Origin: Escherichia phage JLBYU28
Reading direction: 5' to 3' (one strand)
Sequence record: OK272472.1
Length of the DNA stretch: 64,000 nucleotides
Notes under the pieces: generated by a model
Databases searched by the model: none
Told to the model about the DNA's origin: nothing
Seen by the model: only the letters and a program-made list of their open reading frames with translations
Made by a program: the position numbers and the translations under genes
Shown here: piece by piece, positions 1 to 64,000 of the stretch
Numbering within the stretch: position 1 is the first letter of the stretch
Layout of the letters: each line of letters starts with the position of its first letter

Positions 1-1722
1 ATTGAGTAAAATTTACGAAATTTATATTTTTTATAAAATTTTATCGGTTGTCCCAACCTCTTGGTCACCATCATATGTGAACAAAATATCTATCCTTCTT
101 AACAACCTTCTTAATCTTACTCTCTATATATAGTTATATAGTACTATATAGTATCTTAGTATCTATCTAGTGGTCTTAATAGCCCTCTGTATAACCCTTC
201 TAACAAGCCCTCTAACAAGCCTTCTTAATAACCTATACAATCACCTTAACCATCTCTCTATACCCTCTTAGAAGCTCCTATACACCTCTTAATCTCTAGG
301 TTATCTGCGTTACTTAACAGTAACCCATTAGGTTAGCTATGTTACCCTCTATAGGTGTTCACTAGGTATTACTAAGCCTCTATATAGACTGTTTTAACAA
401 ACTTAACAGGGATATCTTTACAGACCTTATCTCACAAGGTCTAACACGGTATTAACAAGGTATCTTATAAGCCTGTTTCTACCTGTATTTTTAAAAGACT
501 GTATAGGTAATTATTCAGAATTTTAAAATTTTTATAAAATAGGACTATCAAGTCATTTTTTAGGGTCTTTGAAGGAACTCAAAAATATCTGTAGAGTTGA
601 TTCGGTAGAATCTACCTCATGATGTATATCTGCTTGGTAGCCCTTAACAGCTCCTTAACACTCCCTTTGCAGAATTTTAAAATATCCTTAACAATCTCTT
701 AACAGTTACTACATCTTCTTAACATCTCTTCAGAGGTCTTAACAGTTTCTTAACAGAACTAACAAGGCTGTAATAGTTTCTTAACAGTTGATACATAGTC
801 TTTACAGAGGCTTAACAGATGACTAACAAAAGCTAACAGGGATTGGTAACAATACCAATTAGTTAATTTTAAAGAGTTATTTTGTTAAGATAATTAACAA
901 GCTTCTAACAAGTGTTTAACCTTTTTAACAAGCTATTAACATGGTCACTATCTCTGGTCTTATCGTTCCCTTCCTTTCTTAGTGATTCCTTAAACATACC
1001 TCTTAAAAACTCTCTATAGCTCTTTATAGGCTCTTTTAAGCCTCTTCCTAGTATTTACCCCTCAACTGTATGGATAGCTCTTTATAGGGCTTTACAGGGG
1101 CTTTTAAGGCTATGCCAAAGACTCTTACAAGGCTTTTACATGGTTGTAACAGAGGTTTAACAAGGGGCTAACAAGTTGCTAACAAGTGCCTTAAAAGCAT
1201 AACTATGTAGGGTTTGTTAAGAAAATGTTAAGAAAATGTTAAGGGGGCTAGCATTTACGTAACTTTTAAGCTACTTCAAAGTAACTTTAAAACCCCTATA
1301 ACATACTTTTAAGACACTAACAAGCCCTTTTTAGTAGTTCACAAGAATACTAACGAGATAATAAAGCTTACACCCTTATAAGATTCTTTTAAGGCTCTGG
1401 GAAGCTCTATAAAGGGCTTTTTAGAGTGGGTTAATATGATTGCTTAAGTTAGGTTGATAAGGCTGTTATAGAGCTTTATAGAGCGTTTTAGTGGTTGCCC
1501 TTCCCTTTCGGGTTATGGGCTTATATTTAAGTTGATTTGATAAGAGGTTATAGAGTAGACTATAGAGTTATTGCTTTTAAGGTATGAGATAGTCTCTATC
1601 GAATCAGTGGGATAGATTCTGGGAAGGAAAGGGATTGTATAGAGACTCTTTATAGACGTAAAAAAGCCCCTATGAGAAGGAGCTTTTAAGGTATCTGGGG
1701 CTATTTAGCCCCGTTGCGTCGA
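1..1722. repeat. ORF-free AT-rich region packed with short direct repeats (TAACA[A/G]G, CTTTATAG, CTTTTAAG words)
   Basis: No ORF >=60 aa on either strand in the track; >25 copies of the TAACA core counted by eye between ~100 and ~1330; tandem 11-mer GTTAAGAAAAT x2.3 at 1216-1247; palindrome ATTGGTA-ACAA-TACCAAT at 842-859. Confidence 0.7.
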
Positions 1723-1971
1723 TTAGTTGTAACCTTGTTTATTGTAGTACAGGGAGACAATCAAGTCACCCCAGTAATGGTAATGGTGTTCATCGTTTAA
1801 TGCCTCTTTTACAGCATCTTTCCAGAAGTCATCAGTAGGATTATAATCTGGAATGACTTGCTTGATAACTGTCTTCACTAATGAAAAACACTCGTCAGTC
1901 CCACCAATATCGAATTTAACGTCCAGAGTATAACAGCCATAAGCATTGATAGTTGCGCGGATAGTTGCCAT
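1723..1971 (-). CDS. hypothetical small early protein (82 aa)
   Basis: ORF with ATG start preceded by family-A cassette and AGGAG-like SD; no recognisable domain. Confidence 0.55.
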   Translation of the reverse strand: MATIRATINAYGCYTLDVKFDIGGTDECFSLVKTVIKQVIPDYNPTDDFWKDAVKEALNDEHHYHYWGDLIVSLYYNKQGYN

Positions 1972-2037
1972 TTTAGAATCTCCTAGTTTAAGGACTTTAC
2001 TTAGTGGGGAGGTTATCCCTCCCCGTTGATTAGTAAT
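1972..2037 (-). promoter_or_regulatory. family-A promoter/leader cassette copy 1 (-10-like TAAATT, GGGGAGG/CCTCCCC hairpin 2006-2024, SD)
   Basis: Near-identical ~65-nt intergenic element repeated 6 times; read on minus strand. Confidence 0.5.
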
Positions 2038-2301
2038 TTACTGCATGTTGTTGTAAGTTGCAAGCCTTTTTTTGTTGTATTTTGTCAGAATCTCGCAAGA
2101 TAAAACATCGTACTTTTTAACTGCGTTGCCTTTGTCGAGGTCAAAGAATCCGAATGTTTTACCGTCTTTGAATCCTACAACTTCGTAGGACTCTTTGATG
2201 ATTTCACCATTGAACAAATCGCTTTCGATACGGTGGAATAATGCTACGTCTTCTTTGTCGGTTGCAATTTGTAAAAGTGTGGTTAATTCTACGTTTTCCA
2301 T
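2038..2301 (-). CDS. hypothetical small early protein (87 aa)
   Basis: ORF behind family-A cassette; no recognisable domain. Confidence 0.55.
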   Translation of the reverse strand: MENVELTTLLQIATDKEDVALFHRIESDLFNGEIIKESYEVVGFKDGKTFGFFDLDKGNAVKKYDVLSCEILTKYNKKRLATYNNMQ

Positions 2302-2369
2302 CTTGATAACTCCTAGTTTAAGGACTTTACTTAGTGGGGAAGTTCATTCCCTCCCCGTTGATTGACAAT
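2302..2369 (-). promoter_or_regulatory. family-A cassette copy 2 (TTGACG-17-TAAATT on minus strand, hairpin, SD)
   Basis: Repeat of the 1972-2037 element. Confidence 0.5.
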
Positions 2370-2900
2370 TTACAGACTTTTAAGTGTCTCGTCAATATCT
2401 TTTTCAATATCTTTTAAAGTTTTTTCTAAGTTCTTGATATTGAAGGTTAAACCTTCTCCTAGAGTCTTAGAGTAAACAGTTGGGCGTAAGTCATGCAGTT
2501 TAATTTGTTCTACATCGAAGAGGCTAACTAACTCACCATTCACAGCATAAGCCATTGATACAGTATTTTCAGGGGCTTTATAAAACTTGTTGAGTGACTT
2601 GATAGAACGCTCGTAAGCCATTTTATAACCATTTAAAAGGTCTTTAACATGGTTACGGATATTTTTACACTCATCTAAGTAAATCTCTAAGAATAACGGT
2701 AATAACTCCGCTACAGCTTGCATAAAGTGAGAGACTACAACGGTTGCAACATTACGACGATGGATATAATAAGCCCCCTTTTCTGATTTAGTGATGGTTG
2801 CAAAGTGTACACCATTACAACGAAATTCGTAAGTGTCTTTGACAGGTTTAGACATAACACTATTTGAACGAATGTAGTTGATAGCTTTAAACTTGTTCAT
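2370..2900 (-). CDS. hypothetical early protein (176 aa)
   Basis: ORF behind family-A cassette. Confidence 0.55.
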   Translation of the reverse strand: MNKFKAINYIRSNSVMSKPVKDTYEFRCNGVHFATITKSEKGAYYIHRRNVATVVVSHFMQAVAELLPLFLEIYLDECKNIRNHVKDLLNGYKMAYERSIKSLNKFYKAPENTVSMAYAVNGELVSLFDVEQIKLHDLRPTVYSKTLGEGLTFNIKNLEKTLKDIEKDIDETLKSL

Positions 2901-2975
2901 TTTGACTCTCCTAGTTTAAGGACTTTACTTAGTGGGGAAGTTCATTCCCTCCCCGTTGATTAGTAATTTACTTGT
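2901..2975 (-). promoter_or_regulatory. family-A cassette copy 3 (TTGCAA-17-TAAATT, hairpin, SD)
   Basis: Repeat of the family-A element. Confidence 0.5.
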
Positions 2976-3122
2976 TTTGATAGCTGATTGCAAGCAATTT
3001 TTTAAGCTTATCTATAAAGAATCTTTTAAGTTAATCCCTTTTAGATAAACCCCCTCGAACAAAGTTACCAATGTCAAGAGGGATTGTCAACACTTTTTTA
3101 AAAGTTTTTTGTAAGTTATTGA

Positions 3123-3464
3123 TTAACTGATGAATATTTTTTCAGGCTTTACATAGCTGATACGCTGACTTTTTAGCAGGTCATCCCAGATTAGTGCGGC
3201 AATATGAGCATAACCGGATTCACGTAGAAGCTTCATTGCTTTACTTCTCGTTTCGAAGCGGCTTGCATAGTACTCACTGTTCAGAGTCGTTTTCTTCCCT
3301 TCATTGTCTACATGAATAATCTGCATTATTTGAAAGGGGCTTACATCCTCGCCTTTATTCCATTGCTCAAAGTATTTTAGGCACTGCATAGGTGACATCT
3401 TGTCGCTTACTTGAGTTGACCAAGATGAATCCGGTTTATTGGTAATTACAGTTACATAAGCCAT
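3123..3464 (-). CDS. hypothetical early protein (113 aa)
   Basis: ORF behind family-A cassette. Confidence 0.55.
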   Translation of the reverse strand: MAYVTVITNKPDSSWSTQVSDKMSPMQCLKYFEQWNKGEDVSPFQIMQIIHVDNEGKKTTLNSEYYASRFETRSKAMKLLRESGYAHIAALIWDDLLKSQRISYVKPEKIFIS

Positions 3465-3558
3465 TTTTTGAATCTCCTAGTTTAAGGGTTTATGTAGTGG
3501 GAGGTTGTTACCCCCCCCCCCCGTTGATTGACAATTTACAAACTTTTATCAGGCTTGT
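3465..3558 (-). promoter_or_regulatory. family-A cassette copy 4, containing a C12 homopolymer (3511-3522) in place of the usual CCTCCCC arm
   Basis: Repeat alignment by eye; TAGACA-17-TAAATT on minus strand. Confidence 0.5.
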
Positions 3559-3792
3559 CTAGTCTTTTTCTATGATAATTTCATATTGACCGTCAACGCT
3601 GTCAAAATAGATTCCGTCTTCATCTTCTGTCTTAAAGTAGCATTGAATGTCGTCACTGGCGGGGTAGTCTTGTCTTGCTATCTGGCACACCTGAATAGCA
3701 TTTTCTTTACTTCCTGTAAACTCTTCAAGCCCTTTAAAGTCGCATGAATGACCGTTACAGATAGAAAGGATGAGATAAATGGTTGTCAACAT
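3559..3792 (-). CDS. hypothetical small protein (77 aa) with hydrophobic N-terminus, possibly secreted
   Basis: ORF behind family-A cassette; N-terminal MLTTIYLILSIC. Confidence 0.5.
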   Translation of the reverse strand: MLTTIYLILSICNGHSCDFKGLEEFTGSKENAIQVCQIARQDYPASDDIQCYFKTEDEDGIYFDSVDGQYEIIIEKD

Positions 3793-3855
3793 GATTTAAG
3801 CCCTCTAAATGGCCCTGTACGGGCCTTAAGTTGGAAGTTGGTGTCTTTGTACTGA

Positions 3856-4419
3856 TTAACCTAAAAAGTCTTTTAAATTGCGTTCTGTGAGGTTTGCCGT
3901 GATTTTATCCAGTAGGTCGCAATACACAGAGCAATCCCCGCTATTCTGCACAATTTTCGCCATACTTAACAAATCTTCGTCAATATCTCCTAAATTACGG
4001 TTAGCTGTATCAGGTACAAAGAAAGGCGCATATATTGCACTAAATTTCGTCGAGTGAAGGCCAACAATCCAATCCTTATCAAAGTATCCGGTAAAACTGG
4101 CGATATCGCTCATGTTGTCACAAGAATAATCGTCCTCTAGCTCTTCCTCTGGGATATCCATTTCAATGACAATCACGTCCTGCGTTTCCATTTGGAAAGC
4201 TGCCGTAATAAGTCCAGACTCTAAAGCGTTTTGAATGCAGCGTTCACGGATATAAGAATCTTCCTCATCTTCCAGACATTCCGTTTTGATAACCTTGTTC
4301 ATTGGGTAAACGTAGAAACAATCGTCCATGTAGGAGCAGTTCCAGATTCCTTCCGGCTTGTCGCCACCATTCAGCAGGTTTACAAAGTTTTTGAGGGTAG
4401 TTCCGTGATAGCATTTCAT
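3856..4419 (-). CDS. hypothetical early protein (about 187 aa)
   Basis: Track ORF 3856..4434 starts at a TTG inside the family-B cassette; the ATG at 4417-4419 with GGAGAA SD is the likely start. Confidence 0.55.
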   Translation of the reverse strand: MKCYHGTTLKNFVNLLNGGDKPEGIWNCSYMDDCFYVYPMNKVIKTECLEDEEDSYIRERCIQNALESGLITAAFQMETQDVIVIEMDIPEEELEDDYSCDNMSDIASFTGYFDKDWIVGLHSTKFSAIYAPFFVPDTANRNLGDIDEDLLSMAKIVQNSGDCSVYCDLLDKITANLTERNLKDFLG

Positions 4420-4505
4420 TTTTAAGTTCTCCAATTTAGGATTTAGTGGTAAAGCTCTTTATCTGGGGCTTACTTTATCGAACTATAAGCCCCTTGTAAA
4501 GTACT
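4420..4505 (-). promoter_or_regulatory. family-B cassette copy 1 (TTTACA-17-TAAAGT on minus strand overlapped by inverted repeat GGGGCTTA/TAAGCCCC, then GGAGAA SD)
   Basis: ~85-nt element repeated 5 times nearly identically. Confidence 0.5.
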
Positions 4506-4709
4506 TTAACGATTATTTTTGACAACTTTTAAAACTGCAAGATAACCTAAGCGATAAGAATCACCGAAGAGAGTTCTACCCATGAAAGAATCCTCTTTGA
4601 TATCCTTTGCAGTGACAGTTTTTTCTACGCCGTGGAAAAGAACTATATCCCCAACTTTGATATCTTTGATGTGAGTAGTTTCAATGGTTAAACCGTTAAT
4701 AGTAGCCAT
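4506..4709 (-). CDS. hypothetical small protein (67 aa)
   Basis: ORF behind family-A cassette. Confidence 0.5.
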   Translation of the reverse strand: MATINGLTIETTHIKDIKVGDIVLFHGVEKTVTAKDIKEDSFMGRTLFGDSYRLGYLAVLKVVKNNR

Positions 4710-4808
4710 TTTAGAATCTCCTAGTTTAAGGACTTTATTTAGTAGGGAGGTTATTGCCTCCCCGTTGATGAGTAATTTAATCTATCTAAAAATCAGTGTC
4801 AACAGTTT
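4710..4808 (-). promoter_or_regulatory. family-A cassette copy 5 (TTGACA-17-TAAATT, hairpin, SD)
   Basis: Consensus -35 hexamer present on minus strand. Confidence 0.55.
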
Positions 4809-5213
4809 TTAGAGTTCTGCATAAATTGCATCACAGATATCACGAAAATCATGATTTGTCAAATTACGTTGTAACCAAGTGGCAAAGAAATCAGCGATTG
4901 CAAAATTGGCGTCATACTCGACGGATAGCCACACTTTCACGGCAAATCGAAACATTTTTAAATCAAGCTCTTTATTCATTATCTTTGATTTGCCTAACAT
5001 GTCAATCATTTCATATTGTGCGCCGTCTAGCGTGATACCTGCTGCAACGTCAGCCAGTGAGTTTTTTACGCTTTCAACGTCTAAGATAACACTTTGAATC
5101 TTCCCAATAATGTTGTCCAAAGTTTCATCCGGTGCAGATGATGTAATAACATTAATCCGGTTAACGGTCAAACGTGCTTTTAATATTGATAATTCACGGT
5201 TATTAATAGTCAT
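4809..5213 (-). CDS. hypothetical early protein (about 134 aa)
   Basis: Track ORF 4809..5228 starts at a TTG inside the cassette; ATG at 5211-5213 is the likely start. Confidence 0.55.
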   Translation of the reverse strand: MTINNRELSILKARLTVNRINVITSSAPDETLDNIIGKIQSVILDVESVKNSLADVAAGITLDGAQYEMIDMLGKSKIMNKELDLKMFRFAVKVWLSVEYDANFAIADFFATWLQRNLTNHDFRDICDAIYAEL

Positions 5214-5299
5214 TTTTAAGTTCTCCAATTTAGGATTTAGTGGTAAAGCTCTTTATCTGGGGCTTACTTTATCGAACTATAAGCCCCTTGTAAAGTACT
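5214..5299 (-). promoter_or_regulatory. family-B cassette copy 2
   Basis: Identical to 4420-4505 over ~80 nt. Confidence 0.5.
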
Positions 5300-5572
5300 T
5301 TATACTAAATGCAGTTTTTTACCTTTTACCATGATGTAACTCGATGCACTATTGCTTTGCACATCCTGATAAATTCTGCGCAAACGGCCTTTGTAGTGTA
5401 CTTTCCAACTAGTTGGAATCTTTTTACCGTATCCGGTAGCAGTTTTTTGGAGTCCTGCGACTTGCCAATCTAAGATGTGTTGCTCAGCTTGTAAATCTTC
5501 AAAGTGCATGACACCGCCTACATAGTGACGTAGTGTGACATTTAAGGTACGACCGTTGTTAGTAGTATACAT
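5300..5572 (-). CDS. hypothetical small protein (90 aa)
   Basis: ORF behind family-A cassette. Confidence 0.5.
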   Translation of the reverse strand: MYTTNNGRTLNVTLRHYVGGVMHFEDLQAEQHILDWQVAGLQKTATGYGKKIPTSWKVHYKGRLRRIYQDVQSNSASSYIMVKGKKLHLV

Positions 5573-5662
5573 TTTTAGAATCTCCTAGTTTAAGGACTTT
5601 ATTTAGTGGGAAGGTCATTCCCTCCCCGTTGATGTGTAATTTAATCTATCTAAAAACCAGTG
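5573..5662 (-). promoter_or_regulatory. family-A cassette copy 6 (TTGACA-17-TAAATT, hairpin, SD)
   Basis: Repeat alignment by eye. Confidence 0.55.
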
Positions 5663-5995
5663 TCAAACACTTTGTTTTCGTTTGCTCAATTCTTGAACAA
5701 TTACAGCGTGATAGTCTTTTAAGTCGCTGATATTTAAAGCATTTATCAGAGAATTATAATCATCAACTAACTGAAAATCGTCTTTGAAAATGTCGCTAAT
5801 CTGATAAGTTCTTGCCCGAAATCTGAAGCTCATCTCTAGCCGCTTTAATTGCTCATCACTTAAACGCTCTAGAAAGCTCATTACAAGGTTATTGCTGACC
5901 TGTTGTGTGATTACCTTACTTGCTAGATTATAGGCGCTGTACGCCTTATATAGCGCCATAATAGCGATAATTGCAGTGATGCCTATCATTAGCAT
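5663..5995 (-). CDS. hypothetical protein (110 aa) with N-terminal transmembrane segment
   Basis: Hydrophobic N-terminus MLMIGITAIIAIMALY. Confidence 0.5.
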   Translation of the reverse strand: MLMIGITAIIAIMALYKAYSAYNLASKVITQQVSNNLVMSFLERLSDEQLKRLEMSFRFRARTYQISDIFKDDFQLVDDYNSLINALNISDLKDYHAVIVQELSKRKQSV

Positions 5996-6285
5996 GGTGC
6001 TTCCTCTTTACGTGACACTTTGCCATTTACAGTTATCTCATAAGATTCTAATAAGTCACTTTTAGACTTTACTGGACTTTTAAAAGTATCATCATAAACA
6101 TTAATTTGCAATACAGGTTTTTTATACTCCCTGCAACTATTCCATAAGCAAATCACTACACGACGGCCATTTATTTTCCCGTGTAACCATTCCATAACCT
6201 CATGAGTATTTCTTGATGTTTCAATAAAATCAATTTTGTTGAGTAATTTGCTAAGGTTTTCCCTAACTTTATTTGATAATTTCAT
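5989..6285 (-). CDS. hypothetical small protein (98 aa)
   Basis: ORF behind family-B cassette. Confidence 0.5.
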   Translation of the reverse strand: MKLSNKVRENLSKLLNKIDFIETSRNTHEVMEWLHGKINGRRVVICLWNSCREYKKPVLQINVYDDTFKSPVKSKSDLLESYEITVNGKVSRKEEAPC

Positions 6286-6373
6286 TTTTGAATCTCCAGT
6301 TTAGGATTGAGTGGTAAAACTCTTTATCTGGGGCTTAAGGTATCAGCTTTTAAGCCCCTTGTAAAGTACTTTA
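6286..6373 (-). promoter_or_regulatory. family-B cassette copy 3 (diverged loop)
   Basis: Repeat alignment by eye. Confidence 0.45.
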
Positions 6374-6664
6374 TTACTTAATTTTCAGCTTTGCATAACT
6401 TCTCATTGTACGAATGGGGGATGTTAATGCTACGCGTCTAATGTATGCCTTTTTCGTGTATACATTTGTCTTCCCGATAGTGTTTACACATGTAAAAAGG
6501 TTTATCGGTGAATTTTTTAACTTCAACTGTTTATCAACCTTCACGCCCCACCTTACAGCAGATTGTTTTCCATTGTCAACCACTTTCCCGCATAACTTTT
6601 TAGCCATAACGCGAGCGTCATCACGAGTCTTTGCAGTAATTACAACGTTTTTAATAATAGCCAT
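6374..6664 (-). CDS. hypothetical basic small protein (96 aa)
   Basis: ORF behind family-B cassette. Confidence 0.5.
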   Translation of the reverse strand: MAIIKNVVITAKTRDDARVMAKKLCGKVVDNGKQSAVRWGVKVDKQLKLKNSPINLFTCVNTIGKTNVYTKKAYIRRVALTSPIRTMRSYAKLKIK

Positions 6665-6752
6665 CTTTGAATCTCCAATTTAGGATTGAGTGGTAAAGCT
6701 CTTTATCTGGGGCTTACTTTATCGAACTATAAGCCCCTTGTAAAGTACTTTA
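6665..6752 (-). promoter_or_regulatory. family-B cassette copy 4
   Basis: Repeat alignment by eye. Confidence 0.5.
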
Positions 6753-7133
6753 TCAGTTAATTTTGAAGATAGTTACATAACCATCGCTACCAATGATTTG
6801 CGACACTCCCGCTTTTTCTACTGAATAGCCCATATTTTCAAGATGATAAACAGCATCATCATAACCATATGCGCCACCCTGATAACGTCTTTTGTCGCAG
6901 CTTATCAGTTTTTTCCCACGTCCTGCAAGTGCATTCAGTACAGCTTTTTCACTTGATAGCGTACCATCTAACATGGTTGCCGTGTAATGGTTGATTCTGT
7001 TCCCGTTAATATCATACTTAAAATTGAATGCGTGAACAACGATAATGTTACCTTTAAAATTTTCATCAAGTGACTTCTCCAGTGCGTTGCGAAAGTTGTC
7101 TTTGTTGATGAATTTAGGTGCACGATATGCCAT
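6753..7133 (-). CDS. hypothetical protein (126 aa)
   Basis: ORF behind family-B cassette. Confidence 0.5.
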   Translation of the reverse strand: MAYRAPKFINKDNFRNALEKSLDENFKGNIIVVHAFNFKYDINGNRINHYTATMLDGTLSSEKAVLNALAGRGKKLISCDKRRYQGGAYGYDDAVYHLENMGYSVEKAGVSQIIGSDGYVTIFKIN

Positions 7134-7222
7134 TTTTGAATCTCCTAGTTTAAGGTTAGCTAATAAAACTCTTTATCTGGGGCTTACTTTATCGAACTAT
7201 AAGCCCCTTGTAAAGTACTTTA
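7134..7222 (-). promoter_or_regulatory. family-B cassette copy 5
   Basis: Repeat alignment by eye. Confidence 0.5.
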
Positions 7223-7429
7223 TTAGATATCGTAGTAATAAACTGCTGTCTGTCTTATGTGCTTTCTTGTATTTCTTGTAAGGTAGCAATTAGAATTAAT
7301 AGCCGTCTCTACATAGTTGCAGTAGTCAGCTTCTGATATTCTGGACCATGCGCCACATACTTGCATGTAAAAACGTTTTACCTTTGTGTTAACGTTAGTT
7401 GTAACCATCAATTCACGACTATAAAGCAT
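7223..7429 (-). CDS. hypothetical small protein (68 aa), first gene of the early array
   Basis: ORF; upstream on minus strand is TTGACT-17-TAATAT (about 7475-7503). Confidence 0.5.
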   Translation of the reverse strand: MLYSRELMVTTNVNTKVKRFYMQVCGAWSRISEADYCNYVETAINSNCYLTRNTRKHIRQTAVYYYDI

Positions 7430-7659
7430 TTTCGATTCTCCAGTTTAGGCAGTGGGCTTGCTTGCCCGTCTGATGCAAATATTAGATAACCATACTCAAA
7501 GAGTCAATAGGAATTTTAAAAATATTTTTGGCAAAAATGTAATGAAACGGGTGCGCGCGACTACCACAAAACAGAACTACAATCAAGAATTATTTTTCAA
7601 TCCGCTACAAATTTTTCTGTTGACTTTTATTTCCAGATGTGGTAGCCTTGTGAGAAATG

Positions 7660-7870
7660 GCGACATCCCCACCTGCACCCACCTACCTGCACAATTCTAA
7701 AATGATTTTTCTTGCCCGACCTGAGCGGGGTCTGCACGTTTTGAAAATGAAAAAGCTCTTTGGAGATTACCTGCACAGTTTGAAAATGAATTTTCTCTTT
7801 GGAGTTCAAAATTTTCTCTACAGATTTCTGTCCAGAACTCTACCTGCACAATCCTGAAATGAAAAAGCCC
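7660..7870. repeat. array of 4-5 degenerate direct repeats, consensus about CCTGCACA-N6-GAAAATGAA
   Basis: Repeat units begin near 7686, 7732, 7770, 7842; the track ORFs across this stretch owe their recurring LHxxKM peptides to the DNA repeat. Confidence 0.55.
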
Positions 7871-7935
7871 TCCTTACCTGAAAAATTTACCAGATAAGAA
7901 AGGCTTAGTCTATTGTGAATATTCTACAGAGTTTC

Positions 7936-8721
7936 TTAGTTCTTTGCGTCTAAGAAGGTAACTTCCGGTGAAGAGAAGACCGTCTCGATATCCTCATCAG
8001 TTCTTGCATAGATATATGTATCTGCATCACTGCCAAATGTTACGGCTATCCTGTGATTGCTCTTCGACAGGTGGGTAACTAGAGCGTTACTCAGAGACAT
8101 CTTCTCAACCGGAGGGTTACTTTGATGTATCTTACCTTTTCTTCGTCTGAAGAGGGTAACTGTATCATCTGTGAACACAACTACACCTGCAAAGTATTCT
8201 GGTTCACAGTAGTTCTTCCAACCTGAGCGTAACTTGTGGTACATCTCTCCTTCATAGACATACAGATACACATCTACACTCTTCATCACCTGATTGATGA
8301 TAACTGTGACGGCTTGAGGGTCCAACCCACCAATACCTGCACCAATCATAGGTAACCCAACTTTCTTCAACTGATTGACTTCACAGTATCTGTTAAGCTG
8401 TTTCAAAGATGATTCTAAAGCACTGTATCGGGCATCTTTACCAGTCTTAAGCTGAGTGTAAAGATTAGCTATACGGCCTTGTTCTAAACGTGCTACAGAG
8501 AAATTGCCTAGTAAATTCTCACAGGGTTTGTGGCCTATACCACCTGCATACAGATAAACTTCTGTATCGGTCTCATATGCTTTTGGGTAAAGTTTAGAAA
8601 TCTTGTCAGCGATACCTGCACCCATTAAATTCATACAGTTGCAACCGTGACCAATAATATCAAACTTACCTTTATCAAATGCGGAGAAGATACCCCCATT
8701 GATGATTTTTACAATACCCAT
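7936..8721 (-). CDS. macro-domain protein (TARG1/Poa1-like ADP-ribose-processing domain) with C-terminal domain of unknown function
   Basis: N-terminal motifs IIGHGCNCMNLMGAGIA and PMIGAGIGGLDP match the macro-domain glycine-rich ADP-ribose binding loops. Confidence 0.6.
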   Translation of the reverse strand: MGIVKIINGGIFSAFDKGKFDIIGHGCNCMNLMGAGIADKISKLYPKAYETDTEVYLYAGGIGHKPCENLLGNFSVARLEQGRIANLYTQLKTGKDARYSALESSLKQLNRYCEVNQLKKVGLPMIGAGIGGLDPQAVTVIINQVMKSVDVYLYVYEGEMYHKLRSGWKNYCEPEYFAGVVVFTDDTVTLFRRRKGKIHQSNPPVEKMSLSNALVTHLSKSNHRIAVTFGSDADTYIYARTDEDIETVFSSPEVTFLDAKN

Positions 8722-8958
8722 TTAGCATCTCTCCCAAGATTCTTTATCTTCTGAAGGTTTTACACGCTGTCCTTCATGGTCTACCCAGATACATCCACAA
8801 CCTTCACAGATTACTGGTATTGCATAACCAGCTTTAAAGTCTTCTTCAGTGATGAGACCTTTTAAGTCACCTGTATCACGTCCGAACATTTCGATAGCAC
8901 AATCTTTGCAGAAATCAGCCATGAATAATTGCCTCTTGAATGATGATGCCTTCGCCAC
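8722..8958 (-). CDS. cysteine-rich small protein, possible zinc ribbon
   Basis: CKDC ... CEGCGC pattern. Confidence 0.45.
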   Translation of the reverse strand: MAKASSFKRQLFMADFCKDCAIEMFGRDTGDLKGLITEEDFKAGYAIPVICEGCGCIWVDHEGQRVKPSEDKESWERC

Positions 8959-9148
8959 AGCGACTTTTGAAATCTTCTAATGGTTCAGAGATGAAGCCAC
9001 GTAAACGGTCACTGAATTTACGTTTTAAACCCTTCTTATAAGTTAGCACATCTTCCCCTGCAAACGGTACGACTTCATCTCTCCCTATGAATACTGCTGA
9101 ACGTACAATCTTACGGGTCTTTTTATCTCTGGCTAGTATTACTTTCAT
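8915..9148 (-). CDS. hypothetical small protein (77 aa; start uncertain)
   Basis: ORF in track; overlaps neighbour by ~40 nt. Confidence 0.35.
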   Translation of the reverse strand: MKVILARDKKTRKIVRSAVFIGRDEVVPFAGEDVLTYKKGLKRKFSDRLRGFISEPLEDFKSRCGEGIIIQEAIIHG

Positions 9149-9449
9149 AGTTTACCTTCTCAGTTAGCTCATATAAATCAACATGCTCAATACTATCAAT
9201 GTTGATATCAATCTTTTTGAAGCGTTCTATCACTTCATTGTCAGTCATCCATATCAGACACCAATGATTCTGAATGGATTCTTCAAGAAGGTCAACACAA
9301 TCTTTAAAAGTTTTTGTATCACTTCTTGTTCCAACTACTGCGATTGTTCCATATAGCCACTTACCATTGCCATAAGACACTTGTGCTACGCCAACTTCTT
9401 TATCTTTCTCGTAGTAAACGGCTACAAATTCTCTTCCGTTAATCTGCAT
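9123..9449 (-). CDS. hypothetical protein (108 aa)
   Basis: ORF in track. Confidence 0.45.
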   Translation of the reverse strand: MQINGREFVAVYYEKDKEVGVAQVSYGNGKWLYGTIAVVGTRSDTKTFKDCVDLLEESIQNHWCLIWMTDNEVIERFKKIDINIDSIEHVDLYELTEKVNYESNTSQR

Positions 9450-9451
9450 AG

Positions 9452-9721
9452 TTACTTCCTCGTTTTGAGAACTGCTAAGATTTCTTTAGAGTCTGGTAAG
9501 AACCATGTGTAGTGATTCTCTTTGATTTCTGGATGAGTGTCAACCTTTATTTTGCAGTCTTTACCGACATGCTTAAGCTGTGCTGTGACACCCTGCATAA
9601 AGATATGACACATCACATTATCCATAATGGTTGGTATGAAGTCAATTCGCATATAAGTTTCTTTTGGTCGCGGTAACAGTAAGTGCCCTTCTACGTAAAA
9701 AGTATCTTCATTCTCTGTCAT
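9452..9721 (-). CDS. hypothetical protein (89 aa)
   Basis: ORF in track. Confidence 0.45.
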   Translation of the reverse strand: MTENEDTFYVEGHLLLPRPKETYMRIDFIPTIMDNVMCHIFMQGVTAQLKHVGKDCKIKVDTHPEIKENHYTWFLPDSKEILAVLKTRK

Positions 9722-9987
9722 TGCTGCTTATTTCCTAATAAAATCATGTCAATAAGGTTATTAGCTTTAATTGTACACTGGTAAAAGCCGTCACGGTAGA
9801 ACTCAAGTGCTGCTGCTACATCACTGCCTGTGTTGCCTTTGATGATATACCGTGATTCTTCTTGAGTGTACTTATCACTCTCACTTACTTGGGAGTTTTT
9901 GAATGTACTGTTCACTTTGTTCGTTGAACACCCTGACATAATTATCAGTAACACAAACATTATAAAACTCTGGCTTAGTTTTTTCAT
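9718..9987 (-). CDS. lipoprotein, putative o-spanin (Rz1-like)
   Basis: Signal peptide with lipobox-like IIMSGC; start lies inside the 3' end of the upstream membrane-protein gene. Confidence 0.4.
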   Translation of the reverse strand: MKKLSQSFIMFVLLIIMSGCSTNKVNSTFKNSQVSESDKYTQEESRYIIKGNTGSDVAAALEFYRDGFYQCTIKANNLIDMILLGNKQQ

Positions 9988-10228
9988 ATGTTAGTACCTC
10001 TTTTGTGTGCTTATTCTTAGCAAGCACATCTTTCAAATCATTTTTGTAATTGGTGCTCAGTGTGACTAAACCTTCCTGATAAGCATCTTTAGCAACACTT
10101 ATTAGTTTCTCATTATTTAGCTCAGCTTCAGCAACTTGATAGTCTCTGTAAGAGTATCCTCCCCAGACACCTGCTCCAACTAAGAAAACAATTATGAAAG
10201 TAGCTTGACAAAACTCTTTAAATGTCAT
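9881..10228 (-). CDS. type II membrane protein, putative i-spanin (Rz-like)
   Basis: N-terminal TM helix FIIVFLVGAGVWGG then predicted helical periplasmic part; overlaps lipoprotein gene by 107 nt. Confidence 0.4.
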   Translation of the reverse strand: MTFKEFCQATFIIVFLVGAGVWGGYSYRDYQVAEAELNNEKLISVAKDAYQEGLVTLSTNYKNDLKDVLAKNKHTKEVLTYEKTKPEFYNVCVTDNYVRVFNEQSEQYIQKLPSK

Positions 10229-10240
10229 TTAACAATCTCC

Positions 10241-10270
10241 TGAAATGAAAAAGGCTCCCGAAGGAGCCTG
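10241..10270 (-). terminator. rho-independent terminator (GGCTCC-TTCG-GGAGCC + U-run on minus strand)
   Basis: Perfect 6-bp GC stem with tetraloop followed by TTTTT. Confidence 0.7.
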
Positions 10271-10274
10271 TGTA

Positions 10275-11087
10275 TTATTCTTGACTGTAATAGTTGACAA
10301 GTGAAATCGCTTGATTCATCAACAACTTATCAGCCTGTGCTCCGCGACCAGCTTGTAATGCCAGTTGGTATACCTCTGTAACATATTTGTTAGACATACC
10401 TTCACAGTAGTCATTATAGTCTTCCCAAAAGGAAAATGCAGCATCACCATATAGGCGTAGTGTAATTAACATTGCTGCACGAATCCCAGAAGAATATTTT
10501 CGTTTTGCGTTTACTACACCTTTAAGCTGTACTTCAAGAGAATCAATTTGTTCCAGCTCATTTTTAAAGTCATTAAGATATTTAACTGTTTCAGTGTTAG
10601 AGACCTGTTGTACACCGTAGTATGCAGCAACATATTTAATAGCAGTTGCCCAAGATGCTTTCATCAGTTCTGACTCTGGGTTGAAAGAAATCATCTTCAT
10701 ATTCCCGTAATAAACTTCTGAAGGTTTTTCTCTTGCTAACTCAGAGTCAAAATGAGTGTACAAATCTGTGACATCCAATATAGAATTCACATGGTATATA
10801 ACTGCAATCAAGTTCTCTGGTCGTGTCAGATTACCAACTTTCCATGCCTCTCGACGTGAGTGCCCATCAATGATGAACAGTGAACTGCCAAACTTAGCTA
10901 CATGGACTACTGTTTGGTCTGGTGATACGTCACCATTAAGGTGTTTGCTTTTCAGACGCTTAAGTGTATTTCGTTGACGAGGGTTTTCTTTGTAACGTTT
11001 TTCATTAAGAAAATCCTCGACACTGATAATCTTAGTGTGAATTTTAACAACCTTGCCATTCAGTGCTACATTGATGCTGTTTGCCAT
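10275..11087 (-). CDS. ParB-like nuclease-domain protein
   Basis: Motif FIIDGHSRREAW resembles the ParB/Srx-fold GxxR box. Confidence 0.45.
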   Translation of the reverse strand: MANSINVALNGKVVKIHTKIISVEDFLNEKRYKENPRQRNTLKRLKSKHLNGDVSPDQTVVHVAKFGSSLFIIDGHSRREAWKVGNLTRPENLIAVIYHVNSILDVTDLYTHFDSELAREKPSEVYYGNMKMISFNPESELMKASWATAIKYVAAYYGVQQVSNTETVKYLNDFKNELEQIDSLEVQLKGVVNAKRKYSSGIRAAMLITLRLYGDAAFSFWEDYNDYCEGMSNKYVTEVYQLALQAGRGAQADKLLMNQAISLVNYYSQE

Positions 11088-11098
11088 AACTTGATACC

Positions 11099-11983
11099 TT
11101 AGTTGTGAATAATTACTTCGTTAATATCTTTGCTTCTCTGTGCATGTATTGTGTATGAATGACTAACCTCTGTCAAGTTAAAATTTTCAGGAATTAGGTT
11201 TGCCCATCCATCCCACTGAGAGTTTGACATCAAAACTTTAGAGCCTAACTCCCCCCAAGAAATCATATCTTCACATAATTTTACAGACATCTCAATGTCA
11301 AACTTTGCACCATATTTCTGGTTGGTATTGATATACGGGGGGTCACAGTAAATAACTGTGCCTTCTCCATGTTTTATGTCAACCCTGTTATAAGGTTCAC
11401 TGCTAAGTATTACCCTTTCATCGGTGATAAAACTGTAGAACTCAGACAGTGACTCCTTAGTTTTTGTGAAGAAAATCTCTTCTTCCAGCAAATACCCGCA
11501 AGGTGTTGCATAGTGACCTTTCATCTCTTTAGTAGTCTGCCATACACCACCAAAACTTAGTTTTTGAAGGAAAAACTGTCTGGCATAGTACCTGTAGTCA
11601 TATGCTCCTTCTTCACCAAGCAAAAGAAGTTCCTCTCTTACACTGTAATACATCTTATAGCGTAGACGGTTATGACGCTGGCCTTTCACGGCATACTCTT
11701 CCTGCATAGGTAAGGCTAAGTACCTCTTTGACAAGTACTCAAATTCTTCCATGAAGTTTTCATAGTCATCTCTGAAAGTTGTGTAAAGACCTATAATATG
11801 TTTATTTATCTCATTAATAAACACTTTTGCCTCTGGGTATCTGTTATAAGCCCAGATAGCTACTGAACCACCACCTGAAAACAGGTCATAGAAGTTTGTA
11901 CAGTTGTCTGGAAAGACACCTAAACGCTCATACTCTTTTAATATTCTTGTTTTACCACCAAGATATTTGAACATCGGCTTCAT
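11099..11983 (-). CDS. dam: DNA N6-adenine methyltransferase (Dam-like)
   Basis: Motif I FKYLGGK...DLFSGGGS and catalytic DPPY (IYCDPPYINT). Confidence 0.8.
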   Translation of the reverse strand: MKPMFKYLGGKTRILKEYERLGVFPDNCTNFYDLFSGGGSVAIWAYNRYPEAKVFINEINKHIIGLYTTFRDDYENFMEEFEYLSKRYLALPMQEEYAVKGQRHNRLRYKMYYSVREELLLLGEEGAYDYRYYARQFFLQKLSFGGVWQTTKEMKGHYATPCGYLLEEEIFFTKTKESLSEFYSFITDERVILSSEPYNRVDIKHGEGTVIYCDPPYINTNQKYGAKFDIEMSVKLCEDMISWGELGSKVLMSNSQWDGWANLIPENFNLTEVSHSYTIHAQRSKDINEVIIHN

Positions 11984-12000
11984 TAATACTCCTTGAAATT

Positions 12001-12027
12001 TAAAAAGGCTCCCGAAGGAGCCTGTAT
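12001..12027 (-). terminator. rho-independent terminator (GGCTCC-TTCG-GGAGCC + U-run)
   Basis: Same hairpin as at 10253-10268; followed by TTTTTAATTT on minus strand. Confidence 0.7.
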
Positions 12028-12034
12028 CTTAACC

Positions 12035-12499
12035 TTAACCGAGGACTTTAGCAAGGACATTTGCAGCCATCGAAGAAGCTTTTGCAGCAGCAGCTACACC
12101 AACTTTGACAGTGCTATCCTTGATAGCAGATACCGTTGCAGCATCAGTAAAGAGATAAGTAGTTGTTTTAGAACCACTTGTAAAGGAAAGCATGAGAGCA
12201 GTTTCCAGATTGAAAGAGCGATACGGAGCACCTTCTTTAACGATACCTTCAGCACCTAATTCTGAGGCCATCCCCATATCATAGATAGTCATCAGGTTTT
12301 CTTTGTGTGCAGTCGTTGAACCAGAACCTTTGACGTGTTTCTTAACATTCAAAAGAGCACGATACTCTCGGATGTTGCCGTCTGCTTTTACATTGACAGC
12401 ACGGAAGATTTTACCCTCAAAGTTGCTCTTGATAATGTTACGAACTACTTCAGATTTGTTTGCCGTAACGTCCAGTGCTACCGTAATTATATTGTTCAT
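12035..12499 (-). CDS. hypothetical protein (154 aa)
   Basis: ORF in track; terminator directly downstream. Confidence 0.5.
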   Translation of the reverse strand: MNNIITVALDVTANKSEVVRNIIKSNFEGKIFRAVNVKADGNIREYRALLNVKKHVKGSGSTTAHKENLMTIYDMGMASELGAEGIVKEGAPYRSFNLETALMLSFTSGSKTTTYLFTDAATVSAIKDSTVKVGVAAAAKASSMAANVLAKVLG

Positions 12500-12509
12500 A
12501 AGTTTTCTC

Positions 12510-13205
12510 TCAATGTTTAACTAACATGGTTTTGATGTGTGGAAGGATTCTGTTTACCTTCTGAACATTCTTCTCTGTATCTTCTATAAAACATACTATA
12601 TTAAAGTAAGGAAGAATGCAAGACTGAATCATCCTAACCTTTAAACTTTCTGCACTTAGAGAATTTGTTCCAAAGCCACGCATAAAAAGCAAGTAATCAT
12701 GTTCTATATTGTGTCTTAAAAACATCTCAGTGGGTATTCTCTGAGTTTCACCTCTTGCTGTCAAGAGTCCGATAGCAGCATGATTAGCAATTGCATCAAT
12801 GATATTGAAAATATATGTTGGTTTTGCTCTTACAGAGTCAAGAAGATTAGTGTACTGTGAAAATGACCCGTCAGTCAACTCTGTTGAGTAATCTTCGTGA
12901 TTAAAATTTGTAAGAACTCCATCAATATCTGCTAAGATGAGGTTACCTTTTTCTACAAGGTCTTTGTTAACTATGACTAGGCTATCACGTCTTACACCTA
13001 TAGATTGTCCGGTCTCTTTGTCCATAACGTTCACAATTGGCTCTGGTGTATGGAACTCTTCAAGTGAACATACAACTTCTCTTGCAGTATCTTCAAAGTC
13101 TCTACACTGCTCTGGAGTCCATATGCCAGAATCAAGACCTAATTCATGGGGATGCAAGTCATAAGCATGGCACAGTACGTCATCAAACTTTCTTAATTTT
13201 TTCAT
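12510..13205 (-). CDS. HAD-superfamily phosphatase-like protein (possible nucleotidase or polynucleotide phosphatase)
   Basis: HAD motif I LADIDGVLTNF and motif II-like GLLTARGE. Confidence 0.45.
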   Translation of the reverse strand: MKKLRKFDDVLCHAYDLHPHELGLDSGIWTPEQCRDFEDTAREVVCSLEEFHTPEPIVNVMDKETGQSIGVRRDSLVIVNKDLVEKGNLILADIDGVLTNFNHEDYSTELTDGSFSQYTNLLDSVRAKPTYIFNIIDAIANHAAIGLLTARGETQRIPTEMFLRHNIEHDYLLFMRGFGTNSLSAESLKVRMIQSCILPYFNIVCFIEDTEKNVQKVNRILPHIKTMLVKH

Positions 13206-13731
13206 GGTTTACCTTAGAAATGTTTGTTGCAAATTCACATTGAGCAATAACTTTCATGTTGTTATAGACATCTTGAGAATACTTCTTAGCTTTAGGGATT
13301 TTGTACGAATACCCAGCATTATATGATGCTAAAACTTTTTGTAAAGTCTTCTTTGACTTTGGCTGACCATGCACCTTTGTCCAAAACTCAAGCTCTTTGT
13401 GAGTTTCCTTCGCAGCATAGTCAAAGTCTTTTAAGAGTTTCTTTTTAGCCACATTAGGACTGATTTTGTTACGCTTTACAACAGTCTTCAAGTGATTCTG
13501 GAAGATACCATAGTCATGGGTCTTTTTATTCTCCATATTCAGACCTAACTCTGACTCTTGTAAGGCTATAGCAGCTAGAGTGATACCCCAACCTTTACCC
13601 ATATTATTCTCACCATACTGGTAAGCTTTTAACATGTTTACTTTTTGGCTAATTGATAGCTCTGGGCAGTCAACCGCATAAGATAAGTGTGCTGTAAACA
13701 TTAAGCACAAACCTAGAATCAATTTCTTCAT
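13183..13731 (-). CDS. secreted lytic transglycosylase (SLT domain), candidate endolysin or cell-wall hydrolase
   Basis: Signal peptide MKKLILGLCLMFTAHLSYA; SLT-like motifs ALQESELG and YGIFQ. Confidence 0.5.
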   Translation of the reverse strand: MKKLILGLCLMFTAHLSYAVDCPELSISQKVNMLKAYQYGENNMGKGWGITLAAIALQESELGLNMENKKTHDYGIFQNHLKTVVKRNKISPNVAKKKLLKDFDYAAKETHKELEFWTKVHGQPKSKKTLQKVLASYNAGYSYKIPKAKKYSQDVYNNMKVIAQCEFATNISKVNHEKIKKV

Positions 13732-13794
13732 TGGTTCTCCTGTTTAGTTTATCGTGACAACAATTATACAGCACTCTGCACAAAATACAAATAA

Positions 13795-13818
13795 AAAAGG
13801 CCGCCGAAGCAGCCTTTT
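13795..13818 (-). terminator. rho-independent terminator downstream of rIIB-like gene
   Basis: Minus-strand GGCTGC-TTCG-GCGGCC stem (one G-U) followed by TTTTTT. Confidence 0.6.
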
Positions 13819-13831
13819 AAGAAATTACTTA

Positions 13832-14941
13832 TTAGATTTCACGCTTACGTTGGGAGATAAGTTCTCCAGCAGTACCGACGATGACATGTAAAGCTTCAGT
13901 CTTGCCATCCCATGCTTTCAGCACTTTACGTTGATTATCAACGATTGCTGCAACTTCATAACGAGACGAACGCATCTTCATATCGTTGTAATCAGTTGGA
14001 ACAGATACAACATCTCGTGGATGGACACGAACCTTCAGGATTGTATCACCTGAGAAGCAACGAACATAATCCCAAGCACCAACATGAAGACCTTGAGAGC
14101 AAGTCACGTTACGGTTGTTATCAACCATCCAACGTGGCATTTCTACAATGTTACCCAAATCATTAGGTACTTTGTAGGTGTGGGAGTCAACCAGCTTGCC
14201 TTCACGAGTAGAGACTTTCTTCCAACCAATGATGTAGCCTTCTTCATCAATTTCAACATCAAGGTGAGATACGAAGCCCCAAAGTTGTTCTACAGAGTCT
14301 TTAGATGGGTTTTCCATCAGTTTTTCGAAGAACATCACAAGGTGTTCAAAACCCTTATCTCCAGTCTTCATCATGTGAAGAATACGGTCAACCAGAGTAG
14401 AACGCATCTCAACAGCACCGTAGAATAACTTGTCACCTTTGATGGTGATAGCACCCTGAGTGAAGTTTTCGATAGATTTACGAATGTTCATCAGTTCGAA
14501 AGCTTTCTTGTACTCACCGGATACAACAGCCATCACGATTTCTTTGTAGTTCGGATGGGTAGATTCAACGATTTCAGAATCTGCACCAAAAGTCATGATA
14601 ACAGAGTCGCCAGTAATCATGTACTCAATCTGGTCACCATTCTGCATAGCTTCATGCAGTTTATTTACTGGAGCCTTTTGTACAGGCTCTTTAACGACCT
14701 TTTCAACTGGTTTGCCAGCTTTCTTTTTAACTGATTTAGCAACTTGCTTCAAAGTCTTCGTAGCTGGTTTAGAAGCTACCTTTTTCTTGCCTTTTAAGGT
14801 TGCTTCATGACGCTCTACAGCACGACCAACTGAACGGGTTGAAGTATTGAACTTCTGTGCAATCGCTGTTTTAGTCAGCTTACCTTCTTTAACCAGTTCG
14901 TAAATTTCTGCGTCAATCTGTGCTTTAGTTTTAGTAGTCAT
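13832..14941 (-). CDS. rIIB: rIIB-like protein
   Basis: Immediately downstream of the rIIA-like gene; N-terminal HTH-like region and Lys-rich linker; assignment by synteny and size. Confidence 0.5.
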   Translation of the reverse strand: MTTKTKAQIDAEIYELVKEGKLTKTAIAQKFNTSTRSVGRAVERHEATLKGKKKVASKPATKTLKQVAKSVKKKAGKPVEKVVKEPVQKAPVNKLHEAMQNGDQIEYMITGDSVIMTFGADSEIVESTHPNYKEIVMAVVSGEYKKAFELMNIRKSIENFTQGAITIKGDKLFYGAVEMRSTLVDRILHMMKTGDKGFEHLVMFFEKLMENPSKDSVEQLWGFVSHLDVEIDEEGYIIGWKKVSTREGKLVDSHTYKVPNDLGNIVEMPRWMVDNNRNVTCSQGLHVGAWDYVRCFSGDTILKVRVHPRDVVSVPTDYNDMKMRSSRYEVAAIVDNQRKVLKAWDGKTEALHVIVGTAGELISQRKREI

Positions 14942-15020
14942 CTTATTACTCTCTCTTGTTAGTTAATAAATCATTTTGTAAGGCTATTCTAAGGGGCTTC
15001 AAAGCCCCTTGTCAAACACT

Positions 15021-17387
15021 TTAATCGTAAATTGTAGTCCCTTCTGGAACACACTTCACATCAAAGCCTAAGAACTTACTCACTTCGATGGGTGACACTT
15101 TATTCCAATCTAAATGAGAAAGCAAGAAGTTTTCTTGTTTTCTTTTTGAAAGGTAGTTTGTCACCTTGATGACCATACGGTCACCAGCTTTCTTAATTTT
15201 CTTGTACAGCTTTGTATCATTATCAAGACATCTTTTTAAATCTTGCAACACACTAATAGTGTAAGTGTATGCAAAAGGTGCAGCAACGTATTGGATTTTA
15301 CCAAACATTGCCTCTACAGCATCTTCATTACCTTCTAAGAAGATAGTTTTGTTTGTATCCCGCGAATAACAATAGCCACGAGAAATCTTCCTGTTATTGA
15401 ACGTAAAGTTTCTGGCAATAATCCAACTGCTTGTAAGGTCGAGGACACCATTCATATAGATACGTGTCATATACCTGTTATGATTAATCCAATGAACATC
15501 AGTTAAGCTGTCGTTCAAGAGTTTCTCATCTACTTCAATCCAGTCTTCTGGTATCTTTTTCCAATTTGCTTTTCGGAAAACATAGACTGTCTTACCTGTA
15601 ACATTAGCAACTGACTTAGCTACATCTTCTGGAGATGAGCAAAAACATTCACCATCAACTGTGTCACCGACTGCCTTAATATAAAGCTGAGGCTCTTCAA
15701 TCGTATCTAAGTCTTCTGACACATCTATGTATGAAGCTACACCTTCTGCTGGAACAGCTTTCCAAAGTTTTACAACACCTCTTACAGCTTCTTTACGCTG
15801 ATAATGGTGTTCCTTATCAGACATTTTCACAATCTTTAACAAGCTTTTATCAAGTTTGTGCAGATTGATTAAGTCATCTAGCTCTTCCTCATTAGAGAAT
15901 ACAAAGACGATACCATTGTATCTGTGAAACAGACTTGACTCGCTGGCATAGTCTCGACATGCACCACGCAGAATCTGATTGCGTCCTACAGTCTTCTCAG
16001 TTCCGTTTTTATTGCGACGGTCATTAATCACGAACAAAAACTGTTCAATTTGGCTTTTACGCATTGCACCAAAGATATTGAACATACTTGCCTCTTGAGT
16101 GTAGGAAAGTGCTGTTGCACGAATCTTACTCTCTAAAGAGTTGAACTTAACATAAGCAACTGGATTGTATAGGTAATCTACTTTAGGGATATTATTCCCG
16201 TTCCTATCAACCTTAATATTACCTTTGCCGTCACGTTCATAGATGACTGAGCCGTCTTCTGCGTAGATAATCCCACGACGAATGTTTAGTAATTCTTCTT
16301 CCAGAGAATCAAGCTTAACGCCTCCCCACTCTAGCTTTGGACACACAGCATTAAACATTTCTCGTGAGTTCAAACGTAACTCAGCATAAGCCTGTGCAGC
16401 ATCCATGAGTGTAGGTTGGCTATTAACTTTCTTGATAACATCTTTTGTAATTGCTTCAGTTATCTTTTTAGTAGCCTCGATGATAACATTTTTTGTCGTG
16501 TCATTCATCTGCAATGCTTCACGAGAAGCTGCAATAGCAACTGAACCAATAGGCATGTAGATGTTTACAAGGTCTACGCTCCTACGGAAAAATTCTGGCA
16601 AGACTTTGAAGAAATCATCACCAAGTAATGCTTCCATGTTAACTGGATAGGCAATATTACCCATCACCACATTAAATTCTGTCCTGTTACTACTAGAGCG
16701 CCAGCTTTGCTTATGAATCATGGCATCATAAACACCTTCTTCACGGGCAATGACGTTCATATCTGCTAATACATCGTCATACTCGATATTGCTTTCTGGT
16801 TTTACAGCAAAGTATGAATATACGTGACCCGCTTCTTCAAAGAACTTTGAGATACGGTGGTCAGCAACTGCTACACGTACAGCTAAACCATTAGGCTCTT
16901 TTGTTGGGTTAGTGGTAAGCTTAGTTACTTGAGGGATACCATTCTCAAGATAAACAGAGTACTTATTAACAACACCGTCAACATAGCTAGACACTGTGAA
17001 TGACTGAGCAATTGCAAATGGAGATTTTGAGCCGATACCCATTGCACCAATGTAGTCATTAGAGTCATTCTTCGTAGAAGCCCCGTAGTTCAGATACAAA
17101 CTCATAACTTTATCATGAGTCAGTCCAGTTCCAAAATCACGAACTTCGAAGTAAGGCTCAAAACGAGTAGGTAAATGCACATGGAATGGGATGTTCTCTT
17201 TTCCAGCTTCTTTCTGAGCATCTACTGCGTTACATGACAGTTCACGAATCACTGCTCGCTCTTTAAACGTGTATACACCAGAACTCAAAAGGCTGAACAT
17301 TTCAGGTGTCATTGTAATCTGTGCTTGAGATGTCTCTAAAGAAGTTGAACTCTTAATCACTTCTGCGTGGTCATTTACCATGCGCAT
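15021..17387 (-). CDS. rIIA: rIIA-like protein with GHKL/histidine-kinase-like ATPase domain
   Basis: N box IRELSCNAVDA, G1 box RDFGTGL, G2 box GAMGIGSKSPF; ~790 aa. Confidence 0.7.
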   Translation of the reverse strand: MRMVNDHAEVIKSSTSLETSQAQITMTPEMFSLLSSGVYTFKERAVIRELSCNAVDAQKEAGKENIPFHVHLPTRFEPYFEVRDFGTGLTHDKVMSLYLNYGASTKNDSNDYIGAMGIGSKSPFAIAQSFTVSSYVDGVVNKYSVYLENGIPQVTKLTTNPTKEPNGLAVRVAVADHRISKFFEEAGHVYSYFAVKPESNIEYDDVLADMNVIAREEGVYDAMIHKQSWRSSSNRTEFNVVMGNIAYPVNMEALLGDDFFKVLPEFFRRSVDLVNIYMPIGSVAIAASREALQMNDTTKNVIIEATKKITEAITKDVIKKVNSQPTLMDAAQAYAELRLNSREMFNAVCPKLEWGGVKLDSLEEELLNIRRGIIYAEDGSVIYERDGKGNIKVDRNGNNIPKVDYLYNPVAYVKFNSLESKIRATALSYTQEASMFNIFGAMRKSQIEQFLFVINDRRNKNGTEKTVGRNQILRGACRDYASESSLFHRYNGIVFVFSNEEELDDLINLHKLDKSLLKIVKMSDKEHHYQRKEAVRGVVKLWKAVPAEGVASYIDVSEDLDTIEEPQLYIKAVGDTVDGECFCSSPEDVAKSVANVTGKTVYVFRKANWKKIPEDWIEVDEKLLNDSLTDVHWINHNRYMTRIYMNGVLDLTSSWIIARNFTFNNRKISRGYCYSRDTNKTIFLEGNEDAVEAMFGKIQYVAAPFAYTYTISVLQDLKRCLDNDTKLYKKIKKAGDRMVIKVTNYLSKRKQENFLLSHLDWNKVSPIEVSKFLGFDVKCVPEGTTIYD

Positions 17388-17415
17388 AATACTTTCCTCT
17401 TAGTTTACTGTTAAA

Positions 17416-17592
17416 TTACTTATTAAACATTTTACCAGAACCACCACAAATAGGGCAACAACCTGCTCTTGTATACCCTTCTCCGTTACAGTAGTCACAC
17501 TTTTTGTGTTCTGCAAAGTACTTACAAAGAAGGCAAACAAATATTGCTACACTACCAAGTGACAGTAAAATTTCTATCCAATATGCTTGCAT
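17416..17592 (-). CDS. small membrane protein with zinc-ribbon-like CxxC...CxxC (58 aa; below track threshold)
   Basis: Hand translation MQAYWIEILLSLGSVAIFVCLLCKYFAEHKKCDYCNGEGYTRAGCCPICGGSGKMFNK. Confidence 0.4.
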   Translation of the reverse strand: MQAYWIEILLSLGSVAIFVCLLCKYFAEHKKCDYCNGEGYTRAGCCPICGGSGKMFNK

Positions 17593-17909
17593 GACTCACC
17601 TCTCATATTTTTGTAAAGGATAAAACTTCTGTCATGGACGATACTTGTAGATACTGCAAAGTTACTTTCAAGCATCTGTTTGTTTGGATTGTAGAAGCCT
17701 TCTTTAAACTCGTCAAGTGCAAATTGGTGATTGTCTGGAAGACCTTTTACACAAACCTTTATTGTGATTGCTGCTGCAATCTTGCCAGTCAGTTCTTCTT
17801 TAGCTGCTACTAAAATTTTGTTAAGGAACTTTTTACCATCTTCAGGTTTCTTAATGTTCTCCCAACGTTCTTCTAAGACAATGTTGATGTTCATCTCTTT
17901 GATTTTCAT
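17574..17909 (-). CDS. hypothetical protein (111 aa)
   Basis: ORF in track. Confidence 0.5.
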   Translation of the reverse strand: MKIKEMNINIVLEERWENIKKPEDGKKFLNKILVAAKEELTGKIAAAITIKVCVKGLPDNHQFALDEFKEGFYNPNKQMLESNFAVSTSIVHDRSFILYKNMRGESCKHIG

Positions 17910-17919
17910 AGTCTTCTCC

Positions 17920-17950
17920 AGAAATTAAAAAGGCTCCCGTAGGAGCCTCT
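17920..17950 (-). terminator. rho-independent terminator (GGCTCC-TACG-GGAGCC + U-run) downstream of Nampt-like gene
   Basis: Hairpin 17932-17947 followed by TTTTTAATTT on minus strand. Confidence 0.7.
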
Positions 17951-17962
17951 TATCATATACTT

Positions 17963-19744
17963 TTAAAGCTGCTTGTCAATATTATTTCGAATATCACCAA
18001 GAGTTGTGTAACCGTACTGCTCAGAGTCACTAAAGACTAAACGTAAAGCACAAGCTGGATGTTCAAGTGCATCTGCAAAGCTCTGGAATCCATAGCCATC
18101 TACAGCTTTCAACTTATCACCATCCCACATAGGTGCTACACCACCAAAAGCAGACTTCTTAACACCACTATCTGTTTTAGGGTCTTTTGCAAGCATAATC
18201 TCTTTACCACCAATGCTTGCAAGAGTTGCTTTAACAGCAAATGCAAAGGTGTCACGAGTCATGTACTGGTAAGTGTAAGAGCCTACGCCAAACACTACGT
18301 TAGAGCTTGCAAAACCCATTTCATACAGACGCTTCAGGATTTCGTTTGCACGTTCCAGCGTGATAGAGTCGCCATAGATAAGTCCGATATGCTCATCCAG
18401 TACCTTAAACCCTTTAGAGTTGATAGTTCCTCCAAAGATGTTATACAAAGTCTTAATAGCCCCATCAATCTCTGCTACAGGACGTGTTACAACGTTTGCA
18501 GAACCAACCATATAAGCATTTTTCAACATCACTGTATCAGCAACTTCAAAGTCTTCTCTGTCAACAACCATTTCGTAGCCTTCTGACAGTAGCCATCCAG
18601 CAATACCATAATTGATGTTTTCAAGCTTCATGTTCAGAACAGAGTTTAGCATTGTATCACTAGCTTCCAGCTTGCTAAGATGTTCATAATAAGCCTTCTT
18701 AGCACATTCTAAGTGGATTGCTTTATAACCTGTGACAATATGTACAGGGTCTCCAGAGTCAGGACGAATTACCAGTTTACCGTCACGTCCCATAATCTCT
18801 TTACGAAGTGCTGGTAAGATTTCTGACACAGTTCTCCAGAAGTTATAAGTGTCTGAGACAACACTTGCAATACCAGTTGGGTAAGTTTCTGTTAAGAAGC
18901 GACGGAAGGTTTGTAATTCACCTTTAAAGCGTCTTTCTTCTTCAATCAACTCATTACCACCTTCCAAAGCAATGTTTGCACACATTACAGAGTGTTCAGT
19001 GGCTGGTACAGAACCACCAATATCAGAGACTGGGTAAGACTGTCCGTAGATGCGTTTAGCTGTATATACAGCAGGGAAGCTATCAGTCCCTTTAAAGCTG
19101 GTTAAGTGGCCTACAGCGTTAAATGCGTCATCAGTAAAGCCGGACATACCACGCATAGCAAAGTCATGGCACTGATAAGGTAAATGTAAGTCATTGTCGC
19201 AAGTAAGGTCAGCCCACTTCTTACAGATACGTTTGTAGTGCAATGCAATAGTTGCGATGGTACAAGCCTTCCAAATCTCAGCAGAGAAAGCATCTTCCAG
19301 ATACCCTGCTACCCAATGGAAACCTGAAACAGTGTTCTGGAAGACAAGCATTGGTACACGCATAGGAACAACTGTGCCTTCTTCTACAGCGTATACTTCG
19401 ACTGGCAGATAACCTAAGTCATGAAGTGCTTCCCAATGCTCTCGACCAATAGCATCTTTGCCCAGAACACCGTTCATGACTTCTAAGATTTCGTCAATTG
19501 CTTCTTTTTTGTCACGTTCAAAGAAAGTGGCGTTCCAATGGTCTATCAAGTAATCTTTAACGAAACGTTGAATACCAAAAGCCACTACACCGTCAATTGC
19601 CAAAGGGCTGTTAAACCATTTATCACTACGTGGTGTCAGGTTCAACATAAGATATTGCGTAGCATCTGGATACTGATATATATGTGATGCCTTGTAAGCA
19701 TCTGCATTAAGACCTGCTGGTACTGCATAAAGTGATTTAGTCAT
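17963..19744 (-). CDS. nadV: nicotinamide phosphoribosyltransferase family protein (NadV/Nampt-like; possibly Namat of an NAD+ reconstitution pathway)
   Basis: Recalled Nampt-family blocks: DAYKASHIYQYP, EVYAVEEGTVVP, CHDFAMRG...FKGTDS, VVSDTYNF, RPDSGDP. Confidence 0.85.
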   Translation of the reverse strand: MTKSLYAVPAGLNADAYKASHIYQYPDATQYLMLNLTPRSDKWFNSPLAIDGVVAFGIQRFVKDYLIDHWNATFFERDKKEAIDEILEVMNGVLGKDAIGREHWEALHDLGYLPVEVYAVEEGTVVPMRVPMLVFQNTVSGFHWVAGYLEDAFSAEIWKACTIATIALHYKRICKKWADLTCDNDLHLPYQCHDFAMRGMSGFTDDAFNAVGHLTSFKGTDSFPAVYTAKRIYGQSYPVSDIGGSVPATEHSVMCANIALEGGNELIEEERRFKGELQTFRRFLTETYPTGIASVVSDTYNFWRTVSEILPALRKEIMGRDGKLVIRPDSGDPVHIVTGYKAIHLECAKKAYYEHLSKLEASDTMLNSVLNMKLENINYGIAGWLLSEGYEMVVDREDFEVADTVMLKNAYMVGSANVVTRPVAEIDGAIKTLYNIFGGTINSKGFKVLDEHIGLIYGDSITLERANEILKRLYEMGFASSNVVFGVGSYTYQYMTRDTFAFAVKATLASIGGKEIMLAKDPKTDSGVKKSAFGGVAPMWDGDKLKAVDGYGFQSFADALEHPACALRLVFSDSEQYGYTTLGDIRNNIDKQL

Positions 19745-19789
19745 CTTTTAATCTCTCTCAAAATGGGGCTTTTAAGCCCCTATAAACTT

Positions 19790-20686
19790 TCAATTAAGGT
19801 TTGCTACAGTAACTTGACTATGATGTGTTAAGCTACGGTCTTTAGCTTCTCCTAAAGAGTTTGTAGTGTAGATATGGTCAATACCATTGTCAAGTAAGTT
19901 TTCAACACCTTTAGAGAAAATACCATGAGTTACATATAGTTCCACACGTTTTGCACCTGCTTCACGAAGATGTTTCGCTGCTTCTATGAAGGTTCGACCA
20001 CCATCACAGATATCATCCAGAATCATGACAGTTTTATCTGTCAAATCAACATCATCAAGGATTCGCATACCAGTGATTTCACCAGTTTTGAGGTTGCGTA
20101 CTTTAGACATTGTGATGTATGGTTTATCTACCTCTTTAGCAGTCTCTGCAATCTTCTTAGAAGCACCTGCATCTGGAGCTACTAAGTAATCAATCAGTGG
20201 GTCATTTGCATAGTGGACTGCAATTTCCTTTTGAGGAATACTCTGGAAGCAGTTAAAAAGGTTATCTGGAACGTAACTGTGAGGGTCAACTGCACAGACT
20301 GCGCCAAATCCCAATGCATTAACCTGTTTAGCAAAAACCTTCAAAGCTGCTGCATCACCTTTAAACATGTGACGGTCATATCGTGCATTCGGTAAGTAGT
20401 AAAAGATGACAGTCTTTAAGGCATAATCATGAGGAATCAAATCATCAATTACCTCTTTAGCAAGTGCCACAGCAAACAGTGTGTCTTTGTCATAACCCTT
20501 TACAATCATAACCACATTGTTAATAGATGATGCTGCATAAGCAGTAAAATCAACAAACTCTGGCGAAAAGTGTCCACCAATCTCACCAGAAGGAAATTGG
20601 ATGATGTTAAACTCTTCTTCATGAGTTCCTTTAGTTGGTGAATGAATTGTAACACGGATAGATGTTTTCATAGTCTTCTCTCTCAA
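19790..20686 (-). CDS. prs: ribose-phosphate pyrophosphokinase family protein (Prs-like; possibly ADPR-pyrophosphate synthetase Adps)
   Basis: Prs blocks VAPDAGASKK, ILDDICDGGRT (PRPP-binding loop), VTHGIFS, IYTTNSL. Confidence 0.8.
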   Translation of the reverse strand: MREKTMKTSIRVTIHSPTKGTHEEEFNIIQFPSGEIGGHFSPEFVDFTAYAASSINNVVMIVKGYDKDTLFAVALAKEVIDDLIPHDYALKTVIFYYLPNARYDRHMFKGDAAALKVFAKQVNALGFGAVCAVDPHSYVPDNLFNCFQSIPQKEIAVHYANDPLIDYLVAPDAGASKKIAETAKEVDKPYITMSKVRNLKTGEITGMRILDDVDLTDKTVMILDDICDGGRTFIEAAKHLREAGAKRVELYVTHGIFSKGVENLLDNGIDHIYTTNSLGEAKDRSLTHHSQVTVANLN

Positions 20687-20797
20687 TCAAAAGTTACGTT
20701 TGTTACTGACATTGCAGCAGAACGTTTCAGGTTTGACAGATACATTTTATCTCCAAAATAAAAAGGGAACCTTTACAGCTCCCCCTATAGTATCTGT

Positions 20798-21118
20798 TTA
20801 CTGAGCTACTTTCAAGATGCTTGTGAATGAAATCTCACTCTCATCCATAGACTCTTTTGCTTCCCCAGTAACTTTTACAAAGTTATCTAGGCAGATAATC
20901 TTCTTATCTTTCTTGCTGTAAGTTAGCTTAACCTTTTCAATATCTTTCTTAGAGCTTTTCTCTTCATTAAAGAGCTTTACAGCTTCTTTGAATGGGAGGT
21001 ATGAGCCATCATCATCACTAATAAAGCCTGTGCCACAATAGTAGAGGTTGTATTCTTTAGCCATAAACTGGCACAGTACGAAAATCTGTAATTTGCGAGT
21101 GTTATAAACTTTGCTCAT
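20798..21118 (-). CDS. hypothetical protein (106 aa)
   Basis: ORF in track. Confidence 0.45.
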   Translation of the reverse strand: MSKVYNTRKLQIFVLCQFMAKEYNLYYCGTGFISDDDGSYLPFKEAVKLFNEEKSSKKDIEKVKLTYSKKDKKIICLDNFVKVTGEAKESMDESEISFTSILKVAQ

Positions 21119-21120
21119 GA

Positions 21121-21390
21121 TTATTTACCCTTCTTATTGCGTTTACGGTTACGGTTACGGTTACGAGCTTTCTTAGCTGCTCGTTTAATAGCTGCTGCAC
21201 CAGTTGGCCGATGTGCTTGTTTTTTACCACCTTTACCACGGCCTACATAGATACTTTTCATAATCTCATTAGCCAGCTTCTCATCCATCTTGAAGTTCTG
21301 CATAAGGTGAGTCACATCAACACCAGTGAGCATACCTAATGAAGCTAGTGCTGCTTTTACTTTTGATTTAAAACTATTCCAGAGTCCCAT
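21121..21390 (-). CDS. hypothetical protein with extremely basic C-terminal tail (RNRNRNRKRNKKGK)
   Basis: ORF in track; composition suggests nucleic-acid binding. Confidence 0.45.
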   Translation of the reverse strand: MGLWNSFKSKVKAALASLGMLTGVDVTHLMQNFKMDEKLANEIMKSIYVGRGKGGKKQAHRPTGAAAIKRAAKKARNRNRNRKRNKKGK

Positions 21391-21514
21391 TTCATATCTC
21401 TCTCAATCTTTTCACAAAATGTTTTAAGTTCTTTTCAGTGACACAAACGGTTAAGTTTGTTCTGTAGAACATTGTAAAGTGCCCCTTTACCGATAACCCA
21501 CTTTACGACGAGAC

Positions 21515-22000
21515 TTACTCGGCTCTCCATTGACAATCGCCTTGCCACCCATACTCTTTTCTCCAGAGGTTTTGGTTATCAGAACCACGATATGGTTTAA
21601 CTGTTGGTTTAGATGAATCATACTTACCATCAATCACCACGTCAACATATTTCATCACATCTAGGTGAATTTTTTCGTGTAACTGAAAACCTGTCCAGAG
21701 CCAGATAGATTTCTCTGGGTAAACAGTTTTAATACGTTTACATATGTCTGTAACCTCTTGAATATTTCTATCATCCAGAGGTTCTCCACCAAGTATTGAC
21801 AAACCACTGACAGCATTATCACCCATTAGCTGGATGATTCCGTAGAGGTTTGCATAAGTAAATACCTTACCAGCATTAAACTTCCAAGACTCCCTGTTAA
21901 AGCAGCCTTCACAGTGATGCTTACAACCAGCTACGAAGAGGCTTACACGAACCCCTTCACCATTAGCTGTGTCAAATGGTCGAATCTCCATGTAATTCAT
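21515..22000 (-). CDS. nrdG: anaerobic ribonucleotide reductase activating protein (radical SAM)
   Basis: CxxxCxxC motif (CKHHCEGC) near N-terminus; adjacent to nrdD. Confidence 0.8.
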   Translation of the reverse strand: MNYMEIRPFDTANGEGVRVSLFVAGCKHHCEGCFNRESWKFNAGKVFTYANLYGIIQLMGDNAVSGLSILGGEPLDDRNIQEVTDICKRIKTVYPEKSIWLWTGFQLHEKIHLDVMKYVDVVIDGKYDSSKPTVKPYRGSDNQNLWRKEYGWQGDCQWRAE

Positions 22001-22009
22001 CTAGTTACC

Positions 22010-22309
22010 TCACCAATACATATAAGTGTTCTTAGCGGCTTTCTTTGGAGACTTGCTATCAATGTCAAAGTCTTCATCTAAGAAGGATGTCTTAGAAAGC
22101 TGCCTGATTTGTGTTCTTGTAAGACGTTTAGTAGCCTTCTTAATCTCCCTACAAGGTTGACTTGTAAAGTCATAAGAGCCACCTTTTCTGGACATCATAT
22201 CAGAGTGGTAGTAGACCTCTGAAGCATTTTCTCTGTTACGTACCTCATTCCTCCACTCATAGAGTCCGTGAACGTTCTTTAAACCTTTTCTTCGAATTGT
22301 TTTACTCAT
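22010..22309 (-). CDS. hypothetical protein (99 aa)
   Basis: ORF in track. Confidence 0.45.
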   Translation of the reverse strand: MSKTIRRKGLKNVHGLYEWRNEVRNRENASEVYYHSDMMSRKGGSYDFTSQPCREIKKATKRLTRTQIRQLSKTSFLDEDFDIDSKSPKKAAKNTYMYW

Positions 22310-22701
22310 TCAAACACCACCTGACAAGGAACCTGTTTAATAATAAATTCTTCACAGTGCTCTTTAATGAAGTTTTGTAATGGTACACAATCTTGTGCGC
22401 AAGTCATTAGCATAATGTACTCTGGATTCATGATGTTTTCAAGGGTGTAGAAGACAACATCGTCAGATAGTTCATGACCGTCTTCTTCAGACCAAGTTCC
22501 AGTGACTACAGCTAATTTGTCAAGCAATTCATTAGGCAATGCTACACCATCTTCTACAGAATCACTTAGAACGTTATCACTGACATACAGTGTGAAGGTC
22601 ATATGAAATATTGAGTATCTTACGTGATTCTTTTCGCAAGAGCCACACTCTGAGGCGTAATCTTTAATCCACTCTAACTGTTTTTGGTTCAACTTAATCA
22701 T
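22306..22701 (-). CDS. hypothetical Cys-containing protein (131 aa)
   Basis: ORF in track. Confidence 0.45.
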   Translation of the reverse strand: MIKLNQKQLEWIKDYASECGSCEKNHVRYSIFHMTFTLYVSDNVLSDSVEDGVALPNELLDKLAVVTGTWSEEDGHELSDDVVFYTLENIMNPEYIMLMTCAQDCVPLQNFIKEHCEEFIIKQVPCQVVFE

Positions 22702-22898
22702 AACCTCACCTTAGTTGGTAATGCACTGAATGCTATAGCTAACCCTAAAAATGGTTTGAAGCATGACCATAAATCCATCTGACCGTGGTATGAGAAACCC
22801 CATTGTGGGTCAGAAAAGCCCCATACCATAACACTAACTCCAAAGAAGAAGACTAGTGTTCGGAGCATTGGTATCAATGCTTTTGGTATTTTAAACAT
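22698..22898 (-). CDS. small membrane protein (66 aa)
   Basis: Two hydrophobic segments. Confidence 0.4.
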   Translation of the reverse strand: MFKIPKALIPMLRTLVFFFGVSVMVWGFSDPQWGFSYHGQMDLWSCFKPFLGLAIAFSALPTKVRL

Positions 22899-23052
22899 TT
22901 TAACTTATCTCTCAATTCACAATAAGAGAGTTCTAAAAAGAACCCTAGTAAGACAGAGCCTATGAGCAACCCAATAATACTCTCTGCCATATATAACATC
23001 CAATAAAAAAGGTGATATAAGCCTATCAAGACCCACATCACCTTGTCAAGTT

Positions 23053-24021
23053 TTACATAGAGACTCTATCACGAATCTCAGCGATTTTTGCATCGTTCAT
23101 TCGGGATTCACCTTTAATCTTAGTCCATCCAAGATACCCACACACCCTGTTAATCACAGAGATATCATATGAATGGCAAACCTCACACTCTTCCACATCA
23201 GCCTTTGGTCTGTTACCACAATGTTCACAGATTGCTAAGTCAAAGTTAAGTCCTTGATAGAAACCTTTCAACATACCTCTCGTAATACAACTCTTAAGTG
23301 CTGATAAGTTTTCTGGGTTAGCTACTCTTACATACTGGATTCTACCACCTCTACAGATATGGAAGAATGGCTCTTCTAAGTCCTGCTTCTCAAATGGTGA
23401 GATGTCTGCTGCAACATTCATATGGAAACTGTTTGTAAAGTATTCCTTGTCAGAGACACCTTTAATAACGCCAAACATATCTCTGAACTGTTTTAACTGA
23501 GTTCCACAAAGTGATTCTGCTGGAGTGCCATATACCGCATACAAGAAGCCATCTTCGTTCTTAAACTCTTCAGTTTTCATGTTGATGTATTCTAGAACAT
23601 CGTATGCAAAACTACAGCTTCCAACTTCATGAAGTCGTTTACCTTCAGCAAGAACAGATAGCTCATCAAGCGCAGTAACCCCAAAAGAAGCTGTGAAGGA
23701 CTTCACGATATCCCAACCAACCCTGTCAGTAGGTTTCTTATTCCCTTTGTACAGACCACCTTGTGTAAATGCAAGAGGGTTAGAACTTGCTGGCATATTA
23801 GCAATCATTTCGTAACGTTTCTTGTGGAAGCTGCGAATCATTTCTAAGTACTTATCAAGCTCTTTCCAGAAATCTAAGCCATTCTCTTTAGAATACTGGT
23901 AAATCATTGGTAAGTTCAAAGATACAGCACCAATGTTAGCACGACCTACATAAAACTCTTCACCATTCTCGTTATGATATGGTGATAAGAACGCTCTACA
24001 CTTGTTGTTCAGGTAAGTTCG
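23053..24021 (-). CDS. nrdD: anaerobic ribonucleoside-triphosphate reductase NrdD, 3' exon
   Basis: Glycyl-radical motif RVCGYLG and zinc ribbon CEHCG...CEVC; reading frame open upstream of the track start as far as an in-frame TAG at 24022-24024. Confidence 0.8.
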   Translation of the reverse strand, partial: RTYLNNKCRAFLSPYHNENGEEFYVGRANIGAVSLNLPMIYQYSKENGLDFWKELDKYLEMIRSFHKKRYEMIANMPASSNPLAFTQGGLYKGNKKPTDRVGWDIVKSFTASFGVTALDELSVLAEGKRLHEVGSCSFAYDVLEYINMKTEEFKNEDGFLYAVYGTPAESLCGTQLKQFRDMFGVIKGVSDKEYFTNSFHMNVAADISPFEKQDLEEPFFHICRGGRIQYVRVANPENLSALKSCITRGMLKGFYQGLNFDLAICEHCGNRPKADVEECEVCHSYDISVINRVCGYLGWTKIKGESRMNDAKIAEIRDRVSM

Positions 24022-24313
24022 CTAAGCTTACCCCGCTTTATTCAAGCTGCTTACTGTCGCCAGTAAGTCCAGACTATATCTTCTACTTATTTCTAAGTAG
24101 CGTACCATTTCGAGTCGCTTGACCCTACACCGCTACATTCATCACGGTTAGTCGTTCGGCATTTAGATGTATTCAAACTCATATTCGAAGTTATTTGGCA
24201 TGTAAGACTCCTATGTTGTATAGTTTCTTACATCATACACCATTTAGCACAGGATTGTCTACATCTGTAGAGTTTCCCTGTTTAGGCACGTTTTAGATGA
24301 GCTATAGAGCTTG
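24022..24313 (-). other. putative group I intron interrupting nrdD (5' boundary not resolved)
   Basis: Non-coding gap inside a single gene; minus-strand GACUA (in aacgactaacc) and UAGUC (in atatagtctgg) candidates for P7, followed by stem-loops and a terminal G. Confidence 0.55.
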
Positions 24314-25513
24314 TTAACCCATCGGTGAAATTACCTTACCAGAACGCTCAAAAGCCTCTGCTACAGCACCATGACCAGATACACTTAAGAAGTCTGGATA
24401 CATTGCTTTAGAGCAACACTCAATGGCTTTACTGTACAGGTGACCTTGACAAATATTCTCATCATGTCTCTTCTGGTCATAGATATAAACCAGTTTAGGA
24501 AATACAACCGGTTTTTTGCTCTTACCTTGTCCGTTCATACGAACATCTAGGAGAGTACTTGCAATCATATATTGCAGTCGGTTATCTTCATTAGACATAT
24601 CTGAGTCAAGTAACCCGAATGTCAAAGTTGTAAATGCAAAATCCCCACGGCTACAAGGTACGGTATTTAGTTTCATCTCAAGTGACTGAAAACCTTGAGT
24701 CAGTTCAATTTGTAACTGCTCCATTACATAGTTATGGTAATGTTCTTTAGGAATACCGTAAGATGCTGCTTTCTCAGCATGATAGCGTAGAGACTTCTTA
24801 GCATACGGTACAAGCACCTTATCAATCTCTGCTAAAGTAAATCCACCAAATTGCTGTGCAGTTGCTGAAAGAACTACATCACCAATAACCTGTAAGGCTG
24901 ACAGCACAGACTTCGGTTCACAGTATTCAATGCCAGACATTTCAAAGCCACCTTTCAGTACTTTACCGATGTCAAACAGGCAACAGTTGATACCACCAAA
25001 AATTAGGTCTCTTAAGTCATGGATGTAGATAAACCCTTTTTCAATGGCTTCGAGTTCCTCTGGTGTTAAATGGTATTGTTTAAAGATTTCTTTAGTCAGA
25101 TAGCCACGAATAATTGAACCTTTTGTAGAAATTAAACTGCTGTCAAAGTTAGCATTTTCACGGTCACCTAAGAAGAGTGTATCCTTAGTCTTCTGGTAAA
25201 GTTCATCCCAATTTTGAGCAACCTCTTTACGGTAATTTCTATACGTTGAGTAAGACTCATAAATCTCGTGATTGACTTCTGCCAAAGCACCCTCAACAAT
25301 ACTGTGAATATCATTTACTGAAACGAGTAAATTATTCTGCTTAGTAGATTTTACCAGAATCCTCATAAATGCTGACTCAAGAGCTTGAGTAACATCTGGT
25401 GGAAGCTCTTTATAACCAACTCTGTTAGCTGACTTTGTGACTGCTGCTAAAACTTTTTTGATATCAGGTTCTTCGAGTGAGCCATTCTTTTTAATAATCT
25501 GTACTTTGTTCAT
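24314..25513 (-). CDS. nrdD: anaerobic ribonucleoside-triphosphate reductase NrdD, 5' exon (ORF as seen; true splice donor lies upstream of the in-frame stop)
   Basis: N-terminal ATP-cone-like region; same protein as the downstream exon. Confidence 0.75.
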   Translation of the reverse strand: MNKVQIIKKNGSLEEPDIKKVLAAVTKSANRVGYKELPPDVTQALESAFMRILVKSTKQNNLLVSVNDIHSIVEGALAEVNHEIYESYSTYRNYRKEVAQNWDELYQKTKDTLFLGDRENANFDSSLISTKGSIIRGYLTKEIFKQYHLTPEELEAIEKGFIYIHDLRDLIFGGINCCLFDIGKVLKGGFEMSGIEYCEPKSVLSALQVIGDVVLSATAQQFGGFTLAEIDKVLVPYAKKSLRYHAEKAASYGIPKEHYHNYVMEQLQIELTQGFQSLEMKLNTVPCSRGDFAFTTLTFGLLDSDMSNEDNRLQYMIASTLLDVRMNGQGKSKKPVVFPKLVYIYDQKRHDENICQGHLYSKAIECCSKAMYPDFLSVSGHGAVAEAFERSGKVISPMG

Positions 25514-25534
25514 TATTGCCCCTTTACATGCTAA

Positions 25535-25556
25535 AAAGGTCTCCGAAGAGACCCTT
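25535..25556 (-). terminator. terminator/attenuator hairpin upstream of nrdD
   Basis: Minus-strand GGGTCTC-TTCG-GAGACCT followed by TTTTT; lies ~20 nt before the nrdD ATG. Confidence 0.5.
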
Positions 25557-25561
25557 TCATT

Positions 25562-25768
25562 TTAAATCTTTTTAGAAAACTTCGCAAAGAGTTCTCTTAG
25601 CTTTTCAGTGATACCAAGATGTATCTCTAGGATTTCAAATATAACCCATAGTAACATGACTCCAAACAACAAACCTTGTTCAAAGTCAGTAAATAGGTTA
25701 ACAACAAGCATACCAATTACAATAGCTGGTGCATCAATAACCAAACCTTCCCAAAGGCGTTTAAGCAT
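25562..25768 (-). CDS. small membrane protein (68 aa)
   Basis: Hydrophobic segments. Confidence 0.45.
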   Translation of the reverse strand: MLKRLWEGLVIDAPAIVIGMLVVNLFTDFEQGLLFGVMLLWVIFEILEIHLGITEKLRELFAKFSKKI

Positions 25769-26003
25769 TATTCACCTCTGCCATAAAATTCTGTAGCGTA
25801 CCAACAGGTTTTAGGTTTTGTCCATCAGTTTTCATGATGAATGGCATCTGACGAACTGGCATCTGTGCAATGTCCATTAGTTCCGATAGCTCATAGTCCT
25901 GCCCTAACATTCTCACAACATGGTCAATACCACGAGCTTTTGCAAAATTCTTTGCAGTCTCACACTGAGGACATCCAGTTTTGGAGTAAATTACATAAGT
26001 CAT
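25761..26003 (-). CDS. glutaredoxin-like protein (NrdH/Grx type)
   Basis: CPQC active site in first 15 residues; ~80 aa; next to nrd genes. Confidence 0.75.
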   Translation of the reverse strand: MTYVIYSKTGCPQCETAKNFAKARGIDHVVRMLGQDYELSELMDIAQMPVRQMPFIMKTDGQNLKPVGTLQNFMAEVNNA

Positions 26004-27076
26004 TAAGGAACCTCTAAAAATCCACTATTCAAATCATCTACAACAGTATTCAACAGGTACGCACCGTTCTGCTGCTCCTGATTAGCATTCTGCTCTTTAT
26101 CAATTTCCATCTTCTTAATCATGTACTTCAAAGGTGGTTCTTTAGGAGCTACAAAATCTCTGGGAATGCCAAACATATCATACAGTGGGGCAGCATTATA
26201 GTAAACCCACTCATGAAGAAGCTTTGTATTTAGGCCAACTACAGCACGTCCTTCGGAGAAGATATAATACGACCATTTCTCTTCACTTTCAACTACTTCA
26301 TCTAAGATTACTTTAATCTCTGGAAGAATTTGTTGAAAAGCTTTCTGCCACTCATCATCTCTTAAAGTTTCTTTTAAAACTTCAATATCAATTTTAGTGT
26401 GAAGGATTTCGTCAAGCATAATTTTCTGCACAGCTTGAGCAATACCCTGAAATTTATCTTGAGCATCAAGTGCAAAAGTACATGCAAAGGATGCCATAAA
26501 AGATATACCTTCCAGTGCAGTCACTGCAAATAGACCTTTTAGAATCACTTTATGGAAGTGTAAAGGGTCTTTGTCAAGAAGTGAATCACGGACATAACTC
26601 AGTCGGTAGTTTATACCTTCATCCAGTAATTCTTCAAGAACACGATTCACAGTTTTTAATCGGTCTTGCACAGCAACATTCTGGTTAATCTCATCTAAGA
26701 TTGTTTCAGGGTTTTTAATACATTGCCTTACAATCTCTGAGTAAGTAAGAGCATGTAGGTTTTCAATCTCAGACTGCTTCATAATTGCAGTTGCATAGAT
26801 GTCATCAGAGATAAAAGGTGCAAAGGCAAATGCCAAGCTCTTAGCAACTTGAGTATCCGCTTCCCATTGCCACTTAAGAATCTCAAGCATTACACCTGAC
26901 ATTGATGCTGGGACACTCTCAAAATCAAGACGTGATTGTTCAAAAGGGAACTCATCTTCTGACCAGTCTTGTGCTTTTTGTTGTTTATAAAGTTCAAAGA
27001 TTTTTGGGTAGTGTTTATTAAGTGAGTCAAAAGTTTTCCTCTCACCACCTAAAAAGATTGGGTGCTGGTTAATCAT
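26003..27076 (-). CDS. nrdB: ribonucleotide reductase small subunit
   Basis: Diiron-ligand ExxH blocks (EIENLH, LDEILH); track ORF extends to 27136 but the Met at 27076 (MINQHPIF) is the likely start. Confidence 0.7.
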   Translation of the reverse strand: MINQHPIFLGGERKTFDSLNKHYPKIFELYKQQKAQDWSEDEFPFEQSRLDFESVPASMSGVMLEILKWQWEADTQVAKSLAFAFAPFISDDIYATAIMKQSEIENLHALTYSEIVRQCIKNPETILDEINQNVAVQDRLKTVNRVLEELLDEGINYRLSYVRDSLLDKDPLHFHKVILKGLFAVTALEGISFMASFACTFALDAQDKFQGIAQAVQKIMLDEILHTKIDIEVLKETLRDDEWQKAFQQILPEIKVILDEVVESEEKWSYYIFSEGRAVVGLNTKLLHEWVYYNAAPLYDMFGIPRDFVAPKEPPLKYMIKKMEIDKEQNANQEQQNGAYLLNTVVDDLNSGFLEVP

Positions 27077-27330
27077 AGCGTGATTTCTCCTTTCTTTATC
27101 ATTTCTAAGGCTTGTTTTCTGTCTAAAACTTCCCAATTTTCTTTGTTGAACATCTCATAAGGTCTTGCGTAGATTTTACCATCTGCTGTAGAGATGTAAG
27201 AGATACCAGCAACCCATGAGTCATCATTTTGTTTTATCATCATATCTGTGCTACCCACATAGTACATCGTTTTCCGAGGCTTGTGGAGCAAGTATATAGG
27301 CCGCTCATGTTTTTCTATTAAGTCTTTCAT
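27073..27330 (-). CDS. hypothetical protein between nrdA and nrdB (about 85 aa from internal Met)
   Basis: Track ORF 27073..27414 overlaps nrdA end; internal start MKDLIEKH more plausible. Confidence 0.4.
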   Translation of the reverse strand: MKDLIEKHERPIYLLHKPRKTMYYVGSTDMMIKQNDDSWVAGISYISTADGKIYARPYEMFNKENWEVLDRKQALEMIKKGEITL

Positions 27331-27385
27331 GGTCTCTCCAAAGTTATTTTTAGAGGGTCTTTTACGACCCTCATAGTTGTTAAAA

Positions 27386-29620
27386 CTAAACACCACAACC
27401 CTCGCAATAAGCATCTTGCAGTGCAGATTTACCTACACCAATGCGACTGTTAAGGTAGTACATGGTTTTCATACCTACCGAGTTGGCATAAATCATGTAC
27501 TTCAAAGCTTGAGCCAATGATACCTTCTTAGACTTTGCATAGTCAACATAGAAGTCTGAAGAGATAGCTTGACCAGTGAACTTTTGAACAATTGCATAAC
27601 AATCAATCATATCAAAGGTGTCAATATCCCAAGCAATTTCATAGACATACTTCAGTTCTTCATAATCTGGAACAATAAACAGTACGTTACCAGTTGCAGA
27701 CTTTTTAGTTAAAATAAAGTCACGAATTGGGTACAAGCCATTTGTCGTATTAGTTGCTAGTGAAGAACTCTCATTAGGCATGTAAGCTTCTAATACAGAG
27801 TTTCGGATTCCACCATTTTCTTTGATACGTTGTGCTAAGTCATCCCAATCATATCGTAGTTTTGCATCATGCTTTTCATCAATCTTCTTGTTAGCTGTCT
27901 TTGGAGGAACCCAGCCTTCAGGATACTTAGTGAACTTCATGTACTCTGGAACGCCACGCTCTTTAGCAAGTCTCAGAGAGGCTTCATGCAGATAGTAAGA
28001 GTGCATCTCTGCCAGTTCATGAAGTTTCGTTTTACCTGCTCGTGAAGAGTAGTTCACATAGTTCTTCGCAAGGTAATGAGCCACATTTGTAAGGCCAATC
28101 CCAACAGAACGACGCTTCTGAACATGGTTACGCATCGACGGATACGGATAATCCATAAGGTCAATAACGGAGTCAACCATTGCAAGAGCATAATAAGCAA
28201 CGTCAGCGTATTCATCTTCTGAAATTCTCCCTGCAACCAAACTAGCTAGGAAGCAAAGAGCCACCTCACCATCCTCTTTCACAGCATCGTCTCTGTAAAG
28301 GTCTGTCTCTTTCTCAAAACCATACACTGGCAACACAATTTCCATACAAAGATTTGACATCTTCAATGGTTCTTTAAATGGTGTGTGTGTGTTTGCATTG
28401 TTAGTGAAGAATGGATACACACGACCTGTAGCATAACGCTGTTGAATAAACAGCTTAGCAATTTCACGAGCCTTGACTCGTCTGTGCTTAACTCCTGAAT
28501 GTACTGCGTGACCAACTGCCATAGCAAACTCATCAGCAGATGCTGTGTAGAACATGTCATAGAGCTTTGGTGCATCTTTGTAAGAGAATAGCAACCAGTC
28601 TGTATCATACTGAACACACTGCCAGAAATAATCGTTTGTGCCGAATGAGTAGTCCATCTCATTAATACGTTTAGAAGGAACCGTTGTAGGGTGCTTCAAA
28701 CGCAGTAAATCTTCAATCTGCGGGTCTAGAGCAGTGTAGAAGTTATTAGCTGAACCGCCACGACTCTTCTGTTTGTTTGCCTCTACAGATGAACGTACAA
28801 GCTTGTAATAAGGTAGTTTACCCATGTGCTCAATCGTATTTTGACGGATACCATCACCAATAGTACGTGTCTCCATCAGCATACCGATACCGGCTTGCTT
28901 TGTAGTCATATCATAAGCAACCTTTGCAGCAATACCAAGTGATTCAGCAGTGTCATTTGCCTTAATCAAACAGCATGACGCATAGCCTGATTTAGTTGCT
29001 CTTAAACCGTTTAAATAAGGTGTAGGAGCATTAATCTTCAGGTCAGATAGGTAAGTGTACAACTTGATAACATCTTGCAGTCTACGGTGCTTTGGTTGCT
29101 TCTCAAAGGCTTTCATAGCCATACCCATAAACATAAATTGTGGCGACTCAAAAAGTCTTCCCGTTTTAATATCACGGATACCGTACTTATCTCTGAACTG
29201 TTTCAAGACTGCATAACCGTAAGAGATATCTTTTGAGTGCACGATGTAACCTTGCAGGTATTCAAGCTCTTCCTGAGAATAGTCCATCTTCTCCCAAAGT
29301 CCTGCTCTCTCCATATTTTTAACGAAGGTGACCAGCGTAGGAACCTTAGTAAAGCCTCCAAAGGCTTCTTTGTAGATAATTCCCAGAAGTAGCCGTCCAG
29401 CCATATCTGAGTACTCTTGCGTTTGTTTATCAACACAAACATCAATCATGGCTTGGTGCATCTCTTTTGTAGTGCAACCTTCATAGACACGCTTCATAGC
29501 TTCCATAGTGACTTCTGACCAGATAATACCACGTTTATCTGCCCATGATGCCCACTTATTCAGTCTTTCTGGGTCAAAGCTTACTACTGTACCATTTGAT
29601 TTTTTAATTGTCTTAATCAT
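27386..29620 (-). CDS. nrdA: ribonucleotide reductase large subunit (class I)
   Basis: N-terminal ATP-cone, ~740 aa, C-terminal Cys pair (CEGCGV). Confidence 0.85.
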   Translation of the reverse strand: MIKTIKKSNGTVVSFDPERLNKWASWADKRGIIWSEVTMEAMKRVYEGCTTKEMHQAMIDVCVDKQTQEYSDMAGRLLLGIIYKEAFGGFTKVPTLVTFVKNMERAGLWEKMDYSQEELEYLQGYIVHSKDISYGYAVLKQFRDKYGIRDIKTGRLFESPQFMFMGMAMKAFEKQPKHRRLQDVIKLYTYLSDLKINAPTPYLNGLRATKSGYASCCLIKANDTAESLGIAAKVAYDMTTKQAGIGMLMETRTIGDGIRQNTIEHMGKLPYYKLVRSSVEANKQKSRGGSANNFYTALDPQIEDLLRLKHPTTVPSKRINEMDYSFGTNDYFWQCVQYDTDWLLFSYKDAPKLYDMFYTASADEFAMAVGHAVHSGVKHRRVKAREIAKLFIQQRYATGRVYPFFTNNANTHTPFKEPLKMSNLCMEIVLPVYGFEKETDLYRDDAVKEDGEVALCFLASLVAGRISEDEYADVAYYALAMVDSVIDLMDYPYPSMRNHVQKRRSVGIGLTNVAHYLAKNYVNYSSRAGKTKLHELAEMHSYYLHEASLRLAKERGVPEYMKFTKYPEGWVPPKTANKKIDEKHDAKLRYDWDDLAQRIKENGGIRNSVLEAYMPNESSSLATNTTNGLYPIRDFILTKKSATGNVLFIVPDYEELKYVYEIAWDIDTFDMIDCYAIVQKFTGQAISSDFYVDYAKSKKVSLAQALKYMIYANSVGMKTMYYLNSRIGVGKSALQDAYCEGCGV

Positions 29621-29639
29621 TTTTGAATCCTACAGATGA

Positions 29640-29662
29640 AAAGAGCCTCCGAAGAGGCTCCC
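29640..29662 (-). terminator. rho-independent terminator (GAGCCTC-TTCG-GAGGCTC + U-run)
   Basis: Perfect 7-bp stem, tetraloop, TTTTC on minus strand. Confidence 0.65.
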
Positions 29663-29666
29663 TAGT

Positions 29667-30002
29667 TTAAATCTTGAAAATTTGCTCATTCTGCCACATA
29701 TCGTAAAACTTATCACTTACTTTTGTGACTGAAGAAGTGTGCATACAATTCAGGAACCACGATGGTGTGTTGCCATTCATAATTGCTTCAAGCTCTTGTG
29801 TAGTGTTCTCATCCATGTCTGCAACAACGTAGTTACCTCGCATCTTGCAAACAATTCTTCCAAACAAGATTGCACTTCTGCCTCTTCGGTCGTCACAGTA
29901 CATAACTGTGTCTCCGTGCTTAACCTCTTGCCCAATACTGTCAACGCCTAATTTAGCACCTGAGATAATGTCATCATAAGATAACTTTTTTGCTTTAGAC
30001 AC
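29667..30002 (-). CDS. hypothetical protein (111 aa)
   Basis: ORF in track. Confidence 0.45.
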   Translation of the reverse strand: MSKAKKLSYDDIISGAKLGVDSIGQEVKHGDTVMYCDDRRGRSAILFGRIVCKMRGNYVVADMDENTTQELEAIMNGNTPSWFLNCMHTSSVTKVSDKFYDMWQNEQIFKI

Positions 30003-30327
30003 GGTATTTCTCCAAGTTTCTTTTTAGATATAACCAACCGTAGTCAGTCCTTTCTACACCCATAAAGAGTGGAGCCATCACAACTTTACCGAAAGTATTC
30101 CTGTGTTGGCAGATTTCAAAGGAATACTCTTTCTCAATATCAATCCCGTATTTGTACAGGACTGCTTTTAAAACTTGTTCATTATCCAGAAGTGTATCTG
30201 GAGTCTCACCATACTTCTCAAGTAACGGGTCATACATAAACACCGTCATAGAAATATTATAGTTTGAGAAGTGGCTCTTCTGAGCCACACCCTCTTTATT
30301 AATGTTCTGTGAATCCATTATAACCAA
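29995..30327 (-). CDS. hypothetical protein (110 aa)
   Basis: ORF in track. Confidence 0.45.
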   Translation of the reverse strand: MVIMDSQNINKEGVAQKSHFSNYNISMTVFMYDPLLEKYGETPDTLLDNEQVLKAVLYKYGIDIEKEYSFEICQHRNTFGKVVMAPLFMGVERTDYGWLYLKRNLEKYRV

Positions 30328-31054
30328 CCCCTTTTAACCAGCACTTCAGGTTATTAGCATCATAATTCAGTTTCGGGTATGAGGTTACATGGAACTGCTC
30401 ACCATCATAGTAGACAATATCTGCAATCCATAGTCCATTCTCTTTACAGAAGTCTTTATCTGCTTTAGAGGTAATTGGATTAACTTCTACAAAACCATCT
30501 ACACCCAAATCCTTTAAGCTACCTACAATACCTTTGCAGATAACGCATGTCTCAGATACTACCACAAAAAGTTCTTGGCTTTCAAGTTCTACAATGTATT
30601 CACCAAGCTGTACTTTAGGGAGATTTGATTGCTTCATAATCTTCCCATCGGCTGCACGAACAATCGCATACCACTCTTTACCATCAACTACTGACATTCT
30701 GATAACACACTCTTGACCAGTACGCTTCTCAATATCTGCAAGACGTTTTAAAGCTTCTTCATAGTCATCTGTGTACTTCAGGTCATTATTATGGCAAACA
30801 GCTTTCATAGCGCCGTTATGGTCATGTTGTGACAGATAAATCAAGCCGTCAAGAACATATTGCAAATCTGCCTGAGCATCCAGTGTCTCAATGGGGTCTT
30901 TCTCTTCAATTGCTTTTACAAGCTCTTTTGCTTCTTCAAGCATACACAGAGATTGAGATTTTAAAGATTCCCAATACTCATCACTGTAAGGTTGCTTTTG
31001 AGTGTTTCCACAACGCAGGTTCCAGTTTTTTACTGATTCTCTTGAGTTAAACAT
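30299..31054 (-). CDS. hypothetical protein (251 aa); N-terminus weakly MazG/NTP-pyrophosphohydrolase-like
   Basis: ORF in track; weak all-alpha EExxD pattern only. Confidence 0.3.
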   Translation of the reverse strand: MFNSRESVKNWNLRCGNTQKQPYSDEYWESLKSQSLCMLEEAKELVKAIEEKDPIETLDAQADLQYVLDGLIYLSQHDHNGAMKAVCHNNDLKYTDDYEEALKRLADIEKRTGQECVIRMSVVDGKEWYAIVRAADGKIMKQSNLPKVQLGEYIVELESQELFVVVSETCVICKGIVGSLKDLGVDGFVEVNPITSKADKDFCKENGLWIADIVYYDGEQFHVTSYPKLNYDANNLKCWLKGVGYNGFTEH

Positions 31055-31293
31055 TCGGACTCCTTAAAATATCTGTTAACTTTTAGCTCTCGTGTTTCAA
31101 TATATTCTAGATGCTCACGTAGCTCTTGACGTTTAAGCATTAGGTGCTGCATTTGAGATTCAACAGCTTCAACTTCTTTGATTATTGACTCTCTAGCATT
31201 TGCAAGGATGCGCTCAAGTTCTTCAATCTTGCTGTCAACTTTTGCTACATGACTCACAGCTTTGCTTTTGTTAAACATTTTATTCTCTCTCAA
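31030..31293 (-). CDS. hypothetical coiled-coil protein (87 aa)
   Basis: ORF in track. Confidence 0.4.
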   Translation of the reverse strand: MRENKMFNKSKAVSHVAKVDSKIEELERILANARESIIKEVEAVESQMQHLMLKRQELREHLEYIETRELKVNRYFKESECLTQENQ

Positions 31294-31299
31294 TAGTTA

Positions 31300-31797
31300 T
31301 CAAGCACAATTTGCTTTCATTACCTTATGGATTCTTTTTTCAGCATCTTCATAAGTTTCTTTAGTAATAAACTTAATTGCTGCAATATTGGCATTGTAGA
31401 AGAGTCTGAGCTTCGAGTCAATCCTTTTTGTCATTACATCGAACTTATGTTGAAGGTTTGCTTCACCATAAACTAGGCCACCTTTTGTGTAGTAGGTCTG
31501 AATAATGTAAAAGTCAAAAAATTCTTTTCCAAAGCTCTCAATATCTTTTTTAATATACTCAGAAGAAGTCTCGTAAGTCATCCAATCACTTTCCTTAGTG
31601 ACTACCTTCTTCCGAGTCTTCCCAGCAACTTTTCTTTTGGTAACACTGTTAAACTGTTTCCTTCCTATATAGTATTGTCCAGTCTTCTTACAGTGCACTA
31701 AATAGACAAAACCAAAATGTTTAGTGGGGTCAACTTCCCCACATAAAGATACCCAATGACCATAGGTGGGACAATTACCAAATCCTTTAATCTTCAT
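31300..31797 (-). CDS. GIY-YIG-like nuclease, possible homing endonuclease
   Basis: FGFVYLVHCKKTGQYYIGRK resembles GIY-(9-11)-YIG. Confidence 0.35.
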   Translation of the reverse strand: MKIKGFGNCPTYGHWVSLCGEVDPTKHFGFVYLVHCKKTGQYYIGRKQFNSVTKRKVAGKTRKKVVTKESDWMTYETSSEYIKKDIESFGKEFFDFYIIQTYYTKGGLVYGEANLQHKFDVMTKRIDSKLRLFYNANIAAIKFITKETYEDAEKRIHKVMKANCA

Positions 31798-32827
31798 TCA
31801 TACACGGCTCCCAATTATATTTCTTAAAAGAGAAATTATCTTTTGGATTCCTCTCTTGATATGCTACCCAGAAATGCTGCTCCATTAACTCTAACGGTGT
31901 CTTTGTAACAGTCTGTCCATCCCATGACACATAGGTATAAGACTCTTTTTTAGCATAGAGTTCATAGATAGCATCAAGACACTCTTTATATGTCTCTTTA
32001 CCATCTAAAGCATTCATCACAGCTACTTTGCCAGCACCTTTAAGACCAAAGTAGTTGTCTGCATTATCTCCAGCAACAGCCTGATAACACAAGAATTTAA
32101 AACCTACACCAACTGTTTTTGCAGCTTTTGGTTTTGATTTGATAGGGCAATCCCAGATATTACCAACGTTATTATCAGCAATAAAAATTAGTGGTGACTT
32201 TTCATAAGTCATATCAATACAATAAGTCCCTTCAGCTTGTCGAAGGTCTTTATCAATACTCATAAGAGCAGCTTTCTTACCCATCTTTTCAGCTTTAGCA
32301 ATTACGATTGAATCGGCTTCGAAGCCGCCCCTTAAGAGCTTGAACTCTGGTCTGGATAAAAGGTATTCACGACAAGCAACTAAGTGTGTTGGTGTGACAG
32401 CATCTTTACGGTTCCCTTGATATTGGTGCTCAAGACCTTTAATGTCTTTATGTTTATGCACACCTTTCTCTGTTAAATAACCTACCCAAGTTCTCTCTTT
32501 ACCAACAACCTTAAGCCATTCCTGAAGCACCTGTTGAGTCGCCATGATAGCTTCTTTCTCACTCTTAGCTTCTTTCCAAGTCTGTCTTTCCCATTCATCT
32601 TCATCAAATGTCAGGCCAAGCTCTTCCACAAGGATTCTCTGGTCTGCTAACCATCTTGCAGCATCTTTCGCATTATCAAATGGCTCAGACTCTTCTGCTG
32701 TGAGTTTATTGACATATTTATATTTTGCTTTCTCAACTACACAAGCACCTTTATAGGCAATACTGTCAGAGTCAATAAAGACATGTGTAACTGAATCGGG
32801 AAGCTTTGTTAATGTGTACTTCTCCAT
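31787..32827 (-). CDS. 5'-3' exonuclease / flap endonuclease (RNase H-like)
   Basis: Acidic clusters FIDSDSIAYKG and MSIDKDLRQ typical of the FEN/T5 exonuclease family. Confidence 0.7.
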   Translation of the reverse strand: MEKYTLTKLPDSVTHVFIDSDSIAYKGACVVEKAKYKYVNKLTAEESEPFDNAKDAARWLADQRILVEELGLTFDEDEWERQTWKEAKSEKEAIMATQQVLQEWLKVVGKERTWVGYLTEKGVHKHKDIKGLEHQYQGNRKDAVTPTHLVACREYLLSRPEFKLLRGGFEADSIVIAKAEKMGKKAALMSIDKDLRQAEGTYCIDMTYEKSPLIFIADNNVGNIWDCPIKSKPKAAKTVGVGFKFLCYQAVAGDNADNYFGLKGAGKVAVMNALDGKETYKECLDAIYELYAKKESYTYVSWDGQTVTKTPLELMEQHFWVAYQERNPKDNFSFKKYNWEPCMNED

Positions 32828-32889
32828 TATGGCTCTCCATATGAAAAAGCCCCATACTAAGTACAGGGCTTTAAAGTAACTTTTAGAGA

Positions 32890-33747
32890 TTAGTCTTCTG
32901 TATCGAAGTCTTCATCTTCTTCGTCATCTGGGTCTGGCAAGTCTTCATCGTCACCATCATCAGAATCATTCGAAGGTTTGTGGTCTTTTGCGTCTTCTTC
33001 AGTGATTTCACCGTTGTCTTCAACACCATCAAGACCAAGCATAGCCAGTTCATCTTCATCCAGTTCAGGTTCGCCGTTAGCACCGTTACCACCAGTGTAA
33101 GGTACAAGGGTATCAATGATAAACTGTTCCTGAATAGGTTTTGTCAGAACATTGTTCTCAAAAGTGTAGAAGTGAGTAGAAAGAATCACACTACCAAAAG
33201 AACCGTTACCAACTGCAATATCTGGATGAATTACATCATAGTTCTTGTCATCTTCATGTTTATCGGATGCTTGAGCTTTAATTTTCTTCATCGGCTGTTT
33301 AACAGCTACACGCTTACCATTTACTTCTTCAATAAGCATAACAGGGAATGACTGTTTAGCTGTCCATACAGCACCGTCTTTATAAGCTGCTGCACGACTT
33401 ACTTTCAAGATGTAGTAAGTGTCTGCTTCAAAAGGTGGTTTGCAACCAAACTTCTCTTCGAAGTCATCTGCATCAACTGCTTCAGTAGTAACTTTATCCC
33501 AACCTTCTGGATTTTTCTTAGACTTAGTAAACTCTTTAAACAGCTTGTTACCATCTTCTGCCAGAATTGAAACGCTGTAGTTACAATCTTTTCCTGGGAA
33601 TTTCTTATCAATGGATTTACCTTTTCCCGGACGTGGTGAAGTGTTCAGGTAATAAAACCAGACATCTTTCAGCAGGTAACGCAGAGTTTGACGTTCAGTA
33701 CCATTGTACTTCTCTACCGGAGCTTTCATTTTAACAACTTTAGACAT
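32890..33747 (-). CDS. single-stranded DNA-binding protein with acidic C-terminal tail
   Basis: C-terminus DDGDDEDLPDPDDEEDEDFDTED with aromatic near the end, as in T7 gp2.5-type SSBs. Confidence 0.55.
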   Translation of the reverse strand: MSKVVKMKAPVEKYNGTERQTLRYLLKDVWFYYLNTSPRPGKGKSIDKKFPGKDCNYSVSILAEDGNKLFKEFTKSKKNPEGWDKVTTEAVDADDFEEKFGCKPPFEADTYYILKVSRAAAYKDGAVWTAKQSFPVMLIEEVNGKRVAVKQPMKKIKAQASDKHEDDKNYDVIHPDIAVGNGSFGSVILSTHFYTFENNVLTKPIQEQFIIDTLVPYTGGNGANGEPELDEDELAMLGLDGVEDNGEITEEDAKDHKPSNDSDDGDDEDLPDPDDEEDEDFDTED

Positions 33748-33819
33748 TATTTAAACCTCTATCTCAATTTATGAAGAGTACCAATTCTAATTTGTTGATA
33801 CTCTATTGTCAAATACTAA

Positions 33820-33969
33820 TTACTGGAAGTTGTGCTTATCTTTAGAAGATGCTTTACGTGCAGTTTTTCCAGTTCTTACACGTTTTTCTTCATAGTATTT
33901 TGCTGGTTTTCCAGCAGTGGCTTTTAAGGAATCCCCAAAAACTTTTTCAAATGCTTTAGAGTGTTTCAT
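33820..33969 (-). CDS. small basic protein (49 aa; below track threshold)
   Basis: Hand translation MKHSKAFEKVFGDSLKATAGKPAKYYEEKRVRTGKTARKASSKDKHNFQ. Confidence 0.35.
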   Translation of the reverse strand: MKHSKAFEKVFGDSLKATAGKPAKYYEEKRVRTGKTARKASSKDKHNFQ

Positions 33970-34259
33970 GATATTCTCCGATATACTTGATATTCAAACA
34001 CATTTTCTTTAATTATAAACAGCCAACCAATATTATGTCGAGGTATAGTAATAGTGACTGTTATCATGCTGTGATGGAACTTTTCTTCTACCTCAACGCC
34101 TCCATCACATTTCATGTAGAGCATTCTATAGAACCTATCAACCTTTGTCAAACACTCTTCCTGAAATTCATTTAAACTTTTTTCTTCAAAGAAGGGTATG
34201 AACCCCTCTCTTTTATAGCTATCACTCAGTTTCAAACGGGCAGTCATCTGCATCCTCAC
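33966..34259 (-). CDS. hypothetical protein (97 aa)
   Basis: ORF in track. Confidence 0.35.
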   Translation of the reverse strand: MRMQMTARLKLSDSYKREGFIPFFEEKSLNEFQEECLTKVDRFYRMLYMKCDGGVEVEEKFHHSMITVTITIPRHNIGWLFIIKENVFEYQVYRRIS

Positions 34260-36213
34260 TTAATACAGGTGGAATCGTTGAGCTTTGACGCTGTTCTTCA
34301 GTATAGACTTCACCAGTCTCACGGTCAAACACTTCATCTTCATAATGAGGTAAAGAGTCGTCATAATGGTCTTCAGCTTCACCAATACCAAACTGTTGAC
34401 GGATATTTTCTGCTGCACCATCAATGTCAACACCACATCCAGAAGCTTTGATAAGACGTCCTGTGTCTGGATTGTACCAAGTATGGCCAGCAATACCTGT
34501 TGACTTACCATGACGACGACACTTAGTTAACTTGATTTTTGTCAAGTTTTTCTTAACAGGGTCTGGGTCAACCTTGTTACGCATTAACAGGATGTTGTTC
34601 ATAGAAATCTGGAAATACGCACCAGAGCCTTTAATATCCTCTTCAGAGATATCCCCACCTTCAGAGTTAGCCTTCTGACCACCTGCACTCTTACGAACGT
34701 GACAGACGTTCACTTGTGCATACTGGTAGCGTTTGCAACGACGCAATAGCTCAGACAAAACTTCCTCTTCATCCGTATCTGAACGTGACAGAGCCAACGT
34801 AATAGGGTCAAGAATAATAATCTTACAGTCTAAGCTATTAACAAGATAGTCAACAAACTCCAGTAAGTTATCTTGGTCAATTGCCCCTTGATGGTCTACG
34901 ATGTGGATACGACGACCTTTAGATAGTTCTGCGTGCGCTCCCTTCAATTCATCCCAATCACGTTCGTCATAAGGAATCTCAGAAATCTGCTTGCTCAGGT
35001 GGATTGCACAGAGCATCTCCATCAACTCTTCATAGGTATCTTCTACAGGAATTACACCAATATTGTAATCGGTTTCTTTCCAAGCTGTGTAAATCATTTC
35101 ACGAGTATATGCTGATTTACCCACTGAAGATGGTGCTGCCAGAGTTGTAATCTCACCTAGTCCATAACCACCATAAGTCAGTCTGTTCAAATCTCCGAAT
35201 GATTCTGGGAAAGGAATCAATGGAATCTGACCACGATTCTTCATTGCCTCAAAACCATCTGCGAAGTTCTTGATACCAGCAGGACAGTAACGAGGTGCAT
35301 TGTAGATACGCTGCTTAAATCCTTCCAGAACTGTATCTTTCTCTTTATAGAACTTTGTCCACCATTCGTTAAGGTCTTTTACACCTTCTGGATACTGGAA
35401 TAAACGAACCTTCTCAATAGGCAGGATACCAGCAGCCTCTTTAGTGGCTTTAGCACCTGCTTCATCGTTATCAAAGCACAAGTAAATCTCATCAAATGAT
35501 GTAATGTACTGATAGTTATCCTTGATAGACTTGATGTTTGCACCTGATGGAACAGATACGTGACAGTAATTCTTACGACGAGATTTGTCCTTAATCGCAA
35601 GAGAAGTCATATAGATTGCTGTCGCACATTCCATCTCACCTTCCCAGATGAATAGACGGTTACCACCTTCTGGAGCAATCCATGAACCGAACATTGCCAG
35701 TTCACCTTTAATGTCTCCAACACCACCAGAAAAGTCCTTTAACTTACCACGTAGGTGCTCTTTTGGATGGTCTTCTGGGTAACGGTGACGAACACGGTAG
35801 CCAACATGCTCTAGCTTGCCATCTTCATTGCGTTTGTAAGTTGGGTAGAAATGTGCGTCAATTTCACCGTCACTATCAATGTCAACCTTGATACCTAAAC
35901 GTTCAAGGACTTTTGCAGGAATCTTCCTATCTTTCAAGTCCATTGCTTCTAGGTTTTCTTTTACATCGTCTAAATCCATTCCACGGAAAGTACGGTTTTT
36001 ATTGTCTGAACCAGTAGAATAAGTGCTCACGATTTGTCCTTTATCAAAATCCCACTCTGGGAAACCTTTGTTACAACTAAAGCAAGTCATCGAATAAGAA
36101 TCATCGTCATGATGATAGATTGAACCAGCATCTGATGAACCACAACGTGGGCATGCACAATGACCAATAAACTGACCAGCCTCTTTCAATTTACGACCTT
36201 TAGACATTAGCAC
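34222..36213 (-). CDS. DNA primase-helicase (zinc-ribbon primase N-terminus, DnaB-like helicase C-terminus)
   Basis: CPRCGSS...CFSCNKG zinc ribbon; Walker A-like AAPSSVGKSAYT. Confidence 0.7.
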   Translation of the reverse strand: MLMSKGRKLKEAGQFIGHCACPRCGSSDAGSIYHHDDDSYSMTCFSCNKGFPEWDFDKGQIVSTYSTGSDNKNRTFRGMDLDDVKENLEAMDLKDRKIPAKVLERLGIKVDIDSDGEIDAHFYPTYKRNEDGKLEHVGYRVRHRYPEDHPKEHLRGKLKDFSGGVGDIKGELAMFGSWIAPEGGNRLFIWEGEMECATAIYMTSLAIKDKSRRKNYCHVSVPSGANIKSIKDNYQYITSFDEIYLCFDNDEAGAKATKEAAGILPIEKVRLFQYPEGVKDLNEWWTKFYKEKDTVLEGFKQRIYNAPRYCPAGIKNFADGFEAMKNRGQIPLIPFPESFGDLNRLTYGGYGLGEITTLAAPSSVGKSAYTREMIYTAWKETDYNIGVIPVEDTYEELMEMLCAIHLSKQISEIPYDERDWDELKGAHAELSKGRRIHIVDHQGAIDQDNLLEFVDYLVNSLDCKIIILDPITLALSRSDTDEEEVLSELLRRCKRYQYAQVNVCHVRKSAGGQKANSEGGDISEEDIKGSGAYFQISMNNILLMRNKVDPDPVKKNLTKIKLTKCRRHGKSTGIAGHTWYNPDTGRLIKASGCGVDIDGAAENIRQQFGIGEAEDHYDDSLPHYEDEVFDRETGEVYTEEQRQSSTIPPVLSEDADDCPFETE

Positions 36214-36400
36214 CTCTTCGTTGTAGTTCCGCCTTCAATCCATTTTCAATCTTGTCCAGTTCATGAATTTCATCTGCAATCTCTTTCCTTCGTGATTCAA
36301 CTCTCTTAAGACGTTCAATCATTACCTCATTGGAAAGAGATGAGAGTTCCACTAAACGGTGGTCAATAACTTTAAAATTGTCTTTTACTCTCATCTTCAT
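36200..36400 (-). CDS. hypothetical small protein (66 aa)
   Basis: ORF in track. Confidence 0.4.
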   Translation of the reverse strand: MKMRVKDNFKVIDHRLVELSSLSNEVMIERLKRVESRRKEIADEIHELDKIENGLKAELQRRGANV

Positions 36401-36408
36401 TCTCTCTT

Positions 36409-37152
36409 TTAAACTTTAATGATGGCTCTTAGCTTGTTCTCAAGGTCTGCAAGAGTACCATTATTATGAATAATGTCACGCTCATATTTTGTAGAAATCC
36501 CATTTTCTGAAACATGTGATGAAACTTTGTCCACATTGTCTCTTTTTACTTCAATAGTTTGGTGTGCAAATCTACTCAGCCACTCAGCCTCAGAGTCAAA
36601 TCTTAAATCACTGATTAAAACAACACCTTCTTGATTTCTAAGTGAGCAAACGTCAAAGAAATTTACCATTCGTTTTTCAAGGTCTTTAGCCCAGAACTTG
36701 TCACCCATAACTTTACGGATAACTTCAGTGCCCCAAATCTGTTGAATTTGTCTTGATGAGAATTTATACTTTTTGCTAAATCCCAGACGTGTTAATAGGG
36801 TCGGTTTAGCAACCTTCTTAAGCTCCATGATTAATCGTCCGGTTAGTTCTGACATAAGCTTAAAATCCATATGGTAACGTTCACCTTTGAAGGTAAACTC
36901 CATAGCTTCAGTCACTTTGAACATCAGTTCAGGATATGATAAGTCAAAAACCTGCGGAGCCTCTTTAGTTTCACCATACAGGTCATTCCAAGTCAGGTCA
37001 AATATCCTTGATGCAGATAGCTTAAGGTTGTCTGCATAGGCCATTACTGCAACATTGTAGCCGTACTCATCCTCTAAGATATTCTTCACAATAGAACACG
37101 AGGTGTCTTTTCCAGAACGTGCCTTTCCAGTAAATGCAATAATATTACTCAT
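36409..37152 (-). CDS. deoxynucleoside monophosphate kinase-like P-loop protein
   Basis: P-loop FTGKARSGKDT near N-terminus. Confidence 0.5.
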   Translation of the reverse strand: MSNIIAFTGKARSGKDTSCSIVKNILEDEYGYNVAVMAYADNLKLSASRIFDLTWNDLYGETKEAPQVFDLSYPELMFKVTEAMEFTFKGERYHMDFKLMSELTGRLIMELKKVAKPTLLTRLGFSKKYKFSSRQIQQIWGTEVIRKVMGDKFWAKDLEKRMVNFFDVCSLRNQEGVVLISDLRFDSEAEWLSRFAHQTIEVKRDNVDKVSSHVSENGISTKYERDIIHNNGTLADLENKLRAIIKV

Positions 37153-37203
37153 TTTAACTCCCTTAATTACTAAAAAGCCCCCAACTAAGGAGGCTTGTAA
37201 AAT

Positions 37204-38013
37204 TTATAAAGACTTAGTGCAGTTGCTCAGCAGACTCTTTTCAGCCATAGCTGAGAGTTGCTTCACAAAATCATCACCGAAGTTAATGCGTAGTTTCTCT
37301 TCAATGATGGAAGCACCAATGTTCACCAAAACATCATTGATTGCTTGCATACTAACACCACCAGTCATCTCCTCAATGAACTCAATACTCACACCCATCA
37401 TCTGTGACAGTTGGACTAGCGCAACGATATTCATCATCGTAGAGATAGTTGGAATCATCAGTGCAACTTTCACCTGAAGTGGTTCGATGTCAGCTACAGA
37501 GTCATTCTCAACAGCTTCTTCCAAAGACTCTTTGGTTTGCTGGATAATCTCTTTGATTCGTGGGTTTAATTCTTCTACGCCCCAATCAAGTTTTTCATAT
37601 CGTGAAAGTTTCTCTTCCATTCGCTTCTCAAGAACAGCCATAACAGCACTCGTTGATGAGATAAGCGTATCAACAATGAAATCAGTGTCCTTAGTCAGCA
37701 ACAGTTCCTTATCTTCGTCTGACATTCTGATATAGTCATTCTTTTGCATTTCATAAAAAATGAACTCAGCAAGTGCATCAACACCAACCGCAATAGATGC
37801 CAGAGCAAGTGTAGTGTCTGTCAACAACATTTTAACCTGTTCTGCAAAAGCACCGTTATCGGACTTATCTTCAGGCAAGTTGTAGCTTGCAGGCATAAAC
37901 TGTTCTGTGTAGTTATTTCCACGAAGAATCATAGCCATGCTTTCTACGGCATTGATTAAGAATGCTACATCAACACCTTTCTCTTCAAGCATCTGTTCCA
38001 CATTGATATTCAT
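37204..38013 (-). CDS. hypothetical protein (269 aa)
   Basis: ORF in track. Confidence 0.5.
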   Translation of the reverse strand: MNINVEQMLEEKGVDVAFLINAVESMAMILRGNNYTEQFMPASYNLPEDKSDNGAFAEQVKMLLTDTTLALASIAVGVDALAEFIFYEMQKNDYIRMSDEDKELLLTKDTDFIVDTLISSTSAVMAVLEKRMEEKLSRYEKLDWGVEELNPRIKEIIQQTKESLEEAVENDSVADIEPLQVKVALMIPTISTMMNIVALVQLSQMMGVSIEFIEEMTGGVSMQAINDVLVNIGASIIEEKLRINFGDDFVKQLSAMAEKSLLSNCTKSL

Positions 38014-38014
38014 A

Positions 38015-38437
38015 TTATTTCTCTCTCAGTTGGTTAAGTTTCTTTCTAGAACATTTTAAGTTTTCGGATGAAGAAAAGTCAAGTGTCTTTTCAGAACGTG
38101 GATAATAGTGCCTATCCCAAGAAGTTTCAACATCGTTAATCAGTGACGCTAGATTACACAGGTCTGTACCACTTTGCAACCTCTTTTTAAGAGAATCTAG
38201 TAAAGCAACTGTGTCTTTAGCTTTACGCCTCGCTGTAGCAACATCTTTCATATGCTCAAATACAGAGCATTTTAAGTCATCTTCATAGTTTTCAGACAAC
38301 TCTATTTCATGTTGTATATCAACCATTCTCCTGTGATGGTGAGCATACTCCCGTTGAGCAGCAATGTCAAGTTCTTCCAACTTCTGCAAAGCCCTAACAA
38401 AGTCAGCTATGTCTGGGTGAACAAACATTTTCTGCAT
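38015..38437 (-). CDS. hypothetical protein (140 aa)
   Basis: ORF in track. Confidence 0.5.
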   Translation of the reverse strand: MQKMFVHPDIADFVRALQKLEELDIAAQREYAHHHRRMVDIQHEIELSENYEDDLKCSVFEHMKDVATARRKAKDTVALLDSLKKRLQSGTDLCNLASLINDVETSWDRHYYPRSEKTLDFSSSENLKCSRKKLNQLREK

Positions 38438-38694
38438 GTAAGCCTCTTTTAAGTAACTATTAAGTTTTAATCTTTTATCTTAACGTATACTATACGTTAT
38501 ACTTTAAAGCTTTTTAAAAGCTATTAAATAATCTTTTAAGAGTTTTAAAGTATCTGTATAGTTAAACTGTTAAGTAACCTTTTAAGTAAAAACCCACTTC
38601 GCAAAGATTAACACCTTGTCAAGTACATTGTCAACTTGCTTTTTATAATTTTTTGCAGTAATGTATGTGGTTAATGATTTTAGAGGGAGTAAAA
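38438..38694. promoter_or_regulatory. divergent intergenic control region with 17-bp palindrome AACGTATA-C-TATACGTT (38482-38498)
   Basis: Strand-switch point between minus and plus blocks; AT-rich with TTAAG words. Confidence 0.45.
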
Positions 38695-40837
38695 ATGGAA
38701 AACGTAGATTTTAAAAACTTACATTTAGTTGGTGATACAGAAACTGATGGTTTACTCCTTGAGTTCACTAAAGTTCACGTAATGGCCTTTGCAGACTATA
38801 AATCTGACGATGAAGAGCCACCTGTATGGGTCTTTACAGATGAGCCTATCCTCGGTCACAAGTACACCAAGTACATTAAGGGTGGCTTACGTGAAGGTAT
38901 TGAGTTTGCGTTAAAGGCAAAACGTCTTTGCATCCACAACGGTCTCGGTTATGACTGGTGGGTTTTCAATCACATTGCACCTGATTTATGGAACTTTGAT
39001 AATCCAAAGTGTAAACCGTGGAGTAATTTCTTTCAGGATTCTCTTATCCAGTCTCGTGTTCAGTGGATGGATAGACCAACTCCAAAGGGTTATAAAGGTG
39101 CTCATGGTTTGGCTGCATGGGGTGCTCGTGTTGGTGTTCGTAAACCAGAGATTGAACATTGGGGTGTATGGAATGCAGAAATCTTCACTCGTGTTGTAGA
39201 AGATATACGTATTAACGCCAAAACTAAACGTGCACTTGATAACGAGTATCTCAAGCTTAAGAAGTGTGGCATAGACACTTATGAAACCTACATGCGAGCT
39301 AAAGAGACATCTTTCTGGATGAGCCAGCAAGCTATTAATGGCTGGAAAGCTGATAAAGAGCTTATGGAGTTCCATGTAAAGGAACTTGACAAGTTGACTA
39401 ATGAGCTTGCTTCAGAGGTTGAACCACATCTACCTCCAACTATTAAGACCAAAGGTAAAGTCACTGGAGAAGAGTTTGCAAAAGCTTGGAATGAGTATGT
39501 TGAAACATTTGGTCATGCAGATGGACTGAAGAGGATTACCAAGTATCCTAAGACAAAGTATCGTCAACAGGTGCGTAACGGTGAGATGCAGACATACGAA
39601 ATCAAGCCATTTGGTAAGCCAACTACAAAGATTTTTAACATTGAAAAGAGAAATTGCTATACACCAACCAACTCTGTAACTGGTGAAGAGTACAAGGAAG
39701 GTTTTGTAGCAATGAAGGATGCTCGTGCAATTTGCAATGAGTTGAATGCAAAGATTGGTAAGAAATGCAAAGACTGGAAGCCAGTAAAAACAGTCAAAAC
39801 TGTGAAGTACTATAACAGCCACGTTGTTAACCACTTTGAACTTGAGTCAAGTCGCTACACAGGATTGATTGATGCACCATATACACCAATTGAGTTTGAA
39901 GTTTCTCGTATGACTCAGGTAGCAGTTGTAAAAGACTACTTGAAATCAGTTGGTTGGATTCCAGATGACTGGAACTACAAGAAAGACTCAGACGGTCGCC
40001 CTGTCAAAGTTTGTCGTTTCAAAGACAATAAAAAGATGATTACAAAACATCCTAAGTGGCAGGAGATGGTTGAGCGGTGTGGTTTGAGCTATGTTGAGCA
40101 CGAAGGTGTACAGTATATCGAGCATAACTGGTCTGTGAAGAAGTACACAGATTTGCTTGAATCTTGCTTAATCCGTACTTCACCAAAACTTACTGAGTCA
40201 TCTTATGATACGATTGAAGGTGAACTTGGACAGAAGATTGCAAAGTACTATACTTTGATGCACCGACGCAGAACTATTGAGAACTCAAAGGATGATGAAA
40301 AAGGTTGGTTGAACCAGATTCGTCCTGATGGTCGCCTTAGTGCTGGTGCAATGGTGTTTGGTACTTCAACTGGACGTATGACACAATATGGTATTGTAAA
40401 CGTACCGTCTGGTGCTGCTGTCTATGGAGCACCTATGAGGGAGGTTTGGATTTGCGAGGAAGGGACTAATATCGTTTCAGTTGACCAGAACTCTGCACAG
40501 CTTGTTTTACTGTGTAACTTTATGGGTGATAAAGAGTTCACTAAAGCGGTAACTGAAGGTAAAGAGTCAGTAGAATTTACCAAGCGAGAAGATGGGAGGT
40601 ATTATTGCAAACATCTTGATAAGTACCTTAATCCAGAAACTGATAAGTATCTTCGTTATGATGCTGAGAATGACCTCTATGAAGTCTACACAGGGACTGA
40701 TGCGCATACACTGAATAGTATTTACTTTGGTCTTAACAAAGAAGAGGATATTGTTCATTGCAGGGAGACACAGGATGAGGAACTTCTCCACGAGATTACA
40801 AAAGGTCGTAAGAAAGCCAAAAATGGCATTTATGCGT
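38695..40837 (+). CDS. DNA polymerase (family A), exon 1
   Basis: 3'-5' exonuclease Exo I motif LVGDTETDG; motif B begins RKKAKNGIYA before the frame is interrupted; ATG at 38695 with GAGGGAG SD. Confidence 0.8.
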
Positions 40838-41105
40838 CAGTGGCGCATGTAAAACGTTGTGAATTGCTGGAAGCCTAAGTCTGTAAAGATATGGTAATCA
40901 GCAGCGAAGCCTCTTAAGAGGAACGTTCAGAGACTATCGAAAAGCATACTTAATGTATGAACTGAGTAGAGTAGGGTGGTAAGCTAATGACCATTCCCAA
41001 GTGCAACGGTAGTATTACTACTACGTGATATAGTCCGACACTCCGTAGAAATGCGGAGAAGTTCATAAGAGAACTGGTACACCTTGCGAGTGTATTGACC
41101 AGATG
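40838..41105 (+). other. group I intron (268 nt) in DNA polymerase motif B
   Basis: 7-bp P1 between exon end UAUGCGU (40831-40837) and intron GCGCAUG (40843-40849) with U-G at the splice site; GACUA/UAGUC P7 candidates; terminal G at 41105; splicing restores AKNGIYALLFGAGDEK. Confidence 0.7.
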
Positions 41106-41662
41106 TATTGTTCGGTGCAGGTGATGAGAAGTTTGCCAAAACCATTAAGGCAGCTTCTACAGAAGAAGGTGCATTGACTAAGCAGACCTACTATATGCGT
41201 CTGCCAAAGATTAAGAAGTTACTTGATAGCTTAGAAGCCGATTTTAAGGCGTCTAAAAAGGCTCTGGAAGAGGTTTTTGGGAAGAATTCTTCAATTGCTA
41301 AAGGTGGTTATATCAGGGTTGCTGGAGCATGGATATGGTGCAAATCTCCACATAAACTACTGAACTACCTCCTGATGAGTTCGGAAGCACAGATTCAGAA
41401 TGAGGCCATCAACCTAGCAGCAAGAAAAGCCTGTGAAGATGGCCTGACAAAACTGAATGCTCGAAAACCAGCTATCGGAGCAAGGTTACTTCTGGCATAT
41501 CACGATGAAAATAGTTGGGAATGTCCAGAGGGTATGACACATGATATGAAAGCAATTGCTGACTGGATGTATGGACAAGCTTCAAAAAACTTAGGTTTGA
41601 GGAAAGAAACACTTGTAACTGGTACAGCAAAGGTTGGTAAGTCGTGGTATGAGGTACATTGA
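41106..41662 (+). CDS. DNA polymerase (family A), exon 2
   Basis: Continues motif B (LFGAGDEK) and carries motif C (LLAYHDE). Confidence 0.8.
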
Positions 41663-41665
41663 TTA

Positions 41666-42199
41666 ATGGATTTTATTTCACAAAAACGTTTAAAGGAGCT
41701 ACTACACTATGACCCCGAAACAGGGGTCTTTACTTGGCTTCGTAGAGAAGGTAAATCAAGAGCTGTTAGTGTTTTTAACAGTAACTATGCAGGAAAGGTA
41801 GCAGGTAATGTTCAGACAGATTCAACTGGTCATAAACAGATTAGTATCTATTTTGACAAGAAAGCACATAAAGCACACAGACTCGCATGGCTTTATGTAT
41901 ATGGCAAGATGCCAAAAGGTATCATTGACCATATCAACGGAGACTCTCTTGACAACAGGATTGTAAACTTAAGGGAAGCAGATGATTTTCAAAGTGCTTG
42001 GAATAAAGGTAAACCAGTCACCAATAAATCTGGGTACAAAGGTGTAAGTCTTAAGAAGAAGTCTGGTAAGTGGGTCGCACAGATAAGTTATAAAGGTAAG
42101 AAGATGTTTTTAGGTCACCATGACACGCCTGAAGAAGCCCATAAAGATTACTGTGAAGCTGCTATGAAACTCCACGGAGAGTTTGCAAAACTAAGTTGA
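41666..42199 (+). CDS. HNH homing endonuclease with AP2 DNA-binding domain
   Basis: HNH block IDHINGDSLDNRIVNLREA; AP2-like GYKGVSLKKKSGKWVAQISYKGKKMFLGHHDTPEEAHKDY. Confidence 0.8.
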   Translation: MDFISQKRLKELLHYDPETGVFTWLRREGKSRAVSVFNSNYAGKVAGNVQTDSTGHKQISIYFDKKAHKAHRLAWLYVYGKMPKGIIDHINGDSLDNRIVNLREADDFQSAWNKGKPVTNKSGYKGVSLKKKSGKWVAQISYKGKKMFLGHHDTPEEAHKDYCEAAMKLHGEFAKLS

Positions 42200-42250
42200 C
42201 AAGGTGCTCAGGGAAGAGTACCTTATACTACATCTTGTATAGGAGGGCTT

Positions 42251-42460
42251 ATGAGCCACCGTGGAAGAACCCATGCAGCGATGATGAAAGGTGCTTCAAA
42301 GGAAACTATCAAGAATCGTAAGCAGAAGTTGTTTGAGAGAATGAACAGGTTAATTGACAATTCATCTCTTTCAGGTTCTGAGAAGGTTTTCTTGAAAGGT
42401 AATCTGAAAAGTATTGCACAAGAACTTATTGACATTGAATATTGGAGACATCAAAAATGA
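42251..42460 (+). CDS. hypothetical small protein (69 aa)
   Basis: ORF in track. Confidence 0.45.
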   Translation: MSHRGRTHAAMMKGASKETIKNRKQKLFERMNRLIDNSSLSGSEKVFLKGNLKSIAQELIDIEYWRHQK

Positions 42461-42675
42461 CACTTGCAGACGTTATTCAGCAACTTCACGACAATTGCTA
42501 TACTCCAGAGTTGATTCAGGAGATGTCCATTGTAGTGATGCCTAGTAAGTTCTTAAAAGGTTTTAATCGTGAGGCTTTAAGGTCTGCGCATATCCTTATT
42601 GTTGAAGGGAAGATTGCAAAAGACCGTACCGGAGTCCTTAAGGGTGAACGTATTGATATTGACTTAGCTTTTTAA
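42442..42675 (+). CDS. hypothetical small protein (77 aa)
   Basis: ORF in track. Confidence 0.45.
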   Translation: METSKMTLADVIQQLHDNCYTPELIQEMSIVVMPSKFLKGFNREALRSAHILIVEGKIAKDRTGVLKGERIDIDLAF

Positions 42676-42684
42676 GGGAAAACT

Positions 42685-42891
42685 ATGGAAGTCTTAGTAA
42701 ACTATATCTATTGTTATGATGTTGTTCACTCCACTACAACCGTAGCTCAACGTAACCCAATCGTCCCACGAGAAGGTGAGTTTGTTCGCATTGATGGTTG
42801 TACTTACACTGTGGAAAGCATCATTCATAAGTTTGATGTTGCTGGTGATGTTCAAGTTATCGACGTAGAGATTGGTGGTAAGAGAAAATGA
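42685..42891 (+). CDS. hypothetical small protein (68 aa)
   Basis: ORF in track. Confidence 0.45.
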   Translation: MEVLVNYIYCYDVVHSTTTVAQRNPIVPREGEFVRIDGCTYTVESIIHKFDVAGDVQVIDVEIGGKRK

Positions 42892-43991
42892 CAATTCTGT
42901 ACAAACAAAATAAAGATGGTTCCTTCAACGTCTGGTCATGTGTCGCTATAGGTAACAAAGTTATCACAACCTATGGTAAAGAAAATGGCAAGATGATGTT
43001 TGAAGAGTATACAGCAGAACCTAAAAACATTGGTAAAAAGAATGAGCGTAACGCTGAACAGCAAGCTCTCTTTGAAGTTGCTGCAAAGTATAAAAAGCAG
43101 GTTGACCGCAAAGGTTATGCTTACACAAAAGAGTCTGCACAGAATACTGAGAAAGTAGGTGTACAGCTTGCTCATGATGCTGCAAAGGTTAGCCATGCAA
43201 AGTATCTGAAGTTCCCTGCTGATGCTCAACCGAAGCTTGATGGTGTACGTTGTAGAATTTCAAGACACTTAAGCATTGGTAGCGTATTCACAGCATACTC
43301 TCGTGAGAATACTGTTTATAAAATCCCTACTGAACTCATACCTGACATTATGGCAATGTTAAGGCTCCACAAAGATGTTGATGAGTTTGATGGAGAGATT
43401 TATGCTCATGGGTGGGACTTAGAAGATATCGTCTCTATGATTAAAAATGAAGACAATCCTGACAGACACTCACTTAAGTTCTACTGGTATGATATCTGTG
43501 ACAGCACTAAGACGTGGCCTGAGCGTAGAGATATCATTGAGACCTCACCATTGAATGACTTTAGAGATGGCTGTAAAGTTGTCCCTGTTAAGTCTCGTCG
43601 TGTAAATTCTTGGGAAGAGTTTGATGAAGCCCATGATAAGTGGGTTGAAGCTAAGTTTGAAGGTGCAATGTACCGTTCAATCTCTGAAGACTCCTTCTAT
43701 GAGTGTTGTCACCGTTCATACTTCTTGATTAAGCACAAGAAGATGCACACTGAAGAGTTTAAAGTGACTGGTGTAAAGACCGATAAACGTGGTCATGGCA
43801 AGTTCGTTGTAGAGACTCTTCCTAACGTCTTTGTAGATGTCTCATGGAAGACTACTCATGAGAAGAAACAGTATCTTGCTGAACATCCTGAAGAGTTTAT
43901 CGGGAAACCTTTAACTGTTCAGTTCCAGAAGATGACTCGTAAGGGTTCTTTACAGTTTCCTGTCGGGCTAGTTATTAGGGATTATGAGTAA
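42888..43991 (+). CDS. ATP-dependent DNA ligase
   Basis: Adenylation motif I KLDGVR (PKLDGVRCRI); ~370 aa. Confidence 0.7.
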   Translation: MTILYKQNKDGSFNVWSCVAIGNKVITTYGKENGKMMFEEYTAEPKNIGKKNERNAEQQALFEVAAKYKKQVDRKGYAYTKESAQNTEKVGVQLAHDAAKVSHAKYLKFPADAQPKLDGVRCRISRHLSIGSVFTAYSRENTVYKIPTELIPDIMAMLRLHKDVDEFDGEIYAHGWDLEDIVSMIKNEDNPDRHSLKFYWYDICDSTKTWPERRDIIETSPLNDFRDGCKVVPVKSRRVNSWEEFDEAHDKWVEAKFEGAMYRSISEDSFYECCHRSYFLIKHKKMHTEEFKVTGVKTDKRGHGKFVVETLPNVFVDVSWKTTHEKKQYLAEHPEEFIGKPLTVQFQKMTRKGSLQFPVGLVIRDYE

Positions 43992-43994
43992 ACT

Positions 43995-44141
43995 ATGTTA
44001 AGCACAATCATTCTGTTTGCATTAGTTGTCTTTGTATTGTCATACGTTGCAAGTAAGCTTTTGGACACATCTTTTGCAATGGGTGTCTTGTTTACAATCT
44101 TTTGTTTCGTGACACATATAGCTATCAGAACTTTTTTATAA
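43995..44141 (+). CDS. small hydrophobic membrane protein (48 aa; below track threshold)
   Basis: Hand translation MLSTIILFALVVFVLSYVASKLLDTSFAMGVLFTIFCFVTHIAIRTFL. Confidence 0.35.
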   Translation: MLSTIILFALVVFVLSYVASKLLDTSFAMGVLFTIFCFVTHIAIRTFL

Positions 44142-44146
44142 AAAGT

Positions 44147-44175
44147 TGTTGACATAGAAAATTTGGTGAGTATAC
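44147..44175 (+). promoter_or_regulatory. sigma70-like promoter TTGACA-N16-TATACT
   Basis: Exact -35 consensus and 5/6 -10 match; followed by ~200 nt ORF-free structured sequence. Confidence 0.5.
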
Positions 44176-44429
44176 TGAGCAGCATAAACCAACTGGTACT
44201 CACCAGCATCACTTAAGAGTCTTCTAAGAGGGTTTTTAAGTGATGTCTAGTCAGGTACAGTACGGCTAGGTTGGGTCTGGTAAGGTCAGGTATGGTTTGG
44301 TATGGAAGGATGGCAGTAGCCTTATAAAAAATCTGCCAAATAAGCTATAAAGTCTGTTGACAAGTCAGGTGTTATAGCTTATTTTTATACCCAATGTAAT
44401 ACAAAATTTAATATAACTTTGAGGTCATT

Positions 44430-44813
44430 ATGAAAAAGATTTTATTAGCTGCTGCAATGGTTATGGCAATGAATTTACCAGTCAATGCAACAGAACTTCC
44501 AAATGTGGACTTATCAGGTGTTCCAGAAGACACTTGCCAGATTGTAAAAGGTGTTGCTCTGGCTAATGGTGAGTTACTTAAACCAATCTCTGAAGAGTCT
44601 TTGACAGAGATGACCGATAAGGTGACTGACTATCAGTATCGTGTTCTTGCAGAGTATTTCCTACAATCTGCAAATATTAAAGAGAAACACCATGATGATA
44701 TTGATGTACAGGCTATGCTCAACCATCGTATCCAGTTTAAAGAAGATTTGATGCAAAAAGCTATGTACGGTGTTGAATATTTCTTAGAAAACAGAAGCTG
44801 CACAGGTATTTGA
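44430..44813 (+). CDS. secreted protein with signal peptide (127 aa)
   Basis: N-terminus MKKILLAAAMVMAMNLPVNA. Confidence 0.55.
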   Translation: MKKILLAAAMVMAMNLPVNATELPNVDLSGVPEDTCQIVKGVALANGELLKPISEESLTEMTDKVTDYQYRVLAEYFLQSANIKEKHHDDIDVQAMLNHRIQFKEDLMQKAMYGVEYFLENRSCTGI

Positions 44814-44814
44814 T

Positions 44815-45027
44815 ATGGCTCTTAAAAAGTTACATCCCAGAAGCGGTTATGGTAAGATAATTGACGATACAGACGGCTTTACAGTCTTTACAGTTATCTG
44901 TCAAGATGATTCACAGATTGAAAAGGCTCTTGATGATTATCTTAATGATGAACGCGAAAAGGTTAGGACTACAAACATAGATTCATTGATTGACACTTCA
45001 CGCAAACTGAAGAAGAAAGATGAATGA
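44815..45027 (+). CDS. hypothetical small protein (70 aa)
   Basis: ORF in track. Confidence 0.45.
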   Translation: MALKKLHPRSGYGKIIDDTDGFTVFTVICQDDSQIEKALDDYLNDEREKVRTTNIDSLIDTSRKLKKKDE

Positions 45028-45319
45028 GGTTTTTGACCCTTATGCTCCACAAGATGATTGGGAGGCTGACAGAGAGGCTGGAATGGAGAGTTATATTTGT
45101 CCAATGGATGTAGACGAAATGAGAGACTTCGTTGCACATCGTTTTAAGAGAGAGATTAAATCCAGAGGTCTTTCTCAAGAGCAAGTTGCTAAAATTTGTG
45201 GTATATCTCAGGCTCGTGTATCCAACATAATCCACCTCACTGGTAATGTTTCCCTTGAGTATATGTTGGGAGTGTGTGAAAAATTTGGTGTTAATTTCAA
45301 TTTAAGGTTGGCAGATTAA
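45020..45319 (+). CDS. XRE-family helix-turn-helix DNA-binding protein
   Basis: HTH block LSQEQVAKICGISQARVSNI. Confidence 0.6.
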   Translation: MNEVFDPYAPQDDWEADREAGMESYICPMDVDEMRDFVAHRFKREIKSRGLSQEQVAKICGISQARVSNIIHLTGNVSLEYMLGVCEKFGVNFNLRLAD

Positions 45320-45320
45320 T

Positions 45321-45680
45321 ATGAAACGTGAAAACATTATCCACTTTGAAAACTTCGCATTAGGTTTTTATGGCGTACCTACTCACCTTGAGAAGTATTA
45401 TGGTGTTAAGATTCTTTCCAATCTCATTATGGCTTACAAAGATGGTAAGATTAAGCATACTGAGAAGAAACGTGTCATGGGTTATATGGCTGTAGGTTCA
45501 GCAATCTCAAACATTAAGCTAGAAACAACTAGCAGTCAGGTTGTGAAAGACCACTTCATCAAAGAGCTTTACCACAATCTAGATGGTGTAGATGTTCAGG
45601 CTGTTTGGCTGGATGTTGATGGTCACAATTACACAAGTTTCGTTTTCAAAAACGATGACATTAAGTGTCTGTTCCCATAA
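45321..45680 (+). CDS. hypothetical protein (119 aa)
   Basis: ORF in track. Confidence 0.45.
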   Translation: MKRENIIHFENFALGFYGVPTHLEKYYGVKILSNLIMAYKDGKIKHTEKKRVMGYMAVGSAISNIKLETTSSQVVKDHFIKELYHNLDGVDVQAVWLDVDGHNYTSFVFKNDDIKCLFP

Positions 45681-45693
45681 TAGGTGATGAACT

Positions 45694-46209
45694 ATGATTG
45701 ATATCTTCTTACAAGATGCTCATGCAGATTTCCTTAAAGTGATGCTTAAAAAGTTTATGGCTTCACAGTATGAGAATGAAGCATCTTTTAAAATAGTTAC
45801 ATGTGGCGACGAAGCTGGTTTTGTTGAGATTGAACATGAAGGTACTGGAAAGACTGTTTGTAAGCTACCTGATAGTATGTTCTCTAGCACGTTCTTAACA
45901 AAGACTAGTATAAATGTTAAGCTTGTACCTCAGATTGAAACATACTCTGGTACAGATTACCCTAAAGGGTTTAAGTCACTGATGAAGTACTTCTTAGATG
46001 ACTTTGTGGGTAATCTTCTGAGGGAGGTAAAAGAAAGTCGTACAGTGTTGACTGTAGAGAACATGGGAGGAACTATCAGGGTCACTTCTGACTGTTTTGT
46101 TATGAGCCTCTTCGACTTCGTTCCTAAGAACTTTGATGGTATTCTGGATGAAGAAGATGACTGTGTAGATTTTATATTGGTTCTTGAGCCAGTTTTTGAG
46201 GTTAAATAA
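45694..46209 (+). CDS. hypothetical protein (171 aa)
   Basis: ORF in track. Confidence 0.45.
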   Translation: MIDIFLQDAHADFLKVMLKKFMASQYENEASFKIVTCGDEAGFVEIEHEGTGKTVCKLPDSMFSSTFLTKTSINVKLVPQIETYSGTDYPKGFKSLMKYFLDDFVGNLLREVKESRTVLTVENMGGTIRVTSDCFVMSLFDFVPKNFDGILDEEDDCVDFILVLEPVFEVK

Positions 46210-46470
46210 ATGAAAATTGAACACTGCTATGAGTCTGATGGAACACCTATCCGATGTCCACATTGTGGGTGTACAGACTTACAAGGCGAGGTAAGTGAAA
46301 TAGTCAACGGTCATATTGCTGAAGAGAGTACAAGGTGTACAGGATGTAATGAAGTCATTGCTTTCTGGGCTTATGGTGCATACCAACCTACACCACACTT
46401 AATCTACCATAGCAATAAAGCTGTGAAGAGTGTTATCAACTGGTTCATTAAGAAAGGATTTACAAAATGA
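46210..46470 (+). CDS. zinc-ribbon protein (86 aa)
   Basis: CPHCGC ... CTGCNEV. Confidence 0.5.
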   Translation: MKIEHCYESDGTPIRCPHCGCTDLQGEVSEIVNGHIAEESTRCTGCNEVIAFWAYGAYQPTPHLIYHSNKAVKSVINWFIKKGFTK

Positions 46471-47012
46471 TTAAATTAATCTTTGCAAGTGGTGAAAATG
46501 GGGAGTTTGGTACTCCAACTGGTATGCCGTGGCCTCGACACAAACAGGACATGCAAGAGTTTAAGAGACTCACTAAAAACAACTTAGTAGTGATGGGTAA
46601 CGAGACTTTTAAGACTCTGGGTAGTAAACCTTTACCAGAACGTGCAAACCTTATCTTAACAAACTCTATACCATATTTAGGCATAGACTTTGACAAAGAT
46701 GAGATAATGTATGCTAAGGCCACTAAAGAGTCATTTGGAGCATTTTTGAAGTATCTTGATAGCTCTATTGATGAAGATGTCTTTGTAATTGGTGGTGCAG
46801 GTGTCCTTGTCAATGCTTTACCATATGCTGATGTAGTGTTCCATACAGTTTTCCATAAAGTTACTGAAGAAGCCACTGTGTATTTACCTTTTGAAAACTT
46901 CTTCGATAAACTGTATGATAGTCGTGTATTTGCAAAGGTACAGTCAAGGCCATCGGATGATGGTAAAGCAACCTTTGAAATTTATGTTCCACAAGTAAAA
47001 GGACACTTTTGA
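46467..47012 (+). CDS. frd: dihydrofolate reductase
   Basis: N-terminal IFA...GMPW and VVMGNETFKTLG...PLPERANLILT blocks match DHFR; directly upstream of thymidylate synthase. Confidence 0.85.
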   Translation: MIKLIFASGENGEFGTPTGMPWPRHKQDMQEFKRLTKNNLVVMGNETFKTLGSKPLPERANLILTNSIPYLGIDFDKDEIMYAKATKESFGAFLKYLDSSIDEDVFVIGGAGVLVNALPYADVVFHTVFHKVTEEATVYLPFENFFDKLYDSRVFAKVQSRPSDDGKATFEIYVPQVKGHF

Positions 47013-47013
47013 T

Positions 47014-47913
47014 ATGTCACAAGCAGATTTGAGTTACAAAAATATCCTTAAACATGTTTTATCCGTTGGTGAACTGCGTACTACACGAACTGGAGATGTT
47101 ATCTCTGCATTTGCTCCACCACAGTTTCGTTTTGATATGCGTACTGGTTTCCCACTCTTAACATCTAAACAGGTGTTTACACGGCAAGTTATTGGGGAAG
47201 CTTTATGGTTCCTGAATGGCGAGAATAAACTTGGCGAACTCCGTTACCGTACTTGGGGTGAAAATGATGGGGAACGCTGGACTATCTGGTCAGATGATTT
47301 TAAACGTTGGTTAAGTTCTAACTATTCTTCTGAACAAGATTGGTTAGAAGATGCAGGTGGGAGAATCTATGGGGTTCAGTGGAGAAACTTTGAAGGTCAT
47401 AATGGTTGTGTTGTAGACCAGTTAGAGACCTTAGTAACAAAGATGAAGGGTGATATCACAGACCGTTACATGCTTGTTAATGCTTGGAATGCAGCAGATA
47501 TTGCAGCAAACTCAATGGCTTTAGCACCTTGTCATGTTCTGTTTCAGATTTATATCACTAACGAAGGTGAAGTTGACTTGCAATGGTATCAGCGCTCTGT
47601 AGACACATTTTTAGGACTCCCGTTTAACATTGCATCTTACGGTTTTATTCTGGAAGTGCTTTGCAAGATGACTGGATACACTCCACGGTACTTGATAGGT
47701 GTCTTTGGAGATACTCAAATTTATCAGAACCATATGAAGCAGGTTTATGAGCTGATGAATAATGAAGAGTTCCATGCACCTACTTTTGAGATTGGTGTAC
47801 AGCTTAACACTCTAAGTGACCTTAAACATCTTACTGCAAGTGATTTTATTGGTGGCATTTACAACTACCAACATGCAGGAAAGATTGAAGCACCTTTGTC
47901 AGTAGGTAAGTAA
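47014..47913 (+). CDS. td: thymidylate synthase
   Basis: Conserved blocks TRTGD, ALAPCH (catalytic Cys), QWYQRSVD, GLPFNIASYG. Confidence 0.9.
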   Translation: MSQADLSYKNILKHVLSVGELRTTRTGDVISAFAPPQFRFDMRTGFPLLTSKQVFTRQVIGEALWFLNGENKLGELRYRTWGENDGERWTIWSDDFKRWLSSNYSSEQDWLEDAGGRIYGVQWRNFEGHNGCVVDQLETLVTKMKGDITDRYMLVNAWNAADIAANSMALAPCHVLFQIYITNEGEVDLQWYQRSVDTFLGLPFNIASYGFILEVLCKMTGYTPRYLIGVFGDTQIYQNHMKQVYELMNNEEFHAPTFEIGVQLNTLSDLKHLTASDFIGGIYNYQHAGKIEAPLSVGK

Positions 47914-47919
47914 AAACAA

Positions 47920-47950
47920 AAAAGGCTCCCGTAAAAAGGAGCCTTAAAAT
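47920..47950. terminator. bidirectional rho-independent terminator between convergent blocks
   Basis: GGCTCC-CGTAAAAA-GGAGCC hairpin (47924-47943) flanked by T-runs on both strands. Confidence 0.7.
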
Positions 47951-47951
47951 T

Positions 47952-48323
47952 TTATTTTTCAGTATTCTTTGTGTTCTTTTCAGTAATAGCTTGGAGGGCT
48001 GATACTGATTGAGCCAGATTATTAACACTATCAGAGAATTTATCAAGAGTCTTAGTAAGTTTTGCGTTTTCCCCTTTAACGTTCTCTAACTGAACTTTCT
48101 GGTTCTCCATCCCTAACTGAAGCAGTCTCATATCAGACTGCAAATCACGAATAGCTGAGTAATTAGATTTACTATAATTATCTAGCTGCTGTAATTTTGT
48201 TGTGACAGACACTTCTTGCTTACCACTTGAAACTTGCATAGTGGTATACATCCCAATAACACTAAAAATACCAACAACAATTGCACCAATATTATTTTTA
48301 AAAGCTTCCTCTAGCCACTTCAT
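47952..48323 (-). CDS. membrane-anchored coiled-coil protein (123 aa)
   Basis: N-terminal TM segment IGAIVVGIFSVIGMY then heptad-like region. Confidence 0.45.
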   Translation of the reverse strand: MKWLEEAFKNNIGAIVVGIFSVIGMYTTMQVSSGKQEVSVTTKLQQLDNYSKSNYSAIRDLQSDMRLLQLGMENQKVQLENVKGENAKLTKTLDKFSDSVNNLAQSVSALQAITEKNTKNTEK

Positions 48324-48518
48324 TTATTTCTCCCCCTTAAAAGCTTTCTCTAAGTTATCTACGAACTCATCATCAATAGGTGTGTCTGTTTTACTCGCAA
48401 GGTATCTTGCAAGCTTAAAGAACACTTTCTCAATCATGTATTCACTCAGCAGGGATAAAATGAGTTTCCAGAAGAAACTACCTAGATTTTTTAGAAGAAT
48501 TGCTAGGATTGTAGGCAT
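48324..48518 (-). CDS. small membrane protein (64 aa)
   Basis: Hydrophobic N-terminal half. Confidence 0.4.
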   Translation of the reverse strand: MPTILAILLKNLGSFFWKLILSLLSEYMIEKVFFKLARYLASKTDTPIDDEFVDNLEKAFKGEK

Positions 48519-48597
48519 TTAATCACCTCATCAGCCAAGATGGTGAGAATACCCATAAAGAATATTAACACCATCTTAACAATCAGTCAACAAGGGA

Positions 48598-51123
48598 TTA
48601 AGCAGTTCTCACCCAAGCCATTAACTTATAGAACTGGTTAGTTACGCTAAATGCTGAACCAGAACCTGTACCTCCAGTGTTACCACTCACTGTATGGCTG
48701 TGAGCACCAATACCAACAGTGTGAGCATGGTTTCCGTTAGAGGCAGCAGTACCAGACACAGTGTGTGAGTGATTCCCAGCAGCTCCTGACGTGCCATTAA
48801 ACGATGGGTTGTCAAAGCCTGTTTTACCGGTTTCACTGTTCGTTCTGGCATTACCCCTGTAAATGGTATGTGTATGGTTACCTGTTGTGTTCGTTGAACC
48901 ACTCACTGAGTGGGTGTGAGCACCAGTAGTGTTAGTGGTTTTAGTTCCATAGTCAAAGCTAGAGGTTGTTGCAGAGAAACTATGAGTGTGTGAAGGTAAG
49001 TTTCCAACTGCTAACGTAACAGAATCCGACCCACCAGTGGTAGCAACATCTGAACCATTTGCTGCTGCAATTCTGATAGTTCTACCAACACCATTGTTCA
49101 GGTACGTCCAAGTTAATCCAGGAAGTGCGGTATTAGGGTTAACATTACTGTTAAACCACGTTACGATACCTACTGGATAGATTTTATTCAGGTCTGTAGA
49201 GTCACTTACTGCCTGTGCAATCTTCTGGTCAGTTTCTGCTTTAGTGTATGCACCGATATCTGAAGGGGTTGGTTTTTGCATATTTGTGTAGTATTTTGCA
49301 ATTGTACCCTTTACAATACCTTGCGGAGCGTCATCAAATGTTTGTGGTACTCCAAACAACTGCACACCTGCATTACTAGTATATTGGACTCTTGATGTTG
49401 TACCATTCTGGAACGCACCGACCTTACAGTAAATATCATAAGTGTCTCCAGAAGTATTCACAGAGCCGATATCCGTAATAATGGGATTCTTCGAGTTTTT
49501 CCAAGCAACAATATTTAAACCCTTTGGGCTCCCATTCCCCGTTCTGAGAACAATTTCCGTTTTACAAGCTTGGTCAAGTACACCATAGTTAAAGCCTGAC
49601 CCACCAAACACTTCAATCACCGCAGTAGATGCGGATTGCGGCATTACAACAGTAGCAATTTTAGCCCACTTTTCATCGTCTCCATTATTGAAGTTAGTAC
49701 TTCCGATTCTCAGGTATCTACTATCACTAGCACTTTGAGTAAAGTATCTAGCATCTAAGTTAGAGAAATCTGAAGGTTGAATCTGCCCTGCTAGGGTTAA
49801 TGTCTTATTGATACTTGCAGTTGAGTTACCTAAAATTAACTGAGTGCCAGAGAAGCTGTTGTTTAAGGCTACATCAGTAGAATTTGGGCCACCAACACCT
49901 ACCCACCATCTTGATGCATTGGCAGCGTCCTTACCACGAATATACAATGGCCTACTCTGAGTAGAGTTTTTAATAACTAAACCTTCGCCATCACTAACAA
50001 CTGTTTGCGCACCATTAAAAGTATTTTGTGTATTAGTTCTTGCAATCGTACTTAATGTTGCTGCCGGAATATATCTAGAGTCAATGTTAGAGAAATCTGA
50101 GGGTTGAACCTGCCCAGTGATTTGCACGGTTTTATTGATACCAATAGTTGTACCTAGTGAAACCCGCGAACCTGTAAGGTAGTTATAAATGTTTAGACGT
50201 GTATCTTCAGAATCTGTACCAACATACCATTTATTTGTTCCATCAGACTTCTTACCGAGAATGTAAAGTGGTGTACTTGCATCAGTATTCTGCAAAGTAA
50301 GAGCATTAGCGTTCTTCTTAACAACAAGGTTAGTGAAAGTATTAGCACCTGTAAAAGTGTTATCCCCAGCTAACTGTGCAAATCTCTGATTAGCAACTGT
50401 CTGAGTAAAGTATCTATCATCTAAGTTAGAGAAATCAGAAGGTTGGACTTGACCAGTGATTACTAAAGATTTATTAACAGAAATATTACTTGCAACAGTC
50501 AAGGCTGAGTCGTATTTGTTGTTATACAGGTTTACTGTATCACCGCCATTGCGACCAATACCGACCCACCATCTAGCCGAACCATCTAGGTCTACACCTT
50601 CAATATATTGTGCATTATTTGCATTTTGGTTTCTAAGGCGAAGTAAGTTAGCATCACCTTGAATTTGCTGAGTCCCAGAGAATGTGTTTGTGACAGCAAG
50701 TCTTGCATATCTTGCGTCATTCTCTTCATTAGTTCTCATACCAAGCTCATTAGGACTTGGCTTATTCAGAGTATGATAGACAGTTGCAGACCTTGAAGCA
50801 TCTGCAATAGTTAGTTTAAGACCATTTGCATTAATTTTAAAAGTCTTTAAAACATCCCCCATAGTAATCTCAGAAGAGCCTGTAGGGTCAAAGACTGCCT
50901 TACCACCATAAAGTAACTTAACAATCCCTAAGTCACCAGTCATAGTACTACCAGCAATCTGAACAAATCTTTCAAGCTTAAAAGATGCTAAGAAATCTTG
51001 ATAGGTCATTCGACGGTCTTCATCACCCAGCATTTCAGGTCTCTTTTTAACCCTGACATGAAGAAGGTCATCTGAACGGATTGTATCGATTGAGTTTAAT
51101 TCACTCAACTTGTAATCTGCCAT
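48598..51123 (-). CDS. long tail fibre protein with three internal ~100-aa repeats and C-terminal His-box (HTH/HSH) region
   Basis: QPSDFSN(L/I)D(S/A)RY(F/I) seen three times; C-terminus GAHTHSVSGSTNTTGNHTH ... HSHTVSG. Confidence 0.7.
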   Translation of the reverse strand: MADYKLSELNSIDTIRSDDLLHVRVKKRPEMLGDEDRRMTYQDFLASFKLERFVQIAGSTMTGDLGIVKLLYGGKAVFDPTGSSEITMGDVLKTFKINANGLKLTIADASRSATVYHTLNKPSPNELGMRTNEENDARYARLAVTNTFSGTQQIQGDANLLRLRNQNANNAQYIEGVDLDGSARWWVGIGRNGGDTVNLYNNKYDSALTVASNISVNKSLVITGQVQPSDFSNLDDRYFTQTVANQRFAQLAGDNTFTGANTFTNLVVKKNANALTLQNTDASTPLYILGKKSDGTNKWYVGTDSEDTRLNIYNYLTGSRVSLGTTIGINKTVQITGQVQPSDFSNIDSRYIPAATLSTIARTNTQNTFNGAQTVVSDGEGLVIKNSTQSRPLYIRGKDAANASRWWVGVGGPNSTDVALNNSFSGTQLILGNSTASINKTLTLAGQIQPSDFSNLDARYFTQSASDSRYLRIGSTNFNNGDDEKWAKIATVVMPQSASTAVIEVFGGSGFNYGVLDQACKTEIVLRTGNGSPKGLNIVAWKNSKNPIITDIGSVNTSGDTYDIYCKVGAFQNGTTSRVQYTSNAGVQLFGVPQTFDDAPQGIVKGTIAKYYTNMQKPTPSDIGAYTKAETDQKIAQAVSDSTDLNKIYPVGIVTWFNSNVNPNTALPGLTWTYLNNGVGRTIRIAAANGSDVATTGGSDSVTLAVGNLPSHTHSFSATTSSFDYGTKTTNTTGAHTHSVSGSTNTTGNHTHTIYRGNARTNSETGKTGFDNPSFNGTSGAAGNHSHTVSGTAASNGNHAHTVGIGAHSHTVSGNTGGTGSGSAFSVTNQFYKLMAWVRTA

Positions 51124-51173
51124 TATTTTTGTCCTCTAGAAAGAGGGCTATACAGCCCCCTGTAAAAGAATTT

Positions 51174-52343
51174 TTAAGCGGTTCTTTGCCATACATAAAC
51201 TACAAAAGATGGTTGCTCAACACTAAATGCTTGACCAGCACCAGTAGCACCAGTAGTACCTGAATGGGTGTGTTCTCCAGCTCCAGTAACACTAACCGTT
51301 ACATTGTGTGAATGCGCTCCGATAGCAACAGTGTGTGAGTGTGAACCAATAGCCACCGTGTGATTATGGTTACCATTGGATGCAGCAGTACCACTAATGG
51401 AGTGAGAGTGGTTACCAGCACTATCTGTCTGAACGGTATTCCTGTGCCCATCCCTATCCCAGTCACCTGACGCACCAGTAGCTTGGTAACCAGTGACATA
51501 GCCATGTGTGTGAGCACCTGTTGTATTTGTTGAACCACTCACTGAGTGGGTGTGAGCACCAGTAGTGTTTGTGGTCTTAGTACCGTAATCAAATGATGAG
51601 GTTGATTTAGTACCATAATCAAACGTACTAACTGAGACATTTGCACCATGATTATGATTTCCACCTGCTAGGTAGATAGAATGACTGTGCGATGGTAAGT
51701 TGTTGCTAGATAAGCTAATACTACTTGAGCCAAAGTTACTACCAACTGGCCTAGAAGCACTATCATAACCTACAAGTGCTCTTCCTCTTGAAACTAACTC
51801 CCAAGTACCTCCACAAATTAAATATGTAGAGGGGTTTGCAGGATTCATAGAGAGATGGATAGTACCTACTGGATAAGAAGCCTGAACAGCCTTGTACAAG
51901 TTATTTACTGCTCTTGCTGTAGCATACTTATCTGCATCTTCATTATAAAGGTTAGACGTTGTCCAGTTCTGGACATTACTTAAACCAACCTGTGCCTTAG
52001 TTGTATTGTGTGGGTTGCTCTTGTCATTAATATGCTGCTGAATAAGGCTATTAACCTCTTCTGAAGACATAATCTGTAGATTTGCTCTTGCCTCAGCTAC
52101 ATTAACAATATCTGATAAGTTATTTGCAGCAACTAACTGAAGAGCATTGATAACGTTATCTAAACCAATTTGTGTTTTAGTAACACCGTGGGGGTTATTT
52201 CTTAGGCTTGAGTGTGGAGCAAGTAATTGCTCAAGAGTACATCTCTTATCCTCAATACCCTGCTTAAGATGGAAGATATCACTAAGGTCAATTGGTAAGG
52301 CTGCTTGAGGCAAGGCACTAATTTGAATTTCACCTACTGCCAT
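51174..52343 (-). CDS. second tail fibre / receptor-binding protein with His-box region
   Basis: Shares the FDYGTKTTNTTGAHTHSVSGSTNTTG block and similar C-terminus with the 841-aa fibre. Confidence 0.65.
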   Translation of the reverse strand: MAVGEIQISALPQAALPIDLSDIFHLKQGIEDKRCTLEQLLAPHSSLRNNPHGVTKTQIGLDNVINALQLVAANNLSDIVNVAEARANLQIMSSEEVNSLIQQHINDKSNPHNTTKAQVGLSNVQNWTTSNLYNEDADKYATARAVNNLYKAVQASYPVGTIHLSMNPANPSTYLICGGTWELVSRGRALVGYDSASRPVGSNFGSSSISLSSNNLPSHSHSIYLAGGNHNHGANVSVSTFDYGTKSTSSFDYGTKTTNTTGAHTHSVSGSTNTTGAHTHGYVTGYQATGASGDWDRDGHRNTVQTDSAGNHSHSISGTAASNGNHNHTVAIGSHSHTVAIGAHSHNVTVSVTGAGEHTHSGTTGATGAGQAFSVEQPSFVVYVWQRTA

Positions 52344-52345
52344 TA

Positions 52346-60364
<8,019 letters not shown>

Positions 60365-60365
<1 letters not shown>

Positions 60366-60604
60366 TACATTTTTCCTGCTCTTCTAAGTTCGTTGTAAGC
60401 AATTTCCTCTTTATACGACCTCTGAATTTCAAGAAATTGTCTCAATGATAATAAATCAGAGAATGTCATAGCAAAGAGTTGGTCAAGTGTTTCTTTACAC
60501 CCTTCCATACCATAAATAGCAAGCACAAATTTCATCTCGTCTGCTTCTTCATAGGTTGCCTCTACAGCAGCATCAGTTAGTGGTGTCTGTAGAGTGTTAC
60601 CCAT
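60365..60604 (-). CDS. tail assembly chaperone, frameshift extension ORF (T-like)
   Basis: In -1 frame relative to upstream ORF; -1 frame open back through slippery site 60643-60649. Confidence 0.5.
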
Positions 60605-60606
60605 GT

Positions 60607-61005
60607 TTACTGAGAAGTTAGGCTTTTGAAAATGCTTGCTTCGAAAAAACTTCCGAAGTTTGCCTCCAGCGCAAATGCTAAGTAATCAATAAATTCACCA
60701 TAGTTTGCTTGGAAGTATGTATCGATATTAAGTGGGAAGTCGTCAACAGTTGCCCCTTGAAATAACAGGGTAGCCATTTCTTCAAGGTTAATTTCTTCAA
60801 TTCTGTCAAAACAAGCTTCAACAAGCTCTTTAAATGGAACCATTGGAGCTTCTTTCTTGCCCTTGTCAGTCAGACTTGATAGCATCTGTGCAAAGGTTGG
60901 AACAACAATTTTACCCAACTTCATAGACATCTTAATACCATCTCTTGCCCCAAGCAGAACGATATTTACTTTCTTACCATTAATTACTCTAAATTCTGTT
61001 TTCAT
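60607..61005 (-). CDS. tail assembly chaperone (G-like)
   Basis: Between tube and tape measure genes; contains slippery heptamer T_TTT_TTC. Confidence 0.55.
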   Translation of the reverse strand: MKTEFRVINGKKVNIVLLGARDGIKMSMKLGKIVVPTFAQMLSSLTDKGKKEAPMVPFKELVEACFDRIEEINLEEMATLLFQGATVDDFPLNIDTYFQANYGEFIDYLAFALEANFGSFFEASIFKSLTSQ

Positions 61006-61037
61006 TGTGATTCCTTAATACTTTTAAAAGAAACAAA

Positions 61038-61068
61038 AAAGGGGAAGACCTTTTAAAGTCTCCCCCTT
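61038..61068 (-). terminator. rho-independent terminator after tail tube gene
   Basis: Minus-strand GGGGGAGAC-TTTAAAAG-GTCTTCCCC followed by TTTTTT. Confidence 0.6.
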
Positions 61069-61078
61069 ATAGGATTTA

Positions 61079-61525
61079 TTAAACACTTGACGCTGGAATT
61101 GTAGAAGTGTAATCTAGCTTCTCACAACCAAAAATCCAAGTTTTAGAGTTCTGGTCACGACCAAGTTCAATCTGTGGTAACTCCTGCAACCAAGCGTTAA
61201 TACCAGTTGCCAGAACAGAGCCTGATGGGTCGTAGATTACGAAGTTAGAAGAGATATCTTCTTCAAGTTCCATATTGTCTTGTTTAGCTTGAATTGCAGA
61301 AAGCATCTGGTTAGAGAGAGAAGTCTGCATTAACTCAATCTCAATAGTACCTGTCTTGTCTGCATTTCTTGTCAGAGCAACCTGACCACCCGCACCAACA
61401 ACTGGTGTCACAAGTGGTGATGTTCTCTGTAGACGCAAGAATGAGTCTGGGGCAAAGCCTTCAATGGCAATACCATTCCAGCTACATACAACGTCTTTAG
61501 GGGAATATTGCTGATACATAGCCAT
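61079..61525 (-). CDS. tail tube protein
   Basis: 148 aa directly downstream of sheath gene. Confidence 0.55.
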   Translation of the reverse strand: MAMYQQYSPKDVVCSWNGIAIEGFAPDSFLRLQRTSPLVTPVVGAGGQVALTRNADKTGTIEIELMQTSLSNQMLSAIQAKQDNMELEEDISSNFVIYDPSGSVLATGINAWLQELPQIELGRDQNSKTWIFGCEKLDYTSTIPASSV

Positions 61526-61540
61526 TCCAATTTACCTCTA

Positions 61541-62893
61541 TTATTCGTAAGCCACTGTACCTTTCAAGTCAACATCCAAGATAGCCCCTGCTAAGATACC
61601 TGCAAAGGTAACATCTTTCAGGATACGTGCTTTCTTGTCTGCCAAAGCAACTTGAGAGGCTTTAGGAACATTAACTGTGTAAGATGACAGGAAGTTTCTG
61701 TTGACTGCTCTTTGCAGAGAGGTTTCAATGACTTGACGAATACGGGTAATACCAGTATCATCATAAGTAATCTTACCACCCTTCTGATTAATTAGCAAGT
61801 CTCTCAGAGAAGTTTTCAGGTCTGATTCTAACCAGTCAACACCACGGACGATATCAATCCATTCCCCACCAGAAGTAATCCCTCTACGAACCACTGGAAC
61901 ACCACCATCAAGGTCAATAAAGTTACAGTGACGTGCATCTAAAGCAGACTTCTGAATACTTGTCAGAGGTCTCTGATTAGATGGTTGTAGAGAAGCTGCT
62001 ACACCAGTTAGCTGAGCATTACCCCAAGCAATTGAGCCTGCATCATATGGAGCACCATAAGCAATGTATGCCATCTCTGGATAATCTTCTGCTGCTGCGT
62101 GATGCCACAAGCAAACTGTACGAGTGTACATATTCTTAGCAAGCTGTGCTGGAACATCATTTGCACTGGCTAATTCTGTACCTTGTAGGGCTGTTACATC
62201 AGAGTTAGCAGTGAAGAAGATTTTCTTACGAGCTTGAATCTCAGAAGCCATTGCTAAGACAAACTGTTGAGTTCTGTCTTCTGCTGCAATGAAATACCAG
62301 TCAGTTGAATAAGCTTCAATAGCTGCCAGAGCAGTTGATGCTGTATCAGCAGTTGTACTTGCAATATATACAGTCTGTGCTGTAGTTGTTACTTTCACAA
62401 AGTCATTATTACCAGCTTTGGTAATAATCATTGTGGCAGAAGCACCACTACCAGTTACGTTCACAGAAACCTTATCTTTGATTGTTGGGTCAGCTTCAAT
62501 CTGTGTTTTAAACTGTTGCAACACTACTTCAGCAGTGTCTGAGCTTTGTGCTGTATACTGGAATGGTTGAGAGATTCCACCACCAACAGCTACAGTAATT
62601 GAGTAGTCTGTGCTTTCAGTAACGGCATCAGGGATTGATACAGTGTACTGCATAGCACGTCTACCAATATAAAGCTGAGTTACTTTAGGAGTCTGACTCC
62701 AAAGTTGTTTAGCAGCCTTATATGCAGCAGACCTCTCATCGAAATCTTCAGCAACTTCAGTTAAGGAGGTGTAGCCACGTACTCTTTCTTCAAAGTTATC
62801 TGTTGAAGCTAAGAATAGTGGTAAACCAAAACCTTCTCTTGTAGTTCCTGCGGTGTTCAATGTAATATCTACATTAACAATTGGATTCCACAT
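61541..62893 (-). CDS. contractile tail sheath protein
   Basis: 450 aa immediately upstream of tube gene. Confidence 0.6.
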   Translation of the reverse strand: MWNPIVNVDITLNTAGTTREGFGLPLFLASTDNFEERVRGYTSLTEVAEDFDERSAAYKAAKQLWSQTPKVTQLYIGRRAMQYTVSIPDAVTESTDYSITVAVGGGISQPFQYTAQSSDTAEVVLQQFKTQIEADPTIKDKVSVNVTGSGASATMIITKAGNNDFVKVTTTAQTVYIASTTADTASTALAAIEAYSTDWYFIAAEDRTQQFVLAMASEIQARKKIFFTANSDVTALQGTELASANDVPAQLAKNMYTRTVCLWHHAAAEDYPEMAYIAYGAPYDAGSIAWGNAQLTGVAASLQPSNQRPLTSIQKSALDARHCNFIDLDGGVPVVRRGITSGGEWIDIVRGVDWLESDLKTSLRDLLINQKGGKITYDDTGITRIRQVIETSLQRAVNRNFLSSYTVNVPKASQVALADKKARILKDVTFAGILAGAILDVDLKGTVAYE

Positions 62894-63493
62894 TTATTTT
62901 ACCCCTTTGGAGTCTACATCTAGATGGATAGTATATTCTGGTGTCTCTTGTCCTTCTTCGTAAACCAACTCACCATCAACAATGACACGCTCAATAATAC
63001 TTCCACGTTCATCTTTCAGGACTGAGTTTTTTACAAGAGTTACAACAAGAGGTGCAGAATTTTCGAAATCTGTATTGAGATAAGTATAGTCATTCGGGAT
63101 AGCTCCAGTGTCTAGTACTGTGGCTCCTGTCTCTTCAAGGATTAAATCTCTGACTGAACTCATCTCTAATCGTTGTTTAAGCTCAAGCATAATACTATGA
63201 GCACCTTTACCATTTACCGTAATTAATACAGGAATCTGAAAAGCAATTCTGTAACAAACTACATCATCCTCAACAAACTTATCAAGAACCCAACCATAAG
63301 GTGTTGCAGCATCTTGACAATATACGGTAATAAATGGCTGGTCAGGTTTTAAACCTTTGTCATTTGAGTTATCAGAAGGGTAAGCTCTAATTACGTTTGG
63401 CCTATTATTTTTATCACGAGCTAGTCTGTGACCAATAACATCCACTAAGGTTCTAACTAGACCTTTTTCAAGTTCTGCTGTTTCTAACTGCAT
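62894..63493 (-). CDS. tail completion / neck-proximal protein (199 aa)
   Basis: Position upstream of sheath. Confidence 0.35.
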   Translation of the reverse strand: MQLETAELEKGLVRTLVDVIGHRLARDKNNRPNVIRAYPSDNSNDKGLKPDQPFITVYCQDAATPYGWVLDKFVEDDVVCYRIAFQIPVLITVNGKGAHSIMLELKQRLEMSSVRDLILEETGATVLDTGAIPNDYTYLNTDFENSAPLVVTLVKNSVLKDERGSIIERVIVDGELVYEEGQETPEYTIHLDVDSKGVK

Positions 63494-63869
63494 TCATTTT
63501 ATCCCTTCTAATAATGATATATTCATAATGGGACGTATGGACTAATTGCTGTGACCAATCCATAGTCATAAATACTTCATACTCATGACCATCAATCATA
63601 ACAATATCAGACTCATTCCACTCTACATCATCTGAAGTTCTAAGTTTATATGTGGTATACAGGATTCTTGTATCGGTAAGCCTGATACCTTCCGGTAAAG
63701 CAATCTGTGTACCATTCTTTACAGAACCTTTGATATATGGCTGGATATTACCTTTACAGTTAACCTCCACAATATCTTGTGAAGCTACCCAATCACCATC
63801 ATCGTTATAATAACCGTCTTCAGAGACTTTACGCTTTACTACAAAGCTGTGTCTGTTTAAGAGTCTCAT
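63468..63869 (-). CDS. tail completion / head-tail joining protein (133 aa)
   Basis: Position. Confidence 0.35.
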   Translation of the reverse strand: MRLLNRHSFVVKRKVSEDGYYNDDGDWVASQDIVEVNCKGNIQPYIKGSVKNGTQIALPEGIRLTDTRILYTTYKLRTSDDVEWNESDIVMIDGHEYEVFMTMDWSQQLVHTSHYEYIIIRRDKMNAVRNSRT

Positions 63870-64000
63870 TTCTTAATACCCTTCTTAGTAGAAATTTTAT
63901 AAGCAAGGTTATCCCTTAAGTCGCCTGTCTCAACAAGAGGTGCGTTAAAGCCTTTTTTCTTGACTGTGGAAGGTGCGTTAGGAGGGAGGATAGCAGAATT
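63866..64000 (-). CDS. 3' end of a minus-strand gene truncated by the window edge
   Basis: Open frame from 64000 down to TGA overlapping the next ATG (ATGA overlap at 63866-63869). Confidence 0.45.
   Translation of the reverse strand, partial: NSAILPPNAPSTVKKKGFNAPLVETGDLRDNLAYKISTKKGIKK

What the first reader, a model, noticed from the sequence alone, without database searches (positions are those of the whole stretch)
60365..61005. Programmed -1 ribosomal frameshift signal in the tail assembly chaperone pair
The 132-aa ORF contains the slippery heptamer U_UUU_UUC (minus strand, 60649 down to 60643) in the correct X_XXY_YYZ phase about 12 codons before its stop. The -1 frame is open from there into the downstream 79-aa ORF, so a -1 shift would give a G-T-like fusion just upstream of the tape measure gene.
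Basis: partly seen in the sequence, partly recalled or inferred. Interest (0 to 1): 0.5.

Follow-up and report, generated by a model that had tools for sequence, protein, structure and literature searches.

The report
Felix O1-type tail chaperone frameshift site
The window is a Felix O1-like phage, and the flagged site is the usual "G/GT" ribosomal slip that makes a second, longer tail assembly chaperone just upstream of the tape measure gene; it is real and strongly conserved, but it is already annotated in close relatives, so it is ordinary.

Summary
Observation confirmed. On the minus strand, a 132-aa ORF (61005..60607) carries T_TTT_TTC (60649..60643) in X_XXY_YYZ phase. The -1 frame is open from 60685 to the stop at 60367..60365, so a shift gives a 213-aa fusion that ends on the tape measure ATG.

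The window is a Felixounavirus, 96-97% identical to Felix O1, Mushroom and others. The upstream ORF is a Pfam Phage_TAC_15 tail assembly chaperone.

Of 67 in-phase slippery heptamers in the window's ORFs, only this one opens a long -1 frame (92 codons; median 5). The same in-phase T_TTT_TTY recurs in 14 of 15 protein clusters that share less than 60% identity, and in two rV5-like phages. The preceding codon is AGT, TCT, ACT or TGT. The downstream ORF has no Shine-Dalgarno sequence and no conserved start codon.

GenBank already annotates this joined CDS in Salmonella phage Mushroom and Citrobacter phage Mijalis, and genome announcements mention it. It is therefore already known by annotation, although I found no experimental test in this lineage.

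I found no conserved 3' stimulatory structure. A GGAGG lies 13 nt upstream, as in dnaX, and is enriched at synonymous sites across lineages; it is a candidate stimulator. Interest is low.

The parts
60607..61005 (-). G-like tail assembly chaperone ORF (132 aa, zero frame, stop TAA at 60609..60607)
   Evidence: ORF list and translation. Pfam PF21822 Phage_TAC_15, E=1.1e-18, 68.4 bits against a cut-off of 22. PHROG 1613 and 3840, 'tail assembly chaperone'. An AAGGA Shine-Dalgarno sequence lies 6 nt before the ATG.
60643..60649 (-). Slippery heptamer U_UUU_UUC in X_XXY_YYZ phase (codons AGU UUU UUC = S119 F120 F121)
   Evidence: It is the only in-phase TTTTTTC in the window's ORFs and the only heptamer with a long open -1 frame. 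It is conserved in 14 of 15 clusters below 60% identity and in Vequintavirinae. U_UU.U_UU.C is listed among the efficient E. coli motifs in PMC4066793.
60365..60685 (-). Open -1 frame (T-like part). It overlaps the last 76 nt of G, contains the annotated 79-aa ORF 60604..60365, and its stop TAA 60367..60365 shares its last A with the tape measure ATG.
   Evidence: PHROG 4963 'tail assembly chaperone', E=2.8e-55. Protein-level homology to the -1 ORF of Erwinia phages by tblastn, as a second piece in a different frame.
60365..61005 (-). Predicted GT-like fusion CDS, complement(join(60365..60643,60643..61005)), 213 aa
   Evidence: The span is 641 nt, the same as the joined 'tape measure chaperone' CDS of phage Mushroom (CPT_Mushroom69, AJF40599.1) and the analogous CDS of phage Mijalis.
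60663..60667 (-). Internal Shine-Dalgarno-like GGAGG, 13 nt 5' of the heptamer (candidate 5' stimulator; inferred, not shown)
   Evidence: Duplex energy with the anti-SD is -9.3 kcal/mol, in the top 0.9% of random positions of this strand. 8 of 14 clusters carry an SD-like element of -7 kcal/mol or stronger at 10-13 nt, against 1.5 expected from synonymous resampling. It is also present at 13 nt in phage Av-05. The spacing range for -1 stimulation is 9-14 nt according to PMC5009743.
60602..60604 (-). ATG that opens the annotated 79-aa ORF; probably not used as a start
   Evidence: No Shine-Dalgarno sequence upstream (CTTCTCAGTAAAC ATG). It is ATA in IMG/VR locus L018, displaced in the Mooglevirus and Suspvirus representatives, and absent in Kolesnikvirus, where the first Met lies deep in the conserved domain.
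58134..60365 (-). Tape measure protein gene (743 aa), immediately downstream
   Evidence: Pfam PF20155 TMP_3, E=1.6e-16. PHROG 4036, full length.
61029..61068 (-). Strong intrinsic-terminator-like hairpin plus T-run between the tube-like gene and the chaperone gene
   Evidence: 13-bp stem and T-run; -19.7 kcal/mol. A terminator is annotated at the same place in phage Mijalis.
61079..61525 (-). 148-aa virion structural protein in the tail tube position
   Evidence: Pfam PF11681 and PHROG 280. It lies directly after the sheath gene 61541..62893 (PHROG 205, tail sheath).

Best explanation
This is the programmed -1 ribosomal frameshift of the tail assembly chaperone pair of a Felix O1-like myophage.

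Most ribosomes translate the 132-aa G-like chaperone and stop at 60607. A minority have tRNA-Phe on UUU (P site) and UUC (A site), slip back one base on U_UUU_UUC (60649..60643), and continue in the -1 frame to 60365. That yields a 213-aa G-T-like fusion with the same N-terminal 121 residues and a new 92-residue C-terminal part.

By analogy with lambda G/GT, both proteins coat the tape measure protein encoded next. The T part recruits the tube protein, and neither protein remains in the virion.

Shown here: the sequence geometry, the family membership, deep conservation of the site at codon level, and the lack of an independent start for the T frame. Inferred: that slippage occurs, its efficiency, the assembly role, and stimulation by the GGAGG 13 nt upstream.
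For: - Geometry and phase.
- Uniqueness in the window (1 of 67 heptamers opens a long -1 frame).
- The window is a Felixounavirus.
- Family assignment: Pfam Phage_TAC_15 and PHROG TAC families for both parts, and TMP_3 for the next gene.
- The in-phase T_TTT_TTC sits at the homologous NF(G/S)SFF motif in Suspvirus, Mooglevirus, Kolesnikvirus (about 42% identity) and Arno162.
- It is present in 48 of 49 IMG/VR loci down to 25-35% identity. These include loci that cannot have been picked by the pattern covering the site, because they carry SFFT or TFFI.
- 14 of 15 clusters read NNT TTT TTY. Background TTT among Phe codons is 0.475 and third-position T is 0.31.
- The codon before the run is AGT, TCT, ACT or TGT, so it always ends in T.
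- The same site occurs in Vequintavirinae phages CR3 and Av-05.
- The T-frame ATG has no Shine-Dalgarno sequence and is not conserved.
- Joined CDS already exist in GenBank for Mushroom and Mijalis, and two papers mention the frameshift.
- The motif is efficient in E. coli.
- An SD-like element lies at a spacing that is stimulatory for -1 shifts.
Against: - No experiment on this lineage was found. The evidence is comparative.
- There is no conserved 3' stimulatory structure. The immediate downstream fold has z = -0.78, and the alifold consensus is -0.61 kcal/mol with no covarying pair.
- The SD-like element is missing in 6 of 14 clusters, including the Erwinia phages, so it cannot be essential.
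- The clusters are not phylogenetically independent, so the quoted P value is optimistic.
- RefSeq Felix O1 and many other records annotate two separate CDS.
- A run of six T could also permit some transcriptional slippage, which would give the same protein.
Confidence: 0.9

Rival explanations
1. The fusion is made by transcriptional slippage. RNA polymerase adds one extra U on the T6 run, and standard translation of that minority mRNA gives the same 213-aa protein.
For: The site is a homopolymer of six T, or seven in some lineages. The natural variant CL1 with seven T encodes exactly the predicted fusion in one frame. A weak hairpin followed by the T-run was flagged by the terminator-like scan.
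Against: The review PMC5009743 describes productive bacterial slippage on runs of about 9 A or T; six is short. The run is kept strictly in X_XXY_YYZ phase in every lineage, and a polymerase would not care about phase. The upstream hairpin shows no covariation above shuffles. One relative (L059) has C_CCT_TTC rather than a homopolymer.
Confidence: 0.05
2. There is no recoding. The 79-aa ORF is translated on its own from ATG 60604, giving two separate chaperone proteins as annotated in RefSeq Felix O1.
For: An ATG exists at 60604, and many records annotate two CDS.
Against: There is no Shine-Dalgarno sequence before that ATG. It is ATA in L018, shifted in the Mooglevirus and Suspvirus representatives, and absent in Kolesnikvirus, where annotators call only a 38-aa remnant or nothing. 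The -1 frame stays open back across the heptamer in all lineages, sometimes starting only 9 nt before it. This reading does not explain the codon-level conservation of the heptamer.
Confidence: 0.04
3. The heptamer is a by-product of a conserved Ser-Phe-Phe motif and has no recoding role.
For: The NF(G/S)SFF motif is conserved at the protein level. Part of the locus search used that motif, which is an ascertainment bias.
Against: Amino-acid conservation does not fix the synonymous positions, yet 14 of 14 clusters with the motif use NNT TTT, against an expectation of about 0.145 per cluster. The residue before Phe-Phe varies (S, T, C) but its codon always ends in T. A long -1 ORF of conserved protein sequence, ending at the tape measure start, always follows.
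Confidence: 0.01

Closest known systems
Joined 'tape measure chaperone' CDS of Felix O1-like phages Mushroom (KP143762, CPT_Mushroom69), Mijalis (KY654690, CPT_Mijalis068) and Moogle
   Same: Same genes, same heptamer at the same ORF index (356 in Mushroom) and the same 641-nt joined span. Mushroom differs from the window at 13 of 641 nt. The frameshift is stated in PMC5543628 and PMC4319497.
   Different: Nothing material. The window is simply another isolate. Those annotations are also predictions by analogy, not experiments.
Phage lambda G/GT programmed -1 frameshift (Levin 1993; Xu, Hendrix and Duda 2004, 2013, 2014, as summarised in PMC5009743)
   Same: Two overlapping ORFs lie between the major tail protein gene and the tape measure gene. 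There is a -1 slip near the end of the first ORF, the longer product shares the N-terminal domain, and the products act as assembly chaperones.
   Different: The slippery sequence differs: lambda uses G_GGA_AAG (from memory), and this phage uses U_UUU_UUC. The host phage here is a contractile-tailed myovirus. No sequence similarity to lambda G was tested. The ratio (about 30:1 in lambda) is unknown here.
Phage P2 E/E' tail chaperone frameshift (Christie et al. 2002; recalled from memory, not checked here)
   Same: A myovirus, with a -1 shift on a U-rich heptamer in the gene pair before the tape measure gene.
   Different: A different protein family and a different last base of the heptamer. 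Not compared with tools.
E. coli dnaX -1 frameshift signal
   Same: A homopolymeric heptamer plus an internal Shine-Dalgarno-like sequence within the 9-14 nt stimulatory range upstream. Here GGAGG lies 13 nt upstream.
   Different: dnaX also has a strong 3' stem-loop and about 50% efficiency. No conserved 3' structure was found here, and the SD-like element is absent in several lineages.

Membership tests
Pfam PF21822 Phage_TAC_15 (phage tail assembly chaperone) | Score above the curated gathering threshold over most of the profile | tested here: met
   68.4 bits against a cut-off of 22, E=1.1e-18, profile positions 1-122 of 127 on residues 9-123.
G/GT-type frameshifted tail assembly chaperone pair (Xu et al. 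2004 definition) | Two overlapping ORFs located between the major tail/tube gene and the tape measure gene | tested here: met
   Gene order is sheath (61541..62893), tube-like (61079..61525), G (60607..61005), T (60365..60685), TMP (58134..60365), all on the minus strand.
G/GT-type frameshifted tail assembly chaperone pair (Xu et al. 2004 definition) | A slippery sequence in the correct phase inside the overlap, leading into the second ORF | tested here: met
   T_TTT_TTC at 60649..60643. The -1 frame is open for 92 codons after it, and it is the only such site in the overlap.
G/GT-type frameshifted tail assembly chaperone pair (Xu et al. 2004 definition) | Conservation of the site and frame arrangement among diverged relatives | tested here: met
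   14 of 15 clusters below 60% identity, plus two Vequintavirinae phages.
G/GT-type frameshifted tail assembly chaperone pair (Xu et al. 2004 definition) | The second ORF lacks its own translation initiation signals | tested here: met
   No Shine-Dalgarno sequence before ATG 60604. The ATG is not conserved, and is absent in Erwinia phages.
G/GT-type frameshifted tail assembly chaperone pair (Xu et al. 2004 definition) | A fusion protein is actually produced at a low fixed ratio and is required for tail assembly | not testable with these tools
   Needs a reporter assay, western blot or mass spectrometry, and phage genetics. No such data were found for Felix O1-like phages.
dnaX-type -1 signal with a 5' Shine-Dalgarno stimulator | An SD-like sequence 9-14 nt upstream of the heptamer | tested here: met
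   GGAGG at 60667..60663 with a 13-nt spacer, -9.3 kcal/mol. Spacing rule from PMC5009743.
dnaX-type -1 signal with a 5' Shine-Dalgarno stimulator | The SD-like element is conserved beyond what the protein sequence requires | tested here: inconclusive
   8 of 14 clusters against 1.5 expected under synonymous resampling, P about 3e-6 if the clusters are independent. It is absent in 6 clusters, and the clusters share ancestry.
dnaX-type -1 signal with a 5' Shine-Dalgarno stimulator | A 3' stem-loop or pseudoknot 5-9 nt after the heptamer | tested here: not met
   z = -0.78 for the 83 nt downstream. No consensus structure or covariation. No Rfam frameshift element: all matches fall far below their gathering scores.

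The most novel reading that the evidence does not exclude
In this chaperone family (Ounavirinae, Vequintavirinae and uncultured relatives), the U_UUU_UUY frameshift is tuned mainly by an internal Shine-Dalgarno-like sequence 10-13 nt upstream. That element is maintained through different amino-acid contexts (LEA gives GGAGG, KE gives AAGGAG, RE gives GGGAG) rather than by any 3' RNA structure. Lineages lacking it (for example the Erwinia Kolesnikvirus phages) would then shift at a lower rate or use another stimulator. This would be a dnaX-like 5'-only stimulator for a phage G/GT site.
Probability: 0.35. Interest if true: 0.3.

Novelty: already known. Interest (0 to 1): 0.12.

Why it matters
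It matters mainly for annotation. Many Felix O1-like records, including RefSeq Felix O1, list two separate 'tail assembly chaperone' CDS or drop the second one. The correct description is one short product plus one frameshifted 213-aa fusion.

The deep codon-level conservation of one heptamer across two myovirus subfamilies is a clean example of the conserved G/GT strategy. The upstream Shine-Dalgarno-like element gives a cheap, testable hypothesis about how the G:GT ratio is set in phages that are used for Salmonella and E. coli typing and biocontrol.

Tried and rejected
1. 3' stimulatory structure. Folding the 83 nt after the heptamer gave z = -0.78. RNAalifold on seven diverged Ounavirinae sequences gave -0.61 kcal/mol with no compensatory pair. 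A local hairpin at 60594..60560 starts about 47 nt downstream, which is too far for a canonical stimulator.

2. Upstream hairpin CUGGAG/CUUCGG, flagged as terminator-like. On 17 representatives, pairing and covariation were no better than shuffles (151/500 and 113/500 shuffles reached the observed values).

3. The 8-bp hairpin that contains the heptamer (CUUCGGAA/UUUCGAAG, -6.4 kcal/mol). Not significant (50/500 and 39/500). It would also be melted inside the ribosome.

4. Rfam scan of 60200..61200 at a permissive E-value: only chance-level matches.

5. PDB sequence search with the fusion: no relative found (best E = 0.61).

6. Literature search for experiments on Felix O1-type frameshifting: only annotation-level mentions.

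Full report
**What is in the sequence**

- ORF 61005..60607 encodes 132 aa.
- TTTTTTC lies at 60649..60643, at ORF index 356. The zero frame therefore reads AG-U UUU UUC (Ser119 Phe120 Phe121), which is the X_XXY_YYZ phase needed for tandem -1 slippage.
- Eleven sense codons and a TAA follow.
- The -1 frame is open from 60685, 36 nt before the heptamer. It runs through the annotated 79-aa ORF (ATG at 60604) to the TAA at 60367..60365. The last A of that stop is the A of the next gene's ATG (TAATG).
- A -1 shift gives a 213-aa protein, ...ANFGSFF|RSKHFQKPNFSVNMGNTLQ....
- The +1 frame is closed.

**Is it more than chance?**

I took 76 non-overlapping long ORFs of the window, 18,203 codons in all.
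- They hold 67 in-phase X_XXY_YYZ heptamers, or 3.7 per 1000 codons. About 0.09 would be expected in the 25-codon overlap.
- After those 67 sites, the -1 frame stays open for a median of 5 codons.
- Only this site exceeds 40 codons (92).
- It is also the only in-phase TTTTTTC.

**Context**

The 5 kb around the site is 96-97% identical to more than 160 Felixounavirus genomes, including Felix O1, Mushroom and heid. All genes below are on the minus strand.

| Coordinates | Gene | Evidence |
|---|---|---|
| 61541..62893 | tail sheath | PHROG 205 |
| 61079..61525 | 148-aa structural protein in the tube position | PF11681, PHROG 280 |
| 61068..61039 | strong terminator-like hairpin, -19.7 kcal/mol | |
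| 60607..61005 | 132-aa ORF | Pfam PF21822 Phage_TAC_15, 68.4 bits against a cut-off of 22 |
| 60365..60685 | -1 ORF | PHROG 4963, tail assembly chaperone |
| 58134..60365 | 743-aa tape measure protein | PF20155; PHROG 4036 over full length |

A terminator is also annotated at the same place in phage Mijalis.

**Comparative evidence**

A tblastn search with the predicted fusion against 50,697 phage records found 326 records.
- In almost all of the listed ones, the match splits into two pieces in different frames.
- I fetched representatives of Suspvirus, Mooglevirus, Kolesnikvirus (about 42% identity) and Arno162, among others.
- In every one (apart from phage CL1, whose T7 run puts the fusion in frame; see Side observations), an in-phase T_TTT_TTC sits in the homologous NF(G/S)SFF motif.
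- In every one of those, the -1 frame opens 9-40 nt upstream and runs to the tape measure start.

A scan of IMG/VR gave 49 further loci down to 25% identity.
- 48 of them have an in-phase T_TTT_TTC or T_TTT_TTT in the overlap, followed by a -1 ORF of 56-91 further codons. The remaining one has C_CCT_TTC.
- One of the two search patterns covered the motif, which creates an ascertainment bias. However, loci with SFFT or TFFI cannot have been selected by that pattern, and they still carry the site.

I then clustered the proteins at 60% identity.
- 14 of 15 clusters read NNT TTT TTY.
- Elsewhere in these genes, TTT is only 47.5% of Phe codons and T is 31% of third positions.
- The codon before the run is AGT, TCT or ACT.

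In the rV5-like phages CR3 and Av-05 (Vequintavirinae, 26-29% identity), the codon before the run is TGT and the geometry is the same. The synonymous positions that make the sequence slippery are therefore under selection.

**The downstream ORF is not expressed on its own**

- The ATG at 60604 has no Shine-Dalgarno sequence, whereas the chaperone ORF has AAGGA.
- That ATG is ATA in IMG/VR locus L018.
- It is displaced in the Mooglevirus and Suspvirus representatives.
- It is absent in Kolesnikvirus, where the first Met lies deep inside the conserved domain. Annotators there call a 38-aa remnant or nothing.

**Mechanism**

The best-supported reading is tandem -1 slippage of tRNA-Phe on U_UUU_UUC.
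- Sharma et al. (PMC4066793) place H_HH.U_UU.Y heptamers among the most efficient motifs in E. coli. They list U_UU.U_UU.C among motifs that shift at more than 0.1% without stimulators, and note that IS elements use it.
- I found no 3' stimulator. The 83 nt downstream fold no better than shuffles (z = -0.78). Seven diverged sequences give no consensus structure or covariation. Rfam finds nothing.
- Two small hairpins that overlap or precede the site show no covariation above controls.

What does stand out is a GGAGG at 60667..60663, 13 nt upstream of the heptamer.
- The Atkins review (PMC5009743) gives 9-14 nt as the stimulatory spacing for -1 shifts, as in dnaX.
- Other lineages have AAGGAG, GGGAG or GGAGGUG at 10-13 nt, encoded by different amino acids.
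- I resampled synonymous codons with each locus's own usage. 8 of 14 clusters have an element of -7 kcal/mol or stronger, against 1.5 expected (P about 3e-6 if the clusters are independent, which they are not fully).
- Six clusters, including the Erwinia phages, lack it. It is therefore a candidate modulator, not a requirement.

**Rival explanations**

- *Transcriptional slippage* on the T-run would give the same protein. However, six T is short compared with the runs of about 9 described for bacteria, and a polymerase would not enforce the codon phase that is invariably kept.
- *Independent initiation of the 79-aa ORF* is contradicted by the missing Shine-Dalgarno sequence and the non-conserved start.
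- *A by-product of the Ser-Phe-Phe motif* is contradicted by the synonymous-site pattern.

**Comparison with what is known, and novelty**

This is the conserved G/GT arrangement described for lambda and many other tailed phages.
- For this very lineage, the joined CDS is already in GenBank: Mushroom CPT_Mushroom69, which has the same 641-nt span, the heptamer at the same index, and 13 nt differences from the window; and Mijalis CPT_Mijalis068.
- The genome announcements for Moogle and Mijalis state that the tape measure chaperone has a translational frameshift.
- RefSeq Felix O1 and many other records still list two separate CDS.
- I found no experimental demonstration for Felix O1-like phages.

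The feature is already known at annotation level and is of low interest. The only mildly new element is the possible dnaX-like upstream Shine-Dalgarno stimulator.

**Side observations**

- Phage CL1 (OK040806) has seven T instead of six, so the whole 213-aa fusion is in frame and is annotated as a single CDS. This is either a homopolymer sequencing error or a GT-only variant.
- The T stop overlaps the tape measure ATG (TAATG).
- A terminator precedes the chaperone gene.
- The best nucleotide match is labelled 'Campylobacter phage A132'.

Noticed in passing
L004 (Escherichia phage CL1, OK040806.1), about 1856-1863; homologous to window 60649..60643: This record has seven T instead of six at the slip site, so the 213-aa G-T fusion is a single in-frame ORF and is annotated as one 'tape measure chaperone' CDS. 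It is either a homopolymer sequencing/assembly error or a natural GT-only variant. The encoded protein equals the predicted frameshift product.
   Followed up: partly
window 61068..61029 (minus strand): A strong intrinsic-terminator-like hairpin (13-bp stem, -19.7 kcal/mol, T-run) lies between the tube-position gene and the chaperone gene. A terminator is also annotated there in phage Mijalis. It would lower transcription of the chaperone and tape measure genes relative to the sheath and tube genes.
   Followed up: partly
window 60365..60369 (minus strand): The stop of the -1 (T) frame overlaps the tape measure start (TAATG), whereas the zero-frame G stop lies 240 nt upstream. Only frameshifted ribosomes terminate at the tape measure start, so tape measure initiation might be partly coupled to GT synthesis. 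A weak AGGAA lies 9 nt upstream.
   Followed up: no
L018 (IMGVR_UViG_3300045988_004167), homologous to window 60604..60602: The ATG that opens the annotated 79-aa ORF is ATA in this otherwise near-identical phage. This is consistent with that ATG not being a functional start.
   Followed up: partly
window 60594..60560 (minus strand): A local 8-bp hairpin (CUCUACAG...CUGUAGAG) lies inside the T coding region, about 47 nt after the heptamer. The Suspvirus and Mooglevirus representatives have a different hairpin (CAGACCCC...GGGGCUG) at the same place. It is too far away for a canonical frameshift stimulator, and its significance is unknown.
   Followed up: partly
window 58000..63000, best hit: The closest nucleotide match (97.4% over 5 kb) is a 70.7-kb unannotated record named 'Campylobacter phage A132' (MG065664.1). 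That is an odd host label for a Felixounavirus sequence and may reflect contamination or mislabelling.
   Followed up: no
L008 (Erwinia phage phiEa104, NC_015292.1) 1..972: The tail sheath is annotated as two adjacent CDS (gp056, gp057), whereas relatives have one gene of about 450 aa. The cause is probably a frameshift error or a pseudogene in that record.
   Followed up: no
window 60631..60628 (minus strand): A second, weaker slip-prone tetramer U_UUC (codons AUU UUC, Ile125 Phe126) lies in phase inside the overlap. A shift there would give a nearly identical fusion.
   Followed up: no
window 1..64000: ARAGORN finds no tRNA gene in the whole 64-kb window, although Felix O1 is reported to carry 22 tRNA genes (PMC5543628). 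The window evidently excludes the tRNA cluster. 64 of the 76 long ORFs are on the minus strand.
   Followed up: no
protein-level: PHROG 3840 matches the predicted fusion over residues 1-151 with a higher score (164 bits) than it gives the unshifted 132-aa protein (148 bits). Some members of that family therefore seem to be deposited as read-through or fused products.
   Followed up: no
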